A stretch of 64,000 bases of DNA from contig JAHJYC010000004.1 of the NCBI GenBank assembly GCA_018826905.1, positions 141,717-205,716 of the forward strand, read 5' to 3'. This DNA comes from Patescibacteria group bacterium (GTDB lineage: Bacteria; Patescibacteriota; Minisyncoccia; Phycocordibacterales; Phycocordibacteraceae). This document shows, one piece after another, positions 1 through 64,000 of the stretch. Position 1 is the first letter of the stretch. The number at the start of each line of letters is the position of its first letter. The translations under genes and the position numbers were made by a program. The notes beneath the pieces are model-generated. The model worked only from the letters and a program-made list of their open reading frames with translations. It searched no databases and had not been told where the DNA came from.

Positions 1-96
1 TGATTCAAAAACTTCCTCAGGAAACATTCTCTCAAATGCTTCCTGAGCTGCACGTACCTTCACCGGATTCTTTGAGGCAACAATAATCTTTTTCAT
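1..96 (-). CDS. Gene truncated by the window edge: only the N-terminal 32 codons are present (MKKIIVASKNPVKVRAAQEAFERMFPEEVFES...). The N-terminus resembles inosine/xanthosine triphosphatase (YjjX-like).
   Basis: The start codon is read as CAT at 94-96 on the plus strand, and the frame stays open to position 1. The MKKIIVASxNPxKV pattern is typical of YjjX-type NTPases. It sits 4 nt downstream of the FtsB-like gene. Confidence 0.3.
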   Translation of the reverse strand, partial: MKKIIVASKNPVKVRAAQEAFERMFPEEVFES

Positions 97-100
97 ATAT

Positions 101-463
101 CTATTTCCAAAACAGCATCGTATTCAAAAGCTTTTGGTGCCACTTCAGTTCTTCCTGAATTGGCACTTCCTTTGGAGGCACCACGATAATCACCTCTTCT
201 CCTGGTCTTGCAACGCCGTAGGTTTGTCGCAGTGTCGCTTCGTGCCCTCGCTCTGTAGAAAGCTCATTTATGTTTTCTTGTAGGATTGCCTGACGTTCTG
301 TAAGCAAGGCAAGTTCTGCCCTTCTCTCATCAACGGCCTTGCGGGCAATTTCTTCTTTCCTCGCAATACCCCACACAAGGAAGGACAGCCAAATAAGGAG
401 AAGAGCGAGCAAGGCCGCAAAGGCATATTGATGTATTCGTTGCTTTGTTGCCTTTCGCGCCAT
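101..463 (-). CDS. Septum formation initiator family protein (FtsB/DivIC-like).
   Basis: 120 aa with an N-terminal transmembrane helix followed by a coiled coil (ALLTERQAILQENINELSTER), which is typical FtsB/DivIC architecture. Confidence 0.55.
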   Translation of the reverse strand: MARKATKQRIHQYAFAALLALLLIWLSFLVWGIARKEEIARKAVDERRAELALLTERQAILQENINELSTERGHEATLRQTYGVARPGEEVIIVVPPKEVPIQEELKWHQKLLNTMLFWK

Positions 464-481
464 GCGTTTAGTATAGCAACC

Positions 482-2272
482 CTATCTATCGCTATCCTGA
501 ACCATCTTCATGAACACGTCCTGAGGGATGTCCATTTTTGCATGCTCTCCTCTGCGCTTCTTTCCCTTCTTTTGTTTTTCCAAGAGCTTCATCTTTCGTG
601 TAATGTCTCCCCCGTAGAGGTACCCCGTTACATCCTTCCTTAACGCTGAGATAGATTTGGACGCGATGATACGTCCAATGGCATGCGCCTGAATTTTAAG
701 CACGAACATCTGTCGTGGGAGGATCTTCTCAAGTTTCTCAACCATTCGCTGCCCCTCTTCTTCAACACGACGACGCGATACAACGCGAGCAAATGCAGGA
801 ACCGGTTCCTCTGCAACATATATCTCAAGCTTCACTACGTCTGCAGGACGCTCATCAAGGAACTCATAGGAGAGTGATGCATACCCAGAGGAAGCATTCT
901 TTACTTTGTCAAAGAATCCGCGCATAAGTTCTCGTAGCGGCATTTCAGCAGCAAGCTCAATACGCCCATCCAAGTGAGTCTCTGTGTCCATAACCGCCCC
1001 CTCGTGATCATGGAAGAGCTGCATCATAGAAGAGAGCGTGTCTGCAGGAGTGATAAGCACCACCTTTACCCACGGCTCTTCAATTGCCTGAATGTCTCCA
1101 AACGCAGGGAACTTTGACGGGGTGTAGACCGTCTCTCGCTTCCCATTCTTTGCAGTAACGATATAGGCAATGGTGGGAATCGTAACAATAAGAGAAAGAT
1201 TGAACTCTCTTTTTAACCGCTCCGTCACAATCTCAAGATGAAGCATGCCAAGGAACCCACACCGGAACCCACGCCCCAGCACGCCTGAAGACTCCTCTTC
1301 AAAAGATAAAGACGAGTCTGAAAGGCGAAGACGCTCAAGAGACTGACGCAGCTCTGTGAGGTCGTCCTGACTCTCAGGATACACAGACGCCCATACAACG
1401 GGACGAGGGCGCTCAAAGCCTCCCAGGGCCTTTCTAGGGCCTTTATCTGTAAGAATAGTATCTCCCACAGCAACCACACCAGCTTCCTTAACGCCGGTTA
1501 CAATGTAGCCAATTTCTCCTGCAGAGAGGCTTTCTGTTTGTACTTCGTCTGGCATAAAAATACCTGTTTCAAGAGCGGTGAACTTCTGCTCTGCCGCAGA
1601 AAAACGCAGCACATCCCCTTTCTTAAAGGTTCCATCAAACACGCGGGCAAAGACTGCGATACCGCGGTGTGGAGTGAAGGAGAAATCAAAGATGAGTGCG
1701 CGAGAATCTCCAGGTTCACTCGGGCGAGGCGCCGGCACGCGCGCTATAACAGCTTCAAGGAGTGCTTCAACTCCTTCTCCCGTGCGACCAGATACTGCCA
1801 GTACCGTCTCAGGTTCAACATTTAGAAGTTCTGCGAGCTCAAGTGTTACATCCTCAACTCTCGCAGCAGGTGCATCAATCTTTGAAAGGACAGGGATAAT
1901 TACACAGCCAGCATTTCGTGCCATGCCGAGCGTGGTGAGAGTTTGTGCTTGAATACCTTGTGTTGAGTCAACAAGAAGAATAACTCCCTCAACAGCAGAG
2001 AGCGCGCGAGATACCTCGTATGCAAAGTCTATGTGTCCTGGAGTATCAATAAGATTAAGCACATACGGGGTACCATCTTTAGCCTTATACTTCATGCGCG
2101 CCGGCTGCATCTTAATAGTGATACCGCGCTCTCGCTCCAGATCCATTTTATCTAGCACCTGGTCCCTCATTTTTCTCGCTTCAATTGTGCCGGTACGCTC
2201 AAGAAGCCTATCCGCTAGAGTAGATTTCCCATGATCAATATGGGCGATGATGCTGAAGTTTCGTATGTTCAT
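482..2272 (-). CDS. lepA: Elongation factor 4 (LepA), a translational GTPase.
   Basis: 596 aa with the G1 motif AHIDHGKST and the DTPGHIDF motif, plus a LepA-specific C-terminal domain. Confidence 0.95.
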   Translation of the reverse strand: MNIRNFSIIAHIDHGKSTLADRLLERTGTIEARKMRDQVLDKMDLERERGITIKMQPARMKYKAKDGTPYVLNLIDTPGHIDFAYEVSRALSAVEGVILLVDSTQGIQAQTLTTLGMARNAGCVIIPVLSKIDAPAARVEDVTLELAELLNVEPETVLAVSGRTGEGVEALLEAVIARVPAPRPSEPGDSRALIFDFSFTPHRGIAVFARVFDGTFKKGDVLRFSAAEQKFTALETGIFMPDEVQTESLSAGEIGYIVTGVKEAGVVAVGDTILTDKGPRKALGGFERPRPVVWASVYPESQDDLTELRQSLERLRLSDSSLSFEEESSGVLGRGFRCGFLGMLHLEIVTERLKREFNLSLIVTIPTIAYIVTAKNGKRETVYTPSKFPAFGDIQAIEEPWVKVVLITPADTLSSMMQLFHDHEGAVMDTETHLDGRIELAAEMPLRELMRGFFDKVKNASSGYASLSYEFLDERPADVVKLEIYVAEEPVPAFARVVSRRRVEEEGQRMVEKLEKILPRQMFVLKIQAHAIGRIIASKSISALRKDVTGYLYGGDITRKMKLLEKQKKGKKRRGEHAKMDIPQDVFMKMVQDSDR

Positions 2273-2279
2273 GAAAGAC

Positions 2280-3962
2280 TTAGGCGTCCGATCGGTCAGA
2301 CAGCACGGGACCTGATGGTTTCAGTGCTGTTCCTGGCTTCAGGCGCTTTAGAGAGGCAACAAGATCTTTAAACTCTTGGTTTGCAAGTAGTGCCAGAACT
2401 GCTGCCGCTACCGTCAGTCCCACCATACCAGCAAGCGTAGCTTCAGCAAAGACAATGAAGAGCGTGGTTGCAGGAGCGAGGGAGGCGGTAAACGTAAGAA
2501 CGCCATAACTTGTTGCCCCTCCAAGAATGGCCGCCCCAAACCCTTCAAACAACGGACGAAGCAGACTCTTTGCTACTCCCGGTGCAACACTCTTTAGTGT
2601 AAGGAGTGCAATAGCTCCGGTTGCCAACTGGCCCAGGGCCGCTCCAAGTGCAATAAGAAGAATTTCAGAACCTGGCGTGTCCTCAATTCTAAACAAGGCT
2701 TCAATAAAGTACTTGAACAGTGGGAAGCTCTCAGCAAGTGCCAACGCTCCCCACGCAAAGAGAACTGAAATAATAGCTCCAACTGCTTGAATAACAAGTG
2801 GGTTCCAAGACTTTTGTGCAGCGTAAAATGCGCGTGACGCAAGCAACACAAGTCCTTGCGCAATAAGCGCTGAAACAAGTACAGCAAGGATAGCGGCAGT
2901 AAGCTTTGTTGCGTTCCAATCAAACGCTCCCGTTCCAAGTACGATGCGTACTATATGGGCACGCAATACGAGCGTAAGCACTGCAACAATGGCTGACCAA
3001 AAAATAATATGTCTAGCCGCAGCAGAGAGTGTTGATTTAAACGCTTCATACCGTTTTGCTTCCATAGACTCAGCAAGCACAGGGAATGCTGCAGTTGCGT
3101 AGGAGGCGCCTATAAGAGAGAGCGGTACTGCCTGCAAGTTACTTGCAAGGGTATAGACTGCAATACTTCCTTCACCAGTTCGTGCGGCAAGAATAGTGAG
3201 TAGCAGGGTCGTTATAGACCCCATAGCAAGCGCAAGAGAACGTGGTACAGAATCCCGTACTACCGGCCACAACAATTTTGGATCTGGGAGCGTGAGCGTA
3301 GGGACTAGCTTTGCCTGCATAAGAACAGGGACGTGGACGAGCAGATGCGCAAGTGCACCAAGCAATACACCCACACCAATTCCGGTGAGTCCAAACAGTG
3401 GATACAACACAACCGTACCGAATATGATTCCTAAATTGTAGAGAACTGGAGAAAGTGCAAATAGAACAAATCTCCTGCTAACCTGGGTTACGCTCGTAAT
3501 AATCCCCGACAATCCAAGAAGTATTGGCTGGATTAAGAGAAGACGCGTGAGCAAAACAAATGATTCGGCATGTTGAGATGTCGCTGCATTCGGGAACAAA
3601 ACAAAGATGAACGAAGGAACAAATAGTGCCAACAACAAACACAACAGTCCTCCTCCTATAAGAAGAAAGGACGCTGTTTGTGAAAGAAGTTTTCTATTTT
3701 GCTCTTTGCTTCCCCCCGTAATGCGCGGGATAAGTACGTACGCAGAAACTAGTGATGCAACGAGAGCAAACACTAAGTCAGGCACCTTAAAAGCCGCATA
3801 GTACAGATCCAATATTTCACCCGCGCCAAAACTGTGCGCAAATAATCGGTCTCGTAAGAGAGCCAGTATCTGGGAAGCCAGGGTAAGGCCCGCAAGCACG
3901 TACGCGGCCTGGTGAAGGCCGCGTACTGGTGCTGAGAGTGTTTTTAGGATTGCGCGAACCAT
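2280..3962 (-). CDS. murJ: Lipid II flippase MurJ (MviN family).
   Basis: 560-aa polytopic membrane protein. The N-terminus (LLRDRLFAHSFGAGEILDLYYAAFKVPDLVFAL) matches the MurJ/MviN signature region. Confidence 0.8.
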   Translation of the reverse strand: MVRAILKTLSAPVRGLHQAAYVLAGLTLASQILALLRDRLFAHSFGAGEILDLYYAAFKVPDLVFALVASLVSAYVLIPRITGGSKEQNRKLLSQTASFLLIGGGLLCLLLALFVPSFIFVLFPNAATSQHAESFVLLTRLLLIQPILLGLSGIITSVTQVSRRFVLFALSPVLYNLGIIFGTVVLYPLFGLTGIGVGVLLGALAHLLVHVPVLMQAKLVPTLTLPDPKLLWPVVRDSVPRSLALAMGSITTLLLTILAARTGEGSIAVYTLASNLQAVPLSLIGASYATAAFPVLAESMEAKRYEAFKSTLSAAARHIIFWSAIVAVLTLVLRAHIVRIVLGTGAFDWNATKLTAAILAVLVSALIAQGLVLLASRAFYAAQKSWNPLVIQAVGAIISVLFAWGALALAESFPLFKYFIEALFRIEDTPGSEILLIALGAALGQLATGAIALLTLKSVAPGVAKSLLRPLFEGFGAAILGGATSYGVLTFTASLAPATTLFIVFAEATLAGMVGLTVAAAVLALLANQEFKDLVASLKRLKPGTALKPSGPVLSDRSDA

Positions 3963-3977
3963 GTACGCCCGTGAGAA

Positions 3978-6404
3978 CTACTGTGCTGGGGCATTAGTTG
4001 CAGACTCATTAAGGGATCCTTGTGGAATTCCAAGTGCTCCAAGGCGCGATGGTGGGAATGGGTTTCTTCCCTGGCGAAGTGCTGCGAGATCAGCTGCAAT
4101 TGCTTCTTCATTCTCAGGTGAAAGTGCGGCAACTGTTTCAAGCTCTGCAATAGCCCTGTCATACTGGCCACTGATACCGTACATAACTCCTAGGAAGAAA
4201 CGGGCATTAGCATACTGAGGATTCAGTTCAACAGAGCGTGCAAGTGCCTGAATTGCTCCAGGATTATCTCCGTTTGCTGATCGCAAGATTCCTACCTGGA
4301 AAAGTACTACAGGGTCATTCGGTGCGAAGTACGCTGCGGCTTCAGCTGCCTCAAGTGCTTCACGTGCACGGCCCTGTTGCACTGCGAGCTGTGAGAGCAA
4401 GAAGATTGCCTCAGTGTAATCACGCTTTAGGTTAATTGCTTGCATAAGGTTCTCCTCAGCTGCTTCTGCATTTTCGTTTGCAATCTCAAGCTGAGCGAGA
4501 ACAAATGGAAGTGTTGGGTTTGTTGGGTTAAGCGCAACTGCTCTATCGTATGCAGCCTTAGCATTGTCATACGCACCTTCAATGTTAAGTGGCACAACTG
4601 TCTGGTACACGTTTCCAAGGATTGCCCAATTCTGATAGTTGTTTGGGCCAAGTCTTGTCGCAGTGAGTGCTGCTTCAATACTTCCAGAGAGTGCCTGCTG
4701 GAACTGTTGCTGTGCATCTGCAGCGGCTAGCGTGCTATCTGATGCAATGGTGTTCATACGAGCAATTCCAACACCTGCAGCAAGCTGGTATGCGCGATCT
4801 GAAGGAGCAAACAGTATTGAGCGTGCAATATCTGCTTCTGCTTCTTCTAGGTTTCCAGAAGAAAGCGCAACGGTTGCTTCAGTGTATGCAACTCCTGCAA
4901 GGTAACGCTCAATAACAACGTACGCTGCAACGATAGAGGCAAGGAGAAGCAGTGTAAGCCCAAAAACGATAATGAATCCGATGCGTGGACTGCGCGCGAA
5001 GATAACTCCCCACTCCCGAGCATTCGTTCCATAACGGAGCGAAGACACAAAGAGTCCGACTAGCAAGAACCCAGCAAGCAAAACAAGTGGTCCAGGGACG
5101 TTAAATATCGCAAGCGCAAGCACGTACAGCACTCCTGTGAAAGAAGCTGCTGAGACAAACCGCACAAACGGATCCTGTGGCATGCGCAGAAGGAGCGCAC
5201 GAAGACCAAAGAACAGGAAGAGACCAATGAAACCAAGCCATGCAAGTGCTCCTACAAGTCCTGTAGTAACAAAAGACGACGGAATGAAGCCAATGCCTGA
5301 CGTAAAGTCTATGTTCCAGAAGATGGTGTCGTTTAGACTCCTGTCTTTAAACTGAATCCACTGAGCGCCAAATGTTCCAGGCCCTGAACCAAAGAGCGGA
5401 GAGGAAGCATAGGTATGCCCTCCAATATCAAAGGTTGATTGCCATGATGGACGAACATCAACAACACTTGTTCCAAGTGCTGATACAAGCGCATTTCCAA
5501 TTGTTGATCCTCCAATGAGGAAGAAAAGTGAGATGGCGAGTACTGCGAGAGGTGCCGCGAGCGAGCTTGATGCACCTGCCTCCTCTTCAGTCTCAGTCTC
5601 AGCGAGCATGAGTGCAACTCCATCTAAATCAGAATCGTCTGCCATAGGACGACGACGCATAATCGCTTCAATAAAGAGCGCAAGCGAAACGAGCGCAATG
5701 AGAGACCACACAACTGCTGAGTTCACGAGAGCGAGCATCAAGAGACCGAGTCCTCCTCCTATAAGAAGGAGCGTGCGCTTTCGTCCGGTAACTGCAAGTA
5801 GACGAAGTGCTAGGAGGATCACGGTAACACCGAGTCCCACGAACATACCGAAGTCAGCAAATGAGCCGATTAGGTTTGTTGTCGGTGAGATAAAGCTTGG
5901 TGCAATGCGTCCAAGGACAAGAATCAGTACCTGCGCAACAAGCGTAATACCGAATACAAATGAACTTACCTTAAAGAAGGTCTGATAGCTCTGAGTGCGT
6001 CGGAACGCGAGGGCCGTAAGCGTTGCGAGCATTGCGAGAATCAATACAAAGCCAAACGTGTCTGTCTCAAGTTCAGTTCCGAAGAATCCGTTCTGAATTC
6101 CCACTCCTGAAAACAAAGATGAGAACAGATAAGCAAGCGGTACGAGCCAGAGTGCTCCAAGAAGTGGTAGTGGAGGCACAATCACATTGCCACGAGTAAG
6201 ACGCGCAAGAATGAAGAGCGCTAGCGTAACAAGTGCTCCGAGAGCAATGATAGTTACTTTCGTGTAAAGGAACGGAATTGTAATAACAGGGATAAAGGCG
6301 ACAACGCTTATTGCAAGCGTAAGAACTGCTGCCCAACTTGTGGCAACATCAAATGACAAACGCTTTGTGCGCGCCGGTCGTACTCCAGATGAATTCTCGT
6401 GCAT
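3978..6404 (-). CDS. Polytopic membrane protein with an O-antigen ligase/Wzy-like core and a C-terminal TPR repeat domain.
   Basis: 808 aa. The N-terminal ~550 aa carry about 10 TM helices of Wzy_C type. The C-terminal ~250 aa contain several TPR-like repeats (AYDRAVALNP..., ALARSVELNPQYANARFFLGVMYGISGQYDRAIAEL). Confidence 0.55.
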   Translation of the reverse strand: MHENSSGVRPARTKRLSFDVATSWAAVLTLAISVVAFIPVITIPFLYTKVTIIALGALVTLALFILARLTRGNVIVPPLPLLGALWLVPLAYLFSSLFSGVGIQNGFFGTELETDTFGFVLILAMLATLTALAFRRTQSYQTFFKVSSFVFGITLVAQVLILVLGRIAPSFISPTTNLIGSFADFGMFVGLGVTVILLALRLLAVTGRKRTLLLIGGGLGLLMLALVNSAVVWSLIALVSLALFIEAIMRRRPMADDSDLDGVALMLAETETEEEAGASSSLAAPLAVLAISLFFLIGGSTIGNALVSALGTSVVDVRPSWQSTFDIGGHTYASSPLFGSGPGTFGAQWIQFKDRSLNDTIFWNIDFTSGIGFIPSSFVTTGLVGALAWLGFIGLFLFFGLRALLLRMPQDPFVRFVSAASFTGVLYVLALAIFNVPGPLVLLAGFLLVGLFVSSLRYGTNAREWGVIFARSPRIGFIIVFGLTLLLLASIVAAYVVIERYLAGVAYTEATVALSSGNLEEAEADIARSILFAPSDRAYQLAAGVGIARMNTIASDSTLAAADAQQQFQQALSGSIEAALTATRLGPNNYQNWAILGNVYQTVVPLNIEGAYDNAKAAYDRAVALNPTNPTLPFVLAQLEIANENAEAAEENLMQAINLKRDYTEAIFLLSQLAVQQGRAREALEAAEAAAYFAPNDPVVLFQVGILRSANGDNPGAIQALARSVELNPQYANARFFLGVMYGISGQYDRAIAELETVAALSPENEEAIAADLAALRQGRNPFPPSRLGALGIPQGSLNESATNAPAQ

Positions 6405-6486
6405 AGATATATATAAAAACGGCCCTAGTAATTCATTCAGTATACCGCGTTGCTTTTCTTACATTAGAAAAGAGGTGGGGACATAT

Positions 6487-6517
6487 AAGGCAAAACCCAC
6501 CCTTGTGGGGCGGGTTT
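6487..6517 (-). terminator. Hairpin downstream of the RNase P RNA (AAAACCCGCCCC-ACAA-GGGTGGGTTTTG in the minus orientation).
   Basis: A GC-rich imperfect stem with a short U tract, lying immediately 3' of the predicted rnpB 3' end. Confidence 0.35.
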
Positions 6518-6519
6518 TG

Positions 6520-6868
6520 CACGAATGGATACCGGTCCGATAAGCCGAATTCTGTCCCTTCAAAGAAGAGGACGGTCATCTATCTGGGAGTGTTGTTACC
6601 AACACCCTCAAGCGGCGCTCCCGCACGAGGACGGGCACGGCCTTGCACAGGGGTAAGGATTTAGCCGTTTCAGCTTGAAGTCACCTTCAGGACACTCTTA
6701 GAAAGAGTCTCTATCCTTTCGGAATTGAGCGTTTCTGTTCGCACCTCGCGCCTTTCGGCGGACGGGCGTTACCCGCTACCTGTCTGCAGCGAACTGCCTG
6801 TGTTCGGACTTTCCTCTCTACAATACAAGTATCATAGAGCGACCGTCTGGGCCGGTCCATATATATTA
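6520..6868 (-). ncRNA. rnpB: RNase P RNA (bacterial M1-like RNA).
   Basis: The minus-strand sequence carries the universally conserved P4 and neighbouring elements. These are GAGGAAAGUCCGAACAC (E. coli GAGGAAAGUCCGGGCUCC), GGUAACGCC in the P10/11 region, and the 3'-proximal GACAGAAUUCGGCUUAUCGGACCGG (E. coli GACAGAACCCGGCUUAUCGGUCAG). The 5' segment CCCAGACGGUCGC aligns with E. coli CCAGACAGUCGC, and the P1 ends can pair. The region contains no credible ORF. Confidence 0.75.
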
Positions 6869-6879
6869 TACAACGATCT

Positions 6880-7344
6880 TTATTGCTGCGCTAGAGGCAG
6901 CTCAATCTGTGTTCCTATAGTCCACCCTTGGCGCTCAGCCTCTCCTGGGACAGTTTCAAGAACGTAGCGTACTGGTTCTGGGGGAAAGAATGATTGAGGA
7001 AAAGACTCCGGTGTTGCTTCTTGTTCAATTCCTATGATAGTTCCATCGTCTCTAATCCAGATCATATCAATTGCAAATTGCATGTCTTTCATCCAAAAGC
7101 CATGGAGGTCTTTTTGTGGAAAGACAAAGAGCATTCCATAGTTTTCTGGAATACTTGTGCGTCCACTTAACCCTTGCTCCCGTGTCGCATCTGTAGACAC
7201 TATTTCATAAGTGAAAGAAGCAGATGTCTCCACCTGTGTCGCAGCTGGAGGAGCTGGTGCCTGCACTCTTGTAGCAACAAAGAAGATTCCTCCAAAGAGA
7301 ATTCCTATAATAAGCGCAGGCAGAGCTAGTTTGAGGTAGTTCAT
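6880..7344 (-). CDS. DUF192 domain protein (COG1430-like), membrane anchored.
   Basis: 154 aa with an N-terminal TM helix. The core (GLSGRTSIPENYGMLFVF...FWMKDMQFAIDMIWI...DGTIIGI) matches the DUF192 pattern. Confidence 0.6.
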   Translation of the reverse strand: MNYLKLALPALIIGILFGGIFFVATRVQAPAPPAATQVETSASFTYEIVSTDATREQGLSGRTSIPENYGMLFVFPQKDLHGFWMKDMQFAIDMIWIRDDGTIIGIEQEATPESFPQSFFPPEPVRYVLETVPGEAERQGWTIGTQIELPLAQQ

Positions 7345-7378
7345 AACGTGTTGGAAAAAATTCTTAACACAAGATAGC

Positions 7379-7464
7379 GGAGGCGGAGAGATTCGAACTC
7401 TCGAGACCCTTTCGGGCCTGCCGCCTTTCCAAGGCGGTGCACTAGACCTCTATGCGACGCCTCC
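7379..7464 (-). tRNA. tRNA-Ser (anticodon GGA).
   Basis: The minus-strand sequence GGAGGCGUCGCAUAGAGGUCUAGUGCACCGCCUUGGAAAGGCGGCAGGCCCGAAAGGGUCUCGAGAGUUCGAAUCUCUCCGCCUCCG folds as a cloverleaf with a 7-bp acceptor stem, a CCGCC/GGCGG anticodon stem, loop UUGGAAA (anticodon GGA), a long variable arm typical of tRNA-Ser, and a GGUUCGAAUCU T-arm. Confidence 0.85.
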
Positions 7465-7498
7465 TGTGCGTGGCTGTTATACCACAAATTCCCTTCTC

Positions 7499-8392
7499 TT
7501 ACGCCCCCTTTCCAAGCAACGCTTCAACCCTGTCCTCAACCGGCGGATGCGTTGAGAAGATGCGGTTCATGAACTTGCCTGCTTGGTTTCCAAAAGGGTT
7601 TCCGATAAAGAGGTGCGCTGTTGCATGATTGGCCCGGCGCATAGGCTGCGCATATCCACTAATCTTCTGAAGTGCTGACGCAAGTCCCTCAGGATAGCGC
7701 GTAAGGAGAGCTCCAGAGGAGTCCGCAAGGAACTCTCTTCTTCTAGAAATTGCCATCTGAATAAGTTGGGCTGCGAGTGGCGCCAAGATTGCTGCAACAA
7801 GAGCGAGTACAAGGAAGAGCGCTCCGCTCTTGTTGTCTCCTCTATCGCCCCCGCCAAACAACGACATGCGTAAGAACAAATCTGCGATTATGGCAATAAA
7901 GCCCGCAAGCACCACAGCAACGGTCATAACTAGCATGTCCTTATTTCTGATGTGTGAAAGCTCATGTGCAATAACTCCCTCAAGTTCAGCACGGGTAAGC
8001 AAGGAAAGAAGACCAGTGGTTGCGGCTACAACAGCATGCTTTTCATCCCTTCCAGTTGCAAACGCATTCGGTGCTGGGTCTTCAATAACATAGAGCTTCG
8101 GCATTTCCATCCCTGCTGTAATAGAAAGGTTCTCTGTAACTGTATAGAGATCAAAATACTCCTCACGGGTAGCAGGACGTGCTCCGTTCATAGAGAGTGC
8201 AATCTTATCGGAGAACCAGTAGCTCCCTACATTCATAAGCACGGAAAAGATAACTGCTCCATACAAAATAGCAGGGGAGTTGTAGTACCAAGACACTGCC
8301 CACCCAATAGCAATAACTATAATCAAGAACACTGCCATGAGCATGTAGGTCTTGAATACGTTATGTGATCTTTCTTGGTAGAGGTCTGCCAT
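7499..8392 (-). CDS. htpX: Zinc metalloprotease HtpX (peptidase M48).
   Basis: 297 aa with N-terminal TM helices, an HELSH zinc-binding HExxH motif, and a C-terminal region of M48/HtpX type. Confidence 0.9.
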   Translation of the reverse strand: MADLYQERSHNVFKTYMLMAVFLIIVIAIGWAVSWYYNSPAILYGAVIFSVLMNVGSYWFSDKIALSMNGARPATREEYFDLYTVTENLSITAGMEMPKLYVIEDPAPNAFATGRDEKHAVVAATTGLLSLLTRAELEGVIAHELSHIRNKDMLVMTVAVVLAGFIAIIADLFLRMSLFGGGDRGDNKSGALFLVLALVAAILAPLAAQLIQMAISRRREFLADSSGALLTRYPEGLASALQKISGYAQPMRRANHATAHLFIGNPFGNQAGKFMNRIFSTHPPVEDRVEALLGKGA

Positions 8393-8415
8393 AGTTATGT
8401 AGACGAGTATCTCAG

Positions 8416-8727
8416 TTATTTCTTTTCAAAGCGGTCTTTGTCTCGCCCGTAGCACTTGTTCATCTTCTGAGCAAACGCTTCATCAAGATCTATCTCGTGC
8501 TTGTTTGCAAGACACATAGCCGCAAATATCACATCCACAATCTCTTCTCCGAGCTCTTGCGCAGCTTCCTCAGCTTTCTTTTGCTTAGGGCCATACATGT
8601 GATTCACGAGTCGCGCAACTTCCCCAACTTCTTCGGTGAGAGCAGCAAGCTGGGCAAGCGCTGGCCAATAGGGATCCTTAAACCCCTGCGCCCAGTCATC
8701 TATCTGTTTCTGGGCGTCTTTGAGCAT
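8416..8727 (-). CDS. MazG-like nucleoside triphosphate pyrophosphohydrolase domain protein.
   Basis: 103-aa all-alpha protein. LTEEVGEVARLV...EELGEEIVDVIFAAMCLAN matches the MazG/HisE EExxE-type motif arrangement. Confidence 0.5.
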   Translation of the reverse strand: MLKDAQKQIDDWAQGFKDPYWPALAQLAALTEEVGEVARLVNHMYGPKQKKAEEAAQELGEEIVDVIFAAMCLANKHEIDLDEAFAQKMNKCYGRDKDRFEKK

Positions 8728-8731
8728 GGAG

Positions 8732-9292
8732 CTAGAAGGCGACTTTTACGGGCTCGCGTGCAGCTTCTTCCCCTTCTGCAAGTTCAAACAAACTCATCTG
8801 CTTGAAACTGAACATGCCAGCAATAACATTTCCTGGGAACTGCTCTAGTGCTGTGTTGAGTGTCTGCACGGTAGTGTTGTAGAAGCGGCGAGAGGCCATA
8901 ATCTTATTCTCCGTGTCAGACAATTCACGCTGCAGTTCCAAGAAGTTAGTGTTTGCTTTAAGGTCTGGATAGCTCTCAGATACAGCAAAGAGGGACTTGA
9001 GTGCTCCGGTAAGCATATTCTCAGCAGCTGCGTGCTGTTCAACTGTTCCTGCGTTCATTGCTGCAGTACGCGCTTCAGTTACCTGAGCAAGCGTAGTACT
9101 TTCATGCGCAGCGTATCCCTTAACCGTCTCAATAAGGTTAGGGATGAGGTCATAGCGGCGCTTCATCTGCACCTCAATATCAGACCACGCTTCCTTAGCG
9201 CGATTACGCAGACTAATAAAGCCGTTATATGAGAGCACTACCCACAAAACAACAAGGGCGAGTACACCGAGCGCGATATAAAGAATAGTCAT
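8732..9292 (-). CDS. LemA family protein.
   Basis: An N-terminal TM helix followed by the LemA core (YNGFISLRNRAKEAWSDIEVQMKRRYDLIPNLIETVKGYAAHE...). The start is placed at the internal Met (MTILY...); the ORF-track start at 9328 would add 12 poorly conserved residues. Confidence 0.75.
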   Translation of the reverse strand: MTILYIALGVLALVVLWVVLSYNGFISLRNRAKEAWSDIEVQMKRRYDLIPNLIETVKGYAAHESTTLAQVTEARTAAMNAGTVEQHAAAENMLTGALKSLFAVSESYPDLKANTNFLELQRELSDTENKIMASRRFYNTTVQTLNTALEQFPGNVIAGMFSFKQMSLFELAEGEEAAREPVKVAF

Positions 9293-9383
9293 ATACGTAC
9301 ATTGTAAGGTGCAGAAAAATGTATGCAAGTGGTTTGCAGAGCCACTGCCTTAGGTGTAGGGTCAGGTGCGAGGAGGAGAGAAT

Positions 9384-9542
9384 ATGCACATTAATCTGGA
9401 TGGGGTTGCAGACCACTTGGCTGACAAGGTTCTGGCGGCTGTCCCTGCGATCTGCTACACAGCGATTGCGGCGGTAATTGTGATCGGAGCCCTGGAAGCT
9501 TTCCTGCGGCACATAGACAGCACCAAGAGCAACAACAAGTAG
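9384..9542 (+). CDS. Small hypothetical membrane protein of 52 aa (MHINLDGVADHLADKVLAAVPAICYTAIAAVIVIGALEAFLRHIDSTKSNNK). It is too short to appear in the ORF track.
   Basis: A strong Shine-Dalgarno sequence AGGAGG sits 7 nt upstream of the ATG (9371-9376). There is one predicted TM helix, and an intrinsic terminator follows at 9562-9597. Confidence 0.4.
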   Translation: MHINLDGVADHLADKVLAAVPAICYTAIAAVIVIGALEAFLRHIDSTKSNNK

Positions 9543-9561
9543 TCGCCGCCCGAATCACAAA

Positions 9562-9597
9562 CGCCCCAGTCCTTATTTGGACCAGGGCGTTTTTTCT
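9562..9597. terminator. Intrinsic terminator hairpin (CGCCCCAGUCC-UUAUUU-GGACCAGGGCG followed by UUUUUU), probably bidirectional for the small plus-strand ORF and for groEL.
   Basis: A GC-rich stem followed by a T6 run on the plus strand, lying 14 nt downstream of the groEL stop when read on the minus strand. Confidence 0.5.
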
Positions 9598-9610
9598 TGT
9601 GTGTAGGCTT

Positions 9611-11263
<1,653 letters not shown>

Positions 11264-11281
11264 TTACTAGGGGAGTAAGAA

Positions 11282-11593
11282 CTACTGAATAACGGCAAGC
11301 ACATTGGACTCAGAGAGTATGAAATACTCCTGTCCATCAATCTTTACCTCGTCAAATCCGTACTTAGAGAACAGAACGGTGTCTCCAATCTTTACAGAGA
11401 GGGGAATGAGCTTGCCGTCTTCTGTGCGACCTTTGCCAACTGCAACTATTGTTCCGCGTTCTGGTTTTTCTCGGTTGCCCGTGTCGGGGAGGATAATGCC
11501 CATTGCCGATACCTCATCCTTCTTAAGAGGTTGGACAACGACACGATCTCCAAGCGGCGTAATTGAAAGAGTCTCACGTGCTGCTTTAGCCAT
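11282..11593 (-). CDS. groS: Co-chaperonin GroES (Hsp10).
   Basis: 103 aa with the PLGDRVVVQ mobile-loop region and a GroES fold. It lies immediately upstream of groEL. Confidence 0.95.
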   Translation of the reverse strand: MAKAARETLSITPLGDRVVVQPLKKDEVSAMGIILPDTGNREKPERGTIVAVGKGRTEDGKLIPLSVKIGDTVLFSKYGFDEVKIDGQEYFILSESNVLAVIQ

Positions 11594-11638
11594 AGGAAAA
11601 ATATTCGCTTATGCGGGTTTATAACAAAGCTCCATCAC

Positions 11639-11661
11639 TTGGCGCGAGTTCCCTCGCCCAA
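11639..11661. promoter_or_regulatory. Inverted repeat TTGGCGCGAG-TTCC-CTCGCCCAA in the groES leader, a candidate heat-shock operator that does not match the CIRCE consensus.
   Basis: A 9/10-bp inverted repeat with a 4-nt spacer, located between the predicted groES -10 element and the groES start. Canonical CIRCE is TTAGCACTC-N9-GAGTGCTAA. Confidence 0.35.
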
Positions 11662-11672
11662 AGTTATCCACA

Positions 11673-11700
11673 GTATAGAACGCGAGTGAAGTGCGTCAAA
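11673..11700 (-). promoter_or_regulatory. Putative sigma70-type promoter for groES-groEL: -35 TTGACG (11695-11700, read on the minus strand) and -10 TATACT (11673-11678), with a 16-nt spacer.
   Basis: Good matches to both hexamers with canonical spacing, located about 80 nt upstream of groES. Confidence 0.4.
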
Positions 11701-11701
11701 C

Positions 11702-11733
11702 TTGACTCATATTGTTTTTTGTTTTGTTACAAT
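11702..11733 (+). promoter_or_regulatory. Putative divergent promoter for secG: an extended -10 TGtTACAAT (11725-11733), with TTGACT (11702-11707) sitting in the same palindrome GTCAAACTTGAC as the groES -35.
   Basis: The extended -10 lies 57 nt upstream of the secG ATG. The spacing from TTGACT to the -10 is 20 nt, which is long, so the -35 assignment is uncertain. Confidence 0.3.
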
Positions 11734-11789
11734 TATGTGCAGAAATCCATTGCTCCGGACCAGTTCTCGTGCTATTCTCCAGAGCACCG

Positions 11790-12020
11790 ATGGAGACTCT
11801 TTTGGCATATCTGCCCTACATTCAAATAGCACTTGCCCTACTCCTTATCACAGGGATTGTTCTGCAGAACCGCGGAGCATCTCTTGGAGGAGCTTTTGGA
11901 GGCGACAACTTTGCGTCTACATTCTACAAGCGCCGTGGCGCTGAGAAATTTCTTTTTAATGCAACTGTTGTACTCGCTGTCTTGTTTGTACTTGCAGCAA
12001 TTGCTGGACTCTTTGTCTAA
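11790..12020 (+). CDS. secG: Preprotein translocase subunit SecG.
   Basis: 76 aa with two TM helices flanking the Gly-rich SecG motif (LLLITGIVLQNRGASLGGAFGGDNFASTFYKRRGAEKFL). The longer ORF-track version (11712..12020) starts inside the promoter and is rejected. Confidence 0.7.
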   Translation: METLLAYLPYIQIALALLLITGIVLQNRGASLGGAFGGDNFASTFYKRRGAEKFLFNATVVLAVLFVLAAIAGLFV

Positions 12021-12031
12021 CCCCAATTCAC

Positions 12032-13756
12032 TTGTCGCGTATGCGGCCCTCTTCCCTTTTTACTCTGTTGCGCACCCGCCAGCCGATTCCTTGGCTTGAG
12101 GCGCTTTCAGCACATATCCGTTCCCTTTCTTACGGAGACAAGCTCATCGTAAGTGTATTAGGCATATTTGTACTTGCCTCAAGTCTTGCAGGACTCTACG
12201 CACTTGAGCGTTCCTTACTTATTGAGGTACCCGCTCGCGGAGGCAGTCTTACTGAAGGTGTTGTTGGCTCCCCTCGTTTTGTAAATCCTTTGCTAGCACT
12301 CACGGACGCTGATAGAGATCTTACTGCCCTTACGTATGCCGGGCTTATGGGAGTAGCGCCAGACGGCTCTCTTATTCCAGTTCTTGCTGAAAGCTACAGT
12401 GTCTCAGAAGACGGAAAGGAGTATTTGTTTACACTTCGCTCAGATGCACGCTTCTCAAACAATACTCCTGTTACCGCTGAAGACGTTGTCTTTACTATAG
12501 AGAAAGCGCAGGATCCTTCTCTAAAGAGTCCGGAGCTTGCGAACTGGGCAAACATTAAGGCTGAGATTGTTGATGCACGCACCGTGCGATTCCTGCTTCC
12601 AAAACCATATGCACCCTTTCTTGTAGACACCACACTCGGTATTCTTCCTGCACAATTATGGAGGAACATCCCTGTTGATGAATTCCCCTTCTCCCCTCTT
12701 ATGACTGAGCCTGTGGGAGCTGGACCTTTCCAGGTACAGAATGTCACTAGAGGAAAAAAAGGAACGATCATCAGTTACGAACTCCGCGCGTTTTCTAAGT
12801 ACGCACTAGGGCGTCCCTACCTTGATCGTATTCTGCTTCGCTTCTACGAGAGCACCGATGCTCTAGGAAATGCATATCGTAAGGGAACCATTGAAAGCGC
12901 ATACGGCATAAATACGAGTACGGCACTGCGTGTTCCCTACTCTCGTACCTTTGGTGCATTCTTTAACCCAGACGAGAACCCTGTCTTTACGAACCTTGAA
13001 GTGCGCAAAGCACTTTCACTTGCCATTGATAGACAGGCACTAGTTTCGGGTGCCCTTGGGGGAAATGCCACGCCACTCTTTGGCCCAGTCCCGCCCGGAA
13101 GCGGCATAACACAACCAGAGATTCCTGTAGAGGATGGCGTGCTTCTTGCAACAGAGATTCTTGAAGACAACGGCTGGGAACAGGACGCTGAAACAGGGGT
13201 GTGGGAAAATGCAAAGGAAGAGCTACTGCTTGAAACAATTACACTGAAAACGTCAAACGTTCCAGAGCTTAAAGCAGTTGCAACGAGTATAGAGAGCGAC
13301 TGGGAGCGTCTTGGAGTAAATACAGAGATTGAGCTGTATGAGCCAGGGGATCTCGCATCTTCAGTTATCCGCCCTCGTGCGTATGAAGTACTTCTCTTTG
13401 GCATGGTTATCGGAAGAGACCAGGACCTCTTTGCGTTCTGGGATTCAGGAGAGCGAAGCGATCCTGGTCTTAATATTGCAGGCTATGCAAACAGGTCTGT
13501 TGATACACTTCTTGAAAGTGCTCGTGTGGAACTTAATCCTGAGATTGCACGCGCGGACTTACAGAAATTATCTCAACTAATTGCAGAAGATTACCCCGCA
13601 GCCTTTACGCATGCACCAGACTTCCTGTATGCTGTGCCTCAAAGCGTGCAGGGTATCCGTCTTGTGCAGATAACCGCACCCGCAGACCGTTTCGCTGCAG
13701 TCCATACGTGGTACCGACGAAGCGAGCTCGTGTGGCCATTTCTTGTTTCAAAGTGA
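12032..13756 (+). CDS. Family-5 extracellular solute-binding protein (SBP_bac_5; oligopeptide/nickel-type ABC substrate-binding protein), membrane anchored.
   Basis: 574 aa with an N-terminal TM anchor and SBP_bac_5-like blocks (NPLLALTDADRDLTALTYAGL, FTLRSDARFSN, ITAEDVVFT). Confidence 0.65.
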   Translation: MSRMRPSSLFTLLRTRQPIPWLEALSAHIRSLSYGDKLIVSVLGIFVLASSLAGLYALERSLLIEVPARGGSLTEGVVGSPRFVNPLLALTDADRDLTALTYAGLMGVAPDGSLIPVLAESYSVSEDGKEYLFTLRSDARFSNNTPVTAEDVVFTIEKAQDPSLKSPELANWANIKAEIVDARTVRFLLPKPYAPFLVDTTLGILPAQLWRNIPVDEFPFSPLMTEPVGAGPFQVQNVTRGKKGTIISYELRAFSKYALGRPYLDRILLRFYESTDALGNAYRKGTIESAYGINTSTALRVPYSRTFGAFFNPDENPVFTNLEVRKALSLAIDRQALVSGALGGNATPLFGPVPPGSGITQPEIPVEDGVLLATEILEDNGWEQDAETGVWENAKEELLLETITLKTSNVPELKAVATSIESDWERLGVNTEIELYEPGDLASSVIRPRAYEVLLFGMVIGRDQDLFAFWDSGERSDPGLNIAGYANRSVDTLLESARVELNPEIARADLQKLSQLIAEDYPAAFTHAPDFLYAVPQSVQGIRLVQITAPADRFAAVHTWYRRSELVWPFLVSK

Positions 13757-13864
13757 GTGCTCAGTTGGTAGGTTAGAGAATTCTTCTCCAGGTTACCGAC
13801 TGCGCACTGACACCATATACGGTGTGCATCTAATAAAAGTATTTAACATCTAATCATTATTGCT

Positions 13865-15781
13865 ATGTCAGCACCCGCACCAGCGCCAGCGCCTGCCCCT
13901 CAAGGCCGCGCACCGCGCTCAGAAAGTAGCCAAGGACCACGCCCAGAGAGGCGTACTGACGGCCCTCGCCCTCCTCAAGCACGAGGAAAGGAGACAGGTC
14001 CTCGCAGAGCCCGTCCAGCGAATCGCACTATGCGACGACCTGGAGGCGCTCAAGGAGGCACCCCCACCGTTAAGAAGGCTCCTGACTACTTCCCGGAAGC
14101 TCCTGGAAAGGACGTCGTTCGCGTCGTTCCTCTTGGAGGAGTTGAGGAGGTGGGACGAAACATGTTTACCATTGAAGCCAATGGAGACATCTTTGTGTTT
14201 GACGTCGGATTCCAGTTCGTGTCTGAGGACACTTCTCCCGGCGTTGACTACGTCCTTCCAAACACTCGGTACCTTGAAATGAACAAGGATCGTATTCGTG
14301 GCGTGTTCATCACACACGGACACCTTGACCACATTGGAGGTATTCCCTTCCTCATGAACCGCATGGGGAACCCAACAATCTACACGCAGAATCTTTCTGC
14401 AGTGATGATCAAAAAGCGACAGGAAGAATATCCTGATCAACCAGAACTCAATATCGTAACGGTTGAGCCTGGGTCAACGATGACCATTGGGTCAACGAAA
14501 GTGCAGTTCTTCCCTGTAACACACTCAATCCCTGATTCAATGGGTATTGCTATAAGTACTCCATACGGAAACGTTATTGCTACAGGAGACCTTAAGCTTG
14601 ATCATGAGAACGGTATTCCTACTGAGACTGAAGCCAAGAAATGGGGAGCACTTGGAAAACAGAAGAACCTCCTCTTTATTGCAGACTCAACAAACGCAGA
14701 GCGTGACGGATTCTCCGTACCAGAGCGCAAAGTTCATGAGACTCTTGAAGAGATTATTAGGACCGTCAAAGGACGTTTGATAATCGGTACATTTGCTTCT
14801 CAGTTTGAGCGCATGGTCCGTATCATTGAAATCTCTGAAGCTCTTGGAAAGAAAGTAATTACTGAGGGACGCTCTATTAAGACGAACTTGGAAATTGCAC
14901 AGAAGACAGGTCTTCTTACTGTTAAGAAGGACACTATCATTAGCTCCCAAGAGATCGGAGATTATCCTCCAGACAAAATTGTTATCCTTTCAACAGGAGC
15001 ACAGGGAGAGGAGTTTGCGGCGCTCATGCGTATTGCAACCAAGCAGCACAAGAGCATCACACTTAATTCTCGCGACACAATTGTGCTCTCTTCTTCCGTT
15101 ATTCCTGGAAACGAGATTTCAGTACAGAAGCTGAAAGACAACTTGTACCGCAACGGCGTTACGTTGATTCACTACCGCTCAAGCGATGTGCACTCAACAG
15201 GGCACGGAAATACTGGCGAACTTATCTGGATTAACCAGCAAGTGAACGCAAAGTACTTCATGCCTGCGTACGGGTACTACTCAATGACAGCGAGCCATGC
15301 TCGCGCAGTTGAACAGGCAGGACGTCCTCGCGAATCAATCATTCTTGCTGATAACGGAATGGTTATTGATATTGAGGAGAACGGCGAGAAGCTCAATTAC
15401 CACAAGCAAAAAGTTCCCTCTACACCACTCGTGGTTGATGGATTCTCCATTGGAGATCTTCAAGAGGTGGTAATTCGTGATCGCCAGATGCTTGCTAAGG
15501 ACGGCATGTTCGTTATCATCGCAACGGTTAACCTAAAGACCGGGAAACTCAGGAAGTCACCGGATATTATCTCTCGCGGATTCGTGTACCTCCGTGAAAA
15601 TCAGGAGATGCTCAATCAAGCACGACTTCTTATCAAGAAGACCGTTGAGGATTCAACTGAGGGAATGAATCCTGTTGATCTTGATTACGTTAAGAATGCA
15701 CTCTCAGATACTATGGCTGGCTACTTGTTCACTAGAACAAACAAAGCACCAATGGTGATCCCTGTTCTTATCGGAGTGTAA
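13865..15781 (+). CDS. rnj: Ribonuclease J (metallo-beta-lactamase plus beta-CASP RNase), carrying a ~80-aa Pro/Arg/Gly-rich N-terminal extension.
   Basis: HGHLDHIGG (the HxHxDH motif), beta-CASP motifs, and an RNase J C-terminal domain. The N-terminus MSAPAPAPAPAPQGRAPRSESSQGPRPERRTDGPRPPQARGKETGPRRARPANRTMRRPGG is low complexity. Confidence 0.9.
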   Translation: MSAPAPAPAPAPQGRAPRSESSQGPRPERRTDGPRPPQARGKETGPRRARPANRTMRRPGGAQGGTPTVKKAPDYFPEAPGKDVVRVVPLGGVEEVGRNMFTIEANGDIFVFDVGFQFVSEDTSPGVDYVLPNTRYLEMNKDRIRGVFITHGHLDHIGGIPFLMNRMGNPTIYTQNLSAVMIKKRQEEYPDQPELNIVTVEPGSTMTIGSTKVQFFPVTHSIPDSMGIAISTPYGNVIATGDLKLDHENGIPTETEAKKWGALGKQKNLLFIADSTNAERDGFSVPERKVHETLEEIIRTVKGRLIIGTFASQFERMVRIIEISEALGKKVITEGRSIKTNLEIAQKTGLLTVKKDTIISSQEIGDYPPDKIVILSTGAQGEEFAALMRIATKQHKSITLNSRDTIVLSSSVIPGNEISVQKLKDNLYRNGVTLIHYRSSDVHSTGHGNTGELIWINQQVNAKYFMPAYGYYSMTASHARAVEQAGRPRESIILADNGMVIDIEENGEKLNYHKQKVPSTPLVVDGFSIGDLQEVVIRDRQMLAKDGMFVIIATVNLKTGKLRKSPDIISRGFVYLRENQEMLNQARLLIKKTVEDSTEGMNPVDLDYVKNALSDTMAGYLFTRTNKAPMVIPVLIGV

Positions 15782-15844
15782 GCACTTCACTAGAGAGAAG
15801 TACACAACAACTGTCGCAGAAATGCGGCAGTTGTTGTTTTATGA

Positions 15845-17017
15845 GTGCTACAATCTCTTATCATGGGTCCTCGCCTTGCTCTTTCTATTGGCAACTTCTT
15901 TGCCGCAGGACATTTCTTTCTCGTTGCATACATTATTGCGCCCTATTTAGCGCTATACATGCCAGCCGCACAGACTGGCCTCGTTGTTTCATTAGGGGCA
16001 GTCTTTACTCTTTCTTTGTTCCCGTTCATGCCGCGCATTACGGCGCATTTTGGCGCGCGCAAGATGGCCATTGCGCTCACCTCTCTACAAGCAATTATCC
16101 TTGGATCTCTCGCTATTAGCCCAGGGGTTATTCCTGCTGTTATTTTTATTGCAGCCGCCTGTGCTACAGCTCCTTTCATTAGCTACCAGCTTGATTTACT
16201 GCTTGAGGCGACTGTCCGCGAAGAAAACACTACGGGACGTGTGCGTACGCTCTTCCTTACTGCCGCTAATATTGCTCTTGTTCTTGCGCCTTTGATTATT
16301 GGTTTCTTGCTTGGGAGCACTGAGAACTACGCACGAGTCTTTTTTGCTTCAGCACTCATGCTTACTCCCTTTATTACGCTCTTTCTGTTTGAACGCACTC
16401 CAGAGCCACAGCCTCACGGCATAACAAGAGTAGGTCTCACTTGTAAGTGCATCTGGGCAGACAAAGACTTGCGAGCCGCATCAATTGGGAATGCTGTACT
16501 GCAGTTCTTTTACCACCTGGCTCCTCTCTATACCTCTTTATATTTACACACTGCTCTTGGTATTCCTTGGAGCGAGTTAGGATGGATATTTGCCATAATG
16601 CTCATCCCGTTTGTGTTTATTGAGTATCCCGCAGGGTATATTGCAGACCGCTGGCTTGGAGACAAAGAGCTACTTATCACAGGGTTTGTCATAACCGGTG
16701 TCTTCTTTGCCCTCTTAGGATTTGTCACCATAGAAACCCCTCTTCTTCTTATAGCCGCGATACTCTTTATGACTCGCGTTGGTGCTGCTCTTGTTGAAGC
16801 AATGGTTGAAGGACATTTCTTTAGACGCGTGAGCGAACGTGATGCAAACACTATTAGTGTCTTTCGTATGACACGTCCACTTGCAGGATTAACTGCCCCG
16901 TTGTTTGCAAGTATTGTTCTTCTTTCTGGAAACTACCTCGCTTTCTTCATTCTTTCAGGAGGAATCATCGTTGCACTTGGAGTGGTAAGTGCTGCTGCAA
17001 TTCACGACATACGTTAG
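15845..17017 (+). CDS. Major facilitator superfamily (MFS) transporter.
   Basis: 390 aa with about 12 predicted TM helices and 2x6 MFS topology. Confidence 0.65.
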   Translation: MLQSLIMGPRLALSIGNFFAAGHFFLVAYIIAPYLALYMPAAQTGLVVSLGAVFTLSLFPFMPRITAHFGARKMAIALTSLQAIILGSLAISPGVIPAVIFIAAACATAPFISYQLDLLLEATVREENTTGRVRTLFLTAANIALVLAPLIIGFLLGSTENYARVFFASALMLTPFITLFLFERTPEPQPHGITRVGLTCKCIWADKDLRAASIGNAVLQFFYHLAPLYTSLYLHTALGIPWSELGWIFAIMLIPFVFIEYPAGYIADRWLGDKELLITGFVITGVFFALLGFVTIETPLLLIAAILFMTRVGAALVEAMVEGHFFRRVSERDANTISVFRMTRPLAGLTAPLFASIVLLSGNYLAFFILSGGIIVALGVVSAAAIHDIR

Positions 17018-17823
17018 TCTGCCAAAGTGTACGTGCTTCTCCTTTTCTGAATAAGCCCTTCTCGTAACAGCACGGTTATTTGTTCATCAACTTCTTGTAC
17101 TCGTTCTTTAGGGAAAAGTTTTAGAAGCGTCGCCTTTGTTGCAGGAGATTGTACGAGTGCTTTTAGCAGTGCCCCACGCACCTCACGCCTAGATCCTTTA
17201 AACGCCTTTTGCTTTTTATACGTAGTGCTTCTTTTATTTTGTGAAGCACCGGTACGCTTTAAATAAGTCCCATAATCCATAAGCGCGGCATACCATTCTC
17301 GGGCATTTCCCTTTGGAAGTGCTTTCTCAAGGACGTGTAGTACCTCAGCATCAGAAACGTGCTCCGCTTCACTAAAAAAGTGATGTAGTACTACAGTGCG
17401 AATATTGGTCTCAATGCAAACGACATCTGTGTTATACGCGAAGGCACATACCGCTCTGGCTGTGTATGAACCGATTCCTGGCAGAGCTTGAAGCTCCTCC
17501 GGTGTTTTAGGAAAGACTCCTCCATGGAGCGCAACTACCTCCTGCGCTGCTTCCTTTAAATATTTAGCACGTCTGTTGTAGCCAAGTCCTTGCCATTCGC
17601 GAAGCACAGAAGAAAGAGGCGCTTTTGCAAGCGATGAGACAGAGGGAAACTTTTTGAGAAAGGAGGTGTAGTACGGAACTACACGTTCTACCTGTGTTTG
17701 CTGCAACATCATCTCTGAGACCAGAATATGGTACGGATCACGGGTCTTCCTCCAGGGAAGCGTGTGTCTCCCTAGAGAAGCGTAGTATGCGAGAACGAGT
17801 TCCCTAAACTTTCTTGGTGTCAT
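17014..17823 (-). CDS. HhH-GPD superfamily DNA glycosylase (MutY/EndoIII-like N-terminal domain) that lacks the Fe-S cluster cysteines.
   Basis: LPWRKTRDPYHILVSEMMLQQTQVERVVPYY...LPGIGSYTARAVCAFAYNTDVVCIETNIRTVV has the helix-hairpin-helix and GPD motifs. There is no C-x6-C-x2-C-x5-C block and no NUDIX-like C-terminal domain. The start is set at the internal Met MTPRKF to limit overlap with the upstream PspC gene. Confidence 0.55.
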   Translation of the reverse strand: MTPRKFRELVLAYYASLGRHTLPWRKTRDPYHILVSEMMLQQTQVERVVPYYTSFLKKFPSVSSLAKAPLSSVLREWQGLGYNRRAKYLKEAAQEVVALHGGVFPKTPEELQALPGIGSYTARAVCAFAYNTDVVCIETNIRTVVLHHFFSEAEHVSDAEVLHVLEKALPKGNAREWYAALMDYGTYLKRTGASQNKRSTTYKKQKAFKGSRREVRGALLKALVQSPATKATLLKLFPKERVQEVDEQITVLLREGLIQKRRSTYTLAD

Positions 17824-18019
17824 CTGCTGAAACAGGCGCGTCAGGCAAGATAAAGAAAGCGAGTATGTATATGAGTATTCCAGGAGCAACTGCTGTTATG
17901 AGCATGAAAAACAAATAGATGAGACGAACGATGTTGCCGTCTACTTCTAAATACTCTCCCACTCCCCCAAGCACTCCTGCTACCATGCAATCTTTTCTGC
18001 TTCGCGTTAGTTTCTTCAT
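17804..18019 (-). CDS. PspC-domain protein (phage shock protein C family).
   Basis: 71 aa. SRKDCMVAGVLGGVGEYLEVDGNIVRLIYLFFMLIT matches the PspC motif, and a TM helix follows. Confidence 0.6.
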   Translation of the reverse strand: MKKLTRSRKDCMVAGVLGGVGEYLEVDGNIVRLIYLFFMLITAVAPGILIYILAFFILPDAPVSADDTKKV

Positions 18020-18031
18020 ACGAAAAGTATA

Positions 18032-18715
18032 TCAAAGCTCATGAATAACGTCTTTTCGTTCAACAATAATCCTCCACAGTTTTGATTTTGCATGCCTATA
18101 GAGACGACTGTCAGGATTGAATGCAATAGCATCCTCAACCATATCAAGCATGGACACATCGCTCTCCCACCCCCCAACTCCTACAGAACCATTCAACGAA
18201 AGGTTCTCCTTTTCAAGGGCGCGTGCAAGCACTGATGCCTTATTCATAATGATATGCTCGTCCTCAATCTCTCCAGTGAACCTGCTTGCGGCACCTGTCT
18301 CATAAAAGATTCCGTATGACTTCTCAAACCCAAGCTCGTACGCAAACCCGTCAACTATAAACTTTGGAGAATGAGAGACAGCAAGTAGGAAGTGACCCTC
18401 TTTCTTTAGCTCCTGCACAAGATCCCGGGTATACCTAAAGACATTCTTTTGTTCTTTCTCAATTAACTCCCCAGCAACATCTGCCACCTCTCCATATGAA
18501 AGTCCTTTTGCATGTGTGGCGAAAGCTTTCACTGCCTTCTTCATTAGCTTTGCGTGGTCACTCGCATGGAGGTCTTCTTGTAAAAGTCCTTCGTAGCTTG
18601 CCTCGGCACTTTTTGGGAGAAGTTCCCGTGCCACGAGCTCTTCCATAAGTTTCGCCAGTAGGCACGAGCGATACAGTGTTCCGTCTATATCAAAGACTGC
18701 TACAGGGCGCTTCAT
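18032..18715 (-). CDS. HAD-superfamily hydrolase (HAD-IB/phosphoserine phosphatase-like).
   Basis: AVFDIDGTL (HAD motif I, DxDG[T]), a cap domain, and later SHSPKF and GDxxxD-type motifs. Confidence 0.55.
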   Translation of the reverse strand: MKRPVAVFDIDGTLYRSCLLAKLMEELVARELLPKSAEASYEGLLQEDLHASDHAKLMKKAVKAFATHAKGLSYGEVADVAGELIEKEQKNVFRYTRDLVQELKKEGHFLLAVSHSPKFIVDGFAYELGFEKSYGIFYETGAASRFTGEIEDEHIIMNKASVLARALEKENLSLNGSVGVGGWESDVSMLDMVEDAIAFNPDSRLYRHAKSKLWRIIVERKDVIHEL

Positions 18716-18730
18716 ACTTCCTATGGTACC

Positions 18731-19411
18731 TTATTTTGCCTTAGGCCATCGCAGTGCTGCCTTAGGCCATAGCTTCGTTAAAGGATGCTCCTCACACGCA
18801 TGAGGGAGCGCAGGACATACATAGCGGCCGTACAGAACAAGTCCATTATTTACGTACTTCCAGTCTTTCTTCGGAATGAGTACCTCTAGGTCCTTAGATA
18901 TCTTAGTGAGTTCTGTATTATCCGTAAGATCAAAACGAAGAGCGAATCTACGTACATGGGTGTCTGTGGGAATACCTTCCCAAACACTAAACAGCTCCCC
19001 CAGCACTACATGTGCAGTTTTATATGCAACACCTGGCAAGAGAATTAACTCCCTTTCTGTCTGCGGTACCTCACCATTAAATTGATCGCGTATCATTTGC
19101 GCCGCAGAGACGATGTAGCGTGCCTTGGACTGATGATACGTTATGGACGAGGTTTCATTTGAAAAGACCGCGACAGACGCAGTAGCGAAATCATCAACTG
19201 TCTTGTACTTTTTCCAAAGCGTCTCTGTAACGGCATTTACTTTCTTATCTGTACACTGCGCTGACAATATAACTGCAGCTACAAATTGAAATGGAGTATC
19301 GTACGCAAGTTCACTCTTAGGCTCTGGGTACGAACGCCTTAGATAGCGAACTATCTCCTGTGCTCTCTTCTTTCGTTCTTCTTTGTGTACGTCTCTGAAA
19401 AGTTCATCCAT
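18731..19411 (-). CDS. Endonuclease III-like HhH-GPD DNA glycosylase with a degenerate Fe-S site.
   Basis: FQFVAAVILSAQCTDKKVNAV...LPGVAYKTAHVVL...PTDTHVRRFALRF matches the Nth pattern. The C-terminal region has only two Cys (VCPALPHAC) instead of the four Fe-S ligands. Confidence 0.6.
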   Translation of the reverse strand: MDELFRDVHKEERKKRAQEIVRYLRRSYPEPKSELAYDTPFQFVAAVILSAQCTDKKVNAVTETLWKKYKTVDDFATASVAVFSNETSSITYHQSKARYIVSAAQMIRDQFNGEVPQTERELILLPGVAYKTAHVVLGELFSVWEGIPTDTHVRRFALRFDLTDNTELTKISKDLEVLIPKKDWKYVNNGLVLYGRYVCPALPHACEEHPLTKLWPKAALRWPKAK

Positions 19412-19871
19412 GCACTACATCTTGAAGTACTTCTGCTGCGTGTTCCTCGGGACGCACATTTTCATATATCTTCTCTACGTATCCTTCAGGATTTATAAGA
19501 AATGAAGTACGAAATACTCCGTCATACTCTCGTCCCATAAACTTCTTCTTTCCCCACACGTCGTAGGTAGAAATAACGTCCTTCTCAGGGTCTGCGAGTA
19601 GCGTAAATGGAAGTGAGTACTTTAGAGCAAACTTTTTATGGCTTTCTACAGAATCGGGAGAGATCCCGAGGACAACCATTTTGCTCTTAGCAAACGAAGG
19701 GAATGCATCTCGTATAGAGCACGCCTCCTTGGTACATCCTGGCGTATCGTCCTTAGGATAGAAGTAGATGAGCACAGGTGATCCACGATACGAAGAAAGT
19801 GTGTGCGGCGCTCCGTCTTGATCAAGGAGGGTAAAATCTGGAGCGAGAGAGCCAACTGAGGGATGTGCCAT
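19404..19871 (-). CDS. bcp: Peroxiredoxin of Bcp/PrxQ type (thiol peroxidase, thioredoxin fold).
   Basis: 155 aa with the PKDDTPGCTKE peroxidatic Cys motif and APDFTLLDQDG. Confidence 0.85.
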   Translation of the reverse strand: MAHPSVGSLAPDFTLLDQDGAPHTLSSYRGSPVLIYFYPKDDTPGCTKEACSIRDAFPSFAKSKMVVLGISPDSVESHKKFALKYSLPFTLLADPEKDVISTYDVWGKKKFMGREYDGVFRTSFLINPEGYVEKIYENVRPEEHAAEVLQDVVHG

Positions 19872-19874
19872 GAA

Positions 19875-21050
19875 TTACAGATCTTCTCCAGTTTCTTCAA
19901 GAAGCGTTCTTGTAAAAGCGAAATGGAAGAGAATTGAAATAATTGAGCCAGTAGCAACCAAGAAGAGGACAAAGGAGACAAGTCCTCCAACAACTGGCAC
20001 GACACTAATGAGATACAGGGCGAGCATACCAAGAAGCGCGAACTTCCACGTTACTTGTGTACGCTTCATCAAGCCCCGAGAGAGAGCGGCACCCGCAAGA
20101 ATACCTGCATAGACATACCCAACAGCAAGAAGGAGTACATATGCCGTTGCCAATATGAATGCAACCCCAATACCTACGAATGAAACAGCGAGTAACAGGA
20201 TAAGCATCGGCGTGGCAAAGACCATTCCAAACCCAAGGAGTCCAAGGAGCGCAAATCTGCCAGGAGTACGTGCAAGTGCCTTATCAGCAACACGCTGAGA
20301 GAAGACGGGAAATAGCCCGGCAAAGAGACCGGCTAGTATAAGTACAGCAATTATCTTGACCACAAACAACACACTCGCTCCCGCAAGCGCGAAGGTCTTT
20401 GCCTGCTCAATTGTTGGCAAGTAGGAAGAGGCACCAATATACGTTACTGCTCCTATAATCTCAGCTGAAGCAGGAATAGCTGCCTGCTGTGGTGCATCGT
20501 ATTCAAATGTCCCATTGATGATAGTGCCCTCTTCAAGGGTTATACGATCTGAAGCTATAACTTCAACATCTCCCGCAAACTCTCCAGACAAAGTTACATC
20601 AGCTCCATAGATAACCACTGGCCCACCAGAACCTGTGAGTCGCACAGTCCCACCAATGATTCGTGTATCGCGAGCAGTAGTTGAAGCAACGACAGACCCT
20701 CCCGCAAGCATAAGATCTCCCGAGACTGGAGCAGAGACCGTTACCTGTCCTCCCGCTGCTCGGAGATCTCCCTCAATTGGATGCGTGATAGAAATTGTTC
20801 CCCCTCCAAGCAACGCATCTCCTGCAATAGGTGCAGCTACGGAAAGCGTCCCACCAAAGGCAAGAAGATCTGCAGGAAGTGGTACGGTGAGTGTTATATC
20901 TGTACCTGTGAGATACAGGTTTTCAAGCGGAGCCTCGGTTATAACAAGCGTACGGGCACTCGCTAGAGTAGCCGCTGAAACTGCGCCAGGAGTAAGGAGG
21001 AGCACCAAAAGGAGAGCTCCAGCTATGCGAAATCGCTTCATGGAACCCAT
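19875..21050 (-). CDS. Hypothetical protein with a signal peptide, a Gly-rich beta-helical-like repeat domain and a C-terminal polytopic membrane domain.
   Basis: 391 aa. Repeats of about 20 aa of the form GG(T/S)(L/I/V)x(V/I)xAP(I/V)xGD(L/A) recur at least 5 times, reminiscent of bactofilin-like beta-helices. The C-terminal ~180 aa contain 5-6 TM helices. Confidence 0.45.
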   Translation of the reverse strand: MGSMKRFRIAGALLLVLLLTPGAVSAATLASARTLVITEAPLENLYLTGTDITLTVPLPADLLAFGGTLSVAAPIAGDALLGGGTISITHPIEGDLRAAGGQVTVSAPVSGDLMLAGGSVVASTTARDTRIIGGTVRLTGSGGPVVIYGADVTLSGEFAGDVEVIASDRITLEEGTIINGTFEYDAPQQAAIPASAEIIGAVTYIGASSYLPTIEQAKTFALAGASVLFVVKIIAVLILAGLFAGLFPVFSQRVADKALARTPGRFALLGLLGFGMVFATPMLILLLAVSFVGIGVAFILATAYVLLLAVGYVYAGILAGAALSRGLMKRTQVTWKFALLGMLALYLISVVPVVGGLVSFVLFLVATGSIISILFHFAFTRTLLEETGEDL

Positions 21051-21071
21051 AGTACCACACGGTACTTGCCG

Positions 21072-21500
21072 TCAAGAACTTCCCTTTCTCAAGGAGTACA
21101 CAATGCCCCAAGACACCACTGCAATGGCAGCAGAGGCAAGACAGTAGACACAAATTGCTTTAATAAGAAATAGTTGTATAGCAACAAACACTGCTGAGGC
21201 TCCCACTCCTCCTATTGCAAGAAGGTGTAGTAGATTCCATATGATCTTCTGTTGAAAGAAGACCCATATTCCAGCAAGTATAAAAAACACCATGTAGAAC
21301 AAGACACCGTACAGTGCAAGTGGTATTCCAAACAATTGAGAGTATGGACTCTGAGCAACAATGTTGCATCCGTCTAACACTCCACCAATTTCACACGTAA
21401 GAGCGGTGTCTGTAACTGCACTTTGGTAGAGATACCAAGAGTCAGCAATACCTGCAAGAAGGAGTATAAAGAGAAACACTACAAGGATAGTGCGGTGCAT
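21072..21500 (-). CDS. Vitamin K epoxide reductase (VKOR) family protein, a DsbB analogue.
   Basis: 142 aa with 4 TM helices, a loop Cys pair (CEIGGVLDGC) and an active-site CVYC within a TM helix. Confidence 0.7.
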   Translation of the reverse strand: MHRTILVVFLFILLLAGIADSWYLYQSAVTDTALTCEIGGVLDGCNIVAQSPYSQLFGIPLALYGVLFYMVFFILAGIWVFFQQKIIWNLLHLLAIGGVGASAVFVAIQLFLIKAICVYCLASAAIAVVSWGIVYSLRKGSS

Positions 21501-21968
21501 GTGTCTATCGTACCGCGGTGAAGTTCAACGAGCAATCGCCTGAAACCCTGTGCACTTTCCTGCAGTTTATATAAGTGGAGGGACAGAACACTACAACGAG
21601 ATAGAGAGACGCCTTGCGCTCTCGTCATCTGCACTCGTGCTGATGACTTATATACTTAACCCAATTATTCATATGCCTATTTTTCAGGCGATTGGGCTTG
21701 GAGTATGTATCCTCGTCCTTAAACTTCTTGTCCCACAGATTCTTACCGAAGTAGAACACACCGCAATTGTATTCCTCAAAGGAGCACAACTGTCGGCTGT
21801 GGTTGCTACGGATCTTGTTGCTGGCGCCAGCGCTATACAGTTCTCCCAAGAACCGTTTGCTCTGCCCCACGCAACTCCCATCCCCTAGCACTTCTACTTC
21901 TTATGGCCGGACTCACATGAGTTCGGTCTACGTGTTTTTACTTACGCTCTACCGTATACTCTACAGAC

Positions 21969-22634
21969 ATGGAACATCTCAAGGCAAAGGTGACTGAACA
22001 ATTAAATGTTATCGGAATTGCCATAACAATCATTCTTCTTTTAGCTCTTACTATTTTCGTTGATATAAAGGAGCTTCAAGAGTTGGTTGCTACGAGCGGA
22101 GCACTTGCACCCCTCATCCTTATTGTTCTTAAGGCATCAACGATTGTAGTTGCTCCACTTTCAGGCTCCCCTCTGTATCCATTAGTTGGACTTATCTTTG
22201 GGTTCTGGCCAGGTATTTTATACATTGTTGCAGGAGATTTCCTTGGTATCACCATCGCCTTTACGTTAAGCCGTGTATTTGGGTATCCGGTTGTTAATCG
22301 TCTAATTGTAGGAAAAGAGCGGAGCACCCTTGCAAAGATTGTTCGGCACGTTGGCACCACAAAGGGATTCGTTCATATGTGCCTTACTTGCTTTGCACTC
22401 CCTGAACTTATTGCATACGGCGCAGGGCTCTCTACGCTCCCCTATTGGAAGTTCATACTCCTCTACCTTCCTATATCAATCGCAGTCTCTTCTGCAGCAG
22501 TACTCTTTGGTTCTCTCCTAGATCCCTCCCAATCTTCACTCTTTATCGCAGTTGGCGTACCGCTTGCAGGAGCAATTATTGTAGGAGCTGGAGCACTTCT
22601 CTTTTTGCGGGGAGTACGGCAAAAGGAAGACTAA
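21969..22634 (+). CDS. TVP38/TMEM64 (DedA-like, VTT domain) family membrane protein.
   Basis: 221 aa. PLYPLVGLIFGFWPGILYIVAGDFLGITIAFTLSRVFG is a typical VTT-domain core. Confidence 0.55.
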   Translation: MEHLKAKVTEQLNVIGIAITIILLLALTIFVDIKELQELVATSGALAPLILIVLKASTIVVAPLSGSPLYPLVGLIFGFWPGILYIVAGDFLGITIAFTLSRVFGYPVVNRLIVGKERSTLAKIVRHVGTTKGFVHMCLTCFALPELIAYGAGLSTLPYWKFILLYLPISIAVSSAAVLFGSLLDPSQSSLFIAVGVPLAGAIIVGAGALLFLRGVRQKED

Positions 22635-23224
22635 GATTTCTTAGGTAGACAAAGTACAATCCAGAACAAGCCCAAAAGAAAGCCTCCCATTACGTCTGAA
22701 AAGAAATGTACGCCGAGTACAAGACGACTGAATCCAATAAGGAATACGAGTGCACCTAAAGCAGTAACTAGAGATACACGCATATATCCGCGTGTAAGTT
22801 GTGCACTCATAAAAGCCAGGAAACCAAAGAGCGCCATAGCTGAAGTGGCATGCCCGCTTGGAAATGAATACGTAAGTAAAGAGTCAAACCACTGCAACGG
22901 CTCTGGTCTAATGCGTGCGACAAGCACCTTTATGAGATTCGCACTTATGATGCTCCCCGCAAGCACTAGTACCAGCGCTCGCATATATGCAACACGCTTC
23001 CGTATAAAATAGACAGCACCCAACCCTATGGCAACGGTGCCGGACACACCTGCAAGCGCTGTTATTACGAGAAACAACTGGATACTTGTAAGTGTCTGAT
23101 GAGACACAAGAAATCGCGCAATTGGTACATCAATAGCACGCACGAGTTCAGGGAACTGCCACGTAGCAAACGCTAGGAGCAAGAAAGCAACTCCCAGGAA
23201 TACTGTCGCATGAATTCTACTCAT
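22631..23224 (-). CDS. PAP2 family phosphatase (possibly an undecaprenyl-diphosphate phosphatase).
   Basis: Three PAP2 motifs are present: KxxxxxxRP (KVLVARIRPEP), PSGH (FPSGHAT) and SRxxxxxHxxxD (SRLVLGVHFFSDV). Confidence 0.7.
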   Translation of the reverse strand: MSRIHATVFLGVAFLLLAFATWQFPELVRAIDVPIARFLVSHQTLTSIQLFLVITALAGVSGTVAIGLGAVYFIRKRVAYMRALVLVLAGSIISANLIKVLVARIRPEPLQWFDSLLTYSFPSGHATSAMALFGFLAFMSAQLTRGYMRVSLVTALGALVFLIGFSRLVLGVHFFSDVMGGFLLGLFWIVLCLPKKS

Positions 23225-23730
23225 AGCTTCCGACTATCATACGCCCAATGAAGCAACGCCTGGCGTTGTCGTGTATGACAGGTCTCGTCTGCTTGTCTAC
23301 AGGCATACTTTATCTGTGCAACGTGTCTCACCATTTGTCGCCACCTTTTTATTTGTCGTGCATCTTCCTTTGGAATACGCCTTCCGCTGAAATATCTGCA
23401 GTACCACTGAAACCATCCTCTCGGATCTTCTTTGTATATCCATCCCTTCTCCCTCCACACTGAAAGAGATTGCGATGCATCTACACCAAAGAAGTTACAT
23501 GACCTATCATGTCCTCCTGGAGAGAGTCTCGCGTGAGTAAACCACTCTACCGGAAATTCTTTCTTGCAATCCGTCATATACTTCCCTCCAAATACACCAA
23601 GAGCAAGCATCTCTTTGGGTGTTAGGTCTGGGGTGAATTCTGGAGAGAAGTTCTCACCCATTGGTTCTGTGCGCACATAGGAGTACCCTTGCTGCATAGT
23701 ATCTGAGACAGTTACTGTGACAGGCCGCAT
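23221..23730 (-). CDS. Hypothetical protein with a Trp/Cys/His-rich conserved-looking core (EWFTHARLSPGGHDRSCNFFGV...GWFQWYCRYFSGRR).
   Basis: 169-aa ORF with an even codon pattern. No family was recognised, and the true start is possibly an internal Met. Confidence 0.35.
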   Translation of the reverse strand: MRPVTVTVSDTMQQGYSYVRTEPMGENFSPEFTPDLTPKEMLALGVFGGKYMTDCKKEFPVEWFTHARLSPGGHDRSCNFFGVDASQSLSVWREKGWIYKEDPRGWFQWYCRYFSGRRIPKEDARQIKRWRQMVRHVAQIKYACRQADETCHTRQRQALLHWAYDSRKL

Positions 23731-23794
23731 TAAGAATAGTATACGCGAAAACGGACCCCCGAGAGGGTCCGTTTTCTTTCCTGCTAGTAACGTT

Positions 23795-24523
23795 CTACTT
23801 CAACTCGCTTTCAATAAGCGCCTTCACTGCGTCATACGGCTGTGCTCCAGAGAGAAGCGTTGTGCCGATGATAAGACTCGGAGTTCCATTAATACCGAGA
23901 GCTTGTCCTTCTGCACGGTCTGCTGCAATTGCAGCCTCATACTCAGAACGCTTATCAGTAATGAGCTTAAGAACACGATCAGTATCAATTCCAGGAATAG
24001 TACGGGTCAATGCTTCAATGCTTGCAAAGTCGCCGAATCCACCAAACTCTTCGTCCTGACTTTCAGCCATAGCACGGAACCAATCATAGAAGCGATCAGG
24101 ATGTGCGTCCCATACCGCACGTCCAAAGATTGCTGCGCTCATTGAATCCTCATTGCGCTCCGGATTCTTTGAGTACTCATCAAGGAACTGGAAGTCCTTG
24201 AATACAATCTTTACCTTCCCGTTCTTCACATAATTCTCGTACACTTCTGCTGTAGTGGTGAGCTCAAACTGTTTGCAGAACGGGCACTGGTAGTCGTACC
24301 ACACTGCCATAACAACAGGAGCATTCTTCTCACCAACATATGGGCTTGAATCAGTGTCCACATCTTTAATGTCTACAGCCATAGCCTGTCCGTCCTGAGG
24401 AGTGTTCTTAGATCCGCCCTGTCCGAAGGCAACAGCGACAGCAATAATCACACAGCCCAAAACAACAGCGATAGGCGTCAGATATTTCTCCATAAATCCT
24501 CCTCCCTGTGCGTTCGTTTCCAT
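23795..24523 (-). CDS. DsbA-family thiol:disulfide oxidoreductase (thioredoxin fold), membrane anchored or secreted.
   Basis: An N-terminal TM/signal sequence, a CPFC active site (WYDYQCPFCKQF), and a C-terminal DsbA-like helical insert. Confidence 0.7.
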   Translation of the reverse strand: METNAQGGGFMEKYLTPIAVVLGCVIIAVAVAFGQGGSKNTPQDGQAMAVDIKDVDTDSSPYVGEKNAPVVMAVWYDYQCPFCKQFELTTTAEVYENYVKNGKVKIVFKDFQFLDEYSKNPERNEDSMSAAIFGRAVWDAHPDRFYDWFRAMAESQDEEFGGFGDFASIEALTRTIPGIDTDRVLKLITDKRSEYEAAIAADRAEGQALGINGTPSLIIGTTLLSGAQPYDAVKALIESELK

Positions 24524-24567
24524 ACCAAGTATTTATCCCTTATTTAAGTATTATGTCCCTAGTATAA

Positions 24568-24604
24568 CAAATCCCCGCTAATAGGTAGCAGGGATTTGTT
24601 GTCC
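24568..24604 (-). terminator. Hairpin (CAAAUCCCUGCUA-ccuau-UAGCGGGGAUUUG in the minus orientation) downstream of the DEAD-box helicase gene.
   Basis: A 12/13-bp stem 15-50 nt past the helicase stop with only a weak U tract; it may also act as an RNA stability element. Confidence 0.35.
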
Positions 24605-24618
24605 TCTATAGAGGGGGG

Positions 24619-26088
24619 TTACGGAATGAAGGTAAGTGCTTTCCCTGTTGTTCCAGCGCGTCCTGTGCGACCAATACGGTGCGTATAGTCCTCGTATGTT
24701 GAAGGAAGATCGTAGTTGATCACGTGAGTAACACCAGAGATGTCTAGTCCACGAGCAGCAACATCTGTTGCTACAAGAACACGAACATCATTCTTTTTGA
24801 ATGCAATGAGTGCCTTCTGGCGCGCACTGTGTGTCTTGTTTCCGTGAATAGAATCTGCGCGAATACCTTGCTGACGAAGGTCTTTCGCCATTCGTTCAAC
24901 ACCGTGCTTGGTACGTCCAAAGACAAGTGCCTTTTCAAACTCAGGTTCTTTCAAGAGCTCAACAAGTCTGTCAAACTTCTGCGAGTGATGTACTTGCACA
25001 ACGTCTTGATCAATCGTATGCGAAGTCTCTCGTGTCTTCACTGAGACAGAAACAGGATCCTTAAGGAAGGCCCCGATAAGTGCCTGGATGTCGCGAGACA
25101 TTGTTGCAGAGAAGAAAAGTGTGTGACGTTCTGCACGCATCTTGCTAAGGATGAAACGCATGTCGTCAATGAATCCCATGTCTAGCATGCGGTCCGCCTC
25201 ATCAAGTACAACTGTACCGAAGTGAGTAAGGTCTAGATCGCGGCGCTCCATGAGGTCCTTTAGACGTCCTGGTGTTCCGATAACAAATGCAGGGTTACGC
25301 TTAAGAACGCGAATCTGAGGAACAATGTTTGCTCCCCCGACACACGTTACAGACGCAAGACCAAGTCCCTTCGCAAAGCCAAAGAACTCAGATTCAATCT
25401 GAATTGCGAGCTCGCGGGTTGGAACCATAACGAGCACACGCTCGTCGCTTCCAAGTGCACGGAACTTGAGCACTTTATCAATAAGAGGAATAAGGAATGC
25501 GGCTGTCTTTCCTGTTCCGGTGTTTGCAATACCTACAACATCCTTCCCAAGAAGAACGTGCGGGATTGATTGATCCTGAATTGGTGTTGGTGTGACGTAT
25601 CCCTTATTAGCAATATTTGCCTTGAGGCGTTCGTCTACTGCAAAGTCTGCGAACGCGTGAGTTGAGTTATATGCTTCAACTTCGCCTGCTGGCTGTGCTT
25701 TGTTTACGAGTTTTGAGAGATCAACAGCCATCTCTTGGTATCCACGTCCTCCACGAGTAGGGCGAGCGTTTTGTGAACGCTCTGGGCGTCCTGTTGGGCG
25801 TCCTCCTGTACTTGCGCGACGAGGTCCTCCACGAGAGCCTCCGCTTGAACGGCGCTGTTCAACAGCAGCGGTCATAGGACGCTTAAAGCCGTTTTCAAGC
25901 GCAAAGCGCATGCCTGCCTCGTATGCAGGGTTTGTTCTAGTATCGCGTCCTCCGAAACGAGAGCGCTGGGGTGCGTTCGTGCGGCGTGGGCCACGTGAAG
26001 AACGCGTATCTTTCTTTGTATCCATGTTGAATGCGTGAGCACGGGTCTGCCGTGCCTTGTAAATTATAAGGCGCCAAATATGGCTCAA
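24619..26088 (-). CDS. DEAD-box ATP-dependent RNA helicase carrying a ~130-aa Arg/Gly-rich N-terminal extension.
   Basis: The Q motif, Walker A (ANTGTGKT), PTRELA, DEAD (VLDEADRML), SAT, and HRIGRTGR motifs are all present. The N-terminus is RG-rich (RGGPRRASTGGRPTGRPERSQNARPTRGGRG). The true start may be an internal Met. Confidence 0.9.
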   Translation of the reverse strand: MSHIWRLIIYKARQTRAHAFNMDTKKDTRSSRGPRRTNAPQRSRFGGRDTRTNPAYEAGMRFALENGFKRPMTAAVEQRRSSGGSRGGPRRASTGGRPTGRPERSQNARPTRGGRGYQEMAVDLSKLVNKAQPAGEVEAYNSTHAFADFAVDERLKANIANKGYVTPTPIQDQSIPHVLLGKDVVGIANTGTGKTAAFLIPLIDKVLKFRALGSDERVLVMVPTRELAIQIESEFFGFAKGLGLASVTCVGGANIVPQIRVLKRNPAFVIGTPGRLKDLMERRDLDLTHFGTVVLDEADRMLDMGFIDDMRFILSKMRAERHTLFFSATMSRDIQALIGAFLKDPVSVSVKTRETSHTIDQDVVQVHHSQKFDRLVELLKEPEFEKALVFGRTKHGVERMAKDLRQQGIRADSIHGNKTHSARQKALIAFKKNDVRVLVATDVAARGLDISGVTHVINYDLPSTYEDYTHRIGRTGRAGTTGKALTFIP

Positions 26089-26243
26089 CCGTTCTCGAGA
26101 GTCTCAAGCGATGCGCGCTGGCGCGGTGCCTGGTCTTGAATTCTCTTCAAGACGGCGATCCGTGGAGCAACTGTTGTAAAAGTAGTATACCAGACGCTTG
26201 TATTTGCGCAAGTAGAGAAAGCGCCCGTTCTCCGGGCGCTTTC

Positions 26244-26420
26244 CTAACTTTTTCTGCCTGATCCTGACTTCTTTCCCCCTCCCGATTCCTTATTCACTGT
26301 TGCCCAGGCACGGGCCTCCGCTTCCTTTTCAGATACTCCCTTCTCCTTATATCCCTCTTCTATGTGTGCAGCCTGTCGCTTCTGCTTGTCTGTATAAGCT
26401 GACTTGTCTCCACGAGGCAT
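26244..26420 (-). CDS. Small hydrophilic Lys/Gly/Glu-rich protein of 58 aa (MPRGDKSAYTDKQKRQAAHIEEGYKEKGVSEKEAEARAWATVNKESGGGKKSGSGRKS); stress-protein-like.
   Basis: It begins 6 nt after the stop of the lmo0937-family ORF on the same strand. The 151-aa ORF-track version (26244..26699) is rejected because its upstream part overlaps the small TM ORF in another frame and is Cys/Pro-rich nonsense. Confidence 0.4.
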   Translation of the reverse strand: MPRGDKSAYTDKQKRQAAHIEEGYKEKGVSEKEAEARAWATVNKESGGGKKSGSGRKS

Positions 26421-26425
26421 ACACG

Positions 26426-26578
26426 TTACGCAACAGGATTCTTGCCCTGAATAAGGCGGATGAGCACCATGATTATTGCCACAACGAGAAGGAGATGCAG
26501 GAAGCCTCCAACTGTGTATGAGGTCACCAGGCCAACGAGCCAAAGCACCAAGAGGATTGCAGCTATTGTATAAAGCAT
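26426..26578 (-). CDS. lmo0937-family small membrane protein of 50 aa (MLYTIAAILLVLWLVGLVTSYTVGGFLHLLLVVAIIMVLIRLIQGKNPVA).
   Basis: Found by manual translation; it is below the ORF-track size cutoff. It matches the widespread lmo0937/DUF-type ~50-aa hydrophobic peptide (ILLVLWLLG...GGxIHxLLVIA...LIQGR). Confidence 0.55.
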   Translation of the reverse strand: MLYTIAAILLVLWLVGLVTSYTVGGFLHLLLVVAIIMVLIRLIQGKNPVA

Positions 26579-26705
26579 GACTATATTTGCTTACTAGTAA
26601 GTAGTGCCCTAATACTACAGACGCGAGCATAAAGACTTGGTGAAGGGAGGAAGATACAAAAAGGAATGGAGGAGGAAGGGTGTGGACACCAACCCCCATC
26701 CAATG

Positions 26706-27071
26706 TTATTTGAATTCAATCAGAATTCTGTTGCTCTGCTTGATCAGGTCGATGAACTTGTGACGGCCCGTCATCACCTCCTCGTGCCATAGGTCTCCGA
26801 AGAGTTCCTCCATTTGGCCGAGGATGTGCTCGTCGTCCAGGTCCAGCTCGTGCGAATTGCGGACAAGCAACTGCACAATGGCTCTGGTCCCTTGATCTGC
26901 TTCTGAGTAATGCAGATCGTATTTGTCATCAAGCATATTAACGAAAGTGAACTTCCGAATTCTCAGTTCGTTTTCCTGAAAGGGGTACTGAATGCCGAGC
27001 TCTTCGGCAACGCCAGCAACCCGCCCTAGGAATTGTTCGTTAGCCTCAAGCATGACACTTGTTCCTTTCAA
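26706..27071 (-). CDS. Hypothetical acidic protein; no recognisable domain.
   Basis: 121-aa ORF lying between terminator hairpins with coding-like composition. Confidence 0.4.
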   Translation of the reverse strand: MKGTSVMLEANEQFLGRVAGVAEELGIQYPFQENELRIRKFTFVNMLDDKYDLHYSEADQGTRAIVQLLVRNSHELDLDDEHILGQMEELFGDLWHEEVMTGRHKFIDLIKQSNRILIEFK

Positions 27072-27157
27072 ACTATTTGGGTGAGGTCTTCCCCACTCCT
27101 TTTTGTATCCATACTTTCAAAGAGCATGAGTACCCTACCAAATGGATTCTGAAACGC

Positions 27158-27186
27158 AAAACGCCTCCTGAAGGAGGCGTTTTGTT
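27158..27186. terminator. Bidirectional intrinsic terminator AAAACGCCUCC-UUCA-GGAGGCGUUUU downstream of typA.
   Basis: A perfect 11-bp stem including the A and T tracts on both sides; it overlaps the typA stop codon. Confidence 0.65.
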
Positions 27187-28969
27187 AGCGACGTGCTTTT
27201 GCTCTATCGCTGTCAGTGAGGTGTTGCTTACGCAAACGAACGTTATCAGGAGTTATCTCCAAATACTCGTCTTCACTCATAACTTCAAGTCCGCGCTCAA
27301 TAGTAAGCGTGTATGGAGGGAAGAGGTTAATTGCCTCATCATTTCCAGAAGAACGAACGTTTGTAAGGTTCTTGCCCTTTGTTGGGTTTGAGGTCATCTC
27401 CTCTCCCTTTGAAGTGTTTCCAATAACCATACCTTCATAGACTTCTGTTGCAGGAGAGATGTACAGAATACCGCGCTCCTGAAGTCCCCAGAGGGCGTAG
27501 CCAAGCGCCTTCCCTGTTGCCATTGAAATCATTGATCCAACCTGACGCTTCTTGATTTCTCCAGCGTATGGCTTAAAGCCGAGTACTCGTGAAGAAAGAA
27601 TTCCTTCTCCCTTTGTATCAATAACAAACTGGCTACGGTATCCGAGAAGTCCGCGAGTCGGGCCCTCAAGAGTAAGACGTACGATATCGCCATCTTGCGT
27701 AAGGTTCTGGAGCACAAAGCTACGAGTACCGAGGCGCTCAATAATAGCTCCCTGGTATTCGCTTGGAGTATCAATAATAACCTCCTCATAAGGCTCCATC
27801 TTCACTCCCTCTTCCTCACGAACGATTACTTGTGGCTGAGAGACTTGCATTTCGTATCCTGCACGACGCATGTTCTCAAGCAAAATAGCGATGTGGAGCT
27901 CTCCACGTCCAGACACCTTGAATGAATCAGGAGAAACAAAGTCCACCTTTAGACCTACGTTCACTTCAAGTTCTCGCTCAAGATACTCACGAAGCTGGCG
28001 ACTAGTTACATACTTTCCTTCACGTCCAGCAAACGGAGAGTTGTTAACAAGGAAATTTAGAGTGATGGTCGGCTCATCAATCGCAATTGCTGGAAGTGGT
28101 TCAGCTGCAGGATCTGTTGTAACAGTTTCTCCAATGAAGATATCTGAAAGACCAGCAATGATAACAATATCTCCTGCCTGGGCTTCTGTAGCTTCCACAC
28201 GCTCAAGACCCTTAAAGCTAAACATCTTCGTTAGCTTTCCGGTGCGAGTTGAACCATCTGGTTTCTTAACGATAACGTTGTCAGTTGATTTAACTATTCC
28301 CTCGTACACGCGAGCAATCGCGAGACGGCCTAGGAAGTTGTCGTACGCTAGGTTAAATGCCTGAAGACGAAGTGGCTTTTCAACCTGCTCTGATGTTCCA
28401 GCTACAGGAACGAGTTCCAAGATTGTGTCTAGGAGCGGAGTAAGGTCTTTTCGTTCGTCGTTAATTCCCTTCATCGCAACACCCTCGCGTCCAATAGCGT
28501 ATACGGTGGTGAAGTCAGCCTGCTCGTCTGATGCTCCGAGCTCCAAAAAGAGTTCAAGTACCTGCTCCTCTGCACGATCTGGATCTGCTGCAGGCTTATC
28601 TATTTTGTTGAGGACCACAATTGGCTTAAGGCCAAGCTCCAAAGATTTCTTAAGTACAAAACGTGTCTGAGGCATTGGGCCTTCCTGAGCATCAACAATA
28701 AGAAGCACTGAATCAATAGAACGGAGTACACGCTCAACTTCTGAACCGAAATCGGCGTGCCCTGGAGTGTCTACGATATTGATCTTAGTTCCCTTGTATT
28801 CAACAGCTGCATTCTTTGAGTAGATGGTAATACCACGCTCCTGCTCAATGGAGTTGCTGTCCATTGATACACCCTCAGCAGCAGCACCTGTCTGCTTCAG
28901 AATGGCGTCTGTAAGTGTCGTCTTCCCGTGATCCACGTGGGCAATAATGGCGATATTCCTGATTTCCAT
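27185..28969 (-). CDS. typA: Translational GTPase TypA/BipA.
   Basis: 594 aa with [17 protein letters not shown], and a TypA-specific C-terminal domain. Confidence 0.95.
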
Positions 28970-29048
28970 AAGATAAAAATAAAATGCCCCGTGGGCTGTT
29001 CTCTATACCGTACCGTATATATAGGTATACCGTCAATCTATAGTCACT

Positions 29049-30062
29049 CTATTTAAGATACCTTTGTACATTTGCGAGGTGTCCCGCATAAGAAACAGCA
29101 CAATGGATCTCTCCATTTCTGTCATGCAAATAATAGATACAGGTCGTCTTTTGAGGATTAAGAGCAGCTTCTATAGACTCAAGAGAAGGGTTCGCTATTG
29201 GGTGCGGAGGAAGACCTGCATACTTATAGGTATTAAACGGAGATTCCAGTTTCTTGTCTTCAGGCGTTGGCACTGGCCACCAATTTCCCTCTTCTCCGCG
29301 GATGTACTGCAGCGTTGCGTCAACTTGAAGACGCATACCGTCATTGATACGGTTCCATAAAATTCCTGAAACCAGATGCTTATCATCCTTTGCGGCCTCT
29401 CGTTCAATCAATGACGCCATAATCAGCACCTCTGTCCACGAAACATTCTTTTGAGCTGCTTGTGGTGCGTATTTTGCAAAGACTTCTTCAAACCTCCCAC
29501 GAAGTCTTGCGGCAACTTTCGCTGGTGCTTGGTCTGATGGAATCAAATAGGTATCGCCATAGTAGACACCTTCAATTTGCGAGAGAGAGGGAGCGGTATC
29601 AACAGTTATCCATTGCTCCTTCTGCTCCTCAGTCCAGCGCAACTTCTTTGCAAGCAGTGTGGCAATTTGTTCTTTTCTCCAGCCAGGTGGGAATGTTATC
29701 CATGAAAGATACGGAGGTTCTGTGAGCGCTTCAGCAATCGTCCACGCATCCATACTTGGACTAATACGATACCCTCCTTCAGAAATGCCTTTTAAATTTC
29801 CTGTGCGTGCGTATGCAATTCTGAACGCAGTGATGCTACGAATGTACCCCTCAGTTTTAAGATCGCTCGCAATCTCTTCAAACGTCTCGTCCGGCGTAAC
29901 AATGAGCTCCTGCATTGGTGCAGATTTATCTACAGGACCGAAATATCGTGCGTATACAAGAAAGAATGCGAACAAGAAAACAATCGCTCCAATACCTATA
30001 TATATGGTGAGTTTTCGTGAGGGACGATTCCTCTGAACAGTCTCAAGGAAAGGAACGTGCAT
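29049..30062 (-). CDS. mltG: Endolytic murein transglycosylase MltG (YceG family).
   Basis: An N-terminal TM helix plus the YceG domain (GEEGNWWPVP...YNTYKYAGLPPHPIANPSLESIEAAL). Confidence 0.8.
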   Translation of the reverse strand: MHVPFLETVQRNRPSRKLTIYIGIGAIVFLFAFFLVYARYFGPVDKSAPMQELIVTPDETFEEIASDLKTEGYIRSITAFRIAYARTGNLKGISEGGYRISPSMDAWTIAEALTEPPYLSWITFPPGWRKEQIATLLAKKLRWTEEQKEQWITVDTAPSLSQIEGVYYGDTYLIPSDQAPAKVAARLRGRFEEVFAKYAPQAAQKNVSWTEVLIMASLIEREAAKDDKHLVSGILWNRINDGMRLQVDATLQYIRGEEGNWWPVPTPEDKKLESPFNTYKYAGLPPHPIANPSLESIEAALNPQKTTCIYYLHDRNGEIHCAVSYAGHLANVQRYLK

Positions 30063-30086
30063 GGATAGGTATTGTACCGTACTCGC

Positions 30087-31760
30087 CTACGCTTGCTTGT
30101 GGAATAGCGCTCTTGCAAGAGTTAGGTCGTCATACGAAAACTTATTCTTAAGAAAGGTGCGGACTGGAGCAAGTTTGTCTGAGCCTTTCTTTGAGAACGC
30201 TTCATAAATAGCGGGGAGTGCGTCTTGCAGACGTTCAGGGATAAGTTCTAGGAGAGTATCCTCAGTGATGCGGTTTGTCTCTAAGAGCTTTGCCGCATGA
30301 TCAGAAATAGTCCCAAGTGTAAGAGAGCGCTCTAGTGCAATCTCTGTAAGAGGCATGCCGTCTATAAGGAGAGCGAGAGTTTCGTCATGTGTACTGCGCT
30401 TTGGTGTCTTTTTGCGTTCTGTTATCGCTGTTGCTTTTAAGGACCCTCCAGACGCCTTAATAAAGTTCTGTTCCATAAGCTCTCTATCTCCCGCTGCATC
30501 AAGTCCCGCAAACCTTGCACCAGCTGCCTCAGATGCTTCTTGGAAAGAGCGGTCTCTCTCTGCAACGCGTGGATGTACTGAGAGCGCGTGTTCGCTCCAT
30601 CCCAACAAGAAAACTCCATCAAGTCTTCGGACACGAGAGAGCGCAACGTATCCTTGCCCATGTTCAAACGCGCGTGAAAGATCAATTGCTGCTGCATCCA
30701 TACTCATACCCTGACTTTTATGCACTGTTATAGCCCACGCAAGTCTAAGGGGAATCTGTGAAATCTTTGCTTTTATCTTTCCTCCCTCTTCAACTGCCCA
30801 TTCAGCAGGGGCGATCGTTATCTCTCGCTCGTCGTGCGTTTCAATGATCGGATAGCCAGTCCCCACCTCAAAATCAATAACCGTACCAAGGGTGCCGTTT
30901 GAATATCCTGCAGCAGGATTATTCTTTGTGGCCATAACAATGGCTCCCTCCTTAAGGAGGAGTTGTTCCGGAGACAAGCACCCACGCACTAAGGCTTGTG
31001 CAAGCGTTTGTGAGCCAGAACTTTCCATAGCAAATTCATGCATCTTTCCTGGTAATGCATTCAGGCGATCTCTGTTAATACGATCTACATCCGCATTGTG
31101 TGTGAACAGCTGAGGAGTGTTTTCGTCATAACTGTCATACTCGCACTCTCTCGCCATGATGCTAGAGACATGTGTATGATCCCATTCTCCTTCGCGAATA
31201 GCTGTAAGAATGTCTAAGAATCCAGGGTCGTCTTGCCGATGCTGTTCAGTTAAGTAACAGATCAAAGGATTGAGTGATCGCCACGACGCTGATTCAAAAG
31301 CGAACTCAGTTTCTCCTCTTGAGATCGGAGGGAGCTGGAAGAAATCTCCTACCAGCACAACCTGCAATCCTCCGAATGCACGCTCTGGTTCTTGCCGTAC
31401 CGCACGTGTAACTTCATCAACCATTGAGAGCACACTGCCTGAGAGCATTGAAATTTCGTCTATGATAAGCACTTTTGCTTTCTGTATGCGTTTTGCGACG
31501 TGTTCCTTGTTCACAATTGCATCAAGGATCTGTGGAGTTAAGTGATCATTAATACCAATACCGCTCCACGCATGAAGTGTCATCCCGCCAACATGGGTGG
31601 CTGCGATTCCTGTAGAGGCTGTTATAGAGGGTTCAATGCCATGCGAACGTAGCCAATTTACATACGCATTAACCGTATGCGTCTTTCCGCTTCCCGGGCT
31701 TCCCGTAAGAAACACATGAGCGCCAGTTTGTAGTATGGAAAGTGCTTCTTGTTGTGTCAT
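30087..31760 (-). CDS. PIF1/RecD-like superfamily-1 DNA helicase.
   Basis: Walker A (GSPGSGKTH), Walker B (IIDEISML), the PIF1-family motif VLVGDFFQLPPI, and a C-terminal SH3/2B-like domain. Confidence 0.7.
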   Translation of the reverse strand: MTQQEALSILQTGAHVFLTGSPGSGKTHTVNAYVNWLRSHGIEPSITASTGIAATHVGGMTLHAWSGIGINDHLTPQILDAIVNKEHVAKRIQKAKVLIIDEISMLSGSVLSMVDEVTRAVRQEPERAFGGLQVVLVGDFFQLPPISRGETEFAFESASWRSLNPLICYLTEQHRQDDPGFLDILTAIREGEWDHTHVSSIMARECEYDSYDENTPQLFTHNADVDRINRDRLNALPGKMHEFAMESSGSQTLAQALVRGCLSPEQLLLKEGAIVMATKNNPAAGYSNGTLGTVIDFEVGTGYPIIETHDEREITIAPAEWAVEEGGKIKAKISQIPLRLAWAITVHKSQGMSMDAAAIDLSRAFEHGQGYVALSRVRRLDGVFLLGWSEHALSVHPRVAERDRSFQEASEAAGARFAGLDAAGDRELMEQNFIKASGGSLKATAITERKKTPKRSTHDETLALLIDGMPLTEIALERSLTLGTISDHAAKLLETNRITEDTLLELIPERLQDALPAIYEAFSKKGSDKLAPVRTFLKNKFSYDDLTLARALFHKQA

Positions 31761-31763
31761 GCG

Positions 31764-32582
31764 TTATCGCTTTTCAATACTGAATGTAAATCTATAGTCA
31801 GCATCTGTAAGTGAGTCTGTTGAAACTTTAGCTGGAGACACATCAGTGAGGGTCACTGAAAATACTTCTGTTGTTATGGTAGTGCCGAGTGTGAACTCCG
31901 CAGTACTCTCACCCAACCCGTCGGTCAGCTTTACCTGAACCAGGACCGTTCCTGCTTGGATACACTGTACGTCCGTTGGACACCTACTGTCTTCAATCAC
32001 CTCAAGTGGTTGTACTGTGACACTCCATGCCTCAACGACTTCATTGAGTCGTGCAATTACTGATACTCCAGAAAGCTCAACTTGTTCTCCAGTAGTACTT
32101 TCTACATACCTCGTAATAAGTAATTTCCCTTTAATAGTCTCAACAGTAATGGACACAGGAACTCTTCCTGCATCGCCAGTACTTGTTACTAATACAATTT
32201 CTCCAGCTACTTCATAAATACCTGTGTCCAATTTCGTCACAGAAATAATATCTATGTAGTCTGGAGATGGGCTTGAGGCGAGTCTTCCAGGAGCTTCAAG
32301 CGGTGCTGCTACCCATGCATCAATAAGGAGCGGTGCCACATAGGGCGCATATACCTCTCTAATAGTCTCTGTTGCATTGGGTGCTTGCAACGAAACGGCA
32401 TCCATCTGATTGCTGAATGACTGTACGAGTGCACGCACATCTCCCTCGTGCTCGTTATCCAAAACCCCATCTGGGTGCGTTCCTATATACGAATAGGCAA
32501 GCGCTCCCATCACCAGGAGTGCCCCAAGAATCCAGAGGTACATAAATGCGTGGTGTTGAGTAGCGTGCTTGTGTAGAGGCAT
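31764..32582 (-). CDS. Hypothetical membrane-anchored protein.
   Basis: 272 aa with an N-terminal TM helix, a beta-rich C-terminal region, and no recognisable catalytic motifs. Confidence 0.4.
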   Translation of the reverse strand: MPLHKHATQHHAFMYLWILGALLVMGALAYSYIGTHPDGVLDNEHEGDVRALVQSFSNQMDAVSLQAPNATETIREVYAPYVAPLLIDAWVAAPLEAPGRLASSPSPDYIDIISVTKLDTGIYEVAGEIVLVTSTGDAGRVPVSITVETIKGKLLITRYVESTTGEQVELSGVSVIARLNEVVEAWSVTVQPLEVIEDSRCPTDVQCIQAGTVLVQVKLTDGLGESTAEFTLGTTITTEVFSVTLTDVSPAKVSTDSLTDADYRFTFSIEKR

Positions 32583-32657
32583 ATCAATTAGAATACCATT
32601 CTTATTCTAGAAGAAACTGTAGTAATAATTGACATCGGACTATATATGGTATAATTT

Positions 32658-34202
32658 ATGGCTATGTCTATTTTTGCACGCATACGGCCCCATTTAAAAA
32701 GTATTTCCACACGAAGCAAAGCGCTCTGGAAGCGCTATCGTTCCCTTCCCCGCTGGCAGCAAGCAGGTATCGCTGTACTTCTTATCGCGCTCCTCATAGG
32801 AGGTGTGGCCTTTGCGCGATCTGGTGGTTCTGTCGCTGAGCCAACTCCAGGAAGAACAGTAACCCTTCAATCGGTGCGCGAACTCTCCGGGGGCGGAAGC
32901 TCAGTGAATCTTATAGGGACCGTTCGTTCTGTAACTGAAGCAGCAATTCTTGCTCAAACAGGAGGGACCGTACGGAGTGTGCGCACCAGTCTCGGGAAAA
33001 GTGTTCCCGCAGGATTCATACTAGCCGAGCTTGAGAATGCTTCTGAGCGTGCTGTTGTTCTTCAAGCAGAGGGTGCCTACGAGGCAGCCGTTGCGGCTCG
33101 CAGTGCACAGTCTCTCCCTGACACGGAAATAACAGCGCGCAATGTGTACCGCAGTGCATATAGCACCCTAGACACTGCACTTCAGCTTCAGGTTGATACT
33201 TTGTATGGAGGACCTACTGCAGTTGGACCTGACCTCCTTTTGTACCCTAACCGAGATACTGCTGTGCGCCTTTCGCGTGAACGCGCACGCATTCAGGACC
33301 TTATGGAGTCTTGGGAAGCTTCACTTGCTTCTGTGGACACCCGTCAACCACAAGCACTTCTAACTGAAGCAGAGACAAACACTCGTTCCATTGAATCATT
33401 CTTGAACGAACTTGCTGCAGCAGCAAACCAACACAACTCACGCGCAACAAGTGAGCAACTTTCTGCACTTGCAACAGCACGCTCTAATGTTGCGGGAGTT
33501 CTTTCTACAATTGTCAGCGCCAAGGGCAGCTATCGCTCTGGGAGCACAAGCGCAACTGCTAGTGCTGATGCATCAGTAAAGCAAGCATTGGGTAGTTTGC
33601 GTGCTGCACAAGCAAACCTTGAGCGCACTGTTGTTCGCGCTCCTATTGGAGGGCAGGTAAACTTCCTTCCAATTCGCGTGGGAGACTACGTGACTGCATT
33701 TACCCATGTAGCAACCATTGCACAAAATGGTGCGCTTGAAATCGTTGTCTACGTTTCAGAGAACGATCGAGATCTTCTTGCAGCCGGAAGTTCTGTTGTC
33801 GTTGAAACTGACTATGGGGGGGTAATCACCTCAGTGTCTCCTGCACTTGATCCAGTGACAAAACAGATTGAGGTGCGTGTTGCGGTAACTGGGGCGAGTG
33901 ATCTCGTAAATGGTCAATCTGTACGCGTCTCGTTCCCAGATCTCGCTGCTGAGACAAATGAACTCGCGCAAATAGAGGGTCCTATTCTTCTTCCTCTTTC
34001 TTCAGTTAAGCTCCGTGCAGGAGATCGCATCGTCTACACCCTAGACGAGGACAATCGTCTTGTTGCTAATGCAGTAACAGTCGGTGAGGTGCGTGGCGAT
34101 CGTATTGAGATAGTGAGCCCGCTCTCTCCAGAACTTCGCATAGTTCGGGACGCTCGCGGACTCTCTGAGGGAGAGCAAGTTGGAGTAGTTTCAACTAATT
34201 AA
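32658..34202 (+). CDS. Efflux transporter periplasmic adaptor subunit (HlyD/RND membrane fusion protein family).
   Basis: An N-terminal TM helix, a long coiled-coil hairpin region, and a C-terminal beta-barrel signature (VVRAPIGGQVNFLPIRVGDYV). Confidence 0.55.
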   Translation: MAMSIFARIRPHLKSISTRSKALWKRYRSLPRWQQAGIAVLLIALLIGGVAFARSGGSVAEPTPGRTVTLQSVRELSGGGSSVNLIGTVRSVTEAAILAQTGGTVRSVRTSLGKSVPAGFILAELENASERAVVLQAEGAYEAAVAARSAQSLPDTEITARNVYRSAYSTLDTALQLQVDTLYGGPTAVGPDLLLYPNRDTAVRLSRERARIQDLMESWEASLASVDTRQPQALLTEAETNTRSIESFLNELAAAANQHNSRATSEQLSALATARSNVAGVLSTIVSAKGSYRSGSTSATASADASVKQALGSLRAAQANLERTVVRAPIGGQVNFLPIRVGDYVTAFTHVATIAQNGALEIVVYVSENDRDLLAAGSSVVVETDYGGVITSVSPALDPVTKQIEVRVAVTGASDLVNGQSVRVSFPDLAAETNELAQIEGPILLPLSSVKLRAGDRIVYTLDEDNRLVANAVTVGEVRGDRIEIVSPLSPELRIVRDARGLSEGEQVGVVSTN

Positions 34203-34207
34203 ACTCT

Positions 34208-37200
34208 ATGACTTCCTTTTGGACATTCTTCATACAGAAGAATCACTTTACAGCACTTCTCGCAGGGGTACTTATCCTTGCGGGTATTGTTGCTGTTACA
34301 AGTATTCCTAAGGAATCATCTCCTGAAGTTCAGATTCCTGTTGGAATTATCACCACCGTTCTTCCTGGAGCTTCTGCTGAGGATGTTGAACGACTTATTA
34401 CAGACAAGCTTGAGGATAAGGTGCTTGGTGTTGAGCGCGTTTCAAAAGTAACCTCCACATCCGGATCTGGTGTCTCTTCAATAACGGTTGAGTTTGACGC
34501 AAATGCTGACATTGATAAGTCTATTCAACTTCTTAAGGATGAAGTGGATAAGGCAGTCCCTGAACTTCCTGCTGAGGCTGAGGATCCACGCGTTACAGAT
34601 GTTAACTTTGCTGACCAGCCAATTCTCATCATTTCCATTGCAGGAGACCTTGCTCCAGCAGAACTTACCCAACTAGGTGAAGAAGTCCAAGAAACAATTG
34701 AGCGAGTTCCCGGTGTTTCTTCTGTTGCTCTATCTGGTGTGCGCGAGCGCGAAGTGCAAGTAATTGTTGAGCAAGCAAAACTTCGTCAGTATGGGCTTTC
34801 TGTCTCAGATGTAACCAATGCTATTCGTGCATCAGGTGTAGCATCTCCTGCTGGGAGTATCACCATTAGCAACATTCAGTACGACATCCGTCTTGAGGCT
34901 GGCCTCACAAAGACTGAGGAAGTTGGCGACATTGCCCTAAAAGGACCAGGTGGTGCAGTGCTCCGCGTTCGCGACGTCGCACGGGTCGTTGATGGCCTCT
35001 CTGACGCAACCACGTTTTCTCGCGTATCTGTTGATGGCAGTCCTTCAGCGCCAGCACTCACACTTTCAGTATTTAAGAGTCGCGGAGGAAATATTCTTGC
35101 AACCGGGAGTGATGTAAAGAAAACTCTTGAAGAACTTTCCGAGGGACCTCTCTCAGGGACAGAGACGGTTATTTCGTATGACGCCGCAGATGATATTGCT
35201 CATGACCTGACCGAACTCACCCGTGTAGGACTTGAAACAGTAGTACTGGTTATGATCATGCTCTTCCTTACCCTAGGGTGGCGTGAATCTTTAGTAGCGG
35301 CTGCGTCAATACCTCTCTCCTTTCTCATTGCCTTTATTGGTCTTGCCGCAAGCGGAAACACCATTAACTTTATTTCCCTCTTCTCACTCATTCTTGCAAT
35401 CGGTATCTTGGTGGATTCGGGAATTGTAGTAGTTGAGGCGATACACACCCGTCTTGCAAAGACTGGCGACAAGAAAGCAGCGGCCATCGCAGCAATTAAA
35501 GAATATGCGTGGCCACTCGTTGCAGGAACATTTACTACTGTTGCTGTATTTATTCCCCTCTTCTTCCTTTCGGGTATCGTTGGGAAATTCATTGCGTCCA
35601 TTCCATTCACCGTTATCTTTGTGCTCCTTGCTTCAATCTTTGTTGCGCTTGGACTTGTTCCGCTTCTTGCAGTGTATGCACTTCGTCCTTCAACAGGGAA
35701 ACTTGCAGAGCGACAGGAGAAATACAATGAGCTCGCTCAAGCGTGGTACGAGCGCTTCCTTCGTGGCATCCTTGGGAACCGTAAGAGAGAGAACCAGTTT
35801 ATCTGGCTTATGGGAGGTCTATTCATACTCGCGCTCGCGCTTCCTGCAGTTGGTGCAGTTAAAGTGGCCTTCTTCCCAGGAGAGGACTCTGGTTTTGTGT
35901 ATGTGGAAATTGAAAAACCCCAAGGCACAGACCTTTCTGATACCGATCTTTCTGTGCGGGAGGTTGAAGAGCTTCTCTACACTGACTCACGCATAGAATC
36001 ATTTGTGTCTGAAGTAGGCGCTGGAAGCGCGTTTGGAGGAAGTGGCATTTCTGGAAGCAAAGCAGCAAACATAACTGTTAACTTTAAGGATTCCAACAAA
36101 CAGACAAGTTCAGAAATTGTAGAGGAGCTTAGACGTGATCTCACTTCAGTAACTTCAGCAAAGATAACCGTCTCAGAGCCTGCAGGAGGTCCTCCAACAA
36201 GTGCGCCGGTACAAGTAACTTTTGTAGGAGAAGATCTTGCTTCTCTTGAAGAAGCGCTTCGTATGGGCGAACGGGTGCTGTCCGAGATTCCTGACGTTAC
36301 AAACATCTCAACCTCAATGAAAGATGACGGCGCTGAGTTTGTAGTGCGGCTTGATACAGCAAAAGCAGTACAGCTAGGTGTCTCGCCACTCACTGTTGCA
36401 GATACCCTCCGCACAGCATTGTATGGAGCTAAAGCAACAGATATACGAACAGGGACTGATGATATTGAGGTGCGCATGAAGGTTGATCTTAATCAGTCAT
36501 ACAAAGACCCTTCAGAGACGACGCACACGACTATTGAATCAGTACAGGCGCTCTCAATTCCTGGAAGCCAGGGTCCTGTTCCGCTTGCAACCATCGCAAC
36601 AATTAGCTACGAACCTGCAAATGCTGTTATCAGACACGAGGACGGATCTCGCACCGGAACACTTACGAGCGATGTGACTAAAAACGGAAATGCACTTGCT
36701 GCAGTGAGTGAATTCCAGAAGCGTATTAAGAATGCTGAACTCCCAGAAGGAGTTACGATGAAAATTGGTGGAGAAAGTGAAGACGTAAATCAATCATTTG
36801 CGGAGATGGGACTGGCACTTCTTGCAGGAGCTGCTCTTATGCTTGCAATTCTTGTTCTTGAATTTAATTCCTTCAGACACTCTCTTTATTTGCTCGCTAT
36901 TATCCCTCTCTCTTTGATTGGGGTGTTGGCAGGTCTTATGATTACTGGTTCTCCACTCTCCTTCCCATCCATGCTGGGAGTTATTGCGCTTGCTGGGGTG
37001 ATTATAAATCACGGCATTATCCTCATGGATTCTATGGCACGTATTGGAAAGTCCTCAACCGATGCATCCCTTACTGATGTAGTTGTTGAAGCATCTGTCT
37101 CTCGCTTCCGTCCAATTCTTCTCACCACCATAACTACAGTGGTCGGTATGATTCCTCTCTCATTTGCATCAGCACTATGGGGGCCACTCGCCTTCTCAAT

Positions 37201-37309
37201 TATGTTTGGACTTGCGTTCTCTATGGTGCTCACACTTATCCTCATTCCTGTCTTGTACCATCGCTGGCCAGGGAAAGAGATACGAGAACAGTTTAAGAAC
37301 GAGATATAA
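34208..37309 (+). CDS. RND efflux transporter permease (AcrB/AcrD/AcrF family).
   Basis: 1033 aa with 12 TM helices in a 1+5 / 1+5 arrangement and two large periplasmic loops, characteristic of AcrB. It lies 5 nt downstream of the adaptor gene. Confidence 0.85.
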   Translation: MTSFWTFFIQKNHFTALLAGVLILAGIVAVTSIPKESSPEVQIPVGIITTVLPGASAEDVERLITDKLEDKVLGVERVSKVTSTSGSGVSSITVEFDANADIDKSIQLLKDEVDKAVPELPAEAEDPRVTDVNFADQPILIISIAGDLAPAELTQLGEEVQETIERVPGVSSVALSGVREREVQVIVEQAKLRQYGLSVSDVTNAIRASGVASPAGSITISNIQYDIRLEAGLTKTEEVGDIALKGPGGAVLRVRDVARVVDGLSDATTFSRVSVDGSPSAPALTLSVFKSRGGNILATGSDVKKTLEELSEGPLSGTETVISYDAADDIAHDLTELTRVGLETVVLVMIMLFLTLGWRESLVAAASIPLSFLIAFIGLAASGNTINFISLFSLILAIGILVDSGIVVVEAIHTRLAKTGDKKAAAIAAIKEYAWPLVAGTFTTVAVFIPLFFLSGIVGKFIASIPFTVIFVLLASIFVALGLVPLLAVYALRPSTGKLAERQEKYNELAQAWYERFLRGILGNRKRENQFIWLMGGLFILALALPAVGAVKVAFFPGEDSGFVYVEIEKPQGTDLSDTDLSVREVEELLYTDSRIESFVSEVGAGSAFGGSGISGSKAANITVNFKDSNKQTSSEIVEELRRDLTSVTSAKITVSEPAGGPPTSAPVQVTFVGEDLASLEEALRMGERVLSEIPDVTNISTSMKDDGAEFVVRLDTAKAVQLGVSPLTVADTLRTALYGAKATDIRTGTDDIEVRMKVDLNQSYKDPSETTHTTIESVQALSIPGSQGPVPLATIATISYEPANAVIRHEDGSRTGTLTSDVTKNGNALAAVSEFQKRIKNAELPEGVTMKIGGESEDVNQSFAEMGLALLAGAALMLAILVLEFNSFRHSLYLLAIIPLSLIGVLAGLMITGSPLSFPSMLGVIALAGVIINHGIILMDSMARIGKSSTDASLTDVVVEASVSRFRPILLTTITTVVGMIPLSFASALWGPLAFSIMFGLAFSMVLTLILIPVLYHRWPGKEIREQFKNEI

Positions 37310-37354
37310 CAAAAGACCCGCTATTGTGCGGGTCTTTTGTTATGTGTGCTGTTC

Positions 37355-38083
37355 TTAAGAAGAAGCCTGTGCTGAAGCGTTTGCGGAAAGCGCTACTTGA
37401 ACTTTTTCAAGGATGCGTGCCCATCGCTGACTTTCAAGCATTGCAGAGTTTTCACTCTCCGTTGCCATATCTGCTGAAGCTGTAGCACTTGCATCATTAT
37501 TTACTGATGCAATTTCTGACGCAATGCGTGCCTCAAGATCTGCTTGGCTCTCACCTGTGGCCATAAGGAAAGAGTACCAGGGGTACTTAACAGAGACAGC
37601 TCCATTATCATCAACATGAACGCGAACGCTCATCTGTGATGGGATGACTGCAAGGAAGCGAGCTTCACGCATATAGGTTATGTCCATTCCATTCTCGTTC
37701 ATTACCACTCCTTCAAACTGGGCATCGCTCTTCAGAGAGTTCTCTGCGTAAGCACGGAATGAATCATTTGAACTAACTTCTGATGCGCTTTGAACCATTA
37801 CATCTCCCGATGCAGATGCATCAAGAGAATCGCGCACGAGACTGAAGTTAAGTATTCCCTCGGCTTGCGCTGAGGTAGTGGAAGTATCTTCTGTTGAGGT
37901 ATCCTCATCTGAGGTGTTCGCGGTTGTTGACGTGTCTACAGAGCCTGATACGTCCGTGCTATCAGAATCAGCTCCCACGTTTACATCAAGGGATGTTCCA
38001 GTATTTAGTGTCTGTGCTTGAATCACGCCTCCGCTAAGGGCAACGCCAAACGCACACAAGAGGGCGAGAGTGCCGTATTTCAT
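37355..38083 (-). CDS. Secreted hypothetical protein that is Ser/Thr/Asp-rich.
   Basis: A signal peptide followed by a low-complexity acidic S/T/D-rich stretch, then a ~120-aa globular C-terminal region. Confidence 0.4.
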   Translation of the reverse strand: MKYGTLALLCAFGVALSGGVIQAQTLNTGTSLDVNVGADSDSTDVSGSVDTSTTANTSDEDTSTEDTSTTSAQAEGILNFSLVRDSLDASASGDVMVQSASEVSSNDSFRAYAENSLKSDAQFEGVVMNENGMDITYMREARFLAVIPSQMSVRVHVDDNGAVSVKYPWYSFLMATGESQADLEARIASEIASVNNDASATASADMATESENSAMLESQRWARILEKVQVALSANASAQASS

Positions 38084-38172
38084 AATAGAATAGTGTTAAG
38101 GGTTAGATTAGAGCGGTACAGCCGCATACCCACCACACTCCCACGAGCGGGATTAAGGTTTCATGAACGACC

Positions 38173-38619
38173 TTATGGCACGAGCTTTAGGTCTAACGAA
38201 GCTTGAGTCTCTATTTCATTTCCATCTCTATCCAGGAGACGGAGTGTTGTTTCGTCAACAAGTAGATACCGCTGAGATATCTCTGGCTGATTTGGGTCAA
38301 GTACAATAATCGGCGTCTCCAAATTACCCAGCTCATACTCCCACTCACCCTGAGATACAACTGGCTCAACATCTCTTTCAAGGTACGTTAACGAAAGCTC
38401 ATATGTACCACCAGACGCTCCAGTTATTGCATTTGTGAGAGTGAGCCTTGTTTGGATTCCAGGACAATCTGCACACGGCAAAACTCCTTCATAGACTTGC
38501 TGCCCTCCTTCAACAGGAATTGGTTCAGATACCTGAGTGAGACGCTCTGGCGGGGGCACGAGTGCAAGTACAATCAGACCAAATAAAACGAGTAGCGCTG
38601 TAGGTAGATACTTTTTCAT
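38173..38619 (-). CDS. NlpE N-terminal domain-like (copper resistance/CpxP-pathway lipoprotein family) protein.
   Basis: A signal/TM sequence plus the LPCADCPGIQTRLTL...GTYELSLTY motif (CxDC with a lipocalin-like fold). Confidence 0.5.
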   Translation of the reverse strand: MKKYLPTALLVLFGLIVLALVPPPERLTQVSEPIPVEGGQQVYEGVLPCADCPGIQTRLTLTNAITGASGGTYELSLTYLERDVEPVVSQGEWEYELGNLETPIIVLDPNQPEISQRYLLVDETTLRLLDRDGNEIETQASLDLKLVP

Positions 38620-38813
38620 ATACGATTAATAGTACACCCAGCCTAAACGAGGGTTACCCTCTTTCTGTGCATTTCCCAAATGTGTTGACAAAAAATGCCA
38701 CTTGTTGCAAACTAAGAGTATCAATAGCAACGTTGCGTAGAAGAAGCAGTGAATTCGCTCTCCTCTGGTTGTGGTGCAGTTGATGTTACTTACGTGCGAA
38801 TAGAAAATAGAAC

Positions 38814-39014
38814 ATGCAGACAGGAACTATCGTTGGTCTTACCGACAAAGGATTTGGATTTATCAAGGGCGAAGGAATGGAGAAGGATCTCTTCTTCCAC
38901 TCAAATGAGCTCGTGAATGTTAACTTTGACGATCTTCGTCAGGGTGACCAGGTTACTTTTGAAATCGGCGAGAGCCCTCGCGGACCAAACGCAATCAAGG
39001 TGAGCAAGGTGTAA
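38814..39014 (+). CDS. cspA: Cold-shock protein (CspA family).
   Basis: 66 aa with the RNP1 motif KGFGFI and the RNP2-like FFHS motif. Confidence 0.9.
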   Translation: MQTGTIVGLTDKGFGFIKGEGMEKDLFFHSNELVNVNFDDLRQGDQVTFEIGESPRGPNAIKVSKV

Positions 39015-39029
39015 TAACCTACTCTTTCA

Positions 39030-39063
39030 AAAACAGGCGCTCTCTGAGCGCCTGTTTTTGTTT
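39030..39063. terminator. Intrinsic terminator CAGGCGCUC-ucu-GAGCGCCUG followed by UUUUUGUUU, after the csp gene.
   Basis: A 9-bp GC-rich stem with a flanking A tract and T tract, 16 nt after the csp stop. Confidence 0.65.
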
Positions 39064-39298
39064 ACCCAAAGAACCCCTTCTTCTTCACTCCCTGGTCTTG
39101 ATAGTTTACGAACAAACTCGGGCCAGGCTTTTTCTCCTTTGGTTTTGGTGCAGTTGTGCGAGTGTTCTCTTCTATTTTCTCAAGAAGCTGTATCACTTTG
39201 TTTATCTTCAAATACCACGCAAGGACCTCTCGCAGTATAAACAGTGCGAGCAGTCCAAGCAGTATGGGAAATATGATATTTACATCAAGAGTAGGCAT
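39062..39298 (-). CDS. Small hypothetical membrane protein (one TM helix plus a Lys/Pro-rich tail).
   Basis: 78-aa ORF whose end overlaps the csp terminator; weakly supported. Confidence 0.3.
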   Translation of the reverse strand: MPTLDVNIIFPILLGLLALFILREVLAWYLKINKVIQLLEKIEENTRTTAPKPKEKKPGPSLFVNYQDQGVKKKGFFG

Positions 39299-39323
39299 AA
39301 GCAGAATGCGCTACGAACTGCGA

Positions 39324-39902
39324 CTAATACTCAATAGTGATAGGAAACGAAATTGATGCGTCATTTTCAGGAAGACCTGATGGATTGTCTTTCTTAAGCA
39401 CAAGGGTGGCCGGACCTATGTAGCTTTCTGGAGCTTTGATGTTTGTACTGAAGGGGACGAACTCTGTTGTCATCCAATCTCCGTCAGCCTGTGCTATTGC
39501 AGTGGCGAGCACCTTTCCATCTTTATCAAGAAGCGTTATGGGGAATGAAGCTTCAAAGAACCAGTTTCCTCGTGCCTCTCCTTGTACACCAAACTCCTTC
39601 CCGGTAACCGCTCCAGGAAACGGGAGCGAAACAGAGATCATGTCTGGTGTTGCATTCATGTAGGTAATCATTTCAGGGATTTCTTCTGCATAGAGCCTCC
39701 CATCTGGAGTCCTACACTGCCGTGGATTACTTTCAGCGACTGGGTAGCCAGCTGCTACACAGTCCTCAAAAGAGAGCACTGTTGCAGGATCTATGTAATC
39801 ACCATCTGCTTGCTTCTCGTTGTATATATAGGTATTAAGCACAAAGAAAAGCCCAGCCAAGATCACAATCGCACCGAGGATATATAGGAATGGTTTCATC
39901 AT
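39324..39902 (-). CDS. Gmad2-like (Ig-like, GerMN-associated) domain protein, membrane anchored; paralogous in its N-terminus to 44673..45587.
   Basis: Shared N-terminal block with the paralogue: ...AGLFFVLNTYIYNEKQ versus ...AGFFALNSYIYNEKQ. Cys pair FEDCVAAGYPV...RQCRTPDG. Confidence 0.45.
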   Translation of the reverse strand: MMKPFLYILGAIVILAGLFFVLNTYIYNEKQADGDYIDPATVLSFEDCVAAGYPVAESNPRQCRTPDGRLYAEEIPEMITYMNATPDMISVSLPFPGAVTGKEFGVQGEARGNWFFEASFPITLLDKDGKVLATAIAQADGDWMTTEFVPFSTNIKAPESYIGPATLVLKKDNPSGLPENDASISFPITIEY

Positions 39903-39949
39903 GAGACTGAGTATAGCAAATCAAATCTAAAGGCTTCATGAAATGCCCT

Positions 39950-40501
39950 TTACGCCTGAGCAAGCAAAACAATGATCAAAATACCTGTGGTATTGAGTAC
40001 ATACGTAAGAAGCATGAACTGCCACTCACGCATCTTGCTGAGACCCATGAGCCCTATCCCGGCTTCGTCCGGGAGCGGGGACGCAATAATCAGCGCTCCG
40101 AGTACTGGAGTGAACCATCCAAAATACGAACTTTTAAAGAGCGCGAACACTGGTCGTTGTTTAATGCGCTCAATTAGTGGAGAAAGCTCTGCAAAGGCGT
40201 CTCCCCGCACAAAGCGGAAGATAAGAAGATCTCCGATAACTCCTCCTGCCCCTGCTGTTAGTGCAATCAGTACTGGGTGAAATTCTTCAGCAAGATGGAA
40301 AAGTACCACGGCAGACGGTGCAACAGTAAAAGTAGAGACAAAGAATATTCCTGCAATGAAAGACCCCAGGTATCCATATGATCCTATATGTTCAATCATT
40401 GCGTGCGCAGCCGGAGTGTCCGCAAGGAAAATGAAAAGACCGATACTCGCAATCGTGAGTGCAGTATTTTGATACGCCCACTTTTTCTGACGCGGCTTCA
40501 T
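39950..40501 (-). CDS. Hypothetical polytopic membrane protein.
   Basis: 183 aa with 4-5 TM helices. Confidence 0.4.
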   Translation of the reverse strand: MKPRQKKWAYQNTALTIASIGLFIFLADTPAAHAMIEHIGSYGYLGSFIAGIFFVSTFTVAPSAVVLFHLAEEFHPVLIALTAGAGGVIGDLLIFRFVRGDAFAELSPLIERIKQRPVFALFKSSYFGWFTPVLGALIIASPLPDEAGIGLMGLSKMREWQFMLLTYVLNTTGILIIVLLAQA

Positions 40502-40521
40502 GTTTCCTAGTGTAGCAAGTG

Positions 40522-41373
40522 TTACTTCGCTATGTGCGTAACGCGCTGAGGAAATGGAATCTCTATCCCCTCTACATCAAAAGCAATTTTAAGCCGTTTC
40601 CGCAGTTCTCCTGCAACATCCCATTGCTTAATGGGAAGCGTGTCTCCAAGAATCTTGATGATAATCGCAGAGTCAGCAAATTCATCAACACGCAAGAATT
40701 CTGGTGTCTTTAGTATCTGATCTTTCCATACCGGGTCTTCAGCGAGCTCTTTCCCGACGCGGTTCACCACCTGAATAACATGCTCAAGATCTGAGCTGTA
40801 CCCAATACCAATATTTAGGTTCACCCGTGAAAATCCCTTTGAAAGGTTGGAGACTGTGTGTATTTCCCCATGGGGCACATGATGCACGGTGCCATCTAGA
40901 TCTCTGAGTGTTGTCATACGCAAAGATAGATGCTCTACGAGCCCACAGGTTGAATCAAAACATACAACATCCCCTGTGCGGTACTGGTTTTCAAGAATAA
41001 TAAATATTCCTGATATGAGGTCTCGTATGAGGTACTGACCTCCAAAACCAAGTGCAAGCCCTGCAACTCCTGCTGCCGCAAGAATTGGACCAATAGCAAT
41101 CCCAAACTCAGACAAGAGCATCATGAGTGCGATGATCCAGACGAGAATAGAGACTCCTCCACTAAGTACCTGAGTAAGAGTATTTTCTCGCTTCTCTTCT
41201 GCTTCTTTGGAGTGAGCGCCTTGCTTAACTAAGCGACGCACCAAGCGAGCGATAAGCCTTCCAGAGAAATGCTGCACAAGGAACGTGAGAACGAGTATGA
41301 AAAGAATTCGTACTCCGTGATCTGTAATCCATTCGTAAGAATATGCGTAGAACGCTGTATATAAATCATTCAT
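40522..41373 (-). CDS. Small-conductance mechanosensitive channel (MscS family).
   Basis: 3 TM helices followed by the MscS beta-domain (VGDVVCFDSTCGLVEHLSLRMTTLRDLDGTVHHVPHGEI). Confidence 0.8.
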   Translation of the reverse strand: MNDLYTAFYAYSYEWITDHGVRILFILVLTFLVQHFSGRLIARLVRRLVKQGAHSKEAEEKRENTLTQVLSGGVSILVWIIALMMLLSEFGIAIGPILAAAGVAGLALGFGGQYLIRDLISGIFIILENQYRTGDVVCFDSTCGLVEHLSLRMTTLRDLDGTVHHVPHGEIHTVSNLSKGFSRVNLNIGIGYSSDLEHVIQVVNRVGKELAEDPVWKDQILKTPEFLRVDEFADSAIIIKILGDTLPIKQWDVAGELRKRLKIAFDVEGIEIPFPQRVTHIAK

Positions 41374-41426
41374 ATAAACACCATACCCGCCTGAGCGAGT
41401 ATGGCAACCCGTGGAAAAGTACGAGA

Positions 41427-41612
41427 CTACTGACGGAGCGAGATATAGATGATGTACAGAGCAAATACAACACCAACGCTAACAAGCAACGCAAGGTGCG
41501 GAAGGAACAGTCCCTGCCAGTACGCACCGATTGCAACTCCTATGGCGAGTAACGACAGTTTAAAGATCCCGATCTGCCACCAACTATACGTATGATTTTT
41601 GAATATGTTCAT
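41427..41612 (-). CDS. Small hypothetical membrane protein (2 TM helices).
   Basis: 61-aa ORF. Confidence 0.3.
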   Translation of the reverse strand: MNIFKNHTYSWWQIGIFKLSLLAIGVAIGAYWQGLFLPHLALLVSVGVVFALYIIYISLRQ

Positions 41613-41663
41613 ACATATAAGTGTACTCCCGTTCTAAAACACTTATAGAAGTGAGGAGGATAA

Positions 41664-42368
41664 CTATGCAACCTCCTTTTCTTGCTCAATTACCCTTTCT
41701 TCTTCCTTAACCACCTCTACTGCCACAGCCCTTTTAACTGAGAAACGAAGAAGCGCAAATACAATCATCGCAGAGAAAAGAATTCCAATGACATTCACTA
41801 TAAAGAGCATGAGTGCGTTACTGAAAACTCCCCACTCAAATACAGAGAGAGCAACACCTGCTGAAGCGAGCGGTGGCACGAGTGCAACTGAGATAGCAAC
41901 ACCAGGAAGTGTTTCGTTTAGATGTGGCTTTGTCATTGCAAACGCAGCAGCAAATCCTGCGATTGCGGCAACAATAGCGTACATAAGTGCAGAGTAGTCG
42001 TTTGAAATAACTCCGGGAGGGAGAAGCGCTACTCCACTATGATCTGAGAACAAGAATCCAATTATGAAACTTGCTCCGAGCGCTAGTACAATTGATTTAA
42101 GCAATGTATAGAATGATCTCCCAAGAAGTTTCTCGTCTGCAACAATCACACCAAGCGCAAGAGAGAGGAGCGGATATAGGAGGGGTGCTATGAGCATACT
42201 TCCCACTAGAATAACGGTGCTCTGGAGAAGAATTCCAAAAGAAGCCATTGATACTGAGAGGACCAACATCATGAAAAAGTCCTGTCGTGGGGTAGCGTGC
42301 TGAATGATGCCTTCAATCGCAGTATTCTTTTCTGGCTCGCTGAGGTTGTTGAAGAGTGCCTTAAGCAT
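41664..42368 (-). CDS. DUF389-like hydrophobic membrane protein.
   Basis: 234 aa with a pattern of Gly/Ala/Pro-rich TM helices (LPGVAISVALVPPLASAGVAL), as in DUF389. Confidence 0.45.
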   Translation of the reverse strand: MLKALFNNLSEPEKNTAIEGIIQHATPRQDFFMMLVLSVSMASFGILLQSTVILVGSMLIAPLLYPLLSLALGVIVADEKLLGRSFYTLLKSIVLALGASFIIGFLFSDHSGVALLPPGVISNDYSALMYAIVAAIAGFAAAFAMTKPHLNETLPGVAISVALVPPLASAGVALSVFEWGVFSNALMLFIVNVIGILFSAMIVFALLRFSVKRAVAVEVVKEEERVIEQEKEVA

Positions 42369-42414
42369 AGAAATTTATTATGCCTCTATATTATCAGATG
42401 ATACGTAGCTCGCC

Positions 42415-43662
42415 CTACAGCAAAATAAGAGTTGCTAGACCGAGGAATGCGAAGAACCCGAACACGTCTGTAGCTGTGGTAATGAAGATGGTTGCTGATG
42501 TAGCAGGATCCTTTCCAAGAGCCTTCATAACAAGCGGGATCAGGGCCCCAAAGAACCCTGCAACAACGAGGTTAAAGATCATAGCAACGGCGAGCACAAA
42601 CCCAAGAAGAGGATCCCCGTTCCATAGGGTCGCAACGATGGCCACAATAACGCCATTGATGGAGCCATTGATGAATCCTGCTCCTACCTCTCTCAAAATA
42701 GCAGGCGTCCCATTCTTAAGGGTAATCTCCCCTACAGTAATACTGCGCACAATGACGGCAAGCGTTTGAGTGGCAGCGTTTCCTCCCATACCCGCAACAA
42801 TAGGCATATACACGGCGAGCACTACTAGTTGACTGAGTGTGTCTTCAAAAAGACTCACCACAGACGCAGCAAGGAACGCGGTGCCTAAGTTTATAATCAG
42901 CCACTTGTATCTGCTCTTTACCTTGCTCTGCACACTGTCAAAAGATCGTTCTGCCTCAGCAACTCCAGCGAAGTCATACAACGCAGTTGCTGGAGCGTTT
43001 GCAAAGAGAGCAAGAGCATCATCCGAATAAATAAGCCCGATCACACTCCCGTCTTTATCAAGCACAGCCACCTTCCCGCGTTTCGTTGCGGAGAAGCATT
43101 CCATAACCTCTTTTATCTCTGCTTGATAGGTAACCGTTTTTATCGGAAGAATATACTTGTGGAGAGGTTTTGAGTTTGGTTCTCGCACCAGTGCTGATAC
43201 GGGTACTTCTCCAACTAACTGTCCATCCTTTTGAATTAAAATCTCAGGGAGCTTCCCTACCGCTCTATAGTGCTCATCAATAGCATCAGCGGCAGTTCCA
43301 ATAGTGCTGTCGGCAGAAAGGAGGAGATAGTTAAAGTTCATTAATGAAAACGCTGCCTTTGGATGGAAGCGTAGGAAGTATTGTGTCTTTTCCTTTAGTT
43401 CACTACGGACTCGAGAGAGAATTCTTTCTTTTCTCTTTCTATTCTTGAATATGGCGAGAGTATGTTCTGCCTGCTGCAGATCCATTTGATCTAGAAGATC
43501 AACGAGTTCCGAGTCTTTTAAATCCTCAAAGATGGCTTGCTTTACCCGCGGAGAAAGTCTTAGGAACGCAACGGCCTGCTCACCAACAGTCAAAGAACGA
43601 AAGAGCTCCGTACGTTTGCCGGGGTGATAGGTGATGTCGTGACTTACCGCTACTTCGTTCAT
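42415..43662 (-). CDS. mgtE: Magnesium transporter MgtE.
   Basis: An N-terminal MgtE_N domain, tandem CBS domains, and 5 TM helices with the conserved GGNAATQ/PLGxD-like motifs (AGMGGNAATQTLAV). Confidence 0.85.
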   Translation of the reverse strand: MNEVAVSHDITYHPGKRTELFRSLTVGEQAVAFLRLSPRVKQAIFEDLKDSELVDLLDQMDLQQAEHTLAIFKNRKRKERILSRVRSELKEKTQYFLRFHPKAAFSLMNFNYLLLSADSTIGTAADAIDEHYRAVGKLPEILIQKDGQLVGEVPVSALVREPNSKPLHKYILPIKTVTYQAEIKEVMECFSATKRGKVAVLDKDGSVIGLIYSDDALALFANAPATALYDFAGVAEAERSFDSVQSKVKSRYKWLIINLGTAFLAASVVSLFEDTLSQLVVLAVYMPIVAGMGGNAATQTLAVIVRSITVGEITLKNGTPAILREVGAGFINGSINGVIVAIVATLWNGDPLLGFVLAVAMIFNLVVAGFFGALIPLVMKALGKDPATSATIFITTATDVFGFFAFLGLATLILL

Positions 43663-43686
43663 GAAGAAAGTATACCAATCGGTCAG

Positions 43687-44082
43687 CTACTCGTCTGCTC
43701 GCAAATCTAGCAACACCCTCCCCTTCTTAGAGATTGGATCCAAGCACTCCTTTTTAAATGCGGCATGCTCTTGGTTTATTTGGACATCTGGGTCACCAGT
43801 CCTATAGGGCTCACGTGCTTCATTAAGCCCAATCAAGTAATAGGAACCATCCTCCCCCTCAAAAAGGGTTACCACCTCCCGCGTTACATTTTCATAGTTA
43901 AATGTTGCGATAGCTTCTTCACGTCTTCCGGTCGCAAGTGTCTCCATCCACGCCAGAACTCTTTCCAACTTCCCGGCCTTTACCCTGAATAGTTTAGAAA
44001 AATGCATATAGGGACAGTATACAATGAGCAATTTCTCCTCTTGAAAAGAGGGTTTAAAAGTGGCATTGTGTATGCAGAGCAT
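43687..44082 (-). CDS. Hypothetical protein (possibly a small alpha+beta domain); the true start may be the internal Met MHFSKL.
   Basis: 131-aa ORF. Confidence 0.35.
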   Translation of the reverse strand: MLCIHNATFKPSFQEEKLLIVYCPYMHFSKLFRVKAGKLERVLAWMETLATGRREEAIATFNYENVTREVVTLFEGEDGSYYLIGLNEAREPYRTGDPDVQINQEHAAFKKECLDPISKKGRVLLDLRADE

Positions 44083-44115
44083 TCATGGTGAGTGCTCTTT
44101 GAAAGGAACAGACTG

Positions 44116-44610
44116 ATGCAAAGTATCGTCCTTTCCGGCCCCGCAGCGGGAACTGTTCCTGCGGGACTGCTCGCGAAGCTCGCGCTGATCGATTCCCTCG
44201 ATCTCTCGCGGGCCCAGGAGCGCATGTCCGTTGACTTTCCCGGAAGCGAAGCCTCGTTCGAAGAGGTGTCCGTGGAGGTGAAGCGGTTCCTCGCCCTGGC
44301 TGTTCTCGAGCGCGATCCGGGCCACCGCATCGTGATCGGCGAAAAGATCGACGGGCTGTGGCACTACTTCATCCTGCACACCCGCGAATACCGGGACTTC
44401 TGTGCGGATGTCTTCGGCGCCTACCTGCACCACGTTCCGATTCTCCCGTCGGAGAAACCGGATCTGGCCGCAGACTACCAGAAGACGCGAGACCTCTACC
44501 GCACCTACTTCGGCGAGCCGCCTGTCCATCTCTGGGGCGACGGCGACATGATCTGCTGGGGCGGGTGTGACGAGGTTCGCGACGACGAACCCATCACCAA
44601 ACTGAACTGA
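44116..44610 (+). CDS. DUF1399-like (glycine-rich-domain-containing-protein-like) protein, encoded by a clearly GC-richer, horizontally acquired gene.
   Basis: The motif LWHYFILHTREYRDFCADVFG is the signature block of DUF1399/GRDP-like proteins. A Shine-Dalgarno sequence AAAGGAA sits 7 nt upstream of the ATG at 44116. Third-codon positions are almost all G/C, unlike neighbouring genes. Confidence 0.55.
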   Translation: MQSIVLSGPAAGTVPAGLLAKLALIDSLDLSRAQERMSVDFPGSEASFEEVSVEVKRFLALAVLERDPGHRIVIGEKIDGLWHYFILHTREYRDFCADVFGAYLHHVPILPSEKPDLAADYQKTRDLYRTYFGEPPVHLWGDGDMICWGGCDEVRDDEPITKLN

Positions 44611-44622
44611 TCTACGGATCAC

Positions 44623-44675
44623 ACGCTTGTCTATAAAGTGCCGAAAGGCATTTCGTAGACAAGCGTTTTACTTTA
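44623..44675. terminator. Long nested hairpin ACGCUUGUCUA-[UAAAGUGCC-GAAA-GGCAUUUCG]-UAGACAAGCGU followed by UUUUACUUUAUC; a bidirectional terminator between convergent genes.
   Basis: A perfect 11-bp outer stem with an inner stem capped by a GAAA tetraloop. It lies right after the DUF1399 stop and overlaps the stop of the downstream minus-strand gene. Confidence 0.55.
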
Positions 44676-45587
44676 TCTAAAGTAAACTGATCCACTATCA
44701 AACTTCAGATTCAACACTAGTTCTCCTTTTGAGGTAAACAAATACTCTCCGGTATTCTCTAGGATCTTCCTGAAGTCTGCTTCCTGGGATCCTTCACAAT
44801 ACATTAGTGTTGATACCATCTCACTGAAACGTATCGTTGATTCTGTAGCCGTGTACTTTCCTCCAACACCGTTACAGTCGGTAGCCGCCCCGAATGTTCC
44901 GTCATTCTTGAATGTCAGTGTGAATACATCCCTGTTCGGAGTAACAACTGTTCCGTCATTGTATTCAGCACGTACCCACTCCCATGTCTTCATGGTGAGG
45001 CTCATTCTGTTTGGGTCAGCCTCTCCTTCAAAATTCTGTTCTACTACGCCAAACTGTAGCGCGACAGGATCAAGCTTGAGCCACACACTTCTCCCAACAG
45101 AAGGCTGGGCTGTCATTGGTTCTCCAGGCGCACGATCCATGTAGTTCACCACAATGACATTTTGATGACCTGGGTTCTGACTAAGTTCAGTACTCTGTGG
45201 TGCAATTCTGTCTCCCAGTACGTATGCCTCTGAACCAACATAGCCCTCTTCCGTATTGAGTGCTGCGACTACGTAATAGAACGTACCTGACCCCCTGCCC
45301 TCTTGAGTAAGAACGAACACAACATCCTCTCGTCCGTCATTATCCAAATCAGCACTGATCTCATTGCCAAAATAACGAGTAACACTCTTTGAAGCAGACC
45401 CTGGGGCTGATTGTGTCTCTGCAATACCATCCTGAAGCTTTACACGTTGTCCTTCAATAATATATTCGGCATTCTTGTAGTCAGTTGCCGTATCTACCTG
45501 CTTCTCATTGTAAATATAGGAATTAAGAGCAAAGAACCCTGCAATAAGCAGTGCTACAGCTACAAGCGCAGTAAGAATCCATTTCAT
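44673..45587 (-). CDS. Membrane-anchored protein with a Gmad2-like N-terminal region and a C-terminal META/HslJ-like (DUF306) domain.
   Basis: N-terminal block shared with 39324..39902. The C-terminal MVSTLMYCEGSQEADFRKILENTGEYLFTSKGELVLNL resembles the META domain. Confidence 0.45.
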   Translation of the reverse strand: MKWILTALVAVALLIAGFFALNSYIYNEKQVDTATDYKNAEYIIEGQRVKLQDGIAETQSAPGSASKSVTRYFGNEISADLDNDGREDVVFVLTQEGRGSGTFYYVVAALNTEEGYVGSEAYVLGDRIAPQSTELSQNPGHQNVIVVNYMDRAPGEPMTAQPSVGRSVWLKLDPVALQFGVVEQNFEGEADPNRMSLTMKTWEWVRAEYNDGTVVTPNRDVFTLTFKNDGTFGAATDCNGVGGKYTATESTIRFSEMVSTLMYCEGSQEADFRKILENTGEYLFTSKGELVLNLKFDSGSVYFR

Positions 45588-45620
45588 ATAGTTCAGTGTA
45601 GCAGGTGTAGGTCAGAGTTT

Positions 45621-46370
45621 TTAAGCCCTGTATACTTTTCCGGTTACAAAAGCTGGATCAAGATTTGCAAACATAAGTCGTATGAACAATCTTGGGTTTG
45701 CGTCACTCACCTGCTCGTCTAGTGTTATCGGTTCTGCGTGAGGAGTGTAATTAGTTATGTGATAGAGCCTGCGCGGAAGAAGCGACACTGCACTAAGACT
45801 CGCAGGACTAACTTTGGAAAGTTCTTCTCTCAATTCGCTCCCCGGTCCTGTGGCAGTTGTAAGTTCTGTTTCCCCCAGATACTGAGTGGTAGTGGGACCA
45901 GAAAATGAAATGATGTATCCGCTTACATTTCCAAATTTCTCATGTCCATCAAAATGCAGGAGCTTCTGTTCTGGATCAATGCCCTCTGCGAGAGCTTTAT
46001 CATTGTTCTCTCTGAAATCTCGTGCTTTCGCATCTCCCTGCACTCTCACACTTATATGACACGCTAATGCGTCAACATTCTCGTTGAGTTGTCTTTCATT
46101 TGCTAGAGCAAGATTGAACACTTCTTTAACGACTTCAGGCATCTCTTCAGGTTCAGGCCACTTACCCTCTCTAGGGAATAAGAGTGCCTGGAACTGACCA
46201 AATCCTTCCCCATCTCCTTTGATGGTTTCTTTAAGAATGCGGGCGTCTCTTACTTCCTGAATGGCAGACTCCGCATTCTTTCCTATTGGTTCTTTAGAAA
46301 CTAAATCAATCCCTGGGAATACAGCCGTAGTCTTCTCAGGGCCTTTTTGTATACGGAATGCTTCGCTCAT
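45621..46370 (-). CDS. Hypothetical protein; no recognisable domain.
   Basis: 249-aa ORF with coding-like composition. Confidence 0.4.
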   Translation of the reverse strand: MSEAFRIQKGPEKTTAVFPGIDLVSKEPIGKNAESAIQEVRDARILKETIKGDGEGFGQFQALLFPREGKWPEPEEMPEVVKEVFNLALANERQLNENVDALACHISVRVQGDAKARDFRENNDKALAEGIDPEQKLLHFDGHEKFGNVSGYIISFSGPTTTQYLGETELTTATGPGSELREELSKVSPASLSAVSLLPRRLYHITNYTPHAEPITLDEQVSDANPRLFIRLMFANLDPAFVTGKVYRA

Positions 46371-46393
46371 ATGTAATAGCTGGCTTTGTTCTA

Positions 46394-46753
46394 TTATATA
46401 CCTGCCTTCCGCAGAATCTTTTCCATATCTTTTCCCCTTGCAAGCTCATCTATGAGCTTATCTAGATAGCGGATCTCACGCATTGTCTTCTCTGTAATAT
46501 CCTCCACTCGCACACCACACACCACGCCTTTAATCAGTTTCCTTGAAGGGTTTAGCTTTGGAGCATTTGCAAAGAAGGTCTGAAAGTCTGTCTCCTTCTT
46601 AAGAACAGTTTCCATACCCCTTTGGGTATACCCGGTGAGCCAACGAATTATTGTATCTACTTCTTCTTTGGTGCGTCCTTTCTTTTCTGCTTTAGCAACA
46701 TAAAGCGGGTACACTCTTGCAACACTCATCGTGTAGATGCGGGGCTTCGTCAT
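46394..46753 (-). CDS. DUF2200 family protein.
   Basis: [34 protein letters not shown] matches the DUF2200 N-terminal signature. Confidence 0.5.
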
Positions 46754-46818
46754 ACACGCATAGTATCAAAGAAAAAGGCACCCATTGGTTGGGGCCTTTT
46801 TCTTTTAGAAAGGTCTCC

Positions 46819-47202
46819 CTACACGAAGTAGGCAACCCACGTAACATACCCACCGATAAGAAGCATGAGTGCTCCTGCAACAGGGATAAGGTTCATGTTC
46901 GCCCAGCGATCTCCTGCTTTATCTACAAAGCTTGGAGCCACTATAAAGACAGCTCCCTTAACAAGAGTTGCCCATCCAAGAAGGCTTATGACAATCTGCG
47001 GAAGAGTATTCCAGATGGAGTGGAAGAGAACCTGCGCAATACCTGCAACAAGCATAACCATACCAATGAGGAAGACTGCAAGAGTGTCCTTCTCAAGGTC
47101 TCTATAGATTCGTGTGTAATACGCACGACTTATAAACATACCAATTCCAATGAGGAGCAAAGCAGGGCCCCAGAGCGACGCAAGCAAGAGTGTTATATCC
47201 AT
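46819..47202 (-). CDS. Hypothetical integral membrane protein (4 TM helices).
   Basis: 127-aa ORF. Confidence 0.4.
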   Translation of the reverse strand: MDITLLLASLWGPALLLIGIGMFISRAYYTRIYRDLEKDTLAVFLIGMVMLVAGIAQVLFHSIWNTLPQIVISLLGWATLVKGAVFIVAPSFVDKAGDRWANMNLIPVAGALMLLIGGYVTWVAYFV

Positions 47203-47277
47203 TTTAGATATGAAGTATTAGGGGACTAATACATAAAGTATACTCCTCCCCAGCAGCGGTCTTAGACACGAGGTGGA

Positions 47278-47814
47278 CTAGAAGCCCTTGTTGCTTTTCA
47301 TGAATTCAATCTCTTTTGGAGTTGAAGTACGTCCGAGAATATCGTTCCTGTGCGGATAACGACCGAACCGGTCAATTATCTTCTTATGTTTCAGCTCAAA
47401 AGAAAGTGTGGAGAAATCCCCCAAGAACAAGAACAGCCAAAAGGCCTTTTTGTGCATTACCGGAGATTCACTATGCATATACGGCATGTACAAAAACTTT
47501 CGTTCTACACGAGTCAGTCTTCTGTCCGCACCAACTTTAATTGCTTCCTCTGCGAGCTGTAGCGCAAGAGGATCATACTCAAATGCTTGCGGCGTATCTC
47601 TGAACATATTGCGCGCAAACTGATCAAGCACGATAATTTCCGCAAGACGTCCTTCAGGAACTTCACGCCATTCAGCTGTTTCCCCCTTCACCACCTTCAG
47701 ATACGTACTAAGAAAACGATTGCGAATTTCTTCGTCCAAAGCAGGGTCTTTGATAAACCACTGACTAGGGGAAAGAGTCTCAAACCAAAATGTAATTACC
47801 TCATTCCAATTCAT
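47278..47814 (-). CDS. DUF924 family protein.
   Basis: FWF...GRLAEIIVLDQFARNMFRDTPQAF...RKFLYMPYMHSE matches the DUF924 signature. The start is taken at MNWNEV to avoid overlapping the upstream Msr fusion gene. Confidence 0.55.
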   Translation of the reverse strand: MNWNEVITFWFETLSPSQWFIKDPALDEEIRNRFLSTYLKVVKGETAEWREVPEGRLAEIIVLDQFARNMFRDTPQAFEYDPLALQLAEEAIKVGADRRLTRVERKFLYMPYMHSESPVMHKKAFWLFLFLGDFSTLSFELKHKKIIDRFGRYPHRNDILGRTSTPKEIEFMKSNKGF

Positions 47815-47830
47815 ACACACATTGTACCGC

Positions 47831-49624
47831 TTACGCAGACTGGTCAAAAAGGTGTAGGTACTGCTCGTACCCTTCTTTTACCATTTCTTCTTTTGGAATG
47901 AACTTGAGAGACGCAGAGTTGGTGCAGAAACGACGGCCACCCTCCTCAGCGGGTCCGTCGTTAAAAACATGACCAACATGTCCCGCCTCACTTCGTATTT
48001 CTGTTCGGGTAGTAGAGAGTGAATTGTCCTCGTGCATCGTCACTGAATTATCATCAATCGTTCTCCAAAAGCTTGGCCAGCCTGTTCCTGAGTCATATTT
48101 GTGTGTACTTGAGAAAAGCGGTTTTCCTGTAACCACGTCCACATAGATGCCATCAGCCTTATTATCCCAATATGCATTGTTGAAGGGCGACTCGGTGCCA
48201 TTCTCAGCAACAACGTGGTACGCCAGCGGATCTAAGTTCTTTAGCAGTTTCGCAATTTCTTCGTCTGTATAGTTGTACGCATCATTTGTATCCATAGAGG
48301 TTGTTTGTTTAGATTCTAAAAATTGGATTGCTGCATCTTTTGCCCAGGTCTCTTCAACGAATCCTGCCCTGCCAGATGCTTTCTTATAGCGCTCGTAATG
48401 ATCTGCTGCTTTTTTGTAATAGTCCTGATGATACTCCTCTGCTTTGTAGAAGCTTGCGAACGGGAGTACTTCTGTCGCAATCAGCGCATCAAACACGCCA
48501 CTTGCTTCAAGACGCTCCTTAGAATCGCGCGCTATCCTTTTCTGTTCATCATTCTGATAATAAATGGCTGTCGTGTACTGGAACCCTGTATCAGCAAACT
48601 GGCCCTGCTCATTTGTTGGATCAATGTGCGACCAATAGATATCTAGTACCTCTTCTGTTGAAAGTATCTTTGGGTCATAGGTTATCTGTACTGCTTCCCT
48701 ATGGTTAGTTGTGCCCTTTGAAACAAGAAGGTACGACGCCTCTGATTCATCTCCTCCTGCATATCCTGAGACTGCATCAATGATCCCTTCTTCTTCCTGG
48801 AAGTACGCTTCGGTGCACCAGAAGCATCCACCTGCTAGGGTGATTGTCTCGTACTCTCCATTTAGCATAGCGCTCTCCTCTACAGAACTCTCTGGAGCGA
48901 ATCGCTCAATAAGAGCATTCTCAAACTGAATCGTTGCTCCGTAGCCTGAATCTAGAATGAATGTCTCAATCTTTTTGTCGTACCCGGTAAGTATGGCAAT
49001 ACCAACAAGAACAATCAGTACACCAAATACCTGCTTCACTCTCCCGGCAGTTTGCAGGTGTCCCAGTGCTTTGTTGATGAGCTGTTGCCCGAAGTACGCA
49101 ATGAGCAAAAGCGACACCGAAAGACCAAGGACAAACCCGAAGAGGTATGTAACTCCCTCTGCGAACGTTGCCGGCAAGACAGTTGCAATAATGAAGAGAT
49201 AGGTCGGCGAGCAGGTCGTAAAGACTGGCCCGAGCGCAGCCCCAATTGCGATGTCTCCCGCATAGCTTTTCTTCTGATAACCCGTACCCACGAGCTTATT
49301 ACTTGCAAGACTAAGTCTGTTTACGAGTGGAACCCTCGCCCACAAGGACGGGAACACTATGGCAAGACCAACAAGAATAAGAACCGCTCCAGAAAACCAG
49401 CTCCAGAACACTTGAGGAATATCAATAAGCAGTGTTGATGCTTTCAGCAAAAGCGTGAAGACGATGACTGAGACCGATAGCGATCCGACAACAACGAGAG
49501 CTCGTCTTGAGATATATCTTCCACCAGTTTCTGAGGCTCCAATAACTACCGGGAGAAGCGGAAGTATGCAGGGAGCTAGAACCGTGAATATTCCTGCCAG
49601 AACTGATATTCCAAAGAAAATCAT
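47831..49624 (-). CDS. msrAB: Triple fusion of a CcdA/DsbD-like thiol-disulfide transporter membrane domain, peptide methionine-S-sulfoxide reductase MsrA, and methionine-R-sulfoxide reductase MsrB.
   Basis: The N-terminal ~230 aa have 6 TM helices with the CcdA cysteines (LAPCILP, TTCSPTY). The middle region carries GGCFWCTEA (the MsrA GCFWC motif). The C-terminal region carries GTGWPSFW...RTEIRSEAGHVGHVFNDGP (MsrB SelR motifs). Confidence 0.8.
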   Translation of the reverse strand: MIFFGISVLAGIFTVLAPCILPLLPVVIGASETGGRYISRRALVVVGSLSVSVIVFTLLLKASTLLIDIPQVFWSWFSGAVLILVGLAIVFPSLWARVPLVNRLSLASNKLVGTGYQKKSYAGDIAIGAALGPVFTTCSPTYLFIIATVLPATFAEGVTYLFGFVLGLSVSLLLIAYFGQQLINKALGHLQTAGRVKQVFGVLIVLVGIAILTGYDKKIETFILDSGYGATIQFENALIERFAPESSVEESAMLNGEYETITLAGGCFWCTEAYFQEEEGIIDAVSGYAGGDESEASYLLVSKGTTNHREAVQITYDPKILSTEEVLDIYWSHIDPTNEQGQFADTGFQYTTAIYYQNDEQKRIARDSKERLEASGVFDALIATEVLPFASFYKAEEYHQDYYKKAADHYERYKKASGRAGFVEETWAKDAAIQFLESKQTTSMDTNDAYNYTDEEIAKLLKNLDPLAYHVVAENGTESPFNNAYWDNKADGIYVDVVTGKPLFSSTHKYDSGTGWPSFWRTIDDNSVTMHEDNSLSTTRTEIRSEAGHVGHVFNDGPAEEGGRRFCTNSASLKFIPKEEMVKEGYEQYLHLFDQSA

Positions 49625-49626
49625 TC

Positions 49627-50112
49627 CTACTGAATACTACCTACAAGACCTGTGAGCGTAGGGCTACCACTCCACTTCTTAATCAGATTGCCTTCAGCAT
49701 CTACCTGAACAAGTGTGTGCTGAGTTGTTACTCCATATTTCTTCTTAAGCTCTGTCTCTGTATCATAATCAAGCTTTAAGATACTCACGTTTGCAGGTAT
49801 TGCCTCTAGATTGTTCTCAATGTCCGCATTAAGTCCTCTACATGAAGGACACCACGTTGCATGAAAGAAGAGGACAACATCTCCCTCTTTAGCTCGTGCT
49901 AGCTTTTCAGGAGCGTATGCTTCGTATAACCCAGTCTTCATCATGTCCTCTCCTTTTTCCATTCCCTCCTCCGTCGACATATCCTTCTCACCTGTCTGAC
50001 TCGTTTCATCTTTCACGCTCACATCAGCACTCTTGTTCATAGATGCGTATGCAAATCCAGCAATCGCAATGAGCGCGACAACTGCAATGCTAATCCCTGC
50101 GGTTTTATTCAT
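49627..50112 (-). CDS. Membrane-anchored thioredoxin-like protein (TlpA/ResA-like), the likely reductant partner of the Msr fusion.
   Basis: An N-terminal TM helix and a WCPSC active site (FFHATWCPSCRGL). It sits 3 nt upstream of the CcdA-MsrAB gene on the same strand. Confidence 0.75.
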   Translation of the reverse strand: MNKTAGISIAVVALIAIAGFAYASMNKSADVSVKDETSQTGEKDMSTEEGMEKGEDMMKTGLYEAYAPEKLARAKEGDVVLFFHATWCPSCRGLNADIENNLEAIPANVSILKLDYDTETELKKKYGVTTQHTLVQVDAEGNLIKKWSGSPTLTGLVGSIQ

Positions 50113-50133
50113 AGAATCGTTACTGGTTATACC

Positions 50134-50159
50134 CTTACTATGTAACTAATTGTAGTAAG
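50134..50159. repeat. Inverted repeat CTTACTA-N12-TAGTAAG in the thioredoxin upstream region.
   Basis: Seen directly in the sequence: 7-bp arms located about 20-45 nt upstream of the trx start on the minus strand. Confidence 0.35.
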
Positions 50160-50201
50160 CACTGAGCCAGATGTAAAGTGTACTTTACATCTGGCTCAGT
50201 G
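50160..50201. repeat. 42-nt near-perfect palindrome CACTGAGCCAGATGTAAAGT-gt-ACTTTACATCTGGCTCAGTG.
   Basis: 20-bp perfect arms. It lies between the XRE/membrane-protein operon stop and the trx-msrAB operon start, and no U tract follows in either orientation. Confidence 0.6.
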
Positions 50202-50215
50202 GATAACGAACGGTT

Positions 50216-50578
50216 CTACAGATACTTGTCGCTCCAGATACGGGTTCCGATCTTAACCAAGATCATTGCAATGAGTGCAATAACGAGCCATGGATCTACA
50301 GTGTGTGTGTACCCCTGCACAACAATGCCCAATGTCAGAACTCCTGAACCGACTAAGAACGCATTCCTCCCCGCTAGAGTACGGTGCAACCCGTCGCGTT
50401 CATCCTCTACTTTCTCTCTCAGAATAAAGCTTGAAAATACTCCAAAGAGCCCCAGGGTGACTGCGAGCATACAGATTACGATCATGTCTGGCATCCAGAA
50501 ATGGAAAGGATTGAGAAGCAGGATTGCGAGCGCAACCAGACATAGTGTGACGATGGTTTCTATAAGATTATTTTTCAT
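50216..50578 (-). CDS. Small polytopic membrane protein (DUF2975-like) that is typically paired with a YozG-type HTH regulator.
   Basis: 120 aa with 4 TM helices. It overlaps the upstream XRE gene by 11 nt. Confidence 0.45.
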   Translation of the reverse strand: MKNNLIETIVTLCLVALAILLLNPFHFWMPDMIVICMLAVTLGLFGVFSSFILREKVEDERDGLHRTLAGRNAFLVGSGVLTLGIVVQGYTHTVDPWLVIALIAMILVKIGTRIWSDKYL

Positions 50579-50780
50579 ATGAAATTCTGAATAGCTTCTC
50601 CACAGGCATTTTGAAGAAACCTGCTATTTTCAAGGCCAGTAAAATTGATGGTGTGTAGTTCCCCTTTTCTAAAGCAATAATAGTCTGCCGACTCACATTC
50701 ACTTTTGCGGCAAGCTCTTCCTGCGTCACATTCATCTGTGTTCTATAGGTACTCACTTCATTCTCTATCGTTCCTTGCAT
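50568..50780 (-). CDS. XRE-family (Cro/C1-type) helix-turn-helix transcriptional regulator, YozG-like.
   Basis: 70 aa. MNVTQEELAAKVNVSRQTIIALEKGNYTPSILLALKIA is a classic HTH_XRE. Confidence 0.75.
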   Translation of the reverse strand: MQGTIENEVSTYRTQMNVTQEELAAKVNVSRQTIIALEKGNYTPSILLALKIAGFFKMPVEKLFRISYEK

Positions 50781-50856
50781 GCGTTATGCAGTATAGTTGA
50801 GCGCAGAGCATCAGTAAAGCTAACTTTACATGCTAGAAGCAGTTTGGTTGGTGCCC

Positions 50857-51348
50857 TTAGGTAGAGGCCTTTCGTGCTGTATCAATAGCAGCAACGTCAA
50901 TCTTTTGCATGGTCATCATTGCTGTAAAGGCGCGCTCTGCCTCATCTCCTCCTGCAATCAGCGCATCCGTTAGAGTGCGCGGCGTAATCTGCCATGACAC
51001 TCCCCAGCGATCCTTGCACCATCCACATGCGCTTTCTTTTCCTCCGTTTCCTACAATTGCATTCCAGTAGCGATCTGTTTCCTCCTGATCGTCTGTTGCG
51101 ATTTGGAAAGAGAATGCTTCGCTTTGTTTAAATATGGGACCTCCATTCAAACCAACACAGGGAATTCCGCAGACCGTAAACTCAACCGTTAACACATCAC
51201 CCTTCTTTCCGCCTGGAAAATCAGCTGGTGCAGTGAAGACAGTGCCTACTCTGCTATCTGGGAATGTAGCGGCGTAAAAGGTGGCAGCGTCCAGTGCATC
51301 CTTTTCAAACCAGAGACAAATGGTGTTCTTAGGTGTCATATAGTTCAT
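50857..51348 (-). CDS. VOC/glyoxalase-superfamily protein of the PhnB-like family (3-demethylubiquinone-9 3-methyltransferase domain).
   Basis: ICLWFEKDALDAATFY...GDVLTVEFTVCGIPCVGLNGGP...ESACGWCKDRWGVSWQI matches the PhnB-like family (PF06983). Confidence 0.65.
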   Translation of the reverse strand: MNYMTPKNTICLWFEKDALDAATFYAATFPDSRVGTVFTAPADFPGGKKGDVLTVEFTVCGIPCVGLNGGPIFKQSEAFSFQIATDDQEETDRYWNAIVGNGGKESACGWCKDRWGVSWQITPRTLTDALIAGGDEAERAFTAMMTMQKIDVAAIDTARKAST

Positions 51349-51579
51349 TTGTTTAGAGCTCTTGTATACCTAGATTATTGCATGTAAATCTATGCTCTAG
51401 GAAATGAGCTGGCAAGAACCGCTCAGTTATAGGTCCTTCTATACTAAACTAGGCTGCTGGCCGTCTGGGGCGGTATCCGAACTCTTCTTACCGGGCCAGT
51501 TCCTCAATTGAACGAGTAGAGTGATTGAAAATGGCTTCCTTCTGATTATATTAAGATTTTTGCTCATTAATCTACGTTC

Positions 51580-52209
51580 TTAAACAGGCAGAAAGCGAGT
51601 TGCACCATTTTCAACTATCAAGACCTCTCCGTCTCTTAGTTTCTTACATTCATAAGGAAGTGCTTTCATTTGCTCTTCGCCTTCAGGCTGTAGGTGGCGA
51701 TACTTCTCAGTACCCCAATGAGGCCATACGAAATAGTCCATAAGACCAAGGCCTTCAAATATAATTGAAGGTGCTTTATTGGGATCATCCATCAGTTCGA
51801 TGGGGTGCATTGACGGTCCTGCAACGACGATACCCGCACTCCATCCGCCATATACTATTCCTTCTTCAAGCAGGTCTTTAATAATCCTATCGAATCCGCT
51901 TGTTCTCATTACATAACGCAACCAAAACGAATTTCCGCCTGCGCACCAGACGAGCTGGCAGGTTCGTAGTTCTGCAGCTAATTCCTCCCCATTCGCTACA
52001 TATTCCCGTAAATCAACCTCAACCGGTTCAAAGCCTAAGGAGTCAAAGAGTTTAGAGAGATTCTCACCGCGCTCTTTTGCTTTTTCTTCTGGGTATGGAT
52101 CTTGAGCATTGTTTATGAGAGCAACTCTGGGCTTCTCGACTCCATTCCTCAAAAGTCCTTTCAGCAAGTCAGCGTGCGGCACACCCTCAGAGCTAAGGAA
52201 GAGCTTCAT
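51580..52209 (-). CDS. Peptidase S51 (dipeptidase E-like) family protein.
   Basis: LVWCAGGNSFWLR...GIVYGGWSAGIVVAGPS matches the S51 core with the catalytic Ser (GGNSF ... GWSAG). Confidence 0.55.
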   Translation of the reverse strand: MKLFLSSEGVPHADLLKGLLRNGVEKPRVALINNAQDPYPEEKAKERGENLSKLFDSLGFEPVEVDLREYVANGEELAAELRTCQLVWCAGGNSFWLRYVMRTSGFDRIIKDLLEEGIVYGGWSAGIVVAGPSMHPIELMDDPNKAPSIIFEGLGLMDYFVWPHWGTEKYRHLQPEGEEQMKALPYECKKLRDGEVLIVENGATRFLPV

Positions 52210-53144
52210 ACTACTTTGTACTGATCTTCTCCAGTCTCAAGAATATTCAGGAGCGACTTAGTAGCTGTATCACTTGTGAGCTTAAGTTCAGTTGAAGTAT
52301 TAAAAGCGTTTGACCCATTGAACGAATACCAGACTCCAAGTGGGAGGCTTTTAAACTCCTCGTTCTTAGCAGGATTGTCAGAAGCCACACGGATACGACT
52401 GGCCTTGAGTTCTTTGAGAAGTGCGTCTTCGTTAATGATTCCGTGATGCATGAATGATACGAGGAGTGCGCCATCTTTCACCAAACCAAGTTCGCGTTCA
52501 CTGATAAAATCCTTACCTGCATCCTTAGAGACACAAAGAAAAAGAACGTCGCTTTCTGCTAGGAGGTTATCGAGAGTCTTGTGATTAAGAGCTACGTCCG
52601 CATGATCGTGTTTGCTGGAGTAGGAAATAGAAGCAGGGCGGAACGGCACCAGAATCTCGGCGATATGCATTCCAATACGACCCAAGCCAATGATCCCAAT
52701 ATTCTGCCCTTCAATTCCCTTAGTCGTCATAAACTTCTTTTCTCCCATTCGCCCAAGTTCGAAGAAGCCACGATTCATTGCTATTGCCGAACCGACAGCC
52801 CATTCCGCAACAGCATGAGTAGGAGCGTCTGGGGTGTTCGTTATTGCAATACCTTTCTTTGTCGCATACTCCCAAGCTGGAATGAGATCCTTGTAGCCTA
52901 TACCAGTAAAGGAAATGACCTTGAGTTCATCTCCTGCGTCGATAATATCCTCGTCAACGTGTTCGACACCCCCAAGAATATAGCCAACCTTCCCTTTAAT
53001 TGCAGAGATCAATTCTTCCTTGGAAGGCTCAGACTTATCTATTCGCTCAATCTCATATCCTGCAGCATGGATCTGCTCCTCGTGTTCTGGGAAGATAAAC
53101 AGGCTATCGGTGATAAGAATTTTACCCTTCATTACTAAAATCAT
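52206..53144 (-). CDS. D-isomer-specific 2-hydroxyacid dehydrogenase family (NAD-binding) protein.
   Basis: The Rossmann motif GIIGLGRIGMHIAEIL and a catalytic region with His and Arg in a C-terminal (D-2HADH) arrangement. The start is chosen at the internal Met MILVMKGKIL; the ORF-track start at 53183 adds 13 aa. Confidence 0.7.
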   Translation of the reverse strand: MILVMKGKILITDSLFIFPEHEEQIHAAGYEIERIDKSEPSKEELISAIKGKVGYILGGVEHVDEDIIDAGDELKVISFTGIGYKDLIPAWEYATKKGIAITNTPDAPTHAVAEWAVGSAIAMNRGFFELGRMGEKKFMTTKGIEGQNIGIIGLGRIGMHIAEILVPFRPASISYSSKHDHADVALNHKTLDNLLAESDVLFLCVSKDAGKDFISERELGLVKDGALLVSFMHHGIINEDALLKELKASRIRVASDNPAKNEEFKSLPLGVWYSFNGSNAFNTSTELKLTSDTATKSLLNILETGEDQYKVV

Positions 53145-53528
53145 ACCAGAAGTCCTGACATTCAATTCCCCTACCTGTAGCATCCCCTATTTGAAGGCTG
53201 GAATGGGCTGCGATGTTCGGTCTGGTACCAGAGCGACCAAGCTTCTAGGCCACCGTGTACCACACCACGACCTCACTCCCCGACCCCAATAGGTCGCCTT
53301 GGCACTAGATTGATCAGGAGTATATTTGGGGATTATTTATGGGAAGTTTGTGGGATAGAAACGGCTATCTTTCCACCATATAAACGCACCTTTCGAAAAG
53401 GTGATACGGCCTAAAACAAAGATATTTTGCGAGAAAATGAATTTTATAGTGGTAAAGGCGGCTAAGGATAACCCCAAACGACCCCACTTCAAATCATTAA
53501 GATAATCCACACCCCTTCCCCATACATA

Positions 53529-54356
53529 TCAAGGGCGCTTCCACATAACTTCCATCTCTTTTTCGGACTTTTTAGGATGCGTGCTGAAAAGAAGTGTAGA
53601 ACCTTCCTTCGGGAAGTCTTCAATACGAACGACATCCGGTTCTAGGTCAAAATGCTCTGTAACTACACGAAGAGATTCCAGAACTGACACAAACACCTCC
53701 TTAGTAGCAACAGTCTTAAGAAAGTTTATATATGGACGATCCTGTAGGAAGTCTCGGTTCCCAAACTGAGCATGGGTGAACCCGGAGAGTCGTGAGTAAA
53801 GTGGGGCATGGGTGTCTTTGAGATCGAGCTCTGAAAATATCTCGCTTATACTCTTGCCGTCCCAGTGATGCCTTCTCTTTCCTGCTGGCTTATGACTCTT
53901 TAGTTCCTCCTGCATTTTCCTGAGCAACTTGGCCTGCAATTCGGATATATTCGGTAGACTTTCCGTTCGCATCACATACTCACGTAGTGGATAGTGATAA
54001 AAATTCCGCGCTCGCTGCTCCGTGTCCTTTTGATAGATGTATTGGAGATTTATGGAGTTCTCAAGTAGAGACCGTGCAAGTGTGAGGCATGGAAGGAATC
54101 TGCCTTTCTTGCGTAGAGTGATAATAGACTCGTATATGTCTATATTCTCCTCTACCAGGAAACGCGTAACTGCAAAAAGCTCTGGAGTGGTTTTCCTTTC
54201 CAGCTGACTTAGGTTTGAAAGATATCTGTGCAGGAATACTACGATCTCTCGCAGGTCCTTTATCTCTCCACTTTCCCAGAATCTAAGCATATACAGGGAG
54301 TATATGCTTCCTGGCCAGGATGACGAATTAGGGATTAAATTCACTCGCACCAACAT
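53529..54356 (-). CDS. Hypothetical alpha-helical protein carrying a HEPN-like Rx5H motif (YSRLSGFTHAQ); a candidate Abi/HEPN RNase-like protein.
   Basis: 275 aa in the AT-richer region flanking the integrative island. Its start overlaps the upstream membrane-protein gene by 29 nt, so the two are likely translationally coupled. Confidence 0.35.
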   Translation of the reverse strand: MLVRVNLIPNSSSWPGSIYSLYMLRFWESGEIKDLREIVVFLHRYLSNLSQLERKTTPELFAVTRFLVEENIDIYESIITLRKKGRFLPCLTLARSLLENSINLQYIYQKDTEQRARNFYHYPLREYVMRTESLPNISELQAKLLRKMQEELKSHKPAGKRRHHWDGKSISEIFSELDLKDTHAPLYSRLSGFTHAQFGNRDFLQDRPYINFLKTVATKEVFVSVLESLRVVTEHFDLEPDVVRIEDFPKEGSTLLFSTHPKKSEKEMEVMWKRP

Positions 54357-55005
54357 ATTTACCTACGACAGCACTCGACTTGGAGGCTGCTGGGAAGAAA
54401 GACAGTGTATTCCGATACAGCATGTTCTCTAGTTCGCCGTCGAAAGACGCGATGTAGTGCCGCTCAAGCAATGCTGTTTCCTCAGCAGTACGTGCTCTTC
54501 CAAGAGAAAGAGTGCCGTATTGGCGATACGCTAGATTGAGCGCATTCGCATCGTCAAAGAAATTGAGTGAGACTTTCGTGCCATGCGCTTTGGTCAGATC
54601 ACGAACCCATCCCGTAACATTATTCTTGAACGAAGCATCTGATAGCTCCACTGGGTCTATGAGCAGATAGAAGACAATTCCTCCATCAGATCGCTCTTTA
54701 GAAGTTTGTACGATTTGGGGTGCTGTAGGCACCAGAGACTCACTTACTGACTGGACTTGTGCAATTGATTCAGTTGTTGCTGGGGTTTCGGCCTCAACCT
54801 CTATAGAAGGCTCAACGGTCGTAATCACAGGAGGCTTAGAATCACTCGGAGGAGCCGTGGCACCAAAAAGAATAAAGAGAACCACTAGCGTAGCTCCAAA
54901 ACCAAGTCCGATGACTTTTCTAGACTGCTTAAAGACTGAAGGCTTAATCAAACCAACGACAAGTCCGACAAGAGACACGAAAAACAGAAAGAGAAAAATA
55001 CCCAT
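54328..55005 (-). CDS. Hypothetical membrane-anchored protein (N-terminal TM helix, Pro/Thr-rich linker, globular C-terminal domain).
   Basis: 225-aa ORF. The left copy of the island direct repeat lies within codons ~25-31. Confidence 0.4.
   Translation of the reverse strand: MGIFLFLFFVSLVGLVVGLIKPSVFKQSRKVIGLGFGATLVVLFILFGATAPPSDSKPPVITTVEPSIEVEAETPATTESIAQVQSVSESLVPTAPQIVQTSKERSDGGIVFYLLIDPVELSDASFKNNVTGWVRDLTKAHGTKVSLNFFDDANALNLAYRQYGTLSLGRARTAEETALLERHYIASFDGELENMLYRNTLSFFPAASKSSAVVGKYVGASEFNP
54908..54929 (+). repeat. Left direct repeat CCGATGACTTTTCTAGACTGCT (attL-like).
   Basis: It matches 60931-60951 at 20/21 positions with a single 1-nt indel; 16 nt are identical (ACTTTTCTAGACTGCT). 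Confidence 0.6.
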
Positions 55006-55290
55006 ACGTAGTTCCTTTAAGGCGAGTAAGCCTAGAAGCGGAATTGTGCGGGTAGCACAAAACCCGCCACCAGGAGCCCGAAGGCCTATAGAAGTTTCCC
55101 TCTATAACGTAGGACACGCCCTGATGACGGGTTTTCTATGTCCTACGATTTTCGACCATGCTCGGGATTCCTCCGCAGGTTTAGGTCATTCTTATTCAGT
55201 TGTTGCCCAGGCTTAGCGCCGTACTAGAACATTAGCGTACAAACGAGAAAGTGTGTAGGTCAGAGCCATAAGCGAGTATAATTTGACTCA

Positions 55291-57597
55291 ATGCCCGATT
55301 ACAATTTCCAAACCCTTAACGATAGAGAGTTTGAGAGGTTAACTCGTGATTTATTGCAAAAGGAAACAGGTCTTACGTTCGAGAGTTTTAAACCTGGGCG
55401 TGATGGGGGTATAGATTTACGCCATTCCTCTCCAACAGAAGATGTGACTACTATTGTTCAGGCAAAGCATCGAGTCCGAGCCAGCTATAAGGATCTTTTG
55501 TATGACCTCAGCAAGACTGAGCTACCAAAAGTTAAGAAGCTGGAGCCCTCACGTTACATATTAGTAACTAGTGTTGAATTTAATCCCGCCCAAAAGAAAG
55601 AACTGAAGAATCTTTTTGCTCCCTATGTTCTTACGACTGGAGATATCCTTGGTAGAGATGACTTAAACGGACTGCTCGGAAAATTTTCTGAAATTGAAGA
55701 GAAGCATCCAAAACTATGGTTATCGAGTATTCCTATACTTAATAAGATTGTAAATAACGGTATAAAGGGCCGTTCTGATTTTACAGACGAAGTGATTAGA
55801 AAGAACGTAAGCCTATATGTAGCCAATGAAACATATGCCGAGGCTCTTGAAATTCTTAACGAAGAACAATTTCTTGTAATAGTTGGGGAACCGGGAATCG
55901 GAAAGACGGTTCTTGCAAAAATGCTTATTTATCAGTTGCTTGGAAACGACTACAGACTCGTGACTGTAACAGAAAAGATCTCCGAAGCAGAAGATTTGTG
56001 GGAACCTGAACAGAAACAAGTGTTTTATTTCGATGATTTTCTTGGAGCCAACTACTTAGAAATAGCTCAGTATCATAACGGTGATTCAGCCCTAGTGAAC
56101 TTTATAGCCCGAATAAAATTAGATCCTCTTAAACGTCTTATGCTGACGAGCAGGACTGCAGTTTTGAACCAAGCGGCTCAGGTTTATCCGCGTCTAGAAG
56201 CACCCGGGCTTGAGCTGGCGCGGCACGAAGTAAAAATTGAGGACTACTCAAAGCTAGACAAGGCTCAGATTTTGTATAACCACCTTTACTTTCTAGGTTT
56301 GGGAGAAGATTACAAGCAAAAGGTAAAAGAAGACAAGAATTACTGGAAAATTATAAAGCACAAAAACTATAATCCGCGCCTGATTGAGTTCATTTCTGAC
56401 CCACTGAGACTGAAGGAGGTACCGCCTGAAGATTATATGGGTTTTATACAGGAGAGACTGGATAATCCTGCGGACATATGGAAGCAAGCATATTTACATC
56501 AGACGGACGACTACTGTAAATTCTTGATTCAATCGCTATTTTCTCTTGGCGAAAAAGTTCCCGAACGAATTCTAAAGAGAGCATTTAATGCGCGTTTAGA
56601 CTACGAAATAGAGCACAATGGCTTTCGAAGAGAAGCAGATGTTTATGCATTGCGTCTCAAGCATTTAATGGGCGGATTCTTAAAGGCAGTCAGGCACGGG
56701 GAGAATGTTTATCTCAGTTTCTTTAACCCTTCTATTACAGACTTCTTGTTGCACTACTTAAGTGAGAATAAAGATGAGAAGTGGCGAATACTTAACTCTG
56801 TGATTTTTACATCACAACTTACAAATCGCTTTATAACCAGTAAAGATTCATTGCTCGCGTTCGTCGAGGACGAAATATCGCCACTTGAAGCACTTATATC
56901 GAGAAGAGCTGACGACCTGGTAGACCCAGAAGGCGGATCCAGAGATATAGAGCTACTACACTTTTATTACTTTGCCTTCCCTGTTGATCTTATTGATACT
57001 AAATCTGCACCTATTTTAGAACGCTTGGATCTAGATGAAGCTTTACCATCACAGTTTGATGCATTGCTATCAACTCTTGATGCACTTCAAACATACGACG
57101 AGTCAATTCGGATAGTTAAGAGTCGCTTTCGTGAAATTATAAATTATCTTTTTAGTTCTGATACCGGCGGGAGAAAACTTAGTTCTATCAAGAAGCTTTT
57201 CAAGGCCTACGATGAAAGTTATGAGGAATATATTGCTGACGAGAATAGCCGAACTATTGTTGAATCAGCATTAACCCGACACTGGGGCGAGCGAATTAGC
57301 GATATAGAGGCCGGGCAAGATTCAGACGTTGCGGAATTTGGCACTTCTTCTGAGATTGAGACTTTCATAGGAGAAATTCAAGAGGACGGGAGGCAATATA
57401 ATAGGAGTTTTGGGTTCGCTGAACTGCGAATAATGGAAAGTTTCGAAGATATAGATTATGACGAGATTGCAAGATCCTCAAGAGAGCGTGCACAAATAGA
57501 AGACTATATGTCCGACTACCATGCAGAGGAATATTATTCTGAGCGTTCTGAACCTCAAAGAAACGAGAATGCGGAAATAGACGAATTATTTCAATAA
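55291..57597 (+). CDS. Mrr-like PD-(D/E)xK restriction-endonuclease domain fused to a STAND-like P-loop NTPase and a helical C-terminal region (Avs/AVAST-like architecture).
   Basis: The N-terminus FERLTRDLLQKETGLTFESFKPGRDGGIDLRHS...IVQAKH gives a D...(Q)xK Mrr_cat-like pattern. Walker A is GEPGIGKT and Walker B is VFYFDDFLG (hhhhDD, STAND type). A C-terminal ~400-aa alpha-helical region ends in an acidic, Tyr-rich tail. Confidence 0.55.
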   Translation: MPDYNFQTLNDREFERLTRDLLQKETGLTFESFKPGRDGGIDLRHSSPTEDVTTIVQAKHRVRASYKDLLYDLSKTELPKVKKLEPSRYILVTSVEFNPAQKKELKNLFAPYVLTTGDILGRDDLNGLLGKFSEIEEKHPKLWLSSIPILNKIVNNGIKGRSDFTDEVIRKNVSLYVANETYAEALEILNEEQFLVIVGEPGIGKTVLAKMLIYQLLGNDYRLVTVTEKISEAEDLWEPEQKQVFYFDDFLGANYLEIAQYHNGDSALVNFIARIKLDPLKRLMLTSRTAVLNQAAQVYPRLEAPGLELARHEVKIEDYSKLDKAQILYNHLYFLGLGEDYKQKVKEDKNYWKIIKHKNYNPRLIEFISDPLRLKEVPPEDYMGFIQERLDNPADIWKQAYLHQTDDYCKFLIQSLFSLGEKVPERILKRAFNARLDYEIEHNGFRREADVYALRLKHLMGGFLKAVRHGENVYLSFFNPSITDFLLHYLSENKDEKWRILNSVIFTSQLTNRFITSKDSLLAFVEDEISPLEALISRRADDLVDPEGGSRDIELLHFYYFAFPVDLIDTKSAPILERLDLDEALPSQFDALLSTLDALQTYDESIRIVKSRFREIINYLFSSDTGGRKLSSIKKLFKAYDESYEEYIADENSRTIVESALTRHWGERISDIEAGQDSDVAEFGTSSEIETFIGEIQEDGRQYNRSFGFAELRIMESFEDIDYDEIARSSRERAQIEDYMSDYHAEEYYSERSEPQRNENAEIDELFQ

Positions 57598-57658
57598 CCA
57601 TTTATCCCCTTCCCGGTTTACTAGACTTCCCGGCGGTATCCAGTATGTTCGTGTCTGT

Positions 57659-58987
57659 ATGGAGACAACAATGCTCTATGGAGCTCAGACAGCCGCCCCG
57701 GCACACCAAGCAGCGGTTACCGTCAGATACTGCCTGTATGCCCGTAAATCGAGCGAGGCAGAGGAGCGACAGGCGCTTTCGATAGATTCTCAGGTTAACG
57801 AGATGTTGGCCCTAGCCCAGCGAGAGGGACTGACAATTGTCGACATGTACCGAGAATCTCACTCGGCCAAGGATTGCGGGCAACGGCCAGTATTCAACCA
57901 ACTCCTCACAGACATACGCGAGGGTAAGTTTGACGGAATCCTCGCATGGCACCCTGACCGACTCTCTCGCAACGCCGGGGACCTCGGAGCTATCGTTGAC
58001 CTCTTTGATCAGAAGAAGCTTCTTGAGATACGTACCCATAGTCAGCGATTCACGAATAACCCGAATGAGAAATTCCTTCTCATGATTCTCGGCTCTCAAG
58101 CCAAGCTCGAGAATGACAACAAGAGCATTAATGTGAAGCGCGGACTCAAGACTAAATGCGAGCTTGGGCTTTGGCCTTCAGTAGCGCCAACTGGATACCT
58201 CAACTCCAAGAATAAGGACCAGAAAGGAGTCGTATTCGTGGATCCGGACCGAGCACCAATCATCAAAGAACTATTCAACAAAGTAGCCAATGAAGGATGG
58301 AGCGGACGGAAGATCTACCGCTGGCTCAAAGATATAAAGTTCCTCACTCGCACCGGCAAGCCCCTTACACTCAGCAATGTCTACTGTATTCTCAACAATC
58401 ACTTCTATCACGGTTCATTTGAGTACCCAAAGAACAGCGGTCGGTGGTTCCTGGGCAAACATACTCCGCTCATATCCAAAGAGCTCTTTGATGATGTTCA
58501 GAAACAGCTCCATTTACAGATTAGAGCTCCTAATCGAAATAAGGAGTTCGCTTTCACCCGCCTTCTCTCATGTGGCACATGTGAATCTGGCGTAACAGCA
58601 CAGGAGAAGTTTAAGAGTTTGAAAGACGGATCGATCGCTAAATATATTTATTACGGATGTACGCGTGCGCGGAATATTAACTGTAAGGAGGGCTACATCG
58701 AGGAGAGGGTTCTCATCTCTCAATTAACTGTAATCATTGACCAAATCGACCTTGATCGCTCAGGTATTAAAAAGAAGCTTGAACTTGAGATTGAGCGTCA
58801 CAAGAAATTTCACTCAGGAATTATGGGCAAAACCGACGAAGAGTACTTCGCCAAAGATGCAGACATAAGAAATTACGCTAAGTACCTCCTTACCGAGGGT
58901 TCTATCTTTGAGAAGCGTGACTTACTCACCTGTCTGAAAAGCAAACTTCTTCTAAAGGAAAAGATAATATCTACAACCAGTACCTAG
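57659..58987 (+). CDS. Large serine recombinase (resolvase/invertase catalytic domain plus recombinase domain plus zinc-ribbon domain).
   Basis: The N-terminal resolvase motif YARKSS...Q...SIDSQ carries the catalytic Ser. The length of 442 aa and the Cys cluster CGTCESGVT...YYGCTRARNINC (zinc ribbon) are typical of LSR integrases. Confidence 0.8.
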   Translation: METTMLYGAQTAAPAHQAAVTVRYCLYARKSSEAEERQALSIDSQVNEMLALAQREGLTIVDMYRESHSAKDCGQRPVFNQLLTDIREGKFDGILAWHPDRLSRNAGDLGAIVDLFDQKKLLEIRTHSQRFTNNPNEKFLLMILGSQAKLENDNKSINVKRGLKTKCELGLWPSVAPTGYLNSKNKDQKGVVFVDPDRAPIIKELFNKVANEGWSGRKIYRWLKDIKFLTRTGKPLTLSNVYCILNNHFYHGSFEYPKNSGRWFLGKHTPLISKELFDDVQKQLHLQIRAPNRNKEFAFTRLLSCGTCESGVTAQEKFKSLKDGSIAKYIYYGCTRARNINCKEGYIEERVLISQLTVIIDQIDLDRSGIKKKLELEIERHKKFHSGIMGKTDEEYFAKDADIRNYAKYLLTEGSIFEKRDLLTCLKSKLLLKEKIISTTST

Positions 58988-58993
58988 GAATGA

Positions 58994-60850
58994 TTAGGAG
59001 AAATTAAATTCGTCTTCCTGGAGAGCCTGGTCGACGAAAGTAAAGATTTCTTCAAAAGCCGTTATCGTAGTTTTGCTTAAGTCATCTTTCTTAATCTGTT
59101 TTTTCTTTGCCTTTTCCAAGAACAGTTTTGCAAAGATGTTTTTTCGACTCTTTCCTATATATGAAACGTTATCTTTCTTTTGGGGCTTAGGAGCTAGAGC
59201 AAAGTTCTTTGAACCGCCCGCGATTGTTTGTATATCACTTATCGAAAATAGTTCTTCGATATCAGACACATCGAGGGTCTTAACTTTCTTTTCCGCTCGG
59301 GTCTTGTCTCCAGCAAAAATACCCTCCTTAAGATCATCGAACTTGGCTTGACCGACTGGCTCGCCATCAATTACCACACACCACTTCAAATTGTACCCAA
59401 TACAGATCCCTACAAGAGGGTTCAATTTACTCCCCAATGCCCCAACTCCAGGGATAAGAGCGTAGTCCAATTTCTTTCCAAGAACAATTGCCATTGCTTG
59501 CAAATGCATGTAATCACTTACACCTTCAAGAATTACATTTTTCTCTTTGAAGATGAGATTCTGGTGCGGTACGTCGCAGCCGATTGCGTAGTTAACAAGA
59601 GACATTGCCTCCTGCTTATTCTTAGAATTTCCAATTTGAGTCTTAAGGATATTCTCACAGAGTGTGCCTTGATCCTTATCGTTAAAAACAAGAGCCACAC
59701 GATAGATGGTCTCTAATGGAACTAGAGTCGGTGCATGCGTCGTGTAAAGTATCTGGTGACCGAATTTACCACTAATTTTCTCAAAGACTTTAAGGAGGTC
59801 TTTTTGAGCATTTATGTGAAGGCTTCTATCAGGTTCATCCACCAAAATTATGGCCTTCTTTTCTTTTAATGATTTTAGTGCCAACCAGAAAGATAGGAAC
59901 CAGATCATTCCCTGGCTGCGCATTCTAACTGGTAGTTCTTTCCCTTCTTTGGTCCTAACAGCAAAGTCGATATAGTTCTTTTCAACTTCATCCTCTTTCT
60001 CTTTTCTCTTTTCGATATTAAAAACCAACCCAAGTTTATCGTTCTCAATCCCGTGAAGTTTTTGAGAAAAGTCATTTTTCAGGTCGGCAGTAATATCAGA
60101 AATTCGTTTATTGGTTTCATCAAGGCGACGAATGGAAGGCGTCTCTGCAAGAGACTTGAAGGTAAAATCTGCATTCCCAGTAAGCTCCTGGAGACAAGCT
60201 TCCAACCATGTGACCGAAACCCAGCCATCTCCAGTTTCTTCCACCAGATCATCAATTGATATGAAATCTGGAAGCGTATCGCAAGTCCCTCCTTCAAAAA
60301 ATATAAACTCCGGAATGATGTTATCTACAATGAACTTTCCTACATCTGGGGTAAGGATAGAAGCGTCAAACTCTTCTTCATTTTCATCGGCATCTTCCTC
60401 AGCCTCTACCGATGCTGCACCGGTAGACTCGACCTCAAGGTTATTAATTAAGGCATTCTGAAAAGTTGTATCCAATGAGTAGTTCTTTCCATCAAAAGTA
60501 AGAGTAAAATTTGAAATACGGCTTATGGTATTTGGCTTAAATGCCACAACCTCCTTGAATATTTCCTCGTTCGCGAAATTCTCGATTTCATCTAGAATCG
60601 CAGGCTTATCATCAGCTGCCTCGAAAGAAAACTGACATGAGACAACTTGATCAAGCCCTGCTGGGGATTCATACGGGTAGGAGTCCCCATCAAACTCACC
60701 ATTATAAAAATCTCTCAGGGCCTCTAAGATGCTTGATTTCCCCGATTCATTCTGTCCGATCAGAGACAGAATATTGTCACTTTGACCCAAATCAACCTCT
60801 ACCCTAACGATAGATTTGTAGTTGTGAATCTCAACCTTATCTAGCTTCAT
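58994..60850 (-). CDS. OLD-family nuclease (N-terminal ABC-type ATPase plus C-terminal TOPRIM domain); a stand-alone Class-1-like gene.
   Basis: Walker A is GQNESGKSS. The Q-loop, signature and Walker B are present (AIILVDEPDRSLH), and a TOPRIM-like VILEGVSDYMHL...VVIDGE follows. There is no adjacent UvrD-like partner gene. Confidence 0.75.
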   Translation of the reverse strand: MKLDKVEIHNYKSIVRVEVDLGQSDNILSLIGQNESGKSSILEALRDFYNGEFDGDSYPYESPAGLDQVVSCQFSFEAADDKPAILDEIENFANEEIFKEVVAFKPNTISRISNFTLTFDGKNYSLDTTFQNALINNLEVESTGAASVEAEEDADENEEEFDASILTPDVGKFIVDNIIPEFIFFEGGTCDTLPDFISIDDLVEETGDGWVSVTWLEACLQELTGNADFTFKSLAETPSIRRLDETNKRISDITADLKNDFSQKLHGIENDKLGLVFNIEKRKEKEDEVEKNYIDFAVRTKEGKELPVRMRSQGMIWFLSFWLALKSLKEKKAIILVDEPDRSLHINAQKDLLKVFEKISGKFGHQILYTTHAPTLVPLETIYRVALVFNDKDQGTLCENILKTQIGNSKNKQEAMSLVNYAIGCDVPHQNLIFKEKNVILEGVSDYMHLQAMAIVLGKKLDYALIPGVGALGSKLNPLVGICIGYNLKWCVVIDGEPVGQAKFDDLKEGIFAGDKTRAEKKVKTLDVSDIEELFSISDIQTIAGGSKNFALAPKPQKKDNVSYIGKSRKNIFAKLFLEKAKKKQIKKDDLSKTTITAFEEIFTFVDQALQEDEFNFS

Positions 60851-60930
60851 GATGCCCTCATTTTACTACTGTCTGGTGGAAGTTCCACCCCGGACAGGGA
60901 TAGTGGCAATTAGGGACCCGTCTAGGTCCT

Positions 60931-60951
60931 TCGATACTTTTCTAGACTGCT
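60931..60951 (+). repeat. Right direct repeat TCGATACTTTTCTAGACTGCT (attR-like), abutting and overlapping the 3' end of tRNA-Gln by 2 nt.
   Basis: See the left repeat. It lies immediately 3' of the tRNA gene on the tRNA strand. Confidence 0.6.
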
Positions 60952-61020
60952 GCGGGACTAGGACTCGAACCTAGATAGACGGTACCAGAAACCGTAGTCC
61001 TACCATTAGACGATCCCGCA
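60950..61020 (-). tRNA. tRNA-Gln (anticodon CUG).
   Basis: The minus-strand sequence UGCGGGAUCGUCUAAUGGUAGGACUACGGUUUCUGGUACCGUCUAUCUAGGUUCGAGUCCUAGUCCCGCAG folds as a cloverleaf with a U1:A72 pair (typical of tRNA-Gln), an ACGGU/ACCGU anticodon stem, loop UUCUGGU, and a GGUUCGAGUCC T-arm. No CCA is encoded. Confidence 0.85.
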
Positions 61021-61088
61021 ATACTGGAAGCTGCCCGAAAGCGACTCCAGTAGAAGCACGATACTTGAAAGATGCCTCTATTTCAAGG

Positions 61089-61517
61089 CTACTGCCATAC
61101 CGCAAGGATAACGCCCATCGCCACAAGGGTAACGAGGTAGTATCCAGCAGTTATAAACCAGTACTTCCAAGGCCGATCCTCCCACAGCACTGAGCCAATA
61201 GTGGCAGGAACCACAAACCCAATCCAACTCCAGAGAGCAACCTGCACCCCTGAATCAACACCCGTAACCCGGGTAATGGAGGTCGTGTAGTACAAGACAT
61301 GCGCAAGTACATACGCCATACCAAAGCTAGTGATGATACTGAGCGTATAGCTACGCATCATAGTACGCTTAACAGCTGGTGTTATCTCATCTGGCTTTTT
61401 AATACCAACGATGCGCATCCAGGTCTTCCCAAAGAGGGGGCCGTACCAGAACGATCCAATAACAACAGCAACAACGACACACAAAAGGATTGCCCAATAG
61501 TTAACCACTACATCCAT
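61089..61517 (-). CDS. DUF1761 family membrane protein.
   Basis: 142 aa with 4 TM helices. MDVVVNYWAILLCVVVAVVIGSFWYGPLFGKTWMRIVG matches the DUF1761 N-terminal pattern. Confidence 0.5.
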   Translation of the reverse strand: MDVVVNYWAILLCVVVAVVIGSFWYGPLFGKTWMRIVGIKKPDEITPAVKRTMMRSYTLSIITSFGMAYVLAHVLYYTTSITRVTGVDSGVQVALWSWIGFVVPATIGSVLWEDRPWKYWFITAGYYLVTLVAMGVILAVWQ

Positions 61518-61600
61518 AGAACTAATGCATTAAAGGAATATACCAATAAGTATACCGCTTCTAGACTGCATGCTATGATTCTCCTGTACAACCGAATACG

Positions 61601-61750
61601 CAGTATCAAGAGTGCGGCGAGGGACCTGGCCCTTTGACCCGTCGGCAACCATTCCTAAAGGAAACGGTGCCCCCAGACCCCAACGCGGGAACGATGCCTC
61701 TGTAACGAAACATCTCCCGTAGTGGGAGATGTTTCGTTTCGTACCTTTAT
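61601..61750 (+). promoter_or_regulatory. SAM-I (S-box) riboswitch with an intrinsic terminator expression platform, sitting in the metK leader.
   Basis: Conserved core AUCAAGAGUGCGGCGAGGGACCUGGCCCUUUGACCCGUCGGCAACC ... GGUGCC ... P1 closing GUAUC/GAUGC. This is followed by the hairpin GAAACAUCUCCC-GUAG-UGGGAGAUGUUUC plus a U-rich tract, 17 nt before the metK ATG. Confidence 0.8.
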
Positions 61751-61767
61751 CTTAATTTCTTCCGTAC

Positions 61768-62820
61768 ATGTTTCATCTTCTTACGCATTACACGACCGAG
61801 AGCGTTACTGCAGGACACCCAGACAAAGTCTGCGACCAAATATCAGACGCCATCCTAGATGCCTGCCTCACCCAAGACCCAAATAGCCGTGTTGCTGTTG
61901 AAACCTTTGGGAGCCACGGCACACTCATGATTGGCGGCGAGGTTACCACAACAGCCTCTGTAGATTACGAAGCAATCGCACGCGAAGTGTATGCCTCTAT
62001 TGGCTACACAGAAGACCTAGAGGTGCTCTCACGCGTTGTAACGCAGTCCGGAGACATTGCTATGGGAGTAGACACAGGAGGCGCCGGAGACCAGGGAATT
62101 ATGTACGGCTACGCAACGAACGAGACTGATCAGTATCTTCCGTTAGGTGTTGTGCTCGCCCACGGACTCGCACGAAAACTAGAGGAGCTTCGCACGAGCG
62201 GGACACTCCCCTACCTGCGTCCAGACGGAAAGACTCAGGTAACCATAAAGAATGGAGAAGTAATCACCGGCCTCACTTCAACCCAACACACTGAAGAGAC
62301 TGAACTTGAAACAATCCGTGAGGATCTAACCAAGCACCTCTTCACACCAATCCTCGGAGACCTAAGTAACATAGAAATCCTCGTAAACCCAACAGGACGT
62401 TTCGTACAAGGCGGGTTTGAGGCAGACGCAGGTCTTACCGGTCGCAAGATAATGGTAGACACCTATGGAGGACTTATGCCACACGGCGGGGGCTGCTTCT
62501 CAGGAAAAGATGCAACAAAAGTAGACCGCTCTGCAGCCTATATGTGTCGCTTTGTAGCAAAGAACCTTGTTGCAAACGGACACGCAAAGAAAGCACTCGT
62601 CTCAGTTGCCTACGCTATTGGCCGTGTTGACCCAGTTATGGTTGAAGCATTTGATGAGAACGGAAAGAATCTCTCAGAGATTGTGAACACACACTTTGAC
62701 TTCCGTCCTCTTATGATTCGCGAGCGACTTGGACTCACCCGTCCTATATTCCGCGAGACTGCCGCATACGGACACTTCGGAGTTCAGGGCCGTCCCTGGG
62801 AAGAAATTATCTCTCTTTAG
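61768..62820 (+). CDS. metK: S-adenosylmethionine synthetase (methionine adenosyltransferase).
   Basis: The signature ESVTAGHPDKVCDQISDAILDA, GGGAFSGKD-like GGGCFSGKDATKVDRSAAY, and C-terminal AYGHFG. At 350 aa it is somewhat shorter than E. coli MetK. Confidence 0.92.
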   Translation: MFHLLTHYTTESVTAGHPDKVCDQISDAILDACLTQDPNSRVAVETFGSHGTLMIGGEVTTTASVDYEAIAREVYASIGYTEDLEVLSRVVTQSGDIAMGVDTGGAGDQGIMYGYATNETDQYLPLGVVLAHGLARKLEELRTSGTLPYLRPDGKTQVTIKNGEVITGLTSTQHTEETELETIREDLTKHLFTPILGDLSNIEILVNPTGRFVQGGFEADAGLTGRKIMVDTYGGLMPHGGGCFSGKDATKVDRSAAYMCRFVAKNLVANGHAKKALVSVAYAIGRVDPVMVEAFDENGKNLSEIVNTHFDFRPLMIRERLGLTRPIFRETAAYGHFGVQGRPWEEIISL

Positions 62821-62821
62821 C

Positions 62822-62851
62822 AAAAAGCGCCGGGATCACCCGGCGCTTTTT
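62822..62851. terminator. Bidirectional intrinsic terminator AAAAA-GCGCCGGG-AUCA-CCCGGCGC-UUUUU between the convergent metK and EEP genes.
   Basis: A perfect 8-bp GC stem flanked by A5 and T5 tracts; it overlaps the stop of the minus-strand gene. Confidence 0.7.
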
Positions 62852-63578
62852 ATACCTTCTCAACTTGAGCTACAAGGGCACAATGATCACTCACGCCACA
62901 CACCATTTCCACATCCCGTACCGCATACCCTCCTCTTGAAAACAAACCATCAACCATAAAAGGAATAGGACCAGCGCGATGCAAGCTCCCATCTATACTG
63001 CTTCCGTACTGAAGCGGCACATTGTCTATAAACTTCTCTGAAATTCTGGAAAACACTTCCCTTCCACGAGGCGCATTAAAATCTCCTGAAATTACACATT
63101 CAGTAAAGAGATCGGTAGTTTCTAGAAACTTCTTAAGTACTCCCTCTTGAATCTCATTCATCTCTCCCTTATCCGTAACTGGGAAGTGCGTCGTACCAAA
63201 TCGGTACACAGCCCCTTCGTGTTCAATGTCTGCAGTAGCCAACACATACCGCTGTGTTTCATTCTTCTCAACTGGCGTACCGTCAAGATACGTAGTGAGC
63301 TCTCCCTCCCAACCGCCCAGTTGATGAAACGCTGTGGAAAGAAATCCTGTGCGTGAAAATAGTGCTACTCCCTCAGGAGTTGTTCCTTCTTGCCAAGGGT
63401 AAAGCGTCATAGGAACAAAGAAACACTCTGCATCAAGCACCTCTCTGAAAAATGGAATATCGCTCTCAAAGACTTCTTGCATACAAACAACGTCCGGAGC
63501 ACGCTCTCTTAGAAAGGGCTCAATGCGCGCAAGGTGCCTGTGTCGCTCAATATTAATGTGAGCAAATGTAAGACTCAT
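62850..63578 (-). CDS. Endonuclease/exonuclease/phosphatase (EEP) family protein.
   Basis: Motifs are spread across the protein: N-terminal VVCMQEV, mid GDFNA, C-terminal SDHCAL (catalytic His), fitting the EEP fold. Confidence 0.6.
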   Translation of the reverse strand: MSLTFAHINIERHRHLARIEPFLRERAPDVVCMQEVFESDIPFFREVLDAECFFVPMTLYPWQEGTTPEGVALFSRTGFLSTAFHQLGGWEGELTTYLDGTPVEKNETQRYVLATADIEHEGAVYRFGTTHFPVTDKGEMNEIQEGVLKKFLETTDLFTECVISGDFNAPRGREVFSRISEKFIDNVPLQYGSSIDGSLHRAGPIPFMVDGLFSRGGYAVRDVEMVCGVSDHCALVAQVEKV

Positions 63579-64000
63579 TAGCTTCCGGCTTTCTTTGAAG
63601 CTGCTTTAAGGAACGCACTGAAGAGCGGGTGTGGTGCAAGAGGACGTGCCTTAAGTTCAGGATGGAACTGTGTGCCGAGGAAGAACGGGTGCTCCTCCTT
63701 TGGAAGCTCTGCAATTTCCATAAGTACACCGCTTGGAGAGGTGCCTGAGAAGACGAGTCCTGCGTTCTTAATCTGCTCTACGAATTCAGGATTAATCTCA
63801 TAGCGATGGCGATGGCGCTCTTGTACTTCTGATGCCCCATATGCCTCTTGTGCAATAGACCCCTCTGAAAGCTTGGCAGGATAGGTACCAAGACGCATGG
63901 TGCCTCCAAACTTGCCGTCCTTAATAAGATCTTTCTGCTCAGGCATCACGTCAACAACAAGATGCTCTCCGTTTGGATCTATCTCAGCTGTAATAGCCCC
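63578..64000 (-). CDS. pyrG: CTP synthase, C-terminal glutamine amidotransferase domain. The gene continues beyond the window end.
   Basis: MRLGTYPAKL...ERHRHRYEINPEF...GTQFHPELKARPLAPHPLF matches the PyrG C-terminus. The frame is probably open upstream of the Met at 63949, to the window edge. Confidence 0.8.
   Translation of the reverse strand, partial: GAITAEIDPNGEHLVVDVMPEQKDLIKDGKFGGTMRLGTYPAKLSEGSIAQEAYGASEVQERHRHRYEINPEFVEQIKNAGLVFSGTSPSGVLMEIAELPKEEHPFFLGTQFHPELKARPLAPHPLFSAFLKAASKKAGS

Follow-up and report, generated by a model that had tools for sequence, protein, structure and literature searches.

A 42-nt palindrome of a Patescibacteria genome as a probable operator of a CylR2-like XRE regulator on a methionine-sulfoxide reductase promoter, lengthened into an RNA hairpin

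We analyzed a 64-kb stretch of Patescibacteria DNA (in the following "the window") around a long palindrome that separates two operons. All genes of the locus are encoded on the minus strand, in the order XRE-family regulator, membrane protein, palindrome, thioredoxin-like protein, CcdA-MsrA-MsrB fusion protein and DUF924 protein. The palindrome accordingly lies where the initial annotation had put it, after the XRE and membrane genes and before a redox-repair operon. The genes and the palindrome as a whole are the following:

50568 to 50780, minus strand: XRE/HTH_3 regulator of 70 aa, a CylR2 homologue (Pfam HTH_3, E 2.9e-13)
50216 to 50578, minus strand: membrane protein of 120 aa, predicted to have four transmembrane helices and weakly similar to DUF2178; its start overlaps with the end of the XRE gene
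50160 to 50201, minus strand: full 42-nt palindrome; in the RNA of the XRE-membrane operon (minus strand) it folds into a hairpin of -33.3 kcal/mol
49627 to 50112, minus strand: membrane-anchored thioredoxin-like protein, first gene of the second operon
47831 to 49624, minus strand: CcdA-MsrA-MsrB fusion protein of 597 aa

The inverted-repeat search bore out the 20-bp perfect arms that had been claimed for the palindrome. They lie at 50160-50179 (CACTGAGCCAGATGTAAAGT) and 50182-50201 (ACTTTACATCTGGCTCAGTG), have 20 nt each and are 100% complementary around a 2-nt centre, which makes the palindrome the sole perfect 20-nt inverted repeat of the window. On the sense strand the hairpin starts 14 nt past the stop codon of the membrane-protein gene, and the palindrome sits 48 nt ahead of the ATG of the thioredoxin-like gene. 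Folding of the RNA gave the energy stated above with z = -9.8. A flanking T or U tract is absent on both sides, as had also been noted; the 8 nt past the stem contain 3 T. The window holds other intergenic inverted repeats of 20 nt, which are imperfect (85%) and resemble ordinary terminators (44623-44666, 24561-24605 and 62115-62144). An Rfam search returned only a spurious miRNA match with 20 bits compared to a gathering score of 82.

Within and around the palindrome, and upstream of the XRE gene, the following elements were assigned:

50171 to 50190, no strand assigned: core operator O2, ATGTAAAGT-GT-ACTTTACAT, predicted dimer site of the CylR2-like XRE protein
50812 to 50831, no strand assigned: operator O1 at the XRE gene's own promoter, ATGTAAAGT-TA-GCTTTACTG in minus-strand reading, without extended arms
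50172 to 50177, minus strand: predicted -35 hexamer TTTACA of promoter P2 (trx/ccdA-msrAB), within the operator half-site
50149 to 50154, minus strand: predicted -10 hexamer TACAAT of P2, 17 nt past the -35 hexamer
50790 to 50818, minus strand: predicted promoter P1 of the XRE-membrane operon (consensus scan), TTTACT, 17-nt spacer, TATACT
50191 to 50201, minus strand: outer arm on the 5' side of the transcript, CACTGAGCCAG, variable in sequence, its pairing with 50160-50170 kept by compensatory changes
50160 to 50170, minus strand: outer arm on the 3' side of the transcript, CTGGCTCAGTG, which runs into a T-run in most relatives and not in the window
50199 to 50207, minus strand: conserved GTTATCCAC 5' of the hairpin, overlapping the first 3 nt of the arm, found in 41 of 70 loci
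50134 to 50159, no strand assigned: 7-bp inverted repeat CTTACTA-N12-TAGTAAG (arms 50134-50140 and 50153-50159), which brackets the -10 box

Operator O1, upstream of the XRE gene, has the dyad of O2 with one mismatch. If the 64 kb were searched for TGTAAAG-N4-CTTTACA with at most two mismatches, O1 (50813-50830, upstream of XRE) and O2 were the only two matches, compared to 0.27 expected. The dyad of the upstream O1 is less perfect, which suggests that the predicted binding is weaker at the regulator's own promoter. In both operators the right half-site is at the same time the -35 hexamer, and a -10 box follows 17 nt downstream. The two predicted promoters match the consensus at 10 of 12 and 9 of 12 positions and are thereby near-consensus.

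More than 1,000 relatives of the XRE protein were found, of which the best 120 share 80 to 100% identity with it; those of the 120 that are named by source are labelled Patescibacteria or Paceibacteria. For the comparison a set of 80 genome loci around XRE orthologues was used. The dyad occurs 47 to 60 nt before the XRE start codon in 58 of the 80 loci, and 20 to 70 nt past the membrane-protein gene, before thioredoxin-like or CcdA/Msr genes, in 70 of them. Altogether 141 motif sites were counted in 593 kb, nearly all of them at the O1 or O2 positions. Outside the search pattern, the O2 positions A-10, T-9, A+8 and T+9 are conserved to 99-100% in the 70 loci, T-2 to 87% and A+1 to 80%. As the sites were anchored on the dyad centre and these positions were not part of the pattern, their conservation defines a 20-bp element, ATGTAAAGT-NN-ACTTTACAT. 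A -10-like TATACT at +26 to +31 from the dyad centre is conserved as well, with TACAAT as its counterpart in the window. The geometry of a half-site containing the -35 hexamer, a spacer of 16-18 nt and a -10 box was found in 67 of the 70 O2 loci and 56 of the 58 O1 loci. Across the genomes that bear the circuit (about 70 at species level) the XRE protein is 60-93% identical and the membrane partner 40-83%. Where msr genes are rearranged, in two loci, extra operators accompany and follow them.

Some loci of the set depart from this arrangement. Distant Patescibacteria loci use ACTTGACA as half-site. In seven loci whose XRE orthologues are more distant (59-67% identity), the promoter of the regulator carries a pair of operators, the first on the -35 hexamer (with ACTTGACA) and the second after the -10 box, and in these seven no recognizable operator was found past the membrane gene. 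In five other loci the left half-site of the upstream operator includes the stop codon of the gene that precedes XRE (...GCGAAGTAYAAGTAA, at about 3925-3950), which is another case of overlapping signals. Two loci whose XRE protein is 90% identical to that of the window (L086 and L087) carry bAvd and reverse-transcriptase genes just upstream of XRE, the marks of a diversity-generating retroelement. In L086 the thioredoxin-like gene is followed by a DsbD_TM protein fused to DUF1254/DUF1214 in place of MsrAB.

The 7-bp inverted repeat next to the palindrome, which the initial annotation had pointed out, is present, though it stays within chance: arms of at least 7 nt appear in 11% of shuffles of comparable 44-nt stretches. 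Across 68 loci dyad symmetry does not peak at its centre (0.377, with a mean of 0.322 and an sd of 0.04), and the closest relatives lack its right arm. Readings as a conserved second operator or as a 5' hairpin were rejected, as the arm lengths of the best inverted repeats in relatives are distributed like those of shuffles. The 7-bp repeat is probably due to chance.

A search of the PDB with the XRE protein (phmmer) gave a 65-aa PbsX-family regulator (9k3w) and CylR2 of Enterococcus faecalis as the best matches of solved structure, the latter (1utx/2xiu) with E 1.5e-11 over residues 6-65. The window XRE and CylR2 have the identical sequence VSRQTI where the recognition helix begins. A literature search on PDB entry 9k3w found nothing relevant. 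PADLOC, applied to the locus, reported generic HTH models only and gave no match for the membrane protein, which leaves a defence-system reading without support. CylR2 is the repressor of the cytolysin promoter (PMC3709268) and works with a small membrane protein, CylR1, by a mechanism that is regarded as unresolved (PMC3709268, PMC5454873).

The cytolysin control region was read directly from a plasmid record. The only long palindrome therein is TTTTGTCAAGTG-T-CACTTGACAAAA, which we take to be the CylR2 site that was reportedly mapped by experiment (Rumpel et al. 2004). On the cylLL strand the cytolysin promoter consists of TTGACA within a half-site, 17 nt and TAATAT, the same geometry as in the window. 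If the half-site TGTAAAGT is compared to the cytolysin half-site TGTCAAGT, 7 of 8 positions are identical. By homology and by its half-site the regulator of the window is of the CylR2 type, with a predicted operator that overlaps the -35 hexamer.

Between the end of the XRE gene and the start of the membrane-protein gene there is an overlap of 11 nt (50568-50578), which is kept in most relatives (8 nt in locus coordinates) and suggests translational coupling. For the membrane partner 959 homologues were found, all of them unannotated. Its invariant residues are M29, P30, E55, D59-E60-R61, A69-G70-R71, D95 and W97, and according to the positive-inside rule its WMPDM and YxHxVDxW loops are outward-facing. 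A profile of 28 sequences was aligned to CylR1 by hhalign with a probability of 0.6% and E 0.089, and only the DER loop was aligned; homology to CylR1 was rejected as not significant. For the window protein hmmscan gave no match to PF09946 (DUF2178) at E up to 0.01, and weak precomputed matches are all that links it and many of its homologues to this family. A literature search on DUF2178, this circuit and msr regulation in Patescibacteria returned nothing relevant.

The product of the second operon is, as predicted from its genes, an extracytoplasmic methionine-sulfoxide repair chain. Across the loci the thioredoxin-like proteins have a membrane anchor followed by a linker that is rich in Met (8-14 per 30 residues). 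In six loci and others a linker rich in Met, Lys, Glu and Asp, with up to 11 Met per 30 residues, precedes the WCPxC domain; the thioredoxin-like protein of the window (49627-50112) is only mildly Met-rich. Three loci encode separate anchored Met-rich small proteins. Two tandem operator-promoter cassettes were found in L014 (4601-4973), the second of which drives the thioredoxin-like gene and the first a 59-aa ORF (4677-4856) with 44% Met (MMDKKMMAKEMMEMSKSMMEM...). The Met-rich linkers and small proteins may represent a sacrificial oxidant sink.

The outer arms of the palindrome behave differently from its core. The outer pairs are GAGCCAG/CTGGCTC in the window and AAACCAG/CTGGTTT or AAAGCAG/CTGCTTT in relatives at 87-89% XRE identity; in L064 the outer arms are GGGAAGGGC/GCCCTTCCC. 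For the 11 outer pairs at O2 standard pairs make up 59.2% of the cells compared to 42.1% if shuffled, and the covariation score is 0.431 compared to 0.152 +/- 0.014 (reached in 0 of 500 shuffles); if the partners were slid against each other it was 0.11-0.19. The 11 outer pairs at O1, taken as a control, gave 44.0% standard pairs compared to 41.4%, and a covariation of 0.250 compared to 0.217 (32 of 500 shuffles) and to 0.17-0.22 with slid partners. The median arm length is 14 nt at O2 and 9 nt at O1. With 20 nt the arm of the window is at the upper end of the O2 range, and only L048 and L064 have longer ones (22 nt). We further counted 30 G-U pairs versus 13 A-C mismatches, a count that is biased by the T-rich 3' arm; this excess is weak support for a function on the sense RNA.

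A stem followed by a T-run was found in 39 of the 70 O2 hairpins compared to 2 of 58 at O1. The hairpins have folding energies of -15 to -38 kcal/mol, and in three loci the element was called terminator-like. The outer arms look like a predicted operator dyad that was lengthened into an intrinsic terminator for the XRE-membrane transcript. For the hairpin of the window neither a terminator-like call nor a U-rich tract 3' of the stem was obtained; other hairpins of the window are canonical with A/T tracts. If the window is compared to L089, two A-U pairs have become G-C and the T-run is lost (3 T in 8 nt). Termination at the window copy is doubtful, since the T-run is absent and the copy was not called a terminator; it may terminate, may pause transcription or may merely stabilize the 3' end. 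The remark of the initial annotation that the stem is no normal terminator holds for the window copy, which has no T-run, but not for the relatives with their stems and T-runs. Its idea of an RNA stability or processing hairpin is in agreement with the covariation of the outer arms; a special processing element did not emerge, and the relatives resemble an ordinary T-run terminator.

Paired changes in DNA palindromes can also be produced by template-switch correction without selection on the RNA. The long perfect arms might then be a functionless by-product of such a correction, seeded by the operator as a quasi-palindrome. The exactly perfect arms of the window, the paired changes by which close relatives differ and the absence of the U tract from the window copy are in line with this explanation. 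However, O1 provides the same palindromic seed and shows no extension in 58 genomes, and the extension at O2 goes together with a 3' T-run in 39 of 70 loci and without exception follows the orientation of the upstream gene. We consider the by-product unlikely. The missing extension of O1 is an argument for selection on the arms, short of proof.

The explanation that we regard as probable is that the palindrome is an operator of the XRE protein on the promoter of the msr operon, lengthened into an RNA hairpin that would end the transcript of the regulator. What we observed are the sequences, their conservation and covariation, the promoter geometry and the homology; that the protein binds and represses, that the transcript terminates and what the signal is are inferences. 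A dimer of the 70-aa XRE protein on the central 20 bp would cover the -35 hexamer of P2 (TTTACA) and thereby repress trx/ccdA-msrAB, and the weaker operator copy O1 with its same geometry would provide autoregulation of the XRE-membrane operon. In each arm the outer 11 bp would not serve protein recognition and would extend the dyad into a long RNA hairpin, which could end or insulate the XRE-membrane transcript just before the regulated promoter P2. Transcripts from P2 would be without the hairpin, as they start beyond it. The four-helix membrane protein, which would be co-translated with the regulator, may relay an envelope signal that releases the repressor, in analogy to CylR1/CylR2. The likely signal could be oxidant damage to the conserved outward-facing Met/His/Trp loops of this membrane partner.

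The XRE protein could also bind to the core and activate the trx/msrAB promoter. GakR, a related XRE-family regulator with a 20-bp inverted repeat at its promoter, is reported to act positively (bioRxiv 10.64898/2026.09.04.749385), and the centre of the operator is located about 38 bp before the predicted transcription start. With the -35 hexamer inside the half-site, however, the regulator would have to contend with the sigma factor for these bases, both promoters are near-consensus as they stand (10/12 and 9/12), and CylR2 is described as a repressor (PMC3709268). Activation appears improbable to us.

The 20-mer was also searched in an unbiased scan of metagenome contigs, which yielded at least 120 loci, with about 102 assessable sites among the matches listed. 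At least 68 of these approximately 102 sites are within 600 bp of a CylR2-like XRE gene, and for about a third of the sites listed an XRE gene is not nearby. The matches listed include 23 sites of downstream type and 25 of upstream type. At least 17 sites precede gene pairs of a membrane protein and then a CylR2-like XRE in unrelated organisms, including high-GC ones, and at least three precede XRE fusion proteins. As the XRE gene is the common denominator of the sites, the operator was assigned to the XRE protein. In 12 contigs an identical 20-bp operator stands before such membrane-then-XRE pairs, which suggests a predicted operator code that is superfamily-wide; in many of the membrane partners therein a transmembrane helix is followed by a D/E-E-R or DER motif. 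Seven AT-rich contigs contain the 20-mer without an XRE gene within reach; it precedes either a conserved 151-aa gene (MSEKYT...), at a distance of 11 nt, or a gene for an ABC-type ATPase. These sites may be remote targets or chance matches.

A further conserved motif, GTTATCCAC, accompanies the operator. It is present with at most one mismatch in 41 of the 70 loci, where its offset from the operator centre is fixed at -25/-26, compared to 0.013 expected per locus, and no enrichment was found elsewhere in 589 kb, by which a global motif was ruled out. Compared to the DnaA box TTATCCACA (tolerance TTWTNCACA) it agrees at 8 of 9 positions in the window and at 9 of 9 in several loci. Unlike the tolerance of DnaA, its position 3 varies to any base and its position 5 is fixed. 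A role as promoter element was rejected because the spacing is unfit, both as a -35 with the operator's TAAAGT as -10 and as an antisense -10, and no conserved pairing with a downstream complement was found. A second factor could act at GTTATCCAC.

From these observations one might propose that the core is the operator of another regulator, for example a global oxidative-stress factor, and that the XRE promoter is one more of its targets. About a third of the metagenome sites listed are without an XRE gene within reach, the GTTATCCAC motif hints at a further factor, and the binding of the XRE protein to the core is itself a prediction from sequence. Yet the CylR2-like XRE gene is the sole element common to the Patescibacteria, the high-GC and the other contigs, and the promoter that CylR2 represses carries nearly the same half-site, so that we regard another regulator as quite improbable. 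The initial annotation had named an operator for the XRE regulator among its suggestions; for the central 20 bp this suggestion is supported by the O1 copy, the conservation in about 70 genomes, the association with XRE genes in metagenomes and the half-sites of the cytolysin promoter.

The palindrome might as well be purely an RNA hairpin, a terminator or 3'-end stabilizer of the XRE-membrane transcript, without any protein on the DNA. Its position right after the stop codon, its high stability, the covariation of the outer arms and the T-runs and terminator-like calls in relatives would be expected from such a hairpin. It would leave open why the 20 central bases are invariant in 70 genomes while the outer stem is free to vary, and why the 20-mer also occurs without hairpin before the XRE gene and before the XRE operons of other phyla; the A/T-rich top of the stem and the window copy without U tract speak against it too. 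A hairpin without operator function has therefore little credibility for us, about as little as the other regulator, and the operator with a superimposed hairpin is retained.

A mobile repeat of the REP or MITE kind inserted between the two operons, suggested in the initial annotation as a miniature repeat element and compatible with a long perfect intergenic palindrome, can be practically dismissed and was rejected as a dispersed repeat, as the arm sequence is a single copy in the 64 kb at up to three mismatches (0 of 100 shuffles match; no further palindrome copies, and so no multi-copy family of the REP/MITE kind, at this threshold), the exact 42-mer has 0 matches among 185,579 representative genomes, and the element keeps a fixed orthologous position with an invariant core in 70 genomes.

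If the repressor reading is combined with the chemistry of the regulated operon, a methionine-oxidation feedback loop can be drawn, in which a CylR1/CylR2-type switch would work phylum-wide in Patescibacteria and free of a phosphorelay. Envelope oxidants would oxidize the partner loops NPFHFWMPDM and QGYxHxVDxW, upon which the XRE protein would leave the operator in its own terminator. The induced thioredoxin-CcdA-MsrAB chain, with its Met-rich sacrificial linkers, would re-reduce the sensor and so reset the switch. We put this loop forward tentatively and think it doubtful in its full extent. Were it true, the TGT[A/C]AAGT dyad code would be shared by the whole superfamily of CylR2 plus membrane partner across phyla, and this would open a general way to understand the signalling of CylR1-type partners.

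Patescibacteria (CPR) have tiny genomes and few regulators, and to our knowledge almost no regulatory circuit has been defined experimentally in them. The locus offers a complete predicted circuit that is readable from the DNA in about 70 species-level genomes: regulator, membrane partner, two operators, two promoters and output operon. The circuit, a variant of the CylR2-type regulator and operator, would link such a regulator to extracytoplasmic methionine-sulfoxide repair. The transfer of the signal between CylR1 and CylR2 has been unresolved since 2002, and this question may be approached with the family described here, in which natural variants number in the hundreds and a chemical signal is plausible. 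The palindrome is also an example of how signals may be packed in a compact genome, as one sequence appears to be operator, -35 element and top of a terminator hairpin at the same time.

Several known systems resemble parts of this circuit. Extracytoplasmic repair by CcdA, thioredoxin and MsrAB has been described in S. pneumoniae (Etrx/CcdA/MsrAB2, PMC3914529), S. gordonii (PMC7034828) and F. nucleatum (PMC12288474). Common to these pathways and the window are an anchored thioredoxin-like protein, CcdA as electron conduit, and MsrA and MsrB domains; the difference is that CcdA, MsrA and MsrB form one polypeptide in the window. Two-component systems are known as regulators of the streptococcal and Fusobacterium pathways, and a pair of XRE and membrane protein is not known to control them.

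In Azospira suillum the hypochlorite defence by MrpX and MsrP is controlled by SigF/NrsF, and MrpX is a Met-rich scavenger controlled together with the sulfoxide reductase (PMC4436054). As in the proposed circuit, a membrane-coupled regulator there controls a methionine sulfoxide reductase and a Met-rich sacrificial protein, and the counterparts of MrpX in loci of the window type would be the Met-rich linkers of the thioredoxin-like proteins and the 44%-Met peptide of L014. The resemblance is functional only, as the regulator in Azospira is a sigma/anti-sigma pair and MsrP is a molybdoenzyme.

With intrinsic terminators the palindrome shares the stem-loop directly after a stop codon and, in 39 of 70 relatives, the T-run. 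It differs in that the top of the stem is an invariant A/T-rich predicted protein site and not G+C-rich, that the window copy has no U tract, and that the 3' arm doubles as a -35 element.

The closest likeness is found in CylR1/CylR2. In both systems a single-domain XRE protein of 66 to 70 aa adjoins, and is co-transcribed with, a small polytopic membrane protein, and the operator is a palindrome with the half-site TGT(A/C)AAGT, which includes the -35 hexamer; the -10 box comes after a spacer of 17 nt. The two genes stand in the reverse order, with the HTH gene first and the membrane protein second in the window. The window partner has four predicted helices and is weakly DUF2178-like, whereas CylR1 has three helices. 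The half-sites are 2 nt apart in the window and 3 nt in the cytolysin promoter. Furthermore the window has two operators, one of which follows the regulator operon and forms part of a hairpin, and the output is an oxidative-repair operon in the window as compared to a lantibiotic in Enterococcus.

What the first reader, a model, noticed from the sequence alone, without database searches (positions are those of the whole stretch)
54908..61020. Compact integrative element at the 3' end of tRNA-Gln, bounded by a 20/21-nt direct repeat and carrying a serine recombinase plus two nuclease-NTPase genes
What the sequence shows: CCGATGACTTTTCTAGACTGCT at 54908-54929 and TCGATACTTTTCTAGACTGCT at 60931-60951 are direct repeats, with 16 nt identical. 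A chance 16-mer match inside 64 kb is expected at roughly the 1e-5 level. The right copy starts exactly where tRNA-Gln(CUG), read on the minus strand, ends. The enclosed ~6 kb is AT-richer than the surrounding core genes. It encodes three genes: a 768-aa Mrr-like nuclease/STAND NTPase, a large serine recombinase, and an OLD-family ATPase-TOPRIM nuclease. From established knowledge, integration next to a tRNA 3' end with flanking direct repeats is the classic signature of an integrative element, and OLD-family and nuclease-STAND proteins are recurrent anti-phage cargo. I infer that this is a small mobile defence island. One oddity is that the left repeat falls inside the N-terminal coding region of the membrane-protein gene 54328..55005, so the insertion may have rebuilt that gene's 5' end. 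A second oddity is that large serine recombinases usually do not leave a 20-nt direct repeat, so the recombinase/att relationship deserves scrutiny.
Basis: partly seen in the sequence, partly recalled or inferred. Interest (0 to 1): 0.8.

Follow-up and report, generated by a model that had tools for sequence, protein, structure and literature searches.

The report
Serine-recombinase defence island at tRNA-Gln

Summary
The sequence facts hold. The 16-mer ACTTTTCTAGACTGCT occurs at 54914-29 and 60936-51. tRNA-Gln(CUG) lies at 60949-61020(-). The three genes are Mrr+nSTAND3 (PADLOC PDC-S73), a large serine recombinase (LSR) and an OLD-like nuclease.

The boundary interpretation does not hold. None of 10 related islands has a long direct repeat. 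The left 16-mer lies inside a membrane-protein gene that is itself part of the island.

Comparison with relatives (LSR 73-91% identical) shows a shared backbone:
- a ~36-nt arm abutting the tRNA 3' end;
- a variable defence slot, the LSR, and a second variable defence slot;
- LOOT RNA (Rfam RF03000) followed by a membrane-protein gene;
- a 91-nt distal block ending in CGCAGC, after which all loci diverge.

In the window the island spans 53207-60954 and is flanked by a 6-nt repeat, GCTGCG. That short repeat fits serine-recombinase chemistry.

The LSR family has at least 7999 clusters, with source names from Patescibacteria/Paceibacterota. It sits next to tRNA 3' ends: Gln mostly, also Arg, Asn, Ser, Tyr, Lys, Leu and Trp. 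Relatives carry Avs2, Shedu, R-M, DRT, Qat and PDC-S06.

I found no empty site and no excised form, so mobility is inferred. This is a new variant of a known kind.

The parts
60949..61020 (-). tRNA-Gln(CUG), the integration target. Its 3' end (GCTGCG on the + strand, 60949-60954) is the tRNA-proximal copy of the 6-nt core.
   Evidence: ARAGORN; Rfam tRNA 56.6 bits; alignment A5.
60910..60948 (-). Element-side att arm ('P arm'). Read from the tRNA it is AGTCTAGAAAAGTATCGAAGGACCTAGACGGGTCC.
   Evidence: The arm is conserved immediately 3' of the tRNA in 10+ loci of the close LSR clade. A different arm (CACATGCTAAGTCAGGTGACTGAGACGCAT) follows Gln, Arg, Asn and Leu tRNAs in the 60%-identity clade, and more divergent arms follow Ser, Lys, Tyr and Trp tRNAs. 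The arm therefore tracks the recombinase, not the tRNA. It is absent from 1.3 Mb of control loci.
58994..60850 (-). Cargo slot 1: OLD-family (class 1-like, single-gene) ATPase-TOPRIM nuclease, 618 aa.
   Evidence: Pfam AAA_15 1.6e-31, AAA_21, and OLD-like_TOPRIM 1.1e-3 (below the cut-off). PADLOC AriA/Old/GajA models. PDB 6p74 Thermus OLD 4.6e-9. In relatives the same slot holds Shedu, Avs2, PDC-S06, R-M or Qat.
57659..58987 (+). Large serine recombinase, 442 aa; the presumed integrase.
   Evidence: Pfam Resolvase 2.1e-24, Recombinase 1.2e-16, Zn_ribbon_recom 1.4e-3. Closest solved structure is SPbeta SprA (9dxh), E 4.2e-13, with Ser31 aligned to the serine of SprA's N-terminal YLRRS motif. 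It is 84% identical to L090, 90-91% to L198 and L197, and has at least 7999 relatives.
55291..57597 (+). Cargo slot 2: Mrr-type nuclease + nSTAND3 NTPase, 768 aa (PADLOC candidate system PDC-S73).
   Evidence: No solved relative.
55030..55260 (-). LOOT RNA (Rfam core 55075-55187) with conserved 5' and 3' extensions.
   Evidence: Rfam RF03000 58.9 bits against a gathering score of 46.4. In a 19-sequence alignment 28 of 36 pairs have compensatory changes. It is found upstream of the LSR in 17 of 38 loci with at least 4 kb of upstream sequence, and in none of the control loci.
54328..55005 (-). Membrane-protein gene (225 aa, two N-terminal TM helices) downstream of LOOT.
   Evidence: Ortholog in L090 is 57.5% identical over its full length, including the N-terminus. 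In 20+ loci LOOT is followed by an ORF that starts with a hydrophobic helix.
53529..54356 (-). DUF5677 gene, inside the element.
   Evidence: Pfam DUF5677 4.2e-22. It has a 61% identical ortholog at the same place in L090, and DUF5677 also occurs in that slot of L092.
53207..53297 (-). Distal 91-nt block (element-side arm 'P''). Its last 23 nt resemble the T-loop/acceptor half of tRNA-Gln. It ends in the distal copy of the 6-nt core (GCTGCG, 53207-53212 on the + strand). Host DNA (2-hydroxyacid dehydrogenase gene) follows.
   Evidence: nhmmer hits in W, L090, L092, L093, L094 and L105. In alignment A4 conservation stops right after CGCAGC in all six. W/L090 similarity ends at exactly 53207. 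Sequence.
51430..51490 (-). Solitary attP-like relic (a pseudo-tRNA 3' half plus a P-arm copy), outside the element. Probably a fossil of an earlier integration.
   Evidence: P-arm profile E 3.7e-9; sequence. A similar junction without a full tRNA occurs in L197.

Best explanation
Window 53207-60954 is an integrated genetic island of about 7.7 kb, mobilised by a large serine recombinase (LSR) that targets the 3' end of tRNA-Gln(CUG).

Inferred mechanism. The circular form carries an attP made of the 91-nt distal block, whose end mimics the tRNA-Gln T-loop/acceptor half and finishes in CGCAGC, joined to the ~36-nt arm AGTCTAGAAAAGTATCGAAGGACCTAGACGGGTCC. The LSR exchanges strands within the short shared core (C)GCAGC at the discriminator end of the tRNA. 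The tRNA stays intact, and the island ends up flanked by a 6-nt repeat (GCTGCG on the + strand) rather than by a long one.

Backbone and cargo. The backbone is arm, LSR, LOOT RNA plus membrane-protein gene, DUF5677, distal block. There are two cargo slots, one on each side of the LSR. Here they hold two single-gene anti-phage candidates: an OLD-type ATPase-TOPRIM nuclease and an Mrr-nSTAND3 protein (PDC-S73).

Shown: the anatomy, the conserved junctions, the family-wide tRNA association and the defence cargo.
Inferred: actual integration and excision, the exact crossover dinucleotide, and the functions of the cargo and of LOOT.

It is a lineage-specific match between the arm and the coding sequence of the island's own membrane-protein gene, arising either by chance or by conversion.
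For: 1. tRNA association. In LSR-containing loci a tRNA on the opposite strand lies downstream of the LSR in 27 of 33 loci with at least 4 kb of downstream sequence. Most are Gln; Arg, Asn, Ser, Tyr, Lys, Leu and Trp also occur. The tRNA is often only 80-300 nt after the LSR stop codon.
2. The arm. The ~36 nt right after the tRNA are conserved within an LSR clade whatever the tRNA or host. They are absent from 1.3 Mb of control loci.
3. The distal junction. Six loci share the distal block, which ends in CGCAGC, and similarity stops there in all of them. W/L090 similarity ends at exactly 53207 and 60915.
4. The block is element-borne. It does not co-vary with each host's tRNA acceptor stem.
5. 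Conservation. The LSR is 84% identical between W and L090, against 57-62% for the flanking DUF1761 and for the TM and DUF5677 genes. LSR DNA is 76-81% identical, against 70-73% for host flanks. In L090 the stretch from the tRNA-side arm to just before LOOT has GC 0.34-0.51, against 0.53-0.63 in the surrounding sequence.
6. Cargo turnover. At the same host locus (DUF1761-tRNA-Gln), W, L090 and L198 hold different cargo on both sides of the LSR. Cargo in relatives is Avs2, Shedu, type I/II R-M, DRT UG13a, QatA/C, HEC-06 and PDC-S06.
7. An unoccupied relative. L010, the closest genome representative by MetK (82%), has tRNA-Gln beside the SAM riboswitch and metK but has no LSR and no arm.
8. Serial integration. 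Composite junctions of a pseudo-tRNA half plus an arm, in 2-3 direct copies, occur in several loci.
9. The LSR looks intact. The catalytic-motif serine aligns, and SPbeta SprA is the closest solved relative.
Against: - No empty attB, circular junction or presence/absence polymorphism of the whole island was found. All contigs carrying identical flanking proteins also carry the island. Relatives of the host-side 2-hydroxyacid dehydrogenase gene have no tRNA-Gln nearby.
- The distal junction rests on conservation alone. A 6-nt repeat has no statistical weight on its own.
- The LSR lies in the middle of the island, not at an end.
- The membrane and DUF5677 genes are as diverged between W and L090 as the host gene DUF1761, and their GC is host-like. 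That would also fit their being host genes.
- The two arms show only weak dyad symmetry.
- The attP-like relic at 51430-51490 and the multi-copy sites in the distant clade are not fully explained.
Confidence: 0.72

Rival explanations
1. The element is 54908-60951, bounded by the 16-21-nt direct repeat as attL/attR. Its left end lies inside the membrane-protein gene, and the element supplies that gene's 5' part and the LOOT region.
For: - The exact 16-mer plus flanking ATCG/GAC similarity lies in direct orientation and abuts the tRNA 3' end.
- The chance expectation for the tRNA flank is about 7e-4.
- Some serine-recombinase elements, by my recollection SCCmec and SPbeta, do have 15-18-nt shared cores.
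Against: - No counterpart exists in 10 related loci or in L090's orthologous gene, which keeps the same N-terminus and reading frame.
- The 16-mer is mostly element arm, not tRNA.
- LOOT, the membrane gene, DUF5677 and the distal block continue the conserved backbone beyond it.
- About 0.5 such 16-mer pairs are expected per window by chance. Chance matches to the arm scoring 28 (against 35 for this match) occur in other coding sequence, for example inside the nth-like gene at 18.8 kb.
Confidence: 0.06
2. A fixed chromosomal defence hotspot rather than a mobile element. In this view the LSR, its arms and LOOT are long-resident (domesticated) anchors next to tRNA genes. Cargo is exchanged by homologous recombination between anchors or by LSR-mediated cassette capture, and the whole island no longer moves.
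For: - No empty site or whole-island polymorphism was seen.
- The LSR is central, with variable cargo on both sides, while the anchors stay conserved.
- The membrane and DUF5677 genes diverge at the host rate.
Against: - The same LSR family with clade-specific arms sits at eight different tRNA species and in many hosts.
- Serial, tandem composite junctions exist.
- A pseudo-tRNA end is carried by the element.
- The LSR is more conserved than the host flanks and differs in GC from the host in L090.
- Relatives occur in contigs called viral, one with a terminase-like gene.
- L010 lacks it at the syntenic tRNA.
Confidence: 0.15
3. A degraded prophage or phage satellite. In this view the island is what remains of a temperate Patescibacteria phage that used this LSR, with the defence genes as moron or satellite cargo.
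For: - LSR relatives (47-60% identical) occur in 20 IMG/VR contigs.
- L178 has a Terminase_6C-like gene beside the LSR and a LOOT copy.
Against: - No capsid, terminase, portal or replication gene lies between 53207 and 60954.
- The 11 mapped relatives are 4-13 kb and consist of defence genes plus the backbone.
- L177, although 'viral', is an R-M/Mrr island.
Confidence: 0.07

Closest known systems
Large serine recombinase (serine integrase) elements: phage SPbeta SprA, A118/LI, TP901-1, and SCCmec Ccr
   Same: Same protein architecture: Resolvase catalytic domain with the aligned serine, Recombinase domain and a zinc-ribbon region. SprA is the best solved match, E 4.2e-13. The target is site-specific. 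The island is flanked by a short shared core only. Cargo unrelated to recombination is carried.
   Different: The target is the 3' end of a tRNA gene. S-Ints were 'not known for targeting tRNA genes' (4.9% of S-Int elements against 44.5% for tyrosine integrases, unproven; PMC7192596). The attP carries a pseudo-tRNA half. The LSR sits mid-element between two cargo slots. A structured RNA (LOOT) is part of the backbone. The host is Patescibacteria. No RDF has been identified.
tRNA-integrated genomic islands and satellites with tyrosine integrases that carry defence hotspots (P4-like satellites, PICIs, pipolins)
   Same: Integration at a tRNA 3' end with the tRNA preserved. Small size. A conserved backbone with hotspots where anti-phage systems are swapped (my knowledge; pipolins as defence platforms in PMC11551731, listed).
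   Different: The recombinase is a serine, not a tyrosine, enzyme. There is no long tRNA-derived direct repeat (6 nt here). No replication, packaging or PolB genes are present.
Class 1 OLD-family nucleases (P2 Old, Thermus scotoductus OLD) and PADLOC candidate PDC-S73 (Mrr-nSTAND3)
   Same: The domain orders match. Both are single-gene systems typical of defence islands.
   Different: The TOPRIM match is below Pfam's cut-off. By my understanding PDC-S73 is only a computational candidate. Neither function was tested here.
LOOT RNA (Rfam RF03000), an orphan structured RNA
   Same: The window copy scores above the gathering threshold, and the family structure is supported by covariation.
   Different: The papers found in the library searches give it no function or genomic context. 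Here it is linked to LSR islands and to a downstream membrane-protein ORF.

Membership tests
Large serine recombinase (serine integrase) | N-terminal resolvase-type catalytic domain with the nucleophilic serine | tested here: met
   PF00239 2.1e-24. Ser31 in YARKSS aligns with the serine of SprA's YLRRS motif.
Large serine recombinase (serine integrase) | C-terminal Recombinase domain plus a zinc-ribbon domain with an embedded coiled coil | tested here: inconclusive
   PF07508 1.2e-16 is met. PF13408 scores 19.4 bits, below the 25.3 cut-off, although many close relatives carry a precomputed PF13408 hit. The coiled coil was not examined.
Large serine recombinase (serine integrase) | Catalyses attP x attB integration with a 2-bp crossover | not testable with these tools
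   Only the conserved junction anatomy and the 6-nt shared core were inferred.
Integrative genetic element at a tRNA gene | Integrase gene lying between two junctions, one of them at the tRNA 3' end, with the tRNA left intact | tested here: met
   Intact tRNA-Gln. Junctions at 60949-54 and 53207-12.
Integrative genetic element at a tRNA gene | Presence/absence polymorphism (empty attB) or an excised circular form | tested here: not met
   All identical-protein contigs are occupied. No empty site was found among dehydrogenase relatives. The only hint is that L010, a distant relative, has the syntenic tRNA without the island. Reads were not available.
Integrative genetic element at a tRNA gene | Related elements with the same ends in different hosts or sites, with different cargo | tested here: met
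Defence island | Cargo matches known or candidate anti-phage systems | tested here: met
   PDC-S73 4.8e-187 and Old/AriA/GajA-type models. Relatives carry Avs2, Shedu, R-M, DRT, Qat, HEC-06 and PDC-S06. Function was not tested.
OLD-family nuclease, class 1 | N-terminal ABC-type ATPase followed by a TOPRIM nuclease domain, encoded as a single gene without a UvrD/GajB partner | tested here: inconclusive
   The ATPase is clear. TOPRIM scores 19.9 bits, below the 23.2 cut-off. Residues 319-538 align to 6p74. There is no partner gene nearby.
LOOT RNA (RF03000) | Score above Rfam's gathering threshold and the family's helices | tested here: met
   58.9 bits against 46.4. Covariation in 28 of 36 pairs across 19 island copies.

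The most novel reading that the evidence does not exclude
Patescibacteria harbour a very large family of serine-recombinase elements that work as tRNA-anchored defence-gene platforms. Each carries a pseudo-tRNA attP. They insert serially at tRNA 3' ends, leaving tandem composite junctions, and they swap anti-phage cargo in two slots. The orphan LOOT RNA, together with its downstream membrane-protein gene, would be a functional module of these elements, for example a regulator of the membrane protein, an abortive-infection or maintenance module, or a controller of recombination. That would give LOOT its first biological context and make tRNA targeting by serine integrases a rule in one phylum rather than an oddity.
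Probability: 0.35. Interest if true: 0.8.

Novelty: new variant of a known kind. Interest (0 to 1): 0.62.

Why it matters
Serine integrases are prized genome-engineering tools, and they have been regarded as avoiding tRNA genes. One survey found only 14 of 297 candidate cases and asked for proof (PMC7192596).

A family of thousands of LSRs that sit next to tRNA 3' ends, with clade-specific, readable att arms, offers three things:
- a natural set of orthogonal integrases with predictable, conserved targets;
- a test case for how serine enzymes can preserve a tRNA;
- evidence that the tiny genomes of Patescibacteria keep and exchange anti-phage systems on compact recombinase-borne islands.

It also ties the orphan LOOT RNA to a definite genetic context, which makes its function testable.

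For this scan specifically, a plausible 16-nt 'att repeat' was misleading, and the true boundaries could only be found by family comparison.

Tried and rejected
- Empty-site searches failed. Contigs with identical flanking proteins are all occupied. The MetK-anchored genome scan gave only one syntenic relative (L010), with different downstream genes. Relatives of the 2-hydroxyacid dehydrogenase (78-86% identical) have no tRNA-Gln next door. P0003 and P0004 contexts were uninformative.
- My first boundary guess, about 55240-55258 just upstream of LOOT, was abandoned. It rested on the W/L090 homology break, L090's GC profile and a weak inverted similarity to the arm. LOOT then turned out to travel with the LSR next to other tRNAs, and the distal block was found beyond it (then 51, 57, 60).
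- Host synteny tRNA-Gln -> LOOT was rejected for the same reason. In addition, L010 has no LOOT.
- An apparent similarity between the LOOT 5' part and tRNA end + arm scored 24-30, near the background of 22-28, so I dropped it.
- An eyeballed extension of the 16-mer similarity into the tRNA T-arm did not survive stricter scoring.
- The hit at 18883-18900 lies inside an endonuclease III-like gene and is chance.
- The Rfam search of 51300-53600 found nothing, so the distal block and the relic are not known RNAs.
- A profile of distant-clade 'far blocks' showed that they often lie close to the tRNA rather than beyond LOOT. The architecture of that clade is therefore not resolved, and I did not use it for the window's boundaries.

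Full report
**1. The observation**

The exactly shared part is ACTTTTCTAGACTGCT, at 54914-54929 and 60936-60951. ARAGORN and Rfam place tRNA-Gln(CUG) at 60949/50-61020 on the minus strand, so the right copy overlaps only its last 3 nt.

The three genes are as described:
- 55291-57597(+): Mrr_cat + nSTAND3, a full-length match to PADLOC candidate PDC-S73, E 4.8e-187.
- 57659-58987(+): Resolvase + Recombinase, with a weak zinc ribbon.
- 58994-60850(-): AAA_15/AAA_21 plus a sub-threshold OLD-like TOPRIM.

The two defence genes have GC 0.40-0.41 against 0.469 for the window. The recombinase gene has 0.473.

About 0.5 exact direct 16-mer pairs are expected in any 64-kb window of this composition, and the window has a second, unrelated 20-mer pair. 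What is unusual is the position. For a 60-nt query spanning the tRNA flank the expectation is about 7e-4.

**2. Where the window comes from, and the first informative relative**

Proteins identical to the flanking ones occur on Patescibacteria MAG contigs (GCA_018826595.1 and others) and on Logan contigs. All of these carry the island.

The membrane protein has one good homologue (58% identical), on contig L090. That contig has this order: DUF1761, tRNA-Gln, SEC-C-domain protein (809 aa), a 440-aa protein, LSR, three small ORFs, LOOT RNA, membrane protein, DUF5677.

The LSRs of the window and L090 are 84% identical. DUF1761, the membrane protein and DUF5677 are 62, 57.5 and 61% identical. L090 has no equivalent of the 16-mer in its membrane gene, and the protein N-terminus is conserved. 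The cargo differs on both sides of the LSR.

**3. The recombinase family**

A metagenome scan returned 510 confirmed relatives, of which 80 loci were kept. Where sources name an organism it is nearly always Patescibacteria, Paceibacterota or Minisyncoccia.

With the LSR on the plus strand, a minus-strand tRNA lies downstream in 27 of 33 loci that have at least 4 kb of downstream sequence. It is usually tRNA-Gln (CUG or UUG). Arg, Asn, Ser, Tyr, Lys, Leu and Trp also occur. The tRNA is often only 80-300 nt after the LSR stop codon.

Directly 3' of the tRNA lies a conserved stretch of about 36 nt that follows the LSR clade and not the tRNA:
- Close clade: AGTCTAG(AAAA/TTTA)GTATCGA(A/T)GGACCTAGA.GGGTC.
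- 60% clade: (A)CACATGCTAAGTCAGGTGAC(C/T)GAGACGCAT. This arm follows Gln, Arg, Asn and Leu tRNAs. The sequences after Ser, Lys, Tyr and Trp tRNAs are more divergent.

Neither arm, and no close LSR, occurs in 1.3 Mb of control loci anchored on metK. That includes L010, the closest genome representative, which has tRNA-Gln next to the SAM riboswitch and metK.

**4. The repeat is not the boundary**

In ten loci of the close clade, the junction sequence (12 nt of tRNA + 40 nt of arm) has no second copy longer than 9-11 nt.

LOOT RNA (RF03000; 58.9 bits in the window, gathering score 46.4) lies upstream of the LSR on the opposite strand in 17 of 38 loci with at least 4 kb of upstream sequence. One more copy was found by Rfam. 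This includes loci whose tRNA is Tyr, Ser or Arg; in the one Lys locus (L130) the LOOT copy lies on the LSR's own strand. LOOT is absent from the controls. LOOT therefore travels with the recombinase and is not a neighbour of tRNA-Gln by host synteny.

In every locus LOOT is followed by an ORF that opens with a hydrophobic helix. Minimal units exist, such as L147 and L171: LOOT, LSR, tRNA within about 1.7 kb.

The membrane-protein gene that contains the left 16-mer is thus inside the element.

**5. The distal junction**

Beyond LOOT and the membrane gene, six loci share a 91-92-nt block: W, L090, L092, L093, L094 and L105. It runs GCGACCTAGACGGGTC ... (T)GGTACCAGACC.AACATCGCAGC. After it the sequences have nothing in common.

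In the window the block is at 53297-53207(-). W/L090 similarity stops at exactly 53207. The gene that follows is a 2-hydroxyacid dehydrogenase, which sits in ordinary host contexts in relatives.

The last 23 nt of the block resemble the T-loop/acceptor half of tRNA-Gln (14 of 23 by eye). They do not co-vary with each host's tRNA, so they belong to the element.

Both junctions share only (C)GCAGC. On the plus strand this is GCTGCG, at 53207-12 and 60949-54.

The element is therefore 53207-60954, about 7.7 kb. Its order is: distal block, DUF5677, membrane protein, LOOT, PDC-S73, LSR, OLD, arm.

**6. What it does**

Cargo in relatives is overwhelmingly anti-phage:
- L093: Avs2.
- L094: type I R-M, Shedu and PDC-S06.
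- L104: PDC-S06.
- L105: DRT UG13a.
- L112: type II R-M.
- L124: QatA/QatC.
- L092: HEC-06 plus a methyltransferase.
- L198 (LSR 90% identical): Shedu, at the same DUF1761-tRNA-Gln host locus.

The LSR looks intact. SPbeta SprA is the closest solved structure, E 4.2e-13, and the serine of its N-terminal YLRRS motif aligns with Ser31. The OLD-like protein aligns with Thermus OLD (6p74) and with AriA. PDC-S73 has no solved relative.

The best reading is a serine-integrase island that anchors at tRNA 3' ends and acts as a carrier of exchangeable defence genes.

Several loci hold two or three direct copies of a composite 'pseudo-tRNA half + arm'. This is consistent with serial integration at one tRNA, but the distant clade is not fully resolved.

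Relatives also occur in IMG/VR contigs. One has a terminase-like gene and a LOOT copy.

**7. What remains open**

- I found no empty site, circular junction or whole-island polymorphism, so mobility is inferred from comparative anatomy.
- The membrane and DUF5677 genes diverge at the same rate as the host gene DUF1761. That is the main argument for the rival 'resident hotspot' view.
- The 16-mer itself is unexplained. It is specific to this lineage. It may be chance (about 1e-3), or conversion between the arm and the coding sequence.
- A solitary attP-like relic lies at 51430-51490, between two host genes. L197 shows a comparable junction right after ychF with no full tRNA.

**8. Comparison with what is known, and novelty**

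The enzyme is an ordinary large serine recombinase by domain content, and the cargo is ordinary defence-island cargo. Four things are unusual:
- The target. S-Ints were described as not known to target tRNA genes, with only 4.9% of candidate elements at t(m)RNA genes and a call for proof (PMC7192596).
- The pseudo-tRNA attP.
- The mid-element position of the LSR between two cargo slots.
- The link to LOOT. The papers found in the library searches give LOOT no function or context, while its structure is strongly supported by covariation in these islands.

I rate the finding a new variant of a known kind, with interest 0.62.

Noticed in passing
window 55030-55260 (-); also L090, L092-L094, L104, L105, L108, L109, L111-L113, L122, L124, L130, L134, L142, L143, L147, L154, L159, L164, L168, L170, L171, L178, L179, L197: The orphan LOOT RNA (Rfam RF03000) is linked to this serine-recombinase family. 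In all but three loci (L113, L130, L142) it lies on the strand opposite the LSR. It has conserved 5' (TAAGCTAAG) and 3' (GGTGGCGGGTTTTGTG) extensions beyond the Rfam model. It is always followed by an ORF with an N-terminal TM helix. None was found in 1.3 Mb of control loci.
   Followed up: partly
window 51430-51490 (-): A solitary attP-like site: a pseudo-tRNA 3' half followed by CAGCAG and then an arm copy, CCTAGTTTAGTATAGAAGGACCTA (profile E 3.7e-9). It lies between the host genes Peptidase_S51 and 3-dmu-9_3-mt, 1.7 kb outside the island. It is probably a fossil of an earlier integration.
   Followed up: partly
window 61600-61700 (+): A SAM-I riboswitch (RF00162, 46.6 bits, gathering score 44.4) upstream of metK (61768-62820). 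The same arrangement occurs in L010.
   Followed up: no
window 3646-3665 and 5749-5768: An exact 20-nt direct repeat, AGTCCTCCTCCTATAAGAAG, inside two adjacent long minus-strand ORFs (2280-3962 and 3978-6404). It is probably a repeated coding motif in paralogous genes.
   Followed up: no
window 50160-50201: A perfect ~20-nt inverted repeat (CACTGAGCCAGATGTAAAG...) lies between the thioredoxin-like gene (49627-50112) and the next gene. A shorter inverted pair lies at 37306/37328. Both look like terminator hairpins.
   Followed up: no
L096 10032-10323: tRNA-Gln is intact. Its last 16 nt (GTCCAGGTCTCGCAGC) are duplicated about 175 nt downstream, directly in front of the LSR arm. This is a small second insertion or scar at the same tRNA end.
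   Followed up: no
L197 12889-12960: In the closest LSR relative (91% identical) the arm is preceded by only about 22 nt of tRNA-Gln-like 3' sequence, right after the ychF stop codon. No full tRNA is detectable. The target there is a tRNA remnant or pseudo-site.
   Followed up: partly
L167, L118, L160, L124, L163, L156, L136: Loci of the 60%-identity LSR clade carry 2-3 direct copies of the arm. Several are preceded by a ~75-nt block ending in ...GTTCGAATCC....CCCAGCCA (a pseudo-tRNA 3' half). This suggests tandem or serial integrations and tiny remnant elements next to the tRNA.
   Followed up: partly
L178 8422-9936 and 5464-5580: An IMG/VR contig carries a Terminase_6C-like gene directly upstream of an LSR relative, plus a LOOT copy. 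The recombinase/LOOT module may also be used by real Patescibacteria phages.
   Followed up: no
L175 2205-4035: In the closest relative of the host-side dehydrogenase (86% identical), an Exo_endo_phos gene sits 181 nt upstream of it with no tRNA between them. In the window these gene families are separated by metK, DUF1761, tRNA-Gln and the island. Host synteny around the site is fluid.
   Followed up: no

Follow-up and report, generated by a model that had tools for sequence, protein, structure and literature searches.

The window (the whole 64-kb stretch of DNA that was analysed) contains, at 55291-57597 on the + strand, a gene that probably encodes a stand-alone, single-protein antiviral STAND receptor. 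This Avs-like protein belongs to the Mrr_cat-nSTAND3 / PDC-S73 family. Judged from its sequence, the 768-aa protein is a fairly ordinary new member of a widespread family, which is already catalogued as a defence candidate. Its antiviral activity, the nature of its trigger, its oligomeric state, its DNA substrate and the role of its tail are what we infer from sequence and a predicted model.

Gene and domain organization

The ORF list and the translation gave a complete ATG-to-stop ORF of 768 aa, as the initial annotation had stated, and its start codon agrees with the family consensus MxxYxFxTLND in the alignment of 50 homologues. A chance ORF is not a concern, because at least 2,426 homologues are known; these are about 770 aa long and come from many phyla. 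Promoter and terminator scans gave scores that were not above those of shuffled sequence. The features of the gene are as follows:

55291-57597, + strand: Mrr-nSTAND3 protein gene, 768 aa, complete, PDC-S73 family (ORF list, PADLOC, GenBank)
55312-55644, + strand: Mrr-type PD-(D/E)xK nuclease domain, aa 8-118 (Pfam Mrr_cat, conservation, model)
55654-55815, + strand: helical linker between nuclease and NTPase, aa 122-175 (helices in the AF2 model)
55816-56292, + strand: STAND nucleotide-binding domain (NBD) of the nSTAND3 clade, aa 176-334 (Pfam PF20720, Foldseek)
55885-55908, + strand: Walker A, GEPGIGKT, within the nSTAND3 domain
56020-56037, + strand: Walker B, VFYFDD, within the nSTAND3 domain
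56293-56805, + strand: helical lid (HD1) and winged-helix domain, aa 335-505, the end of the conserved STAND core
56806-57516, + strand: hypervariable all-helical C-terminal module, aa 506-742, candidate sensor
57517-57594, + strand: acidic disordered tail, aa 743-758, and conserved terminal helix and motif, aa 759-768 (pLDDT, motif count)
57577-57591, + strand: IDELF motif in the terminal helix

The AF2 model of the protein has a pLDDT of 84. The order of NBD, helical lid and winged-helix domain (the NOD module) is present, and the C-terminal half consists mostly of helices, as had been proposed, with a single β-hairpin at 464-477. Residue conservation was determined from 50 homologues of 33-59% identity. 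The linker has a conservation of 0.60-0.65. Conservation drops sharply at aa 510; the first 510 aa are conserved, whereas the last 250 aa are hypervariable. The NCBIfam profiles gave only P-loop matches below threshold, and the PHROGs search with the STAND protein gave zero matches.

The N-terminal nuclease and the STAND NTPase

The Mrr_cat profile of Pfam matched the N-terminal domain with 28.7 bits (gathering score 21, E=1.6e-6). The residues G36, D38, G40 and D42 (GRDGGID) and Q57, K59 and H60 (QAKH) are invariant in the 50 homologues; E15 is conserved in at least 90% of them, and was assigned to the catalytic core together with D38, D42, Q57 and K59. The codons from D38 to K59 occupy nt 55402-55467. 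In the AF2 model the nuclease core is arranged as helix-strand-strand-helix-strand. The above-threshold profile and the invariant residues agree with the N-terminal Mrr-type nuclease with a D...QxK motif that was first read from the sequence, so that a nuclease fold is present at the N-terminus. No Mrr_N winged-helix DNA-binding domain was matched by Pfam ahead of the nuclease, which is itself N-terminal. The PDB sequence search with the nuclease module returned generic P-loop matches only and no Mrr structure. Residues 3-163 also matched the PADLOC models Aga_REase-TIR-PNTD1-PNTD2 (E=1e-40) and Aga_TIR-PNTD1-PNTD2 (E=1e-28). By this sequence likeness, the Mrr nuclease and its linker are a portable effector module, which is also used in a second type of defence system.

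The central domain matched the nSTAND3 profile over its whole length (profile 1-155/155, E=1.4e-47, 161.7 bits against a threshold of 27.2). In the Walker A motif (aa 199-206), G199, G202, G204 and K205 are invariant in the 50 homologues. In the Walker B motif (aa 244-249), D248 is conserved in at least 90% and D249 is invariant; R288 in the LTSRT segment, after the next strand, is also invariant. Matches to McrB and AAA+ proteins were confined to the P-loop, with E>0.001. PDB sequence searches with the family profile and with the NTPase core gave only generic P-loop matches, and neither Avs5 nor Avs4 was found.

Comparison of the structures by Foldseek placed EfAvs5 (9jap_A, E=4.7e-8, 772 aligned columns) and EcAvs4 (8dgf_B, E=5e-8) at the top; further matches were the Avs5 filament (9nc9_E), CED-4, Apaf-1, NLRC4, Sr35 and RPP1. 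The NTPase was therefore of the STAND type and not a classical AAA+ protein, as had been suggested, and the profile search places it in nSTAND3 and not in a non-STAND housekeeping family. Against Avs5 and Avs4 the global TM-score is low, at 0.22-0.26; therefore the likeness to these receptors is domain-wise, without a common overall conformation. The tripartite layout of an effector (Mrr_cat), a central STAND NTPase (nSTAND3) and a C-terminal sensor (the variable helical module) is present, and the domain profiles and the top Foldseek matches agree on the nuclease-STAND-helical, Avs-like arrangement of the initial annotation.

The candidate sensor and the acidic tail

The candidate sensor comprises about 235 aa (aa ~506-742), and this version of it has only 11 relatives among 1.84 billion representatives. 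The last 250 aa match no solved fold. In the structure comparison the sensor was unlike those of all known Avs proteins, Avs5 among them, and the C-terminal sensor fold of the Avs5/SAMD9 type was not found in the protein. Lee et al. clustered only sensors defined as at least 400 aa beyond the NTPase domain.

The last 60 aa contain 19 D/E and 6 K/R residues, and the mean net charge of this region in the homologues is -8. The pLDDT falls below 50 at 743-755, and a confident helix follows at 759-767. A [IV][DN]xLF motif is present within the last 45 aa in 113 of 118 homologues, against a background of 12%; L766 is conserved in at least 90% and F767 in 100% of the 50 aligned homologues. The acidic tail noticed earlier is thus real; however, it is not unusual as had been claimed, since it is family-wide and carries a conserved terminal motif. 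Some Flavobacterium members have an extra terminal W(D/N)DLPF, which resembles the SSB C-terminal tip.

It is conceivable, though improbable, that the acidic tail and its (I/V)(D/N)xLF peptide functionally mimic nucleic acid or an SSB tail. At rest, the tail would then plug a surface or groove with which the receptor binds DNA. The receptor would be activated once the tail is displaced by DNA, or captured by a phage protein whose usual targets are host tails of the SSB or clamp type. If true, such bait-tail sensing would be an activation mode new to STAND immune receptors, and could explain why a sensor of ~235 aa is sufficient, and also the frequent adjacency to DNA-end-processing ABC-ATPase systems (OLD, Lamassu).

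Family identity and distribution

The protein matched the PADLOC model PDC-S73 over its full length (aa 1-768 against profile 1-750/752, E=4.8e-187), and a Flavobacterium humi homologue (locus L019) matched it equally well. PDC-S73 is one of 145 phage defence candidates that Payne et al. (bioRxiv 10.1101/2024.01.29.577857) predicted computationally by 'guilt-by-embedding'; the genes from which it was defined lie inside BREX, DISARM or type I R-M loci. PADLOC treats it as a single-gene candidate ('S'). Since PDC-S73 is a computational candidate only, the antiviral function is one that we infer. A literature search for PDC-S73 found no paper and no experimental report. None of the AVAST/Avs models of PADLOC matched at E<=0.01; the matches were PDC-S73, the two Aga_ models and mad8 only. 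The main texts of Lee et al. 2026 (Avs7-24) and Legrand et al. 2025 (Avs6, Avs9) name no Mrr-nSTAND3 family.

An identical protein from Patescibacteria MAGs is deposited in GenBank (MBU1293125.1, 'restriction endonuclease [Patescibacteria group bacterium]'), and GenBank homologues are titled 'nSTAND3 domain-containing NTPase'. The earlier suggestion of a possibly undescribed protein does not hold, given the full-length PDC-S73 match, an NTPase with its own Pfam family, the identical GenBank entry and the named homologues. Homologues are present on 58 plasmid records, 31 of which are conjugative, and a solitary homologue is carried by the temperate Clostridium phage HM T.

The mobile element in the window

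The gene is cargo of a ~6-kb low-GC serine-recombinase element beside tRNA-Gln, with the OLD nuclease as co-cargo. The features around the gene are as follows:

54914-54929, no strand: left 16-nt direct repeat ACTTTTCTAGACTGCT, candidate att site (repeat search)
55075-55187, - strand: LOOT RNA, RF03000 (cmscan 58.9 bits, gathering score 46.4, E=2e-9)
57659-58987, + strand: large serine recombinase (Pfam Resolvase and Recombinase; PHROG 95 integrase, E=9e-68)
58994-60850, - strand: OLD-family ABC-ATPase nuclease (Pfam AAA_15 and AAA_21; PADLOC AriA, Old and GajA models)
60936-60951, no strand: right 16-nt direct repeat, of which 2-3 nt are shared with the 3' end of tRNA-Gln
60949-61020, - strand: tRNA-Gln(CTG)

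The serine recombinase is located 62 bp downstream of the STAND gene on the same strand, between the STAND and OLD genes, and is convergent with the latter; it is likely to be the integrase of the element. The perfect 16-nt repeat has only two copies in the window, even if two mismatches are allowed, against a chance expectation of 0.07. The GC content is 0.415-0.44 between the repeats and about 0.45-0.50 outside. The mobile island next to an OLD-family nuclease was thus correctly recognized in the initial annotation, with the recombinase lying between the two genes in the repeat-bounded segment. A search for an island-free allele by exact match to the DUF1761 flank showed that every contig carries the island.

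The LOOT RNA covers the whole model (1-121/121) and lies within the repeat-bounded segment, on the strand opposite to that of the STAND gene, whose start follows 104 nt further on. It was considered as a companion of the family, and was rejected because it is missing from 8 related loci. Weinberg et al. 2017 do not describe LOOT in their main text.

Genomic neighbourhood of the homologues

The family is associated with defence islands or mobile elements, as seen from its neighbours, the plasmids and the prophage. Among 78 loci the immediate neighbours include OLD (9) and Lamassu LmuACB (9; both raw counts), and also type I/II/IV R-M systems, PbeA, DRT, MADS and other PDCs. A 49%-identical homologue is flanked by an MmeI-type R-M gene and OLD. 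The OLD gene also abuts the STAND homologue in L005, and is one gene away in the window. The nine Lamassu neighbours are complete LmuA-LmuC-LmuB operons immediately upstream. OLD or Lamassu directly adjoins the STAND gene in about a quarter of the loci, and the same-strand gaps between OLD or LmuB and STAND measure -16 to +29 bp in several classes and phyla; this tight spacing could mean co-operation rather than autonomy. A trio of serine recombinase, STAND and OLD genes was found again in L008 and L009, in differing gene orders. In the Saccharibacteria locus L008, the STAND homologue starts inside the gene of a 56%-identical recombinase; however, a related recombinase is nearby in only 4 of the 78 loci.

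An obligate, co-evolving OLD or Lamassu partner was rejected on the basis of low frequency and incongruent divergence. Identity among the OLD neighbours is 15-28% where that among their STAND proteins is 43-58%; the Mantel r of 0.34 is due to a single pair. The LmuB and STAND trees are also incongruent (Mantel r=0.22, p=0.17); for example, the STAND proteins of L019 and L025 share 72% identity, whereas their LmuBs share 29%. Because OLD and Lamassu do not co-diverge with STAND, the pairing is not obligate. About 59 of the 78 loci have neither OLD nor Lamassu within 10 kb, and together with the lack of co-divergence this favours an autonomous function.

Proposed function and alternative explanations

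The resting protein would be a nucleotide-bound, autoinhibited monomer or dimer. The hypervariable helical module might bind a phage-derived trigger, most likely a protein; this would free the NBD-lid-winged-helix core (aa 176-505) for ATP binding and for oligomerisation into a ring or an Avs5-like filament. Oligomerisation would gather the N-terminal PD-QxK nucleases into active dimers or tetramers, which would degrade DNA indiscriminately, and the infection would be aborted. The acidic tail and its (I/V)(D/N)xLF tip would probably act as an intramolecular latch or docking peptide. This reading is based on the nuclease-STAND-sensor layout, the retained catalytic and nucleotide-binding residues, the STAND/Avs-like fold, the variable sensor and the occurrence in defence islands, on plasmids, in a prophage and on mobile elements, with Avs5 and Avs7 as published precedents for the mechanism. 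The small sensor and its lack of likeness to known Avs sensors, the lack of a PADLOC Avs match and of any NCBIfam assignment, and the low global TM-scores count against an Avs-like autonomous receptor.

Alternatively, the protein could be an NTP-dependent restriction-type enzyme that senses foreign or modified DNA directly (type IV/McrBC-like), without recognizing a phage protein; the winged-helix domain and helical C-terminus would bind DNA, the NTPase would drive assembly or translocation, and the Mrr nuclease would cut. The name given by the GenBank annotators, the membership of Mrr_cat in a family of modification-dependent restriction enzymes, the weak P-loop matches to McrB, the loci from which PDC-S73 was drawn and the R-M neighbours of several homologues are consistent with it. 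Nevertheless, this explanation is unlikely, since the NTPase falls in nSTAND3 while the McrB and AAA+ matches stop at the P-loop, the loci have no conserved methyltransferase partner, and Pfam detects no Mrr N-terminal DNA-binding domain; moreover, C-termini that are hypervariable over 250 aa typify arms-race receptors that sense proteins, and not readers of DNA modification. There is similarly a small chance that the protein works only with a neighbouring ABC-ATPase system (OLD or LmuACB), to which it would add another sensor or effector. The close spacing described above, the presence of OLD or Lamassu in about 14 of the 25 closest loci and the recurrent recombinase/STAND/OLD trio argue for such a partnership; whereas the many partnerless loci, the solitary phage HM T homologue, the incongruent divergence and the single-gene PADLOC model argue against it, and the involvement of two unrelated partner systems suggests that the genes are co-located and do not form a fixed complex.

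The least probable explanation, and a very unlikely one, is that the gene mainly serves the serine-recombinase element in maintenance or competition, and not the antiviral immunity of the host; its product would be an addiction-like toxin or would be directed at rival mobile elements. The co-orientation of the STAND gene with the recombinase, their overlap in L008, the 16-nt repeats that bracket the cassette beside a tRNA and the frequency of the family on conjugative plasmids fit this idea. However, no conserved antitoxin-like partner was found, related recombinases are rare in the loci, and defence genes are commonly carried on such mobile elements anyway; a tripartite STAND protein with a hypervariable sensor suits trigger-dependent immunity, as in the preferred reading of an autonomous antiviral receptor.

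If that function is correct, a very widespread nuclease-STAND family (at least 2,400 sequence clusters) joins the antiviral STAND repertoire. It would represent an nSTAND3/Avs5-type chassis in which an Mrr nuclease replaces SIR2, with a compact hypervariable sensor, and its small size (~770 aa) would make it a convenient model in which to study how triggers are recognized and how oligomerisation activates a nuclease. The cassette is among the few defined defence cassettes in the Patescibacteria (CPR), which have small genomes. Since it combines STAND, OLD and serine recombinase genes between 16-nt repeats at a tRNA, the locus could aid the study of how episymbionts acquire immunity. Current concepts are unchanged by these results, which are an incremental and testable addition.

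Comparison with known systems

The best structural match is Avs5 (EfAvs5, PDB 9jap; filament 9nc9; PaAvs5), whose solved chains have 769-833 aa and are thus of similar size. The observation that the protein is much shorter than typical Avs holds against Avs1-4, but not against Avs5. Both begin with an effector, continue with the NTPase and end in a helical C-terminus, and the NTPase of PaAvs5 was assigned to nSTAND3 in published work, as that of the 768-aa protein was by its own profile match. The effector of Avs5 is a SIR2 NADase; whereas here it is an Mrr PD-QxK nuclease with no SIR2 match, and sequence searches detected no similarity to the solved Avs5 chains. Phage proteins activate Avs5 via ATP-dependent filamentation; for EfAvs5, filamentation activates the protein and the trigger is T7 gp1.7. 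By analogy, this activation is the best mechanistic template for the 768-aa protein.

Avs4 and Avs3/Avs7 have the same order of an N-terminal PD-(D/E)xK-type nuclease, a STAND NTPase and a sensor, and EcAvs4 (PDB 8dgf) is the second-best fold match. However, Avs3, Avs4 and Avs7 have 1,500-2,000 aa, large TPR sensors and NTPases of other clades, and the nuclease of SeAvs3 and SeAvs7 is of the Cap4 type rather than the Mrr type. DNA cutting by Avs7 (Cap4 nuclease) requires trigger-induced tetramerisation, by which the nuclease is assembled.

The N-terminal ~160 aa (Mrr nuclease and helical linker) are also shared with the short-pAgo-associated REase/TIR-APAZ proteins; whereas the TIR, APAZ and Argonaute partner of the short-pAgo systems are missing here, and the module is fused to a STAND NTPase. 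The E. coli Mrr and other type IV restriction endonucleases have Mrr_cat and the D...QxK motif in common with the protein. In contrast to E. coli Mrr, the nuclease here is N-terminal and joined to a STAND NTPase and a variable sensor, with Mrr_N undetected. PDC-S73 is the same family with no structural difference; the Patescibacteria host and the serine-recombinase cassette are particular to this instance.

Domain architecture and predicted structure

The STAND gene is an ORF of 768 codons with an ATG start at 55291-57597 on the plus strand (ORF list and translation). In Pfam, its product is matched by the Mrr_cat restriction-endonuclease domain at aa 8-118 (28.7 bits, gathering score 21), and by the full profile of nSTAND3 ('Novel STAND NTPase 3', PF20720) at aa 176-334 (E=1.4e-47); the remaining NTPase families match at the P-loop only. 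Residue conservation was taken from an alignment of 50 homologues with 33-59% identity to the query. The nuclease residues G36, D38, G40, D42, Q57, K59 and H60 and the Walker A residues G199, G202, G204 and K205 are invariant or nearly so; in Walker B, D248 is conserved in at least 90% and D249 is invariant, as is R288. The sequence features quoted for this ORF in the initial annotation are all present, with both domains found by Pfam and the key residues conserved, and its Avs-like interpretation is reasonable.

An AlphaFold2 model built from the 50-sequence alignment reached a mean pLDDT of 84, and a second model of aa 326-768 reached a pLDDT of 89.8 and a pTM of 0.78. Residues 1-120 form the alpha-beta-beta-alpha-beta core expected for a PD-(D/E)xK nuclease, with D42 at the start of a strand and Q57-x-K59 within the following one. 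The segments that follow this core are listed below.

Predicted segments after the nuclease core (AlphaFold2)
aa 122-175: linker helices between the nuclease core and the P-loop domain
aa 176 to about 334: P-loop domain
after the P-loop domain: helical lid and winged-helix domain, with a hairpin at aa 464-477
about aa 506-742: all-helical module
aa 743-755: disordered acidic stretch (pLDDT <50)
aa 759-767: terminal helix, confidently predicted

Distribution and existing catalogue entries

At least 2,426 homologues came out of a word-indexed search across 5.8 billion protein clusters; almost all of them measure 760-800 aa and have the same two Pfam domains. The short length noted for the query is normal for the family. 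When one genome per species was scanned, at least 459 loci were found to encode a homologue, with hosts including Patescibacteria, Bacteroidota, Proteobacteria, Firmicutes, Chloroflexota and Planctomycetota. Homologues also occur in 58 plasmid records, 31 of them conjugative, and in three phage records, including the temperate Clostridium phage HM T (L091, 5998-8361; HMT_19, 787 aa). HMT_19 is a solitary gene with replication genes on one side and a sigma-factor/integrase region on the other, and its presence in a temperate phage is consistent with prophage-encoded superinfection defence. A protein identical to the query is filed in GenBank under the name 'restriction endonuclease [Patescibacteria group bacterium]' (MBU1293125.1, among others). 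UniProt and NCBI label homologues 'nSTAND3 domain-containing NTPase'. In PADLOC-DB, the single-gene model PDC-S73 matches aa 1-768 at profile positions 1-750 of 752 (E=4.8e-187), and a Flavobacterium humi homologue is likewise matched. The PDC models are those of Payne et al. (bioRxiv 10.1101/2024.01.29.577857), who predicted 145 'phage defence candidates' among genes lying within BREX, DISARM and type I R-M loci. A literature search for PDC-S73 found no paper mentioning it. The query is another member of a widespread family that is listed as PDC-S73 and nSTAND3. The suggestion that it was possibly undescribed does not hold bioinformatically, since these entries exist; it does hold experimentally, as the PDC candidates are untested by their authors' account.

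Variable C-terminal module and acidic tail

Up to residue 510 the alignment columns have a conservation of 0.51-0.73, which falls suddenly to 0.32-0.38 over residues 511-750. Because of this drop, many homologues align over just 67% of the query, and tblastn segments end near residue 510-520. An exhaustive HMMER search with aa 505-768 as query retrieved just 11 proteins from 1.84 billion representatives; each aligned at the corresponding place in ~765-aa proteins or in fragments thereof, and the query's version of the sensor is therefore rare and fast-evolving. The same search found the module in no other architecture at detectable sequence similarity. An immune receptor is expected to show this pattern at the end that recognises the ligand.

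The Asp/Glu/Tyr-rich tail, initially regarded as an oddity of the query, recurs across the family. Among 118 full-length homologues, the net charge over the last 60 residues averages -8, and in 95% of the proteins it is negative. The motif [IV][DN]xLF lies within the last 45 residues of 113 of these proteins (IDELF at aa 763-767 in the query), against a background of 12% per 45-aa window elsewhere in the same proteins; four of the five exceptions carry the near-variants IVDLF, IIDLF, IHELF and IHDLF. In the 50-homologue alignment, L766 is conserved in at least 90% and F767 in 100%. In the aa 326-768 model the terminal helix is still predicted with fairly high confidence, which suggests that it may pack against the C-terminal half. 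This conserved acidic tail motif is worth following.

An additional acidic-(L/I)-P-F ending occurs in 15 of the 118 homologues. Flavobacterium-type proteins (e.g. P0033, P0060, P0097, P0111 and P0112) have, besides an INRLF motif, a terminal W(D/N)DLPF that follows an acidic stretch. Such endings resemble the C-terminal tip of bacterial SSB (DDDIPF).

Genomic neighbours

Every ORF within 10 kb of the STAND gene was clustered for 78 loci, and only two neighbour types recurred, OLD and Lamassu. True OLD-family proteins, with AAA_15 and an OLD-like TOPRIM and with matches to PADLOC 'Old' at 1e-40 to 1e-53, were found in nine loci, adjacent to the STAND gene in eight; further cases are the window and locus L005, where OLD lies 14 bp upstream. 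Complete Lamassu/ABC-3C operons stand directly upstream in nine Bacteroidota or Ignavibacteria loci, with a spacing between LmuB and the STAND gene of -8 to +29 bp.

Gene order in the Lamassu-associated loci
about 5600-12400 in each of L015, L017, L018, L019, L020, L021, L025, L027 and L032: LmuA (Cap4 nuclease and CTD1), LmuC (MComp1), LmuB, Mrr-nSTAND3

This order is kept in Flavobacteriia, Sphingobacteriia, Chitinophagia and Ignavibacteria. For OLD and LmuB together, the gaps to the STAND gene are mostly -16 to +29 bp (maximum 181 bp), on the same strand. The other 110 immediate neighbours are a mix of type I, II and IV R-M, PbeA, DRT, MADS and other PDC genes, each in 2-3 loci. The recurrent OLD and Lamassu adjacency is worth following.

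In L005, the locus of homologue P0003, positions 6221-14516 carry, in this order, OLD, STAND, an MmeI-family type IIL R-M enzyme and an HTH-SocA_Panacea protein, with two flanking tRNA genes. This segment is a Patescibacteria-type defence island.

A candidate integrative cassette in the window

The surroundings of the STAND gene in the window contain the following features.

Features of the window
6525-6858, minus strand: bacterial RNase P class A RNA (132 bits)
53529-54356, minus strand: DUF5677 protein (E=4e-22)
54328-55005, minus strand: 225-aa ORF overlapping the DUF5677 gene, with a weak TM-like N-terminus and weak PHROG hits
54914-54929 and 60936-60951: perfect 16-nt direct repeat ACTTTTCTAGACTGCT, candidate attL/attR
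55075-55187, minus strand: LOOT RNA (RF03000; Rfam, full-length, 58.9 bits, gathering score 46.4, E=2e-9)
61600-61700, plus strand: SAM riboswitch (46.6 bits) upstream of the S-adenosylmethionine synthetase gene (61768-62820)

The SAM riboswitch and the RNase P RNA are ordinary housekeeping RNAs and confirm a chromosomal location for the region. A large serine recombinase (Resolvase and Recombinase domains; PHROG integrase) starts 62 bp 3' of the STAND gene, and the OLD gene is convergent with it, 6 bp separating the stop codons. The 6,022-bp segment between the repeats holds these three genes and the LOOT RNA, and its GC falls to 0.415-0.44. Even at two mismatches, the repeat has only two copies in the 64 kb (0.07 expected). 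The right copy shares 2-3 nt with the 3' end of tRNA-Gln(CTG); the left copy falls within the 225-aa ORF, at its 5' end, which is a caveat on reading the segment as an element. An exact lookup of the DUF1761 flank found no empty site. The segment looks like a small integrative defence cassette, and such a compact serine-recombinase cassette in a CPR genome is worth following.

The LOOT RNA lies in a 285-bp GC-rich spacer that separates the 225-aa ORF from the STAND gene; it is on the strand of the 225-aa ORF, whose start is ~70 nt downstream. It is the only copy in the window, and none was found in eight related STAND loci. The DUF5677 gene and the 225-aa ORF stand between the cassette and a housekeeping 2-hydroxyacid dehydrogenase, and the island may carry them as additional cargo. 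Neither is matched in PADLOC, and the 225-aa ORF received no family assignment.

Similar trios occur elsewhere. On the Saccharibacteria contig L008, a 56%-identical recombinase overlaps the STAND gene start and OLD is convergent; in L009 the three genes are in a different order. The STANDs of L008 (Saccharibacteria MAG) and L009 (Bacteroidota MAG) are 88% identical and the adjacent OLDs 46%, in different phyla, which reflects either a recent cross-phylum cassette transfer or a binning error.

Possible mechanism and alternatives

What was observed here, namely the domain architecture, the conserved residues, the fold and the genomic contexts, suggests that the STAND protein is probably a single-protein Avs-like receptor acting by nuclease-mediated abortive infection. 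The variable C-terminal module would sense a phage product, the nSTAND3 core would then bind ATP and oligomerise, and clustering of the Mrr domains would switch on non-specific DNA cleavage, aborting the infection. These steps are modelled on characterised relatives: nuclease activation through oligomerisation follows Avs3, Avs4 and Avs7, and the chassis follows Avs5. It is unlikely that the protein is instead a DNA-sensing, NTP-dependent restriction-like enzyme.

That the protein is a partner of OLD or Lamassu, beside which it recurs, is a shade less probable still. In loci whose STANDs share 43-58% identity, the OLD neighbours share 15-28% (Mantel r=0.34, p=0.013, due to one pair), and LmuB similarity is incongruent with that of the STANDs (72% for the STANDs of L019 and L025, 29% for their LmuBs; r=0.22, p=0.17). 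An obligate, co-diverging partnership was rejected on these incongruent similarities and on the absence of both partners from about 59 of the 78 loci. We conclude that the STAND gene is an autonomous module repeatedly placed beside ABC-ATPase defence operons, with which there may be functional interplay. A role in element maintenance is very improbable.

Relation to known defence systems

The N-terminus of the Argonaute-associated REase/TIR-APAZ models in PADLOC matches the N-terminal 160 residues of the query (E=1e-40), and the nuclease plus linker is therefore a portable effector module shared among defence systems. PaAvs5 was reported to carry the Pfam nSTAND3 domain behind a SIR2 effector, and is activated by the jumbo-phage protein JADA; EfAvs5 is activated through filamentation triggered by T7 gp1.7. 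Further relatives in the SAMD9-like group are Avs6 (PNP effector) and Avs9 (AlbA_2 effector). In Lee et al. (2026), 589 STAND clades were defined and Avs7-24 were named; no Mrr-nSTAND3 family is named in the text of that study. The query family lacks both the SIR2 effector and the sensor of Avs5 type, and the PADLOC Avs models do not match the query; the family was therefore not filed under Avs5. The most fitting description is a nuclease-bearing family of its own, built on an nSTAND3 chassis.
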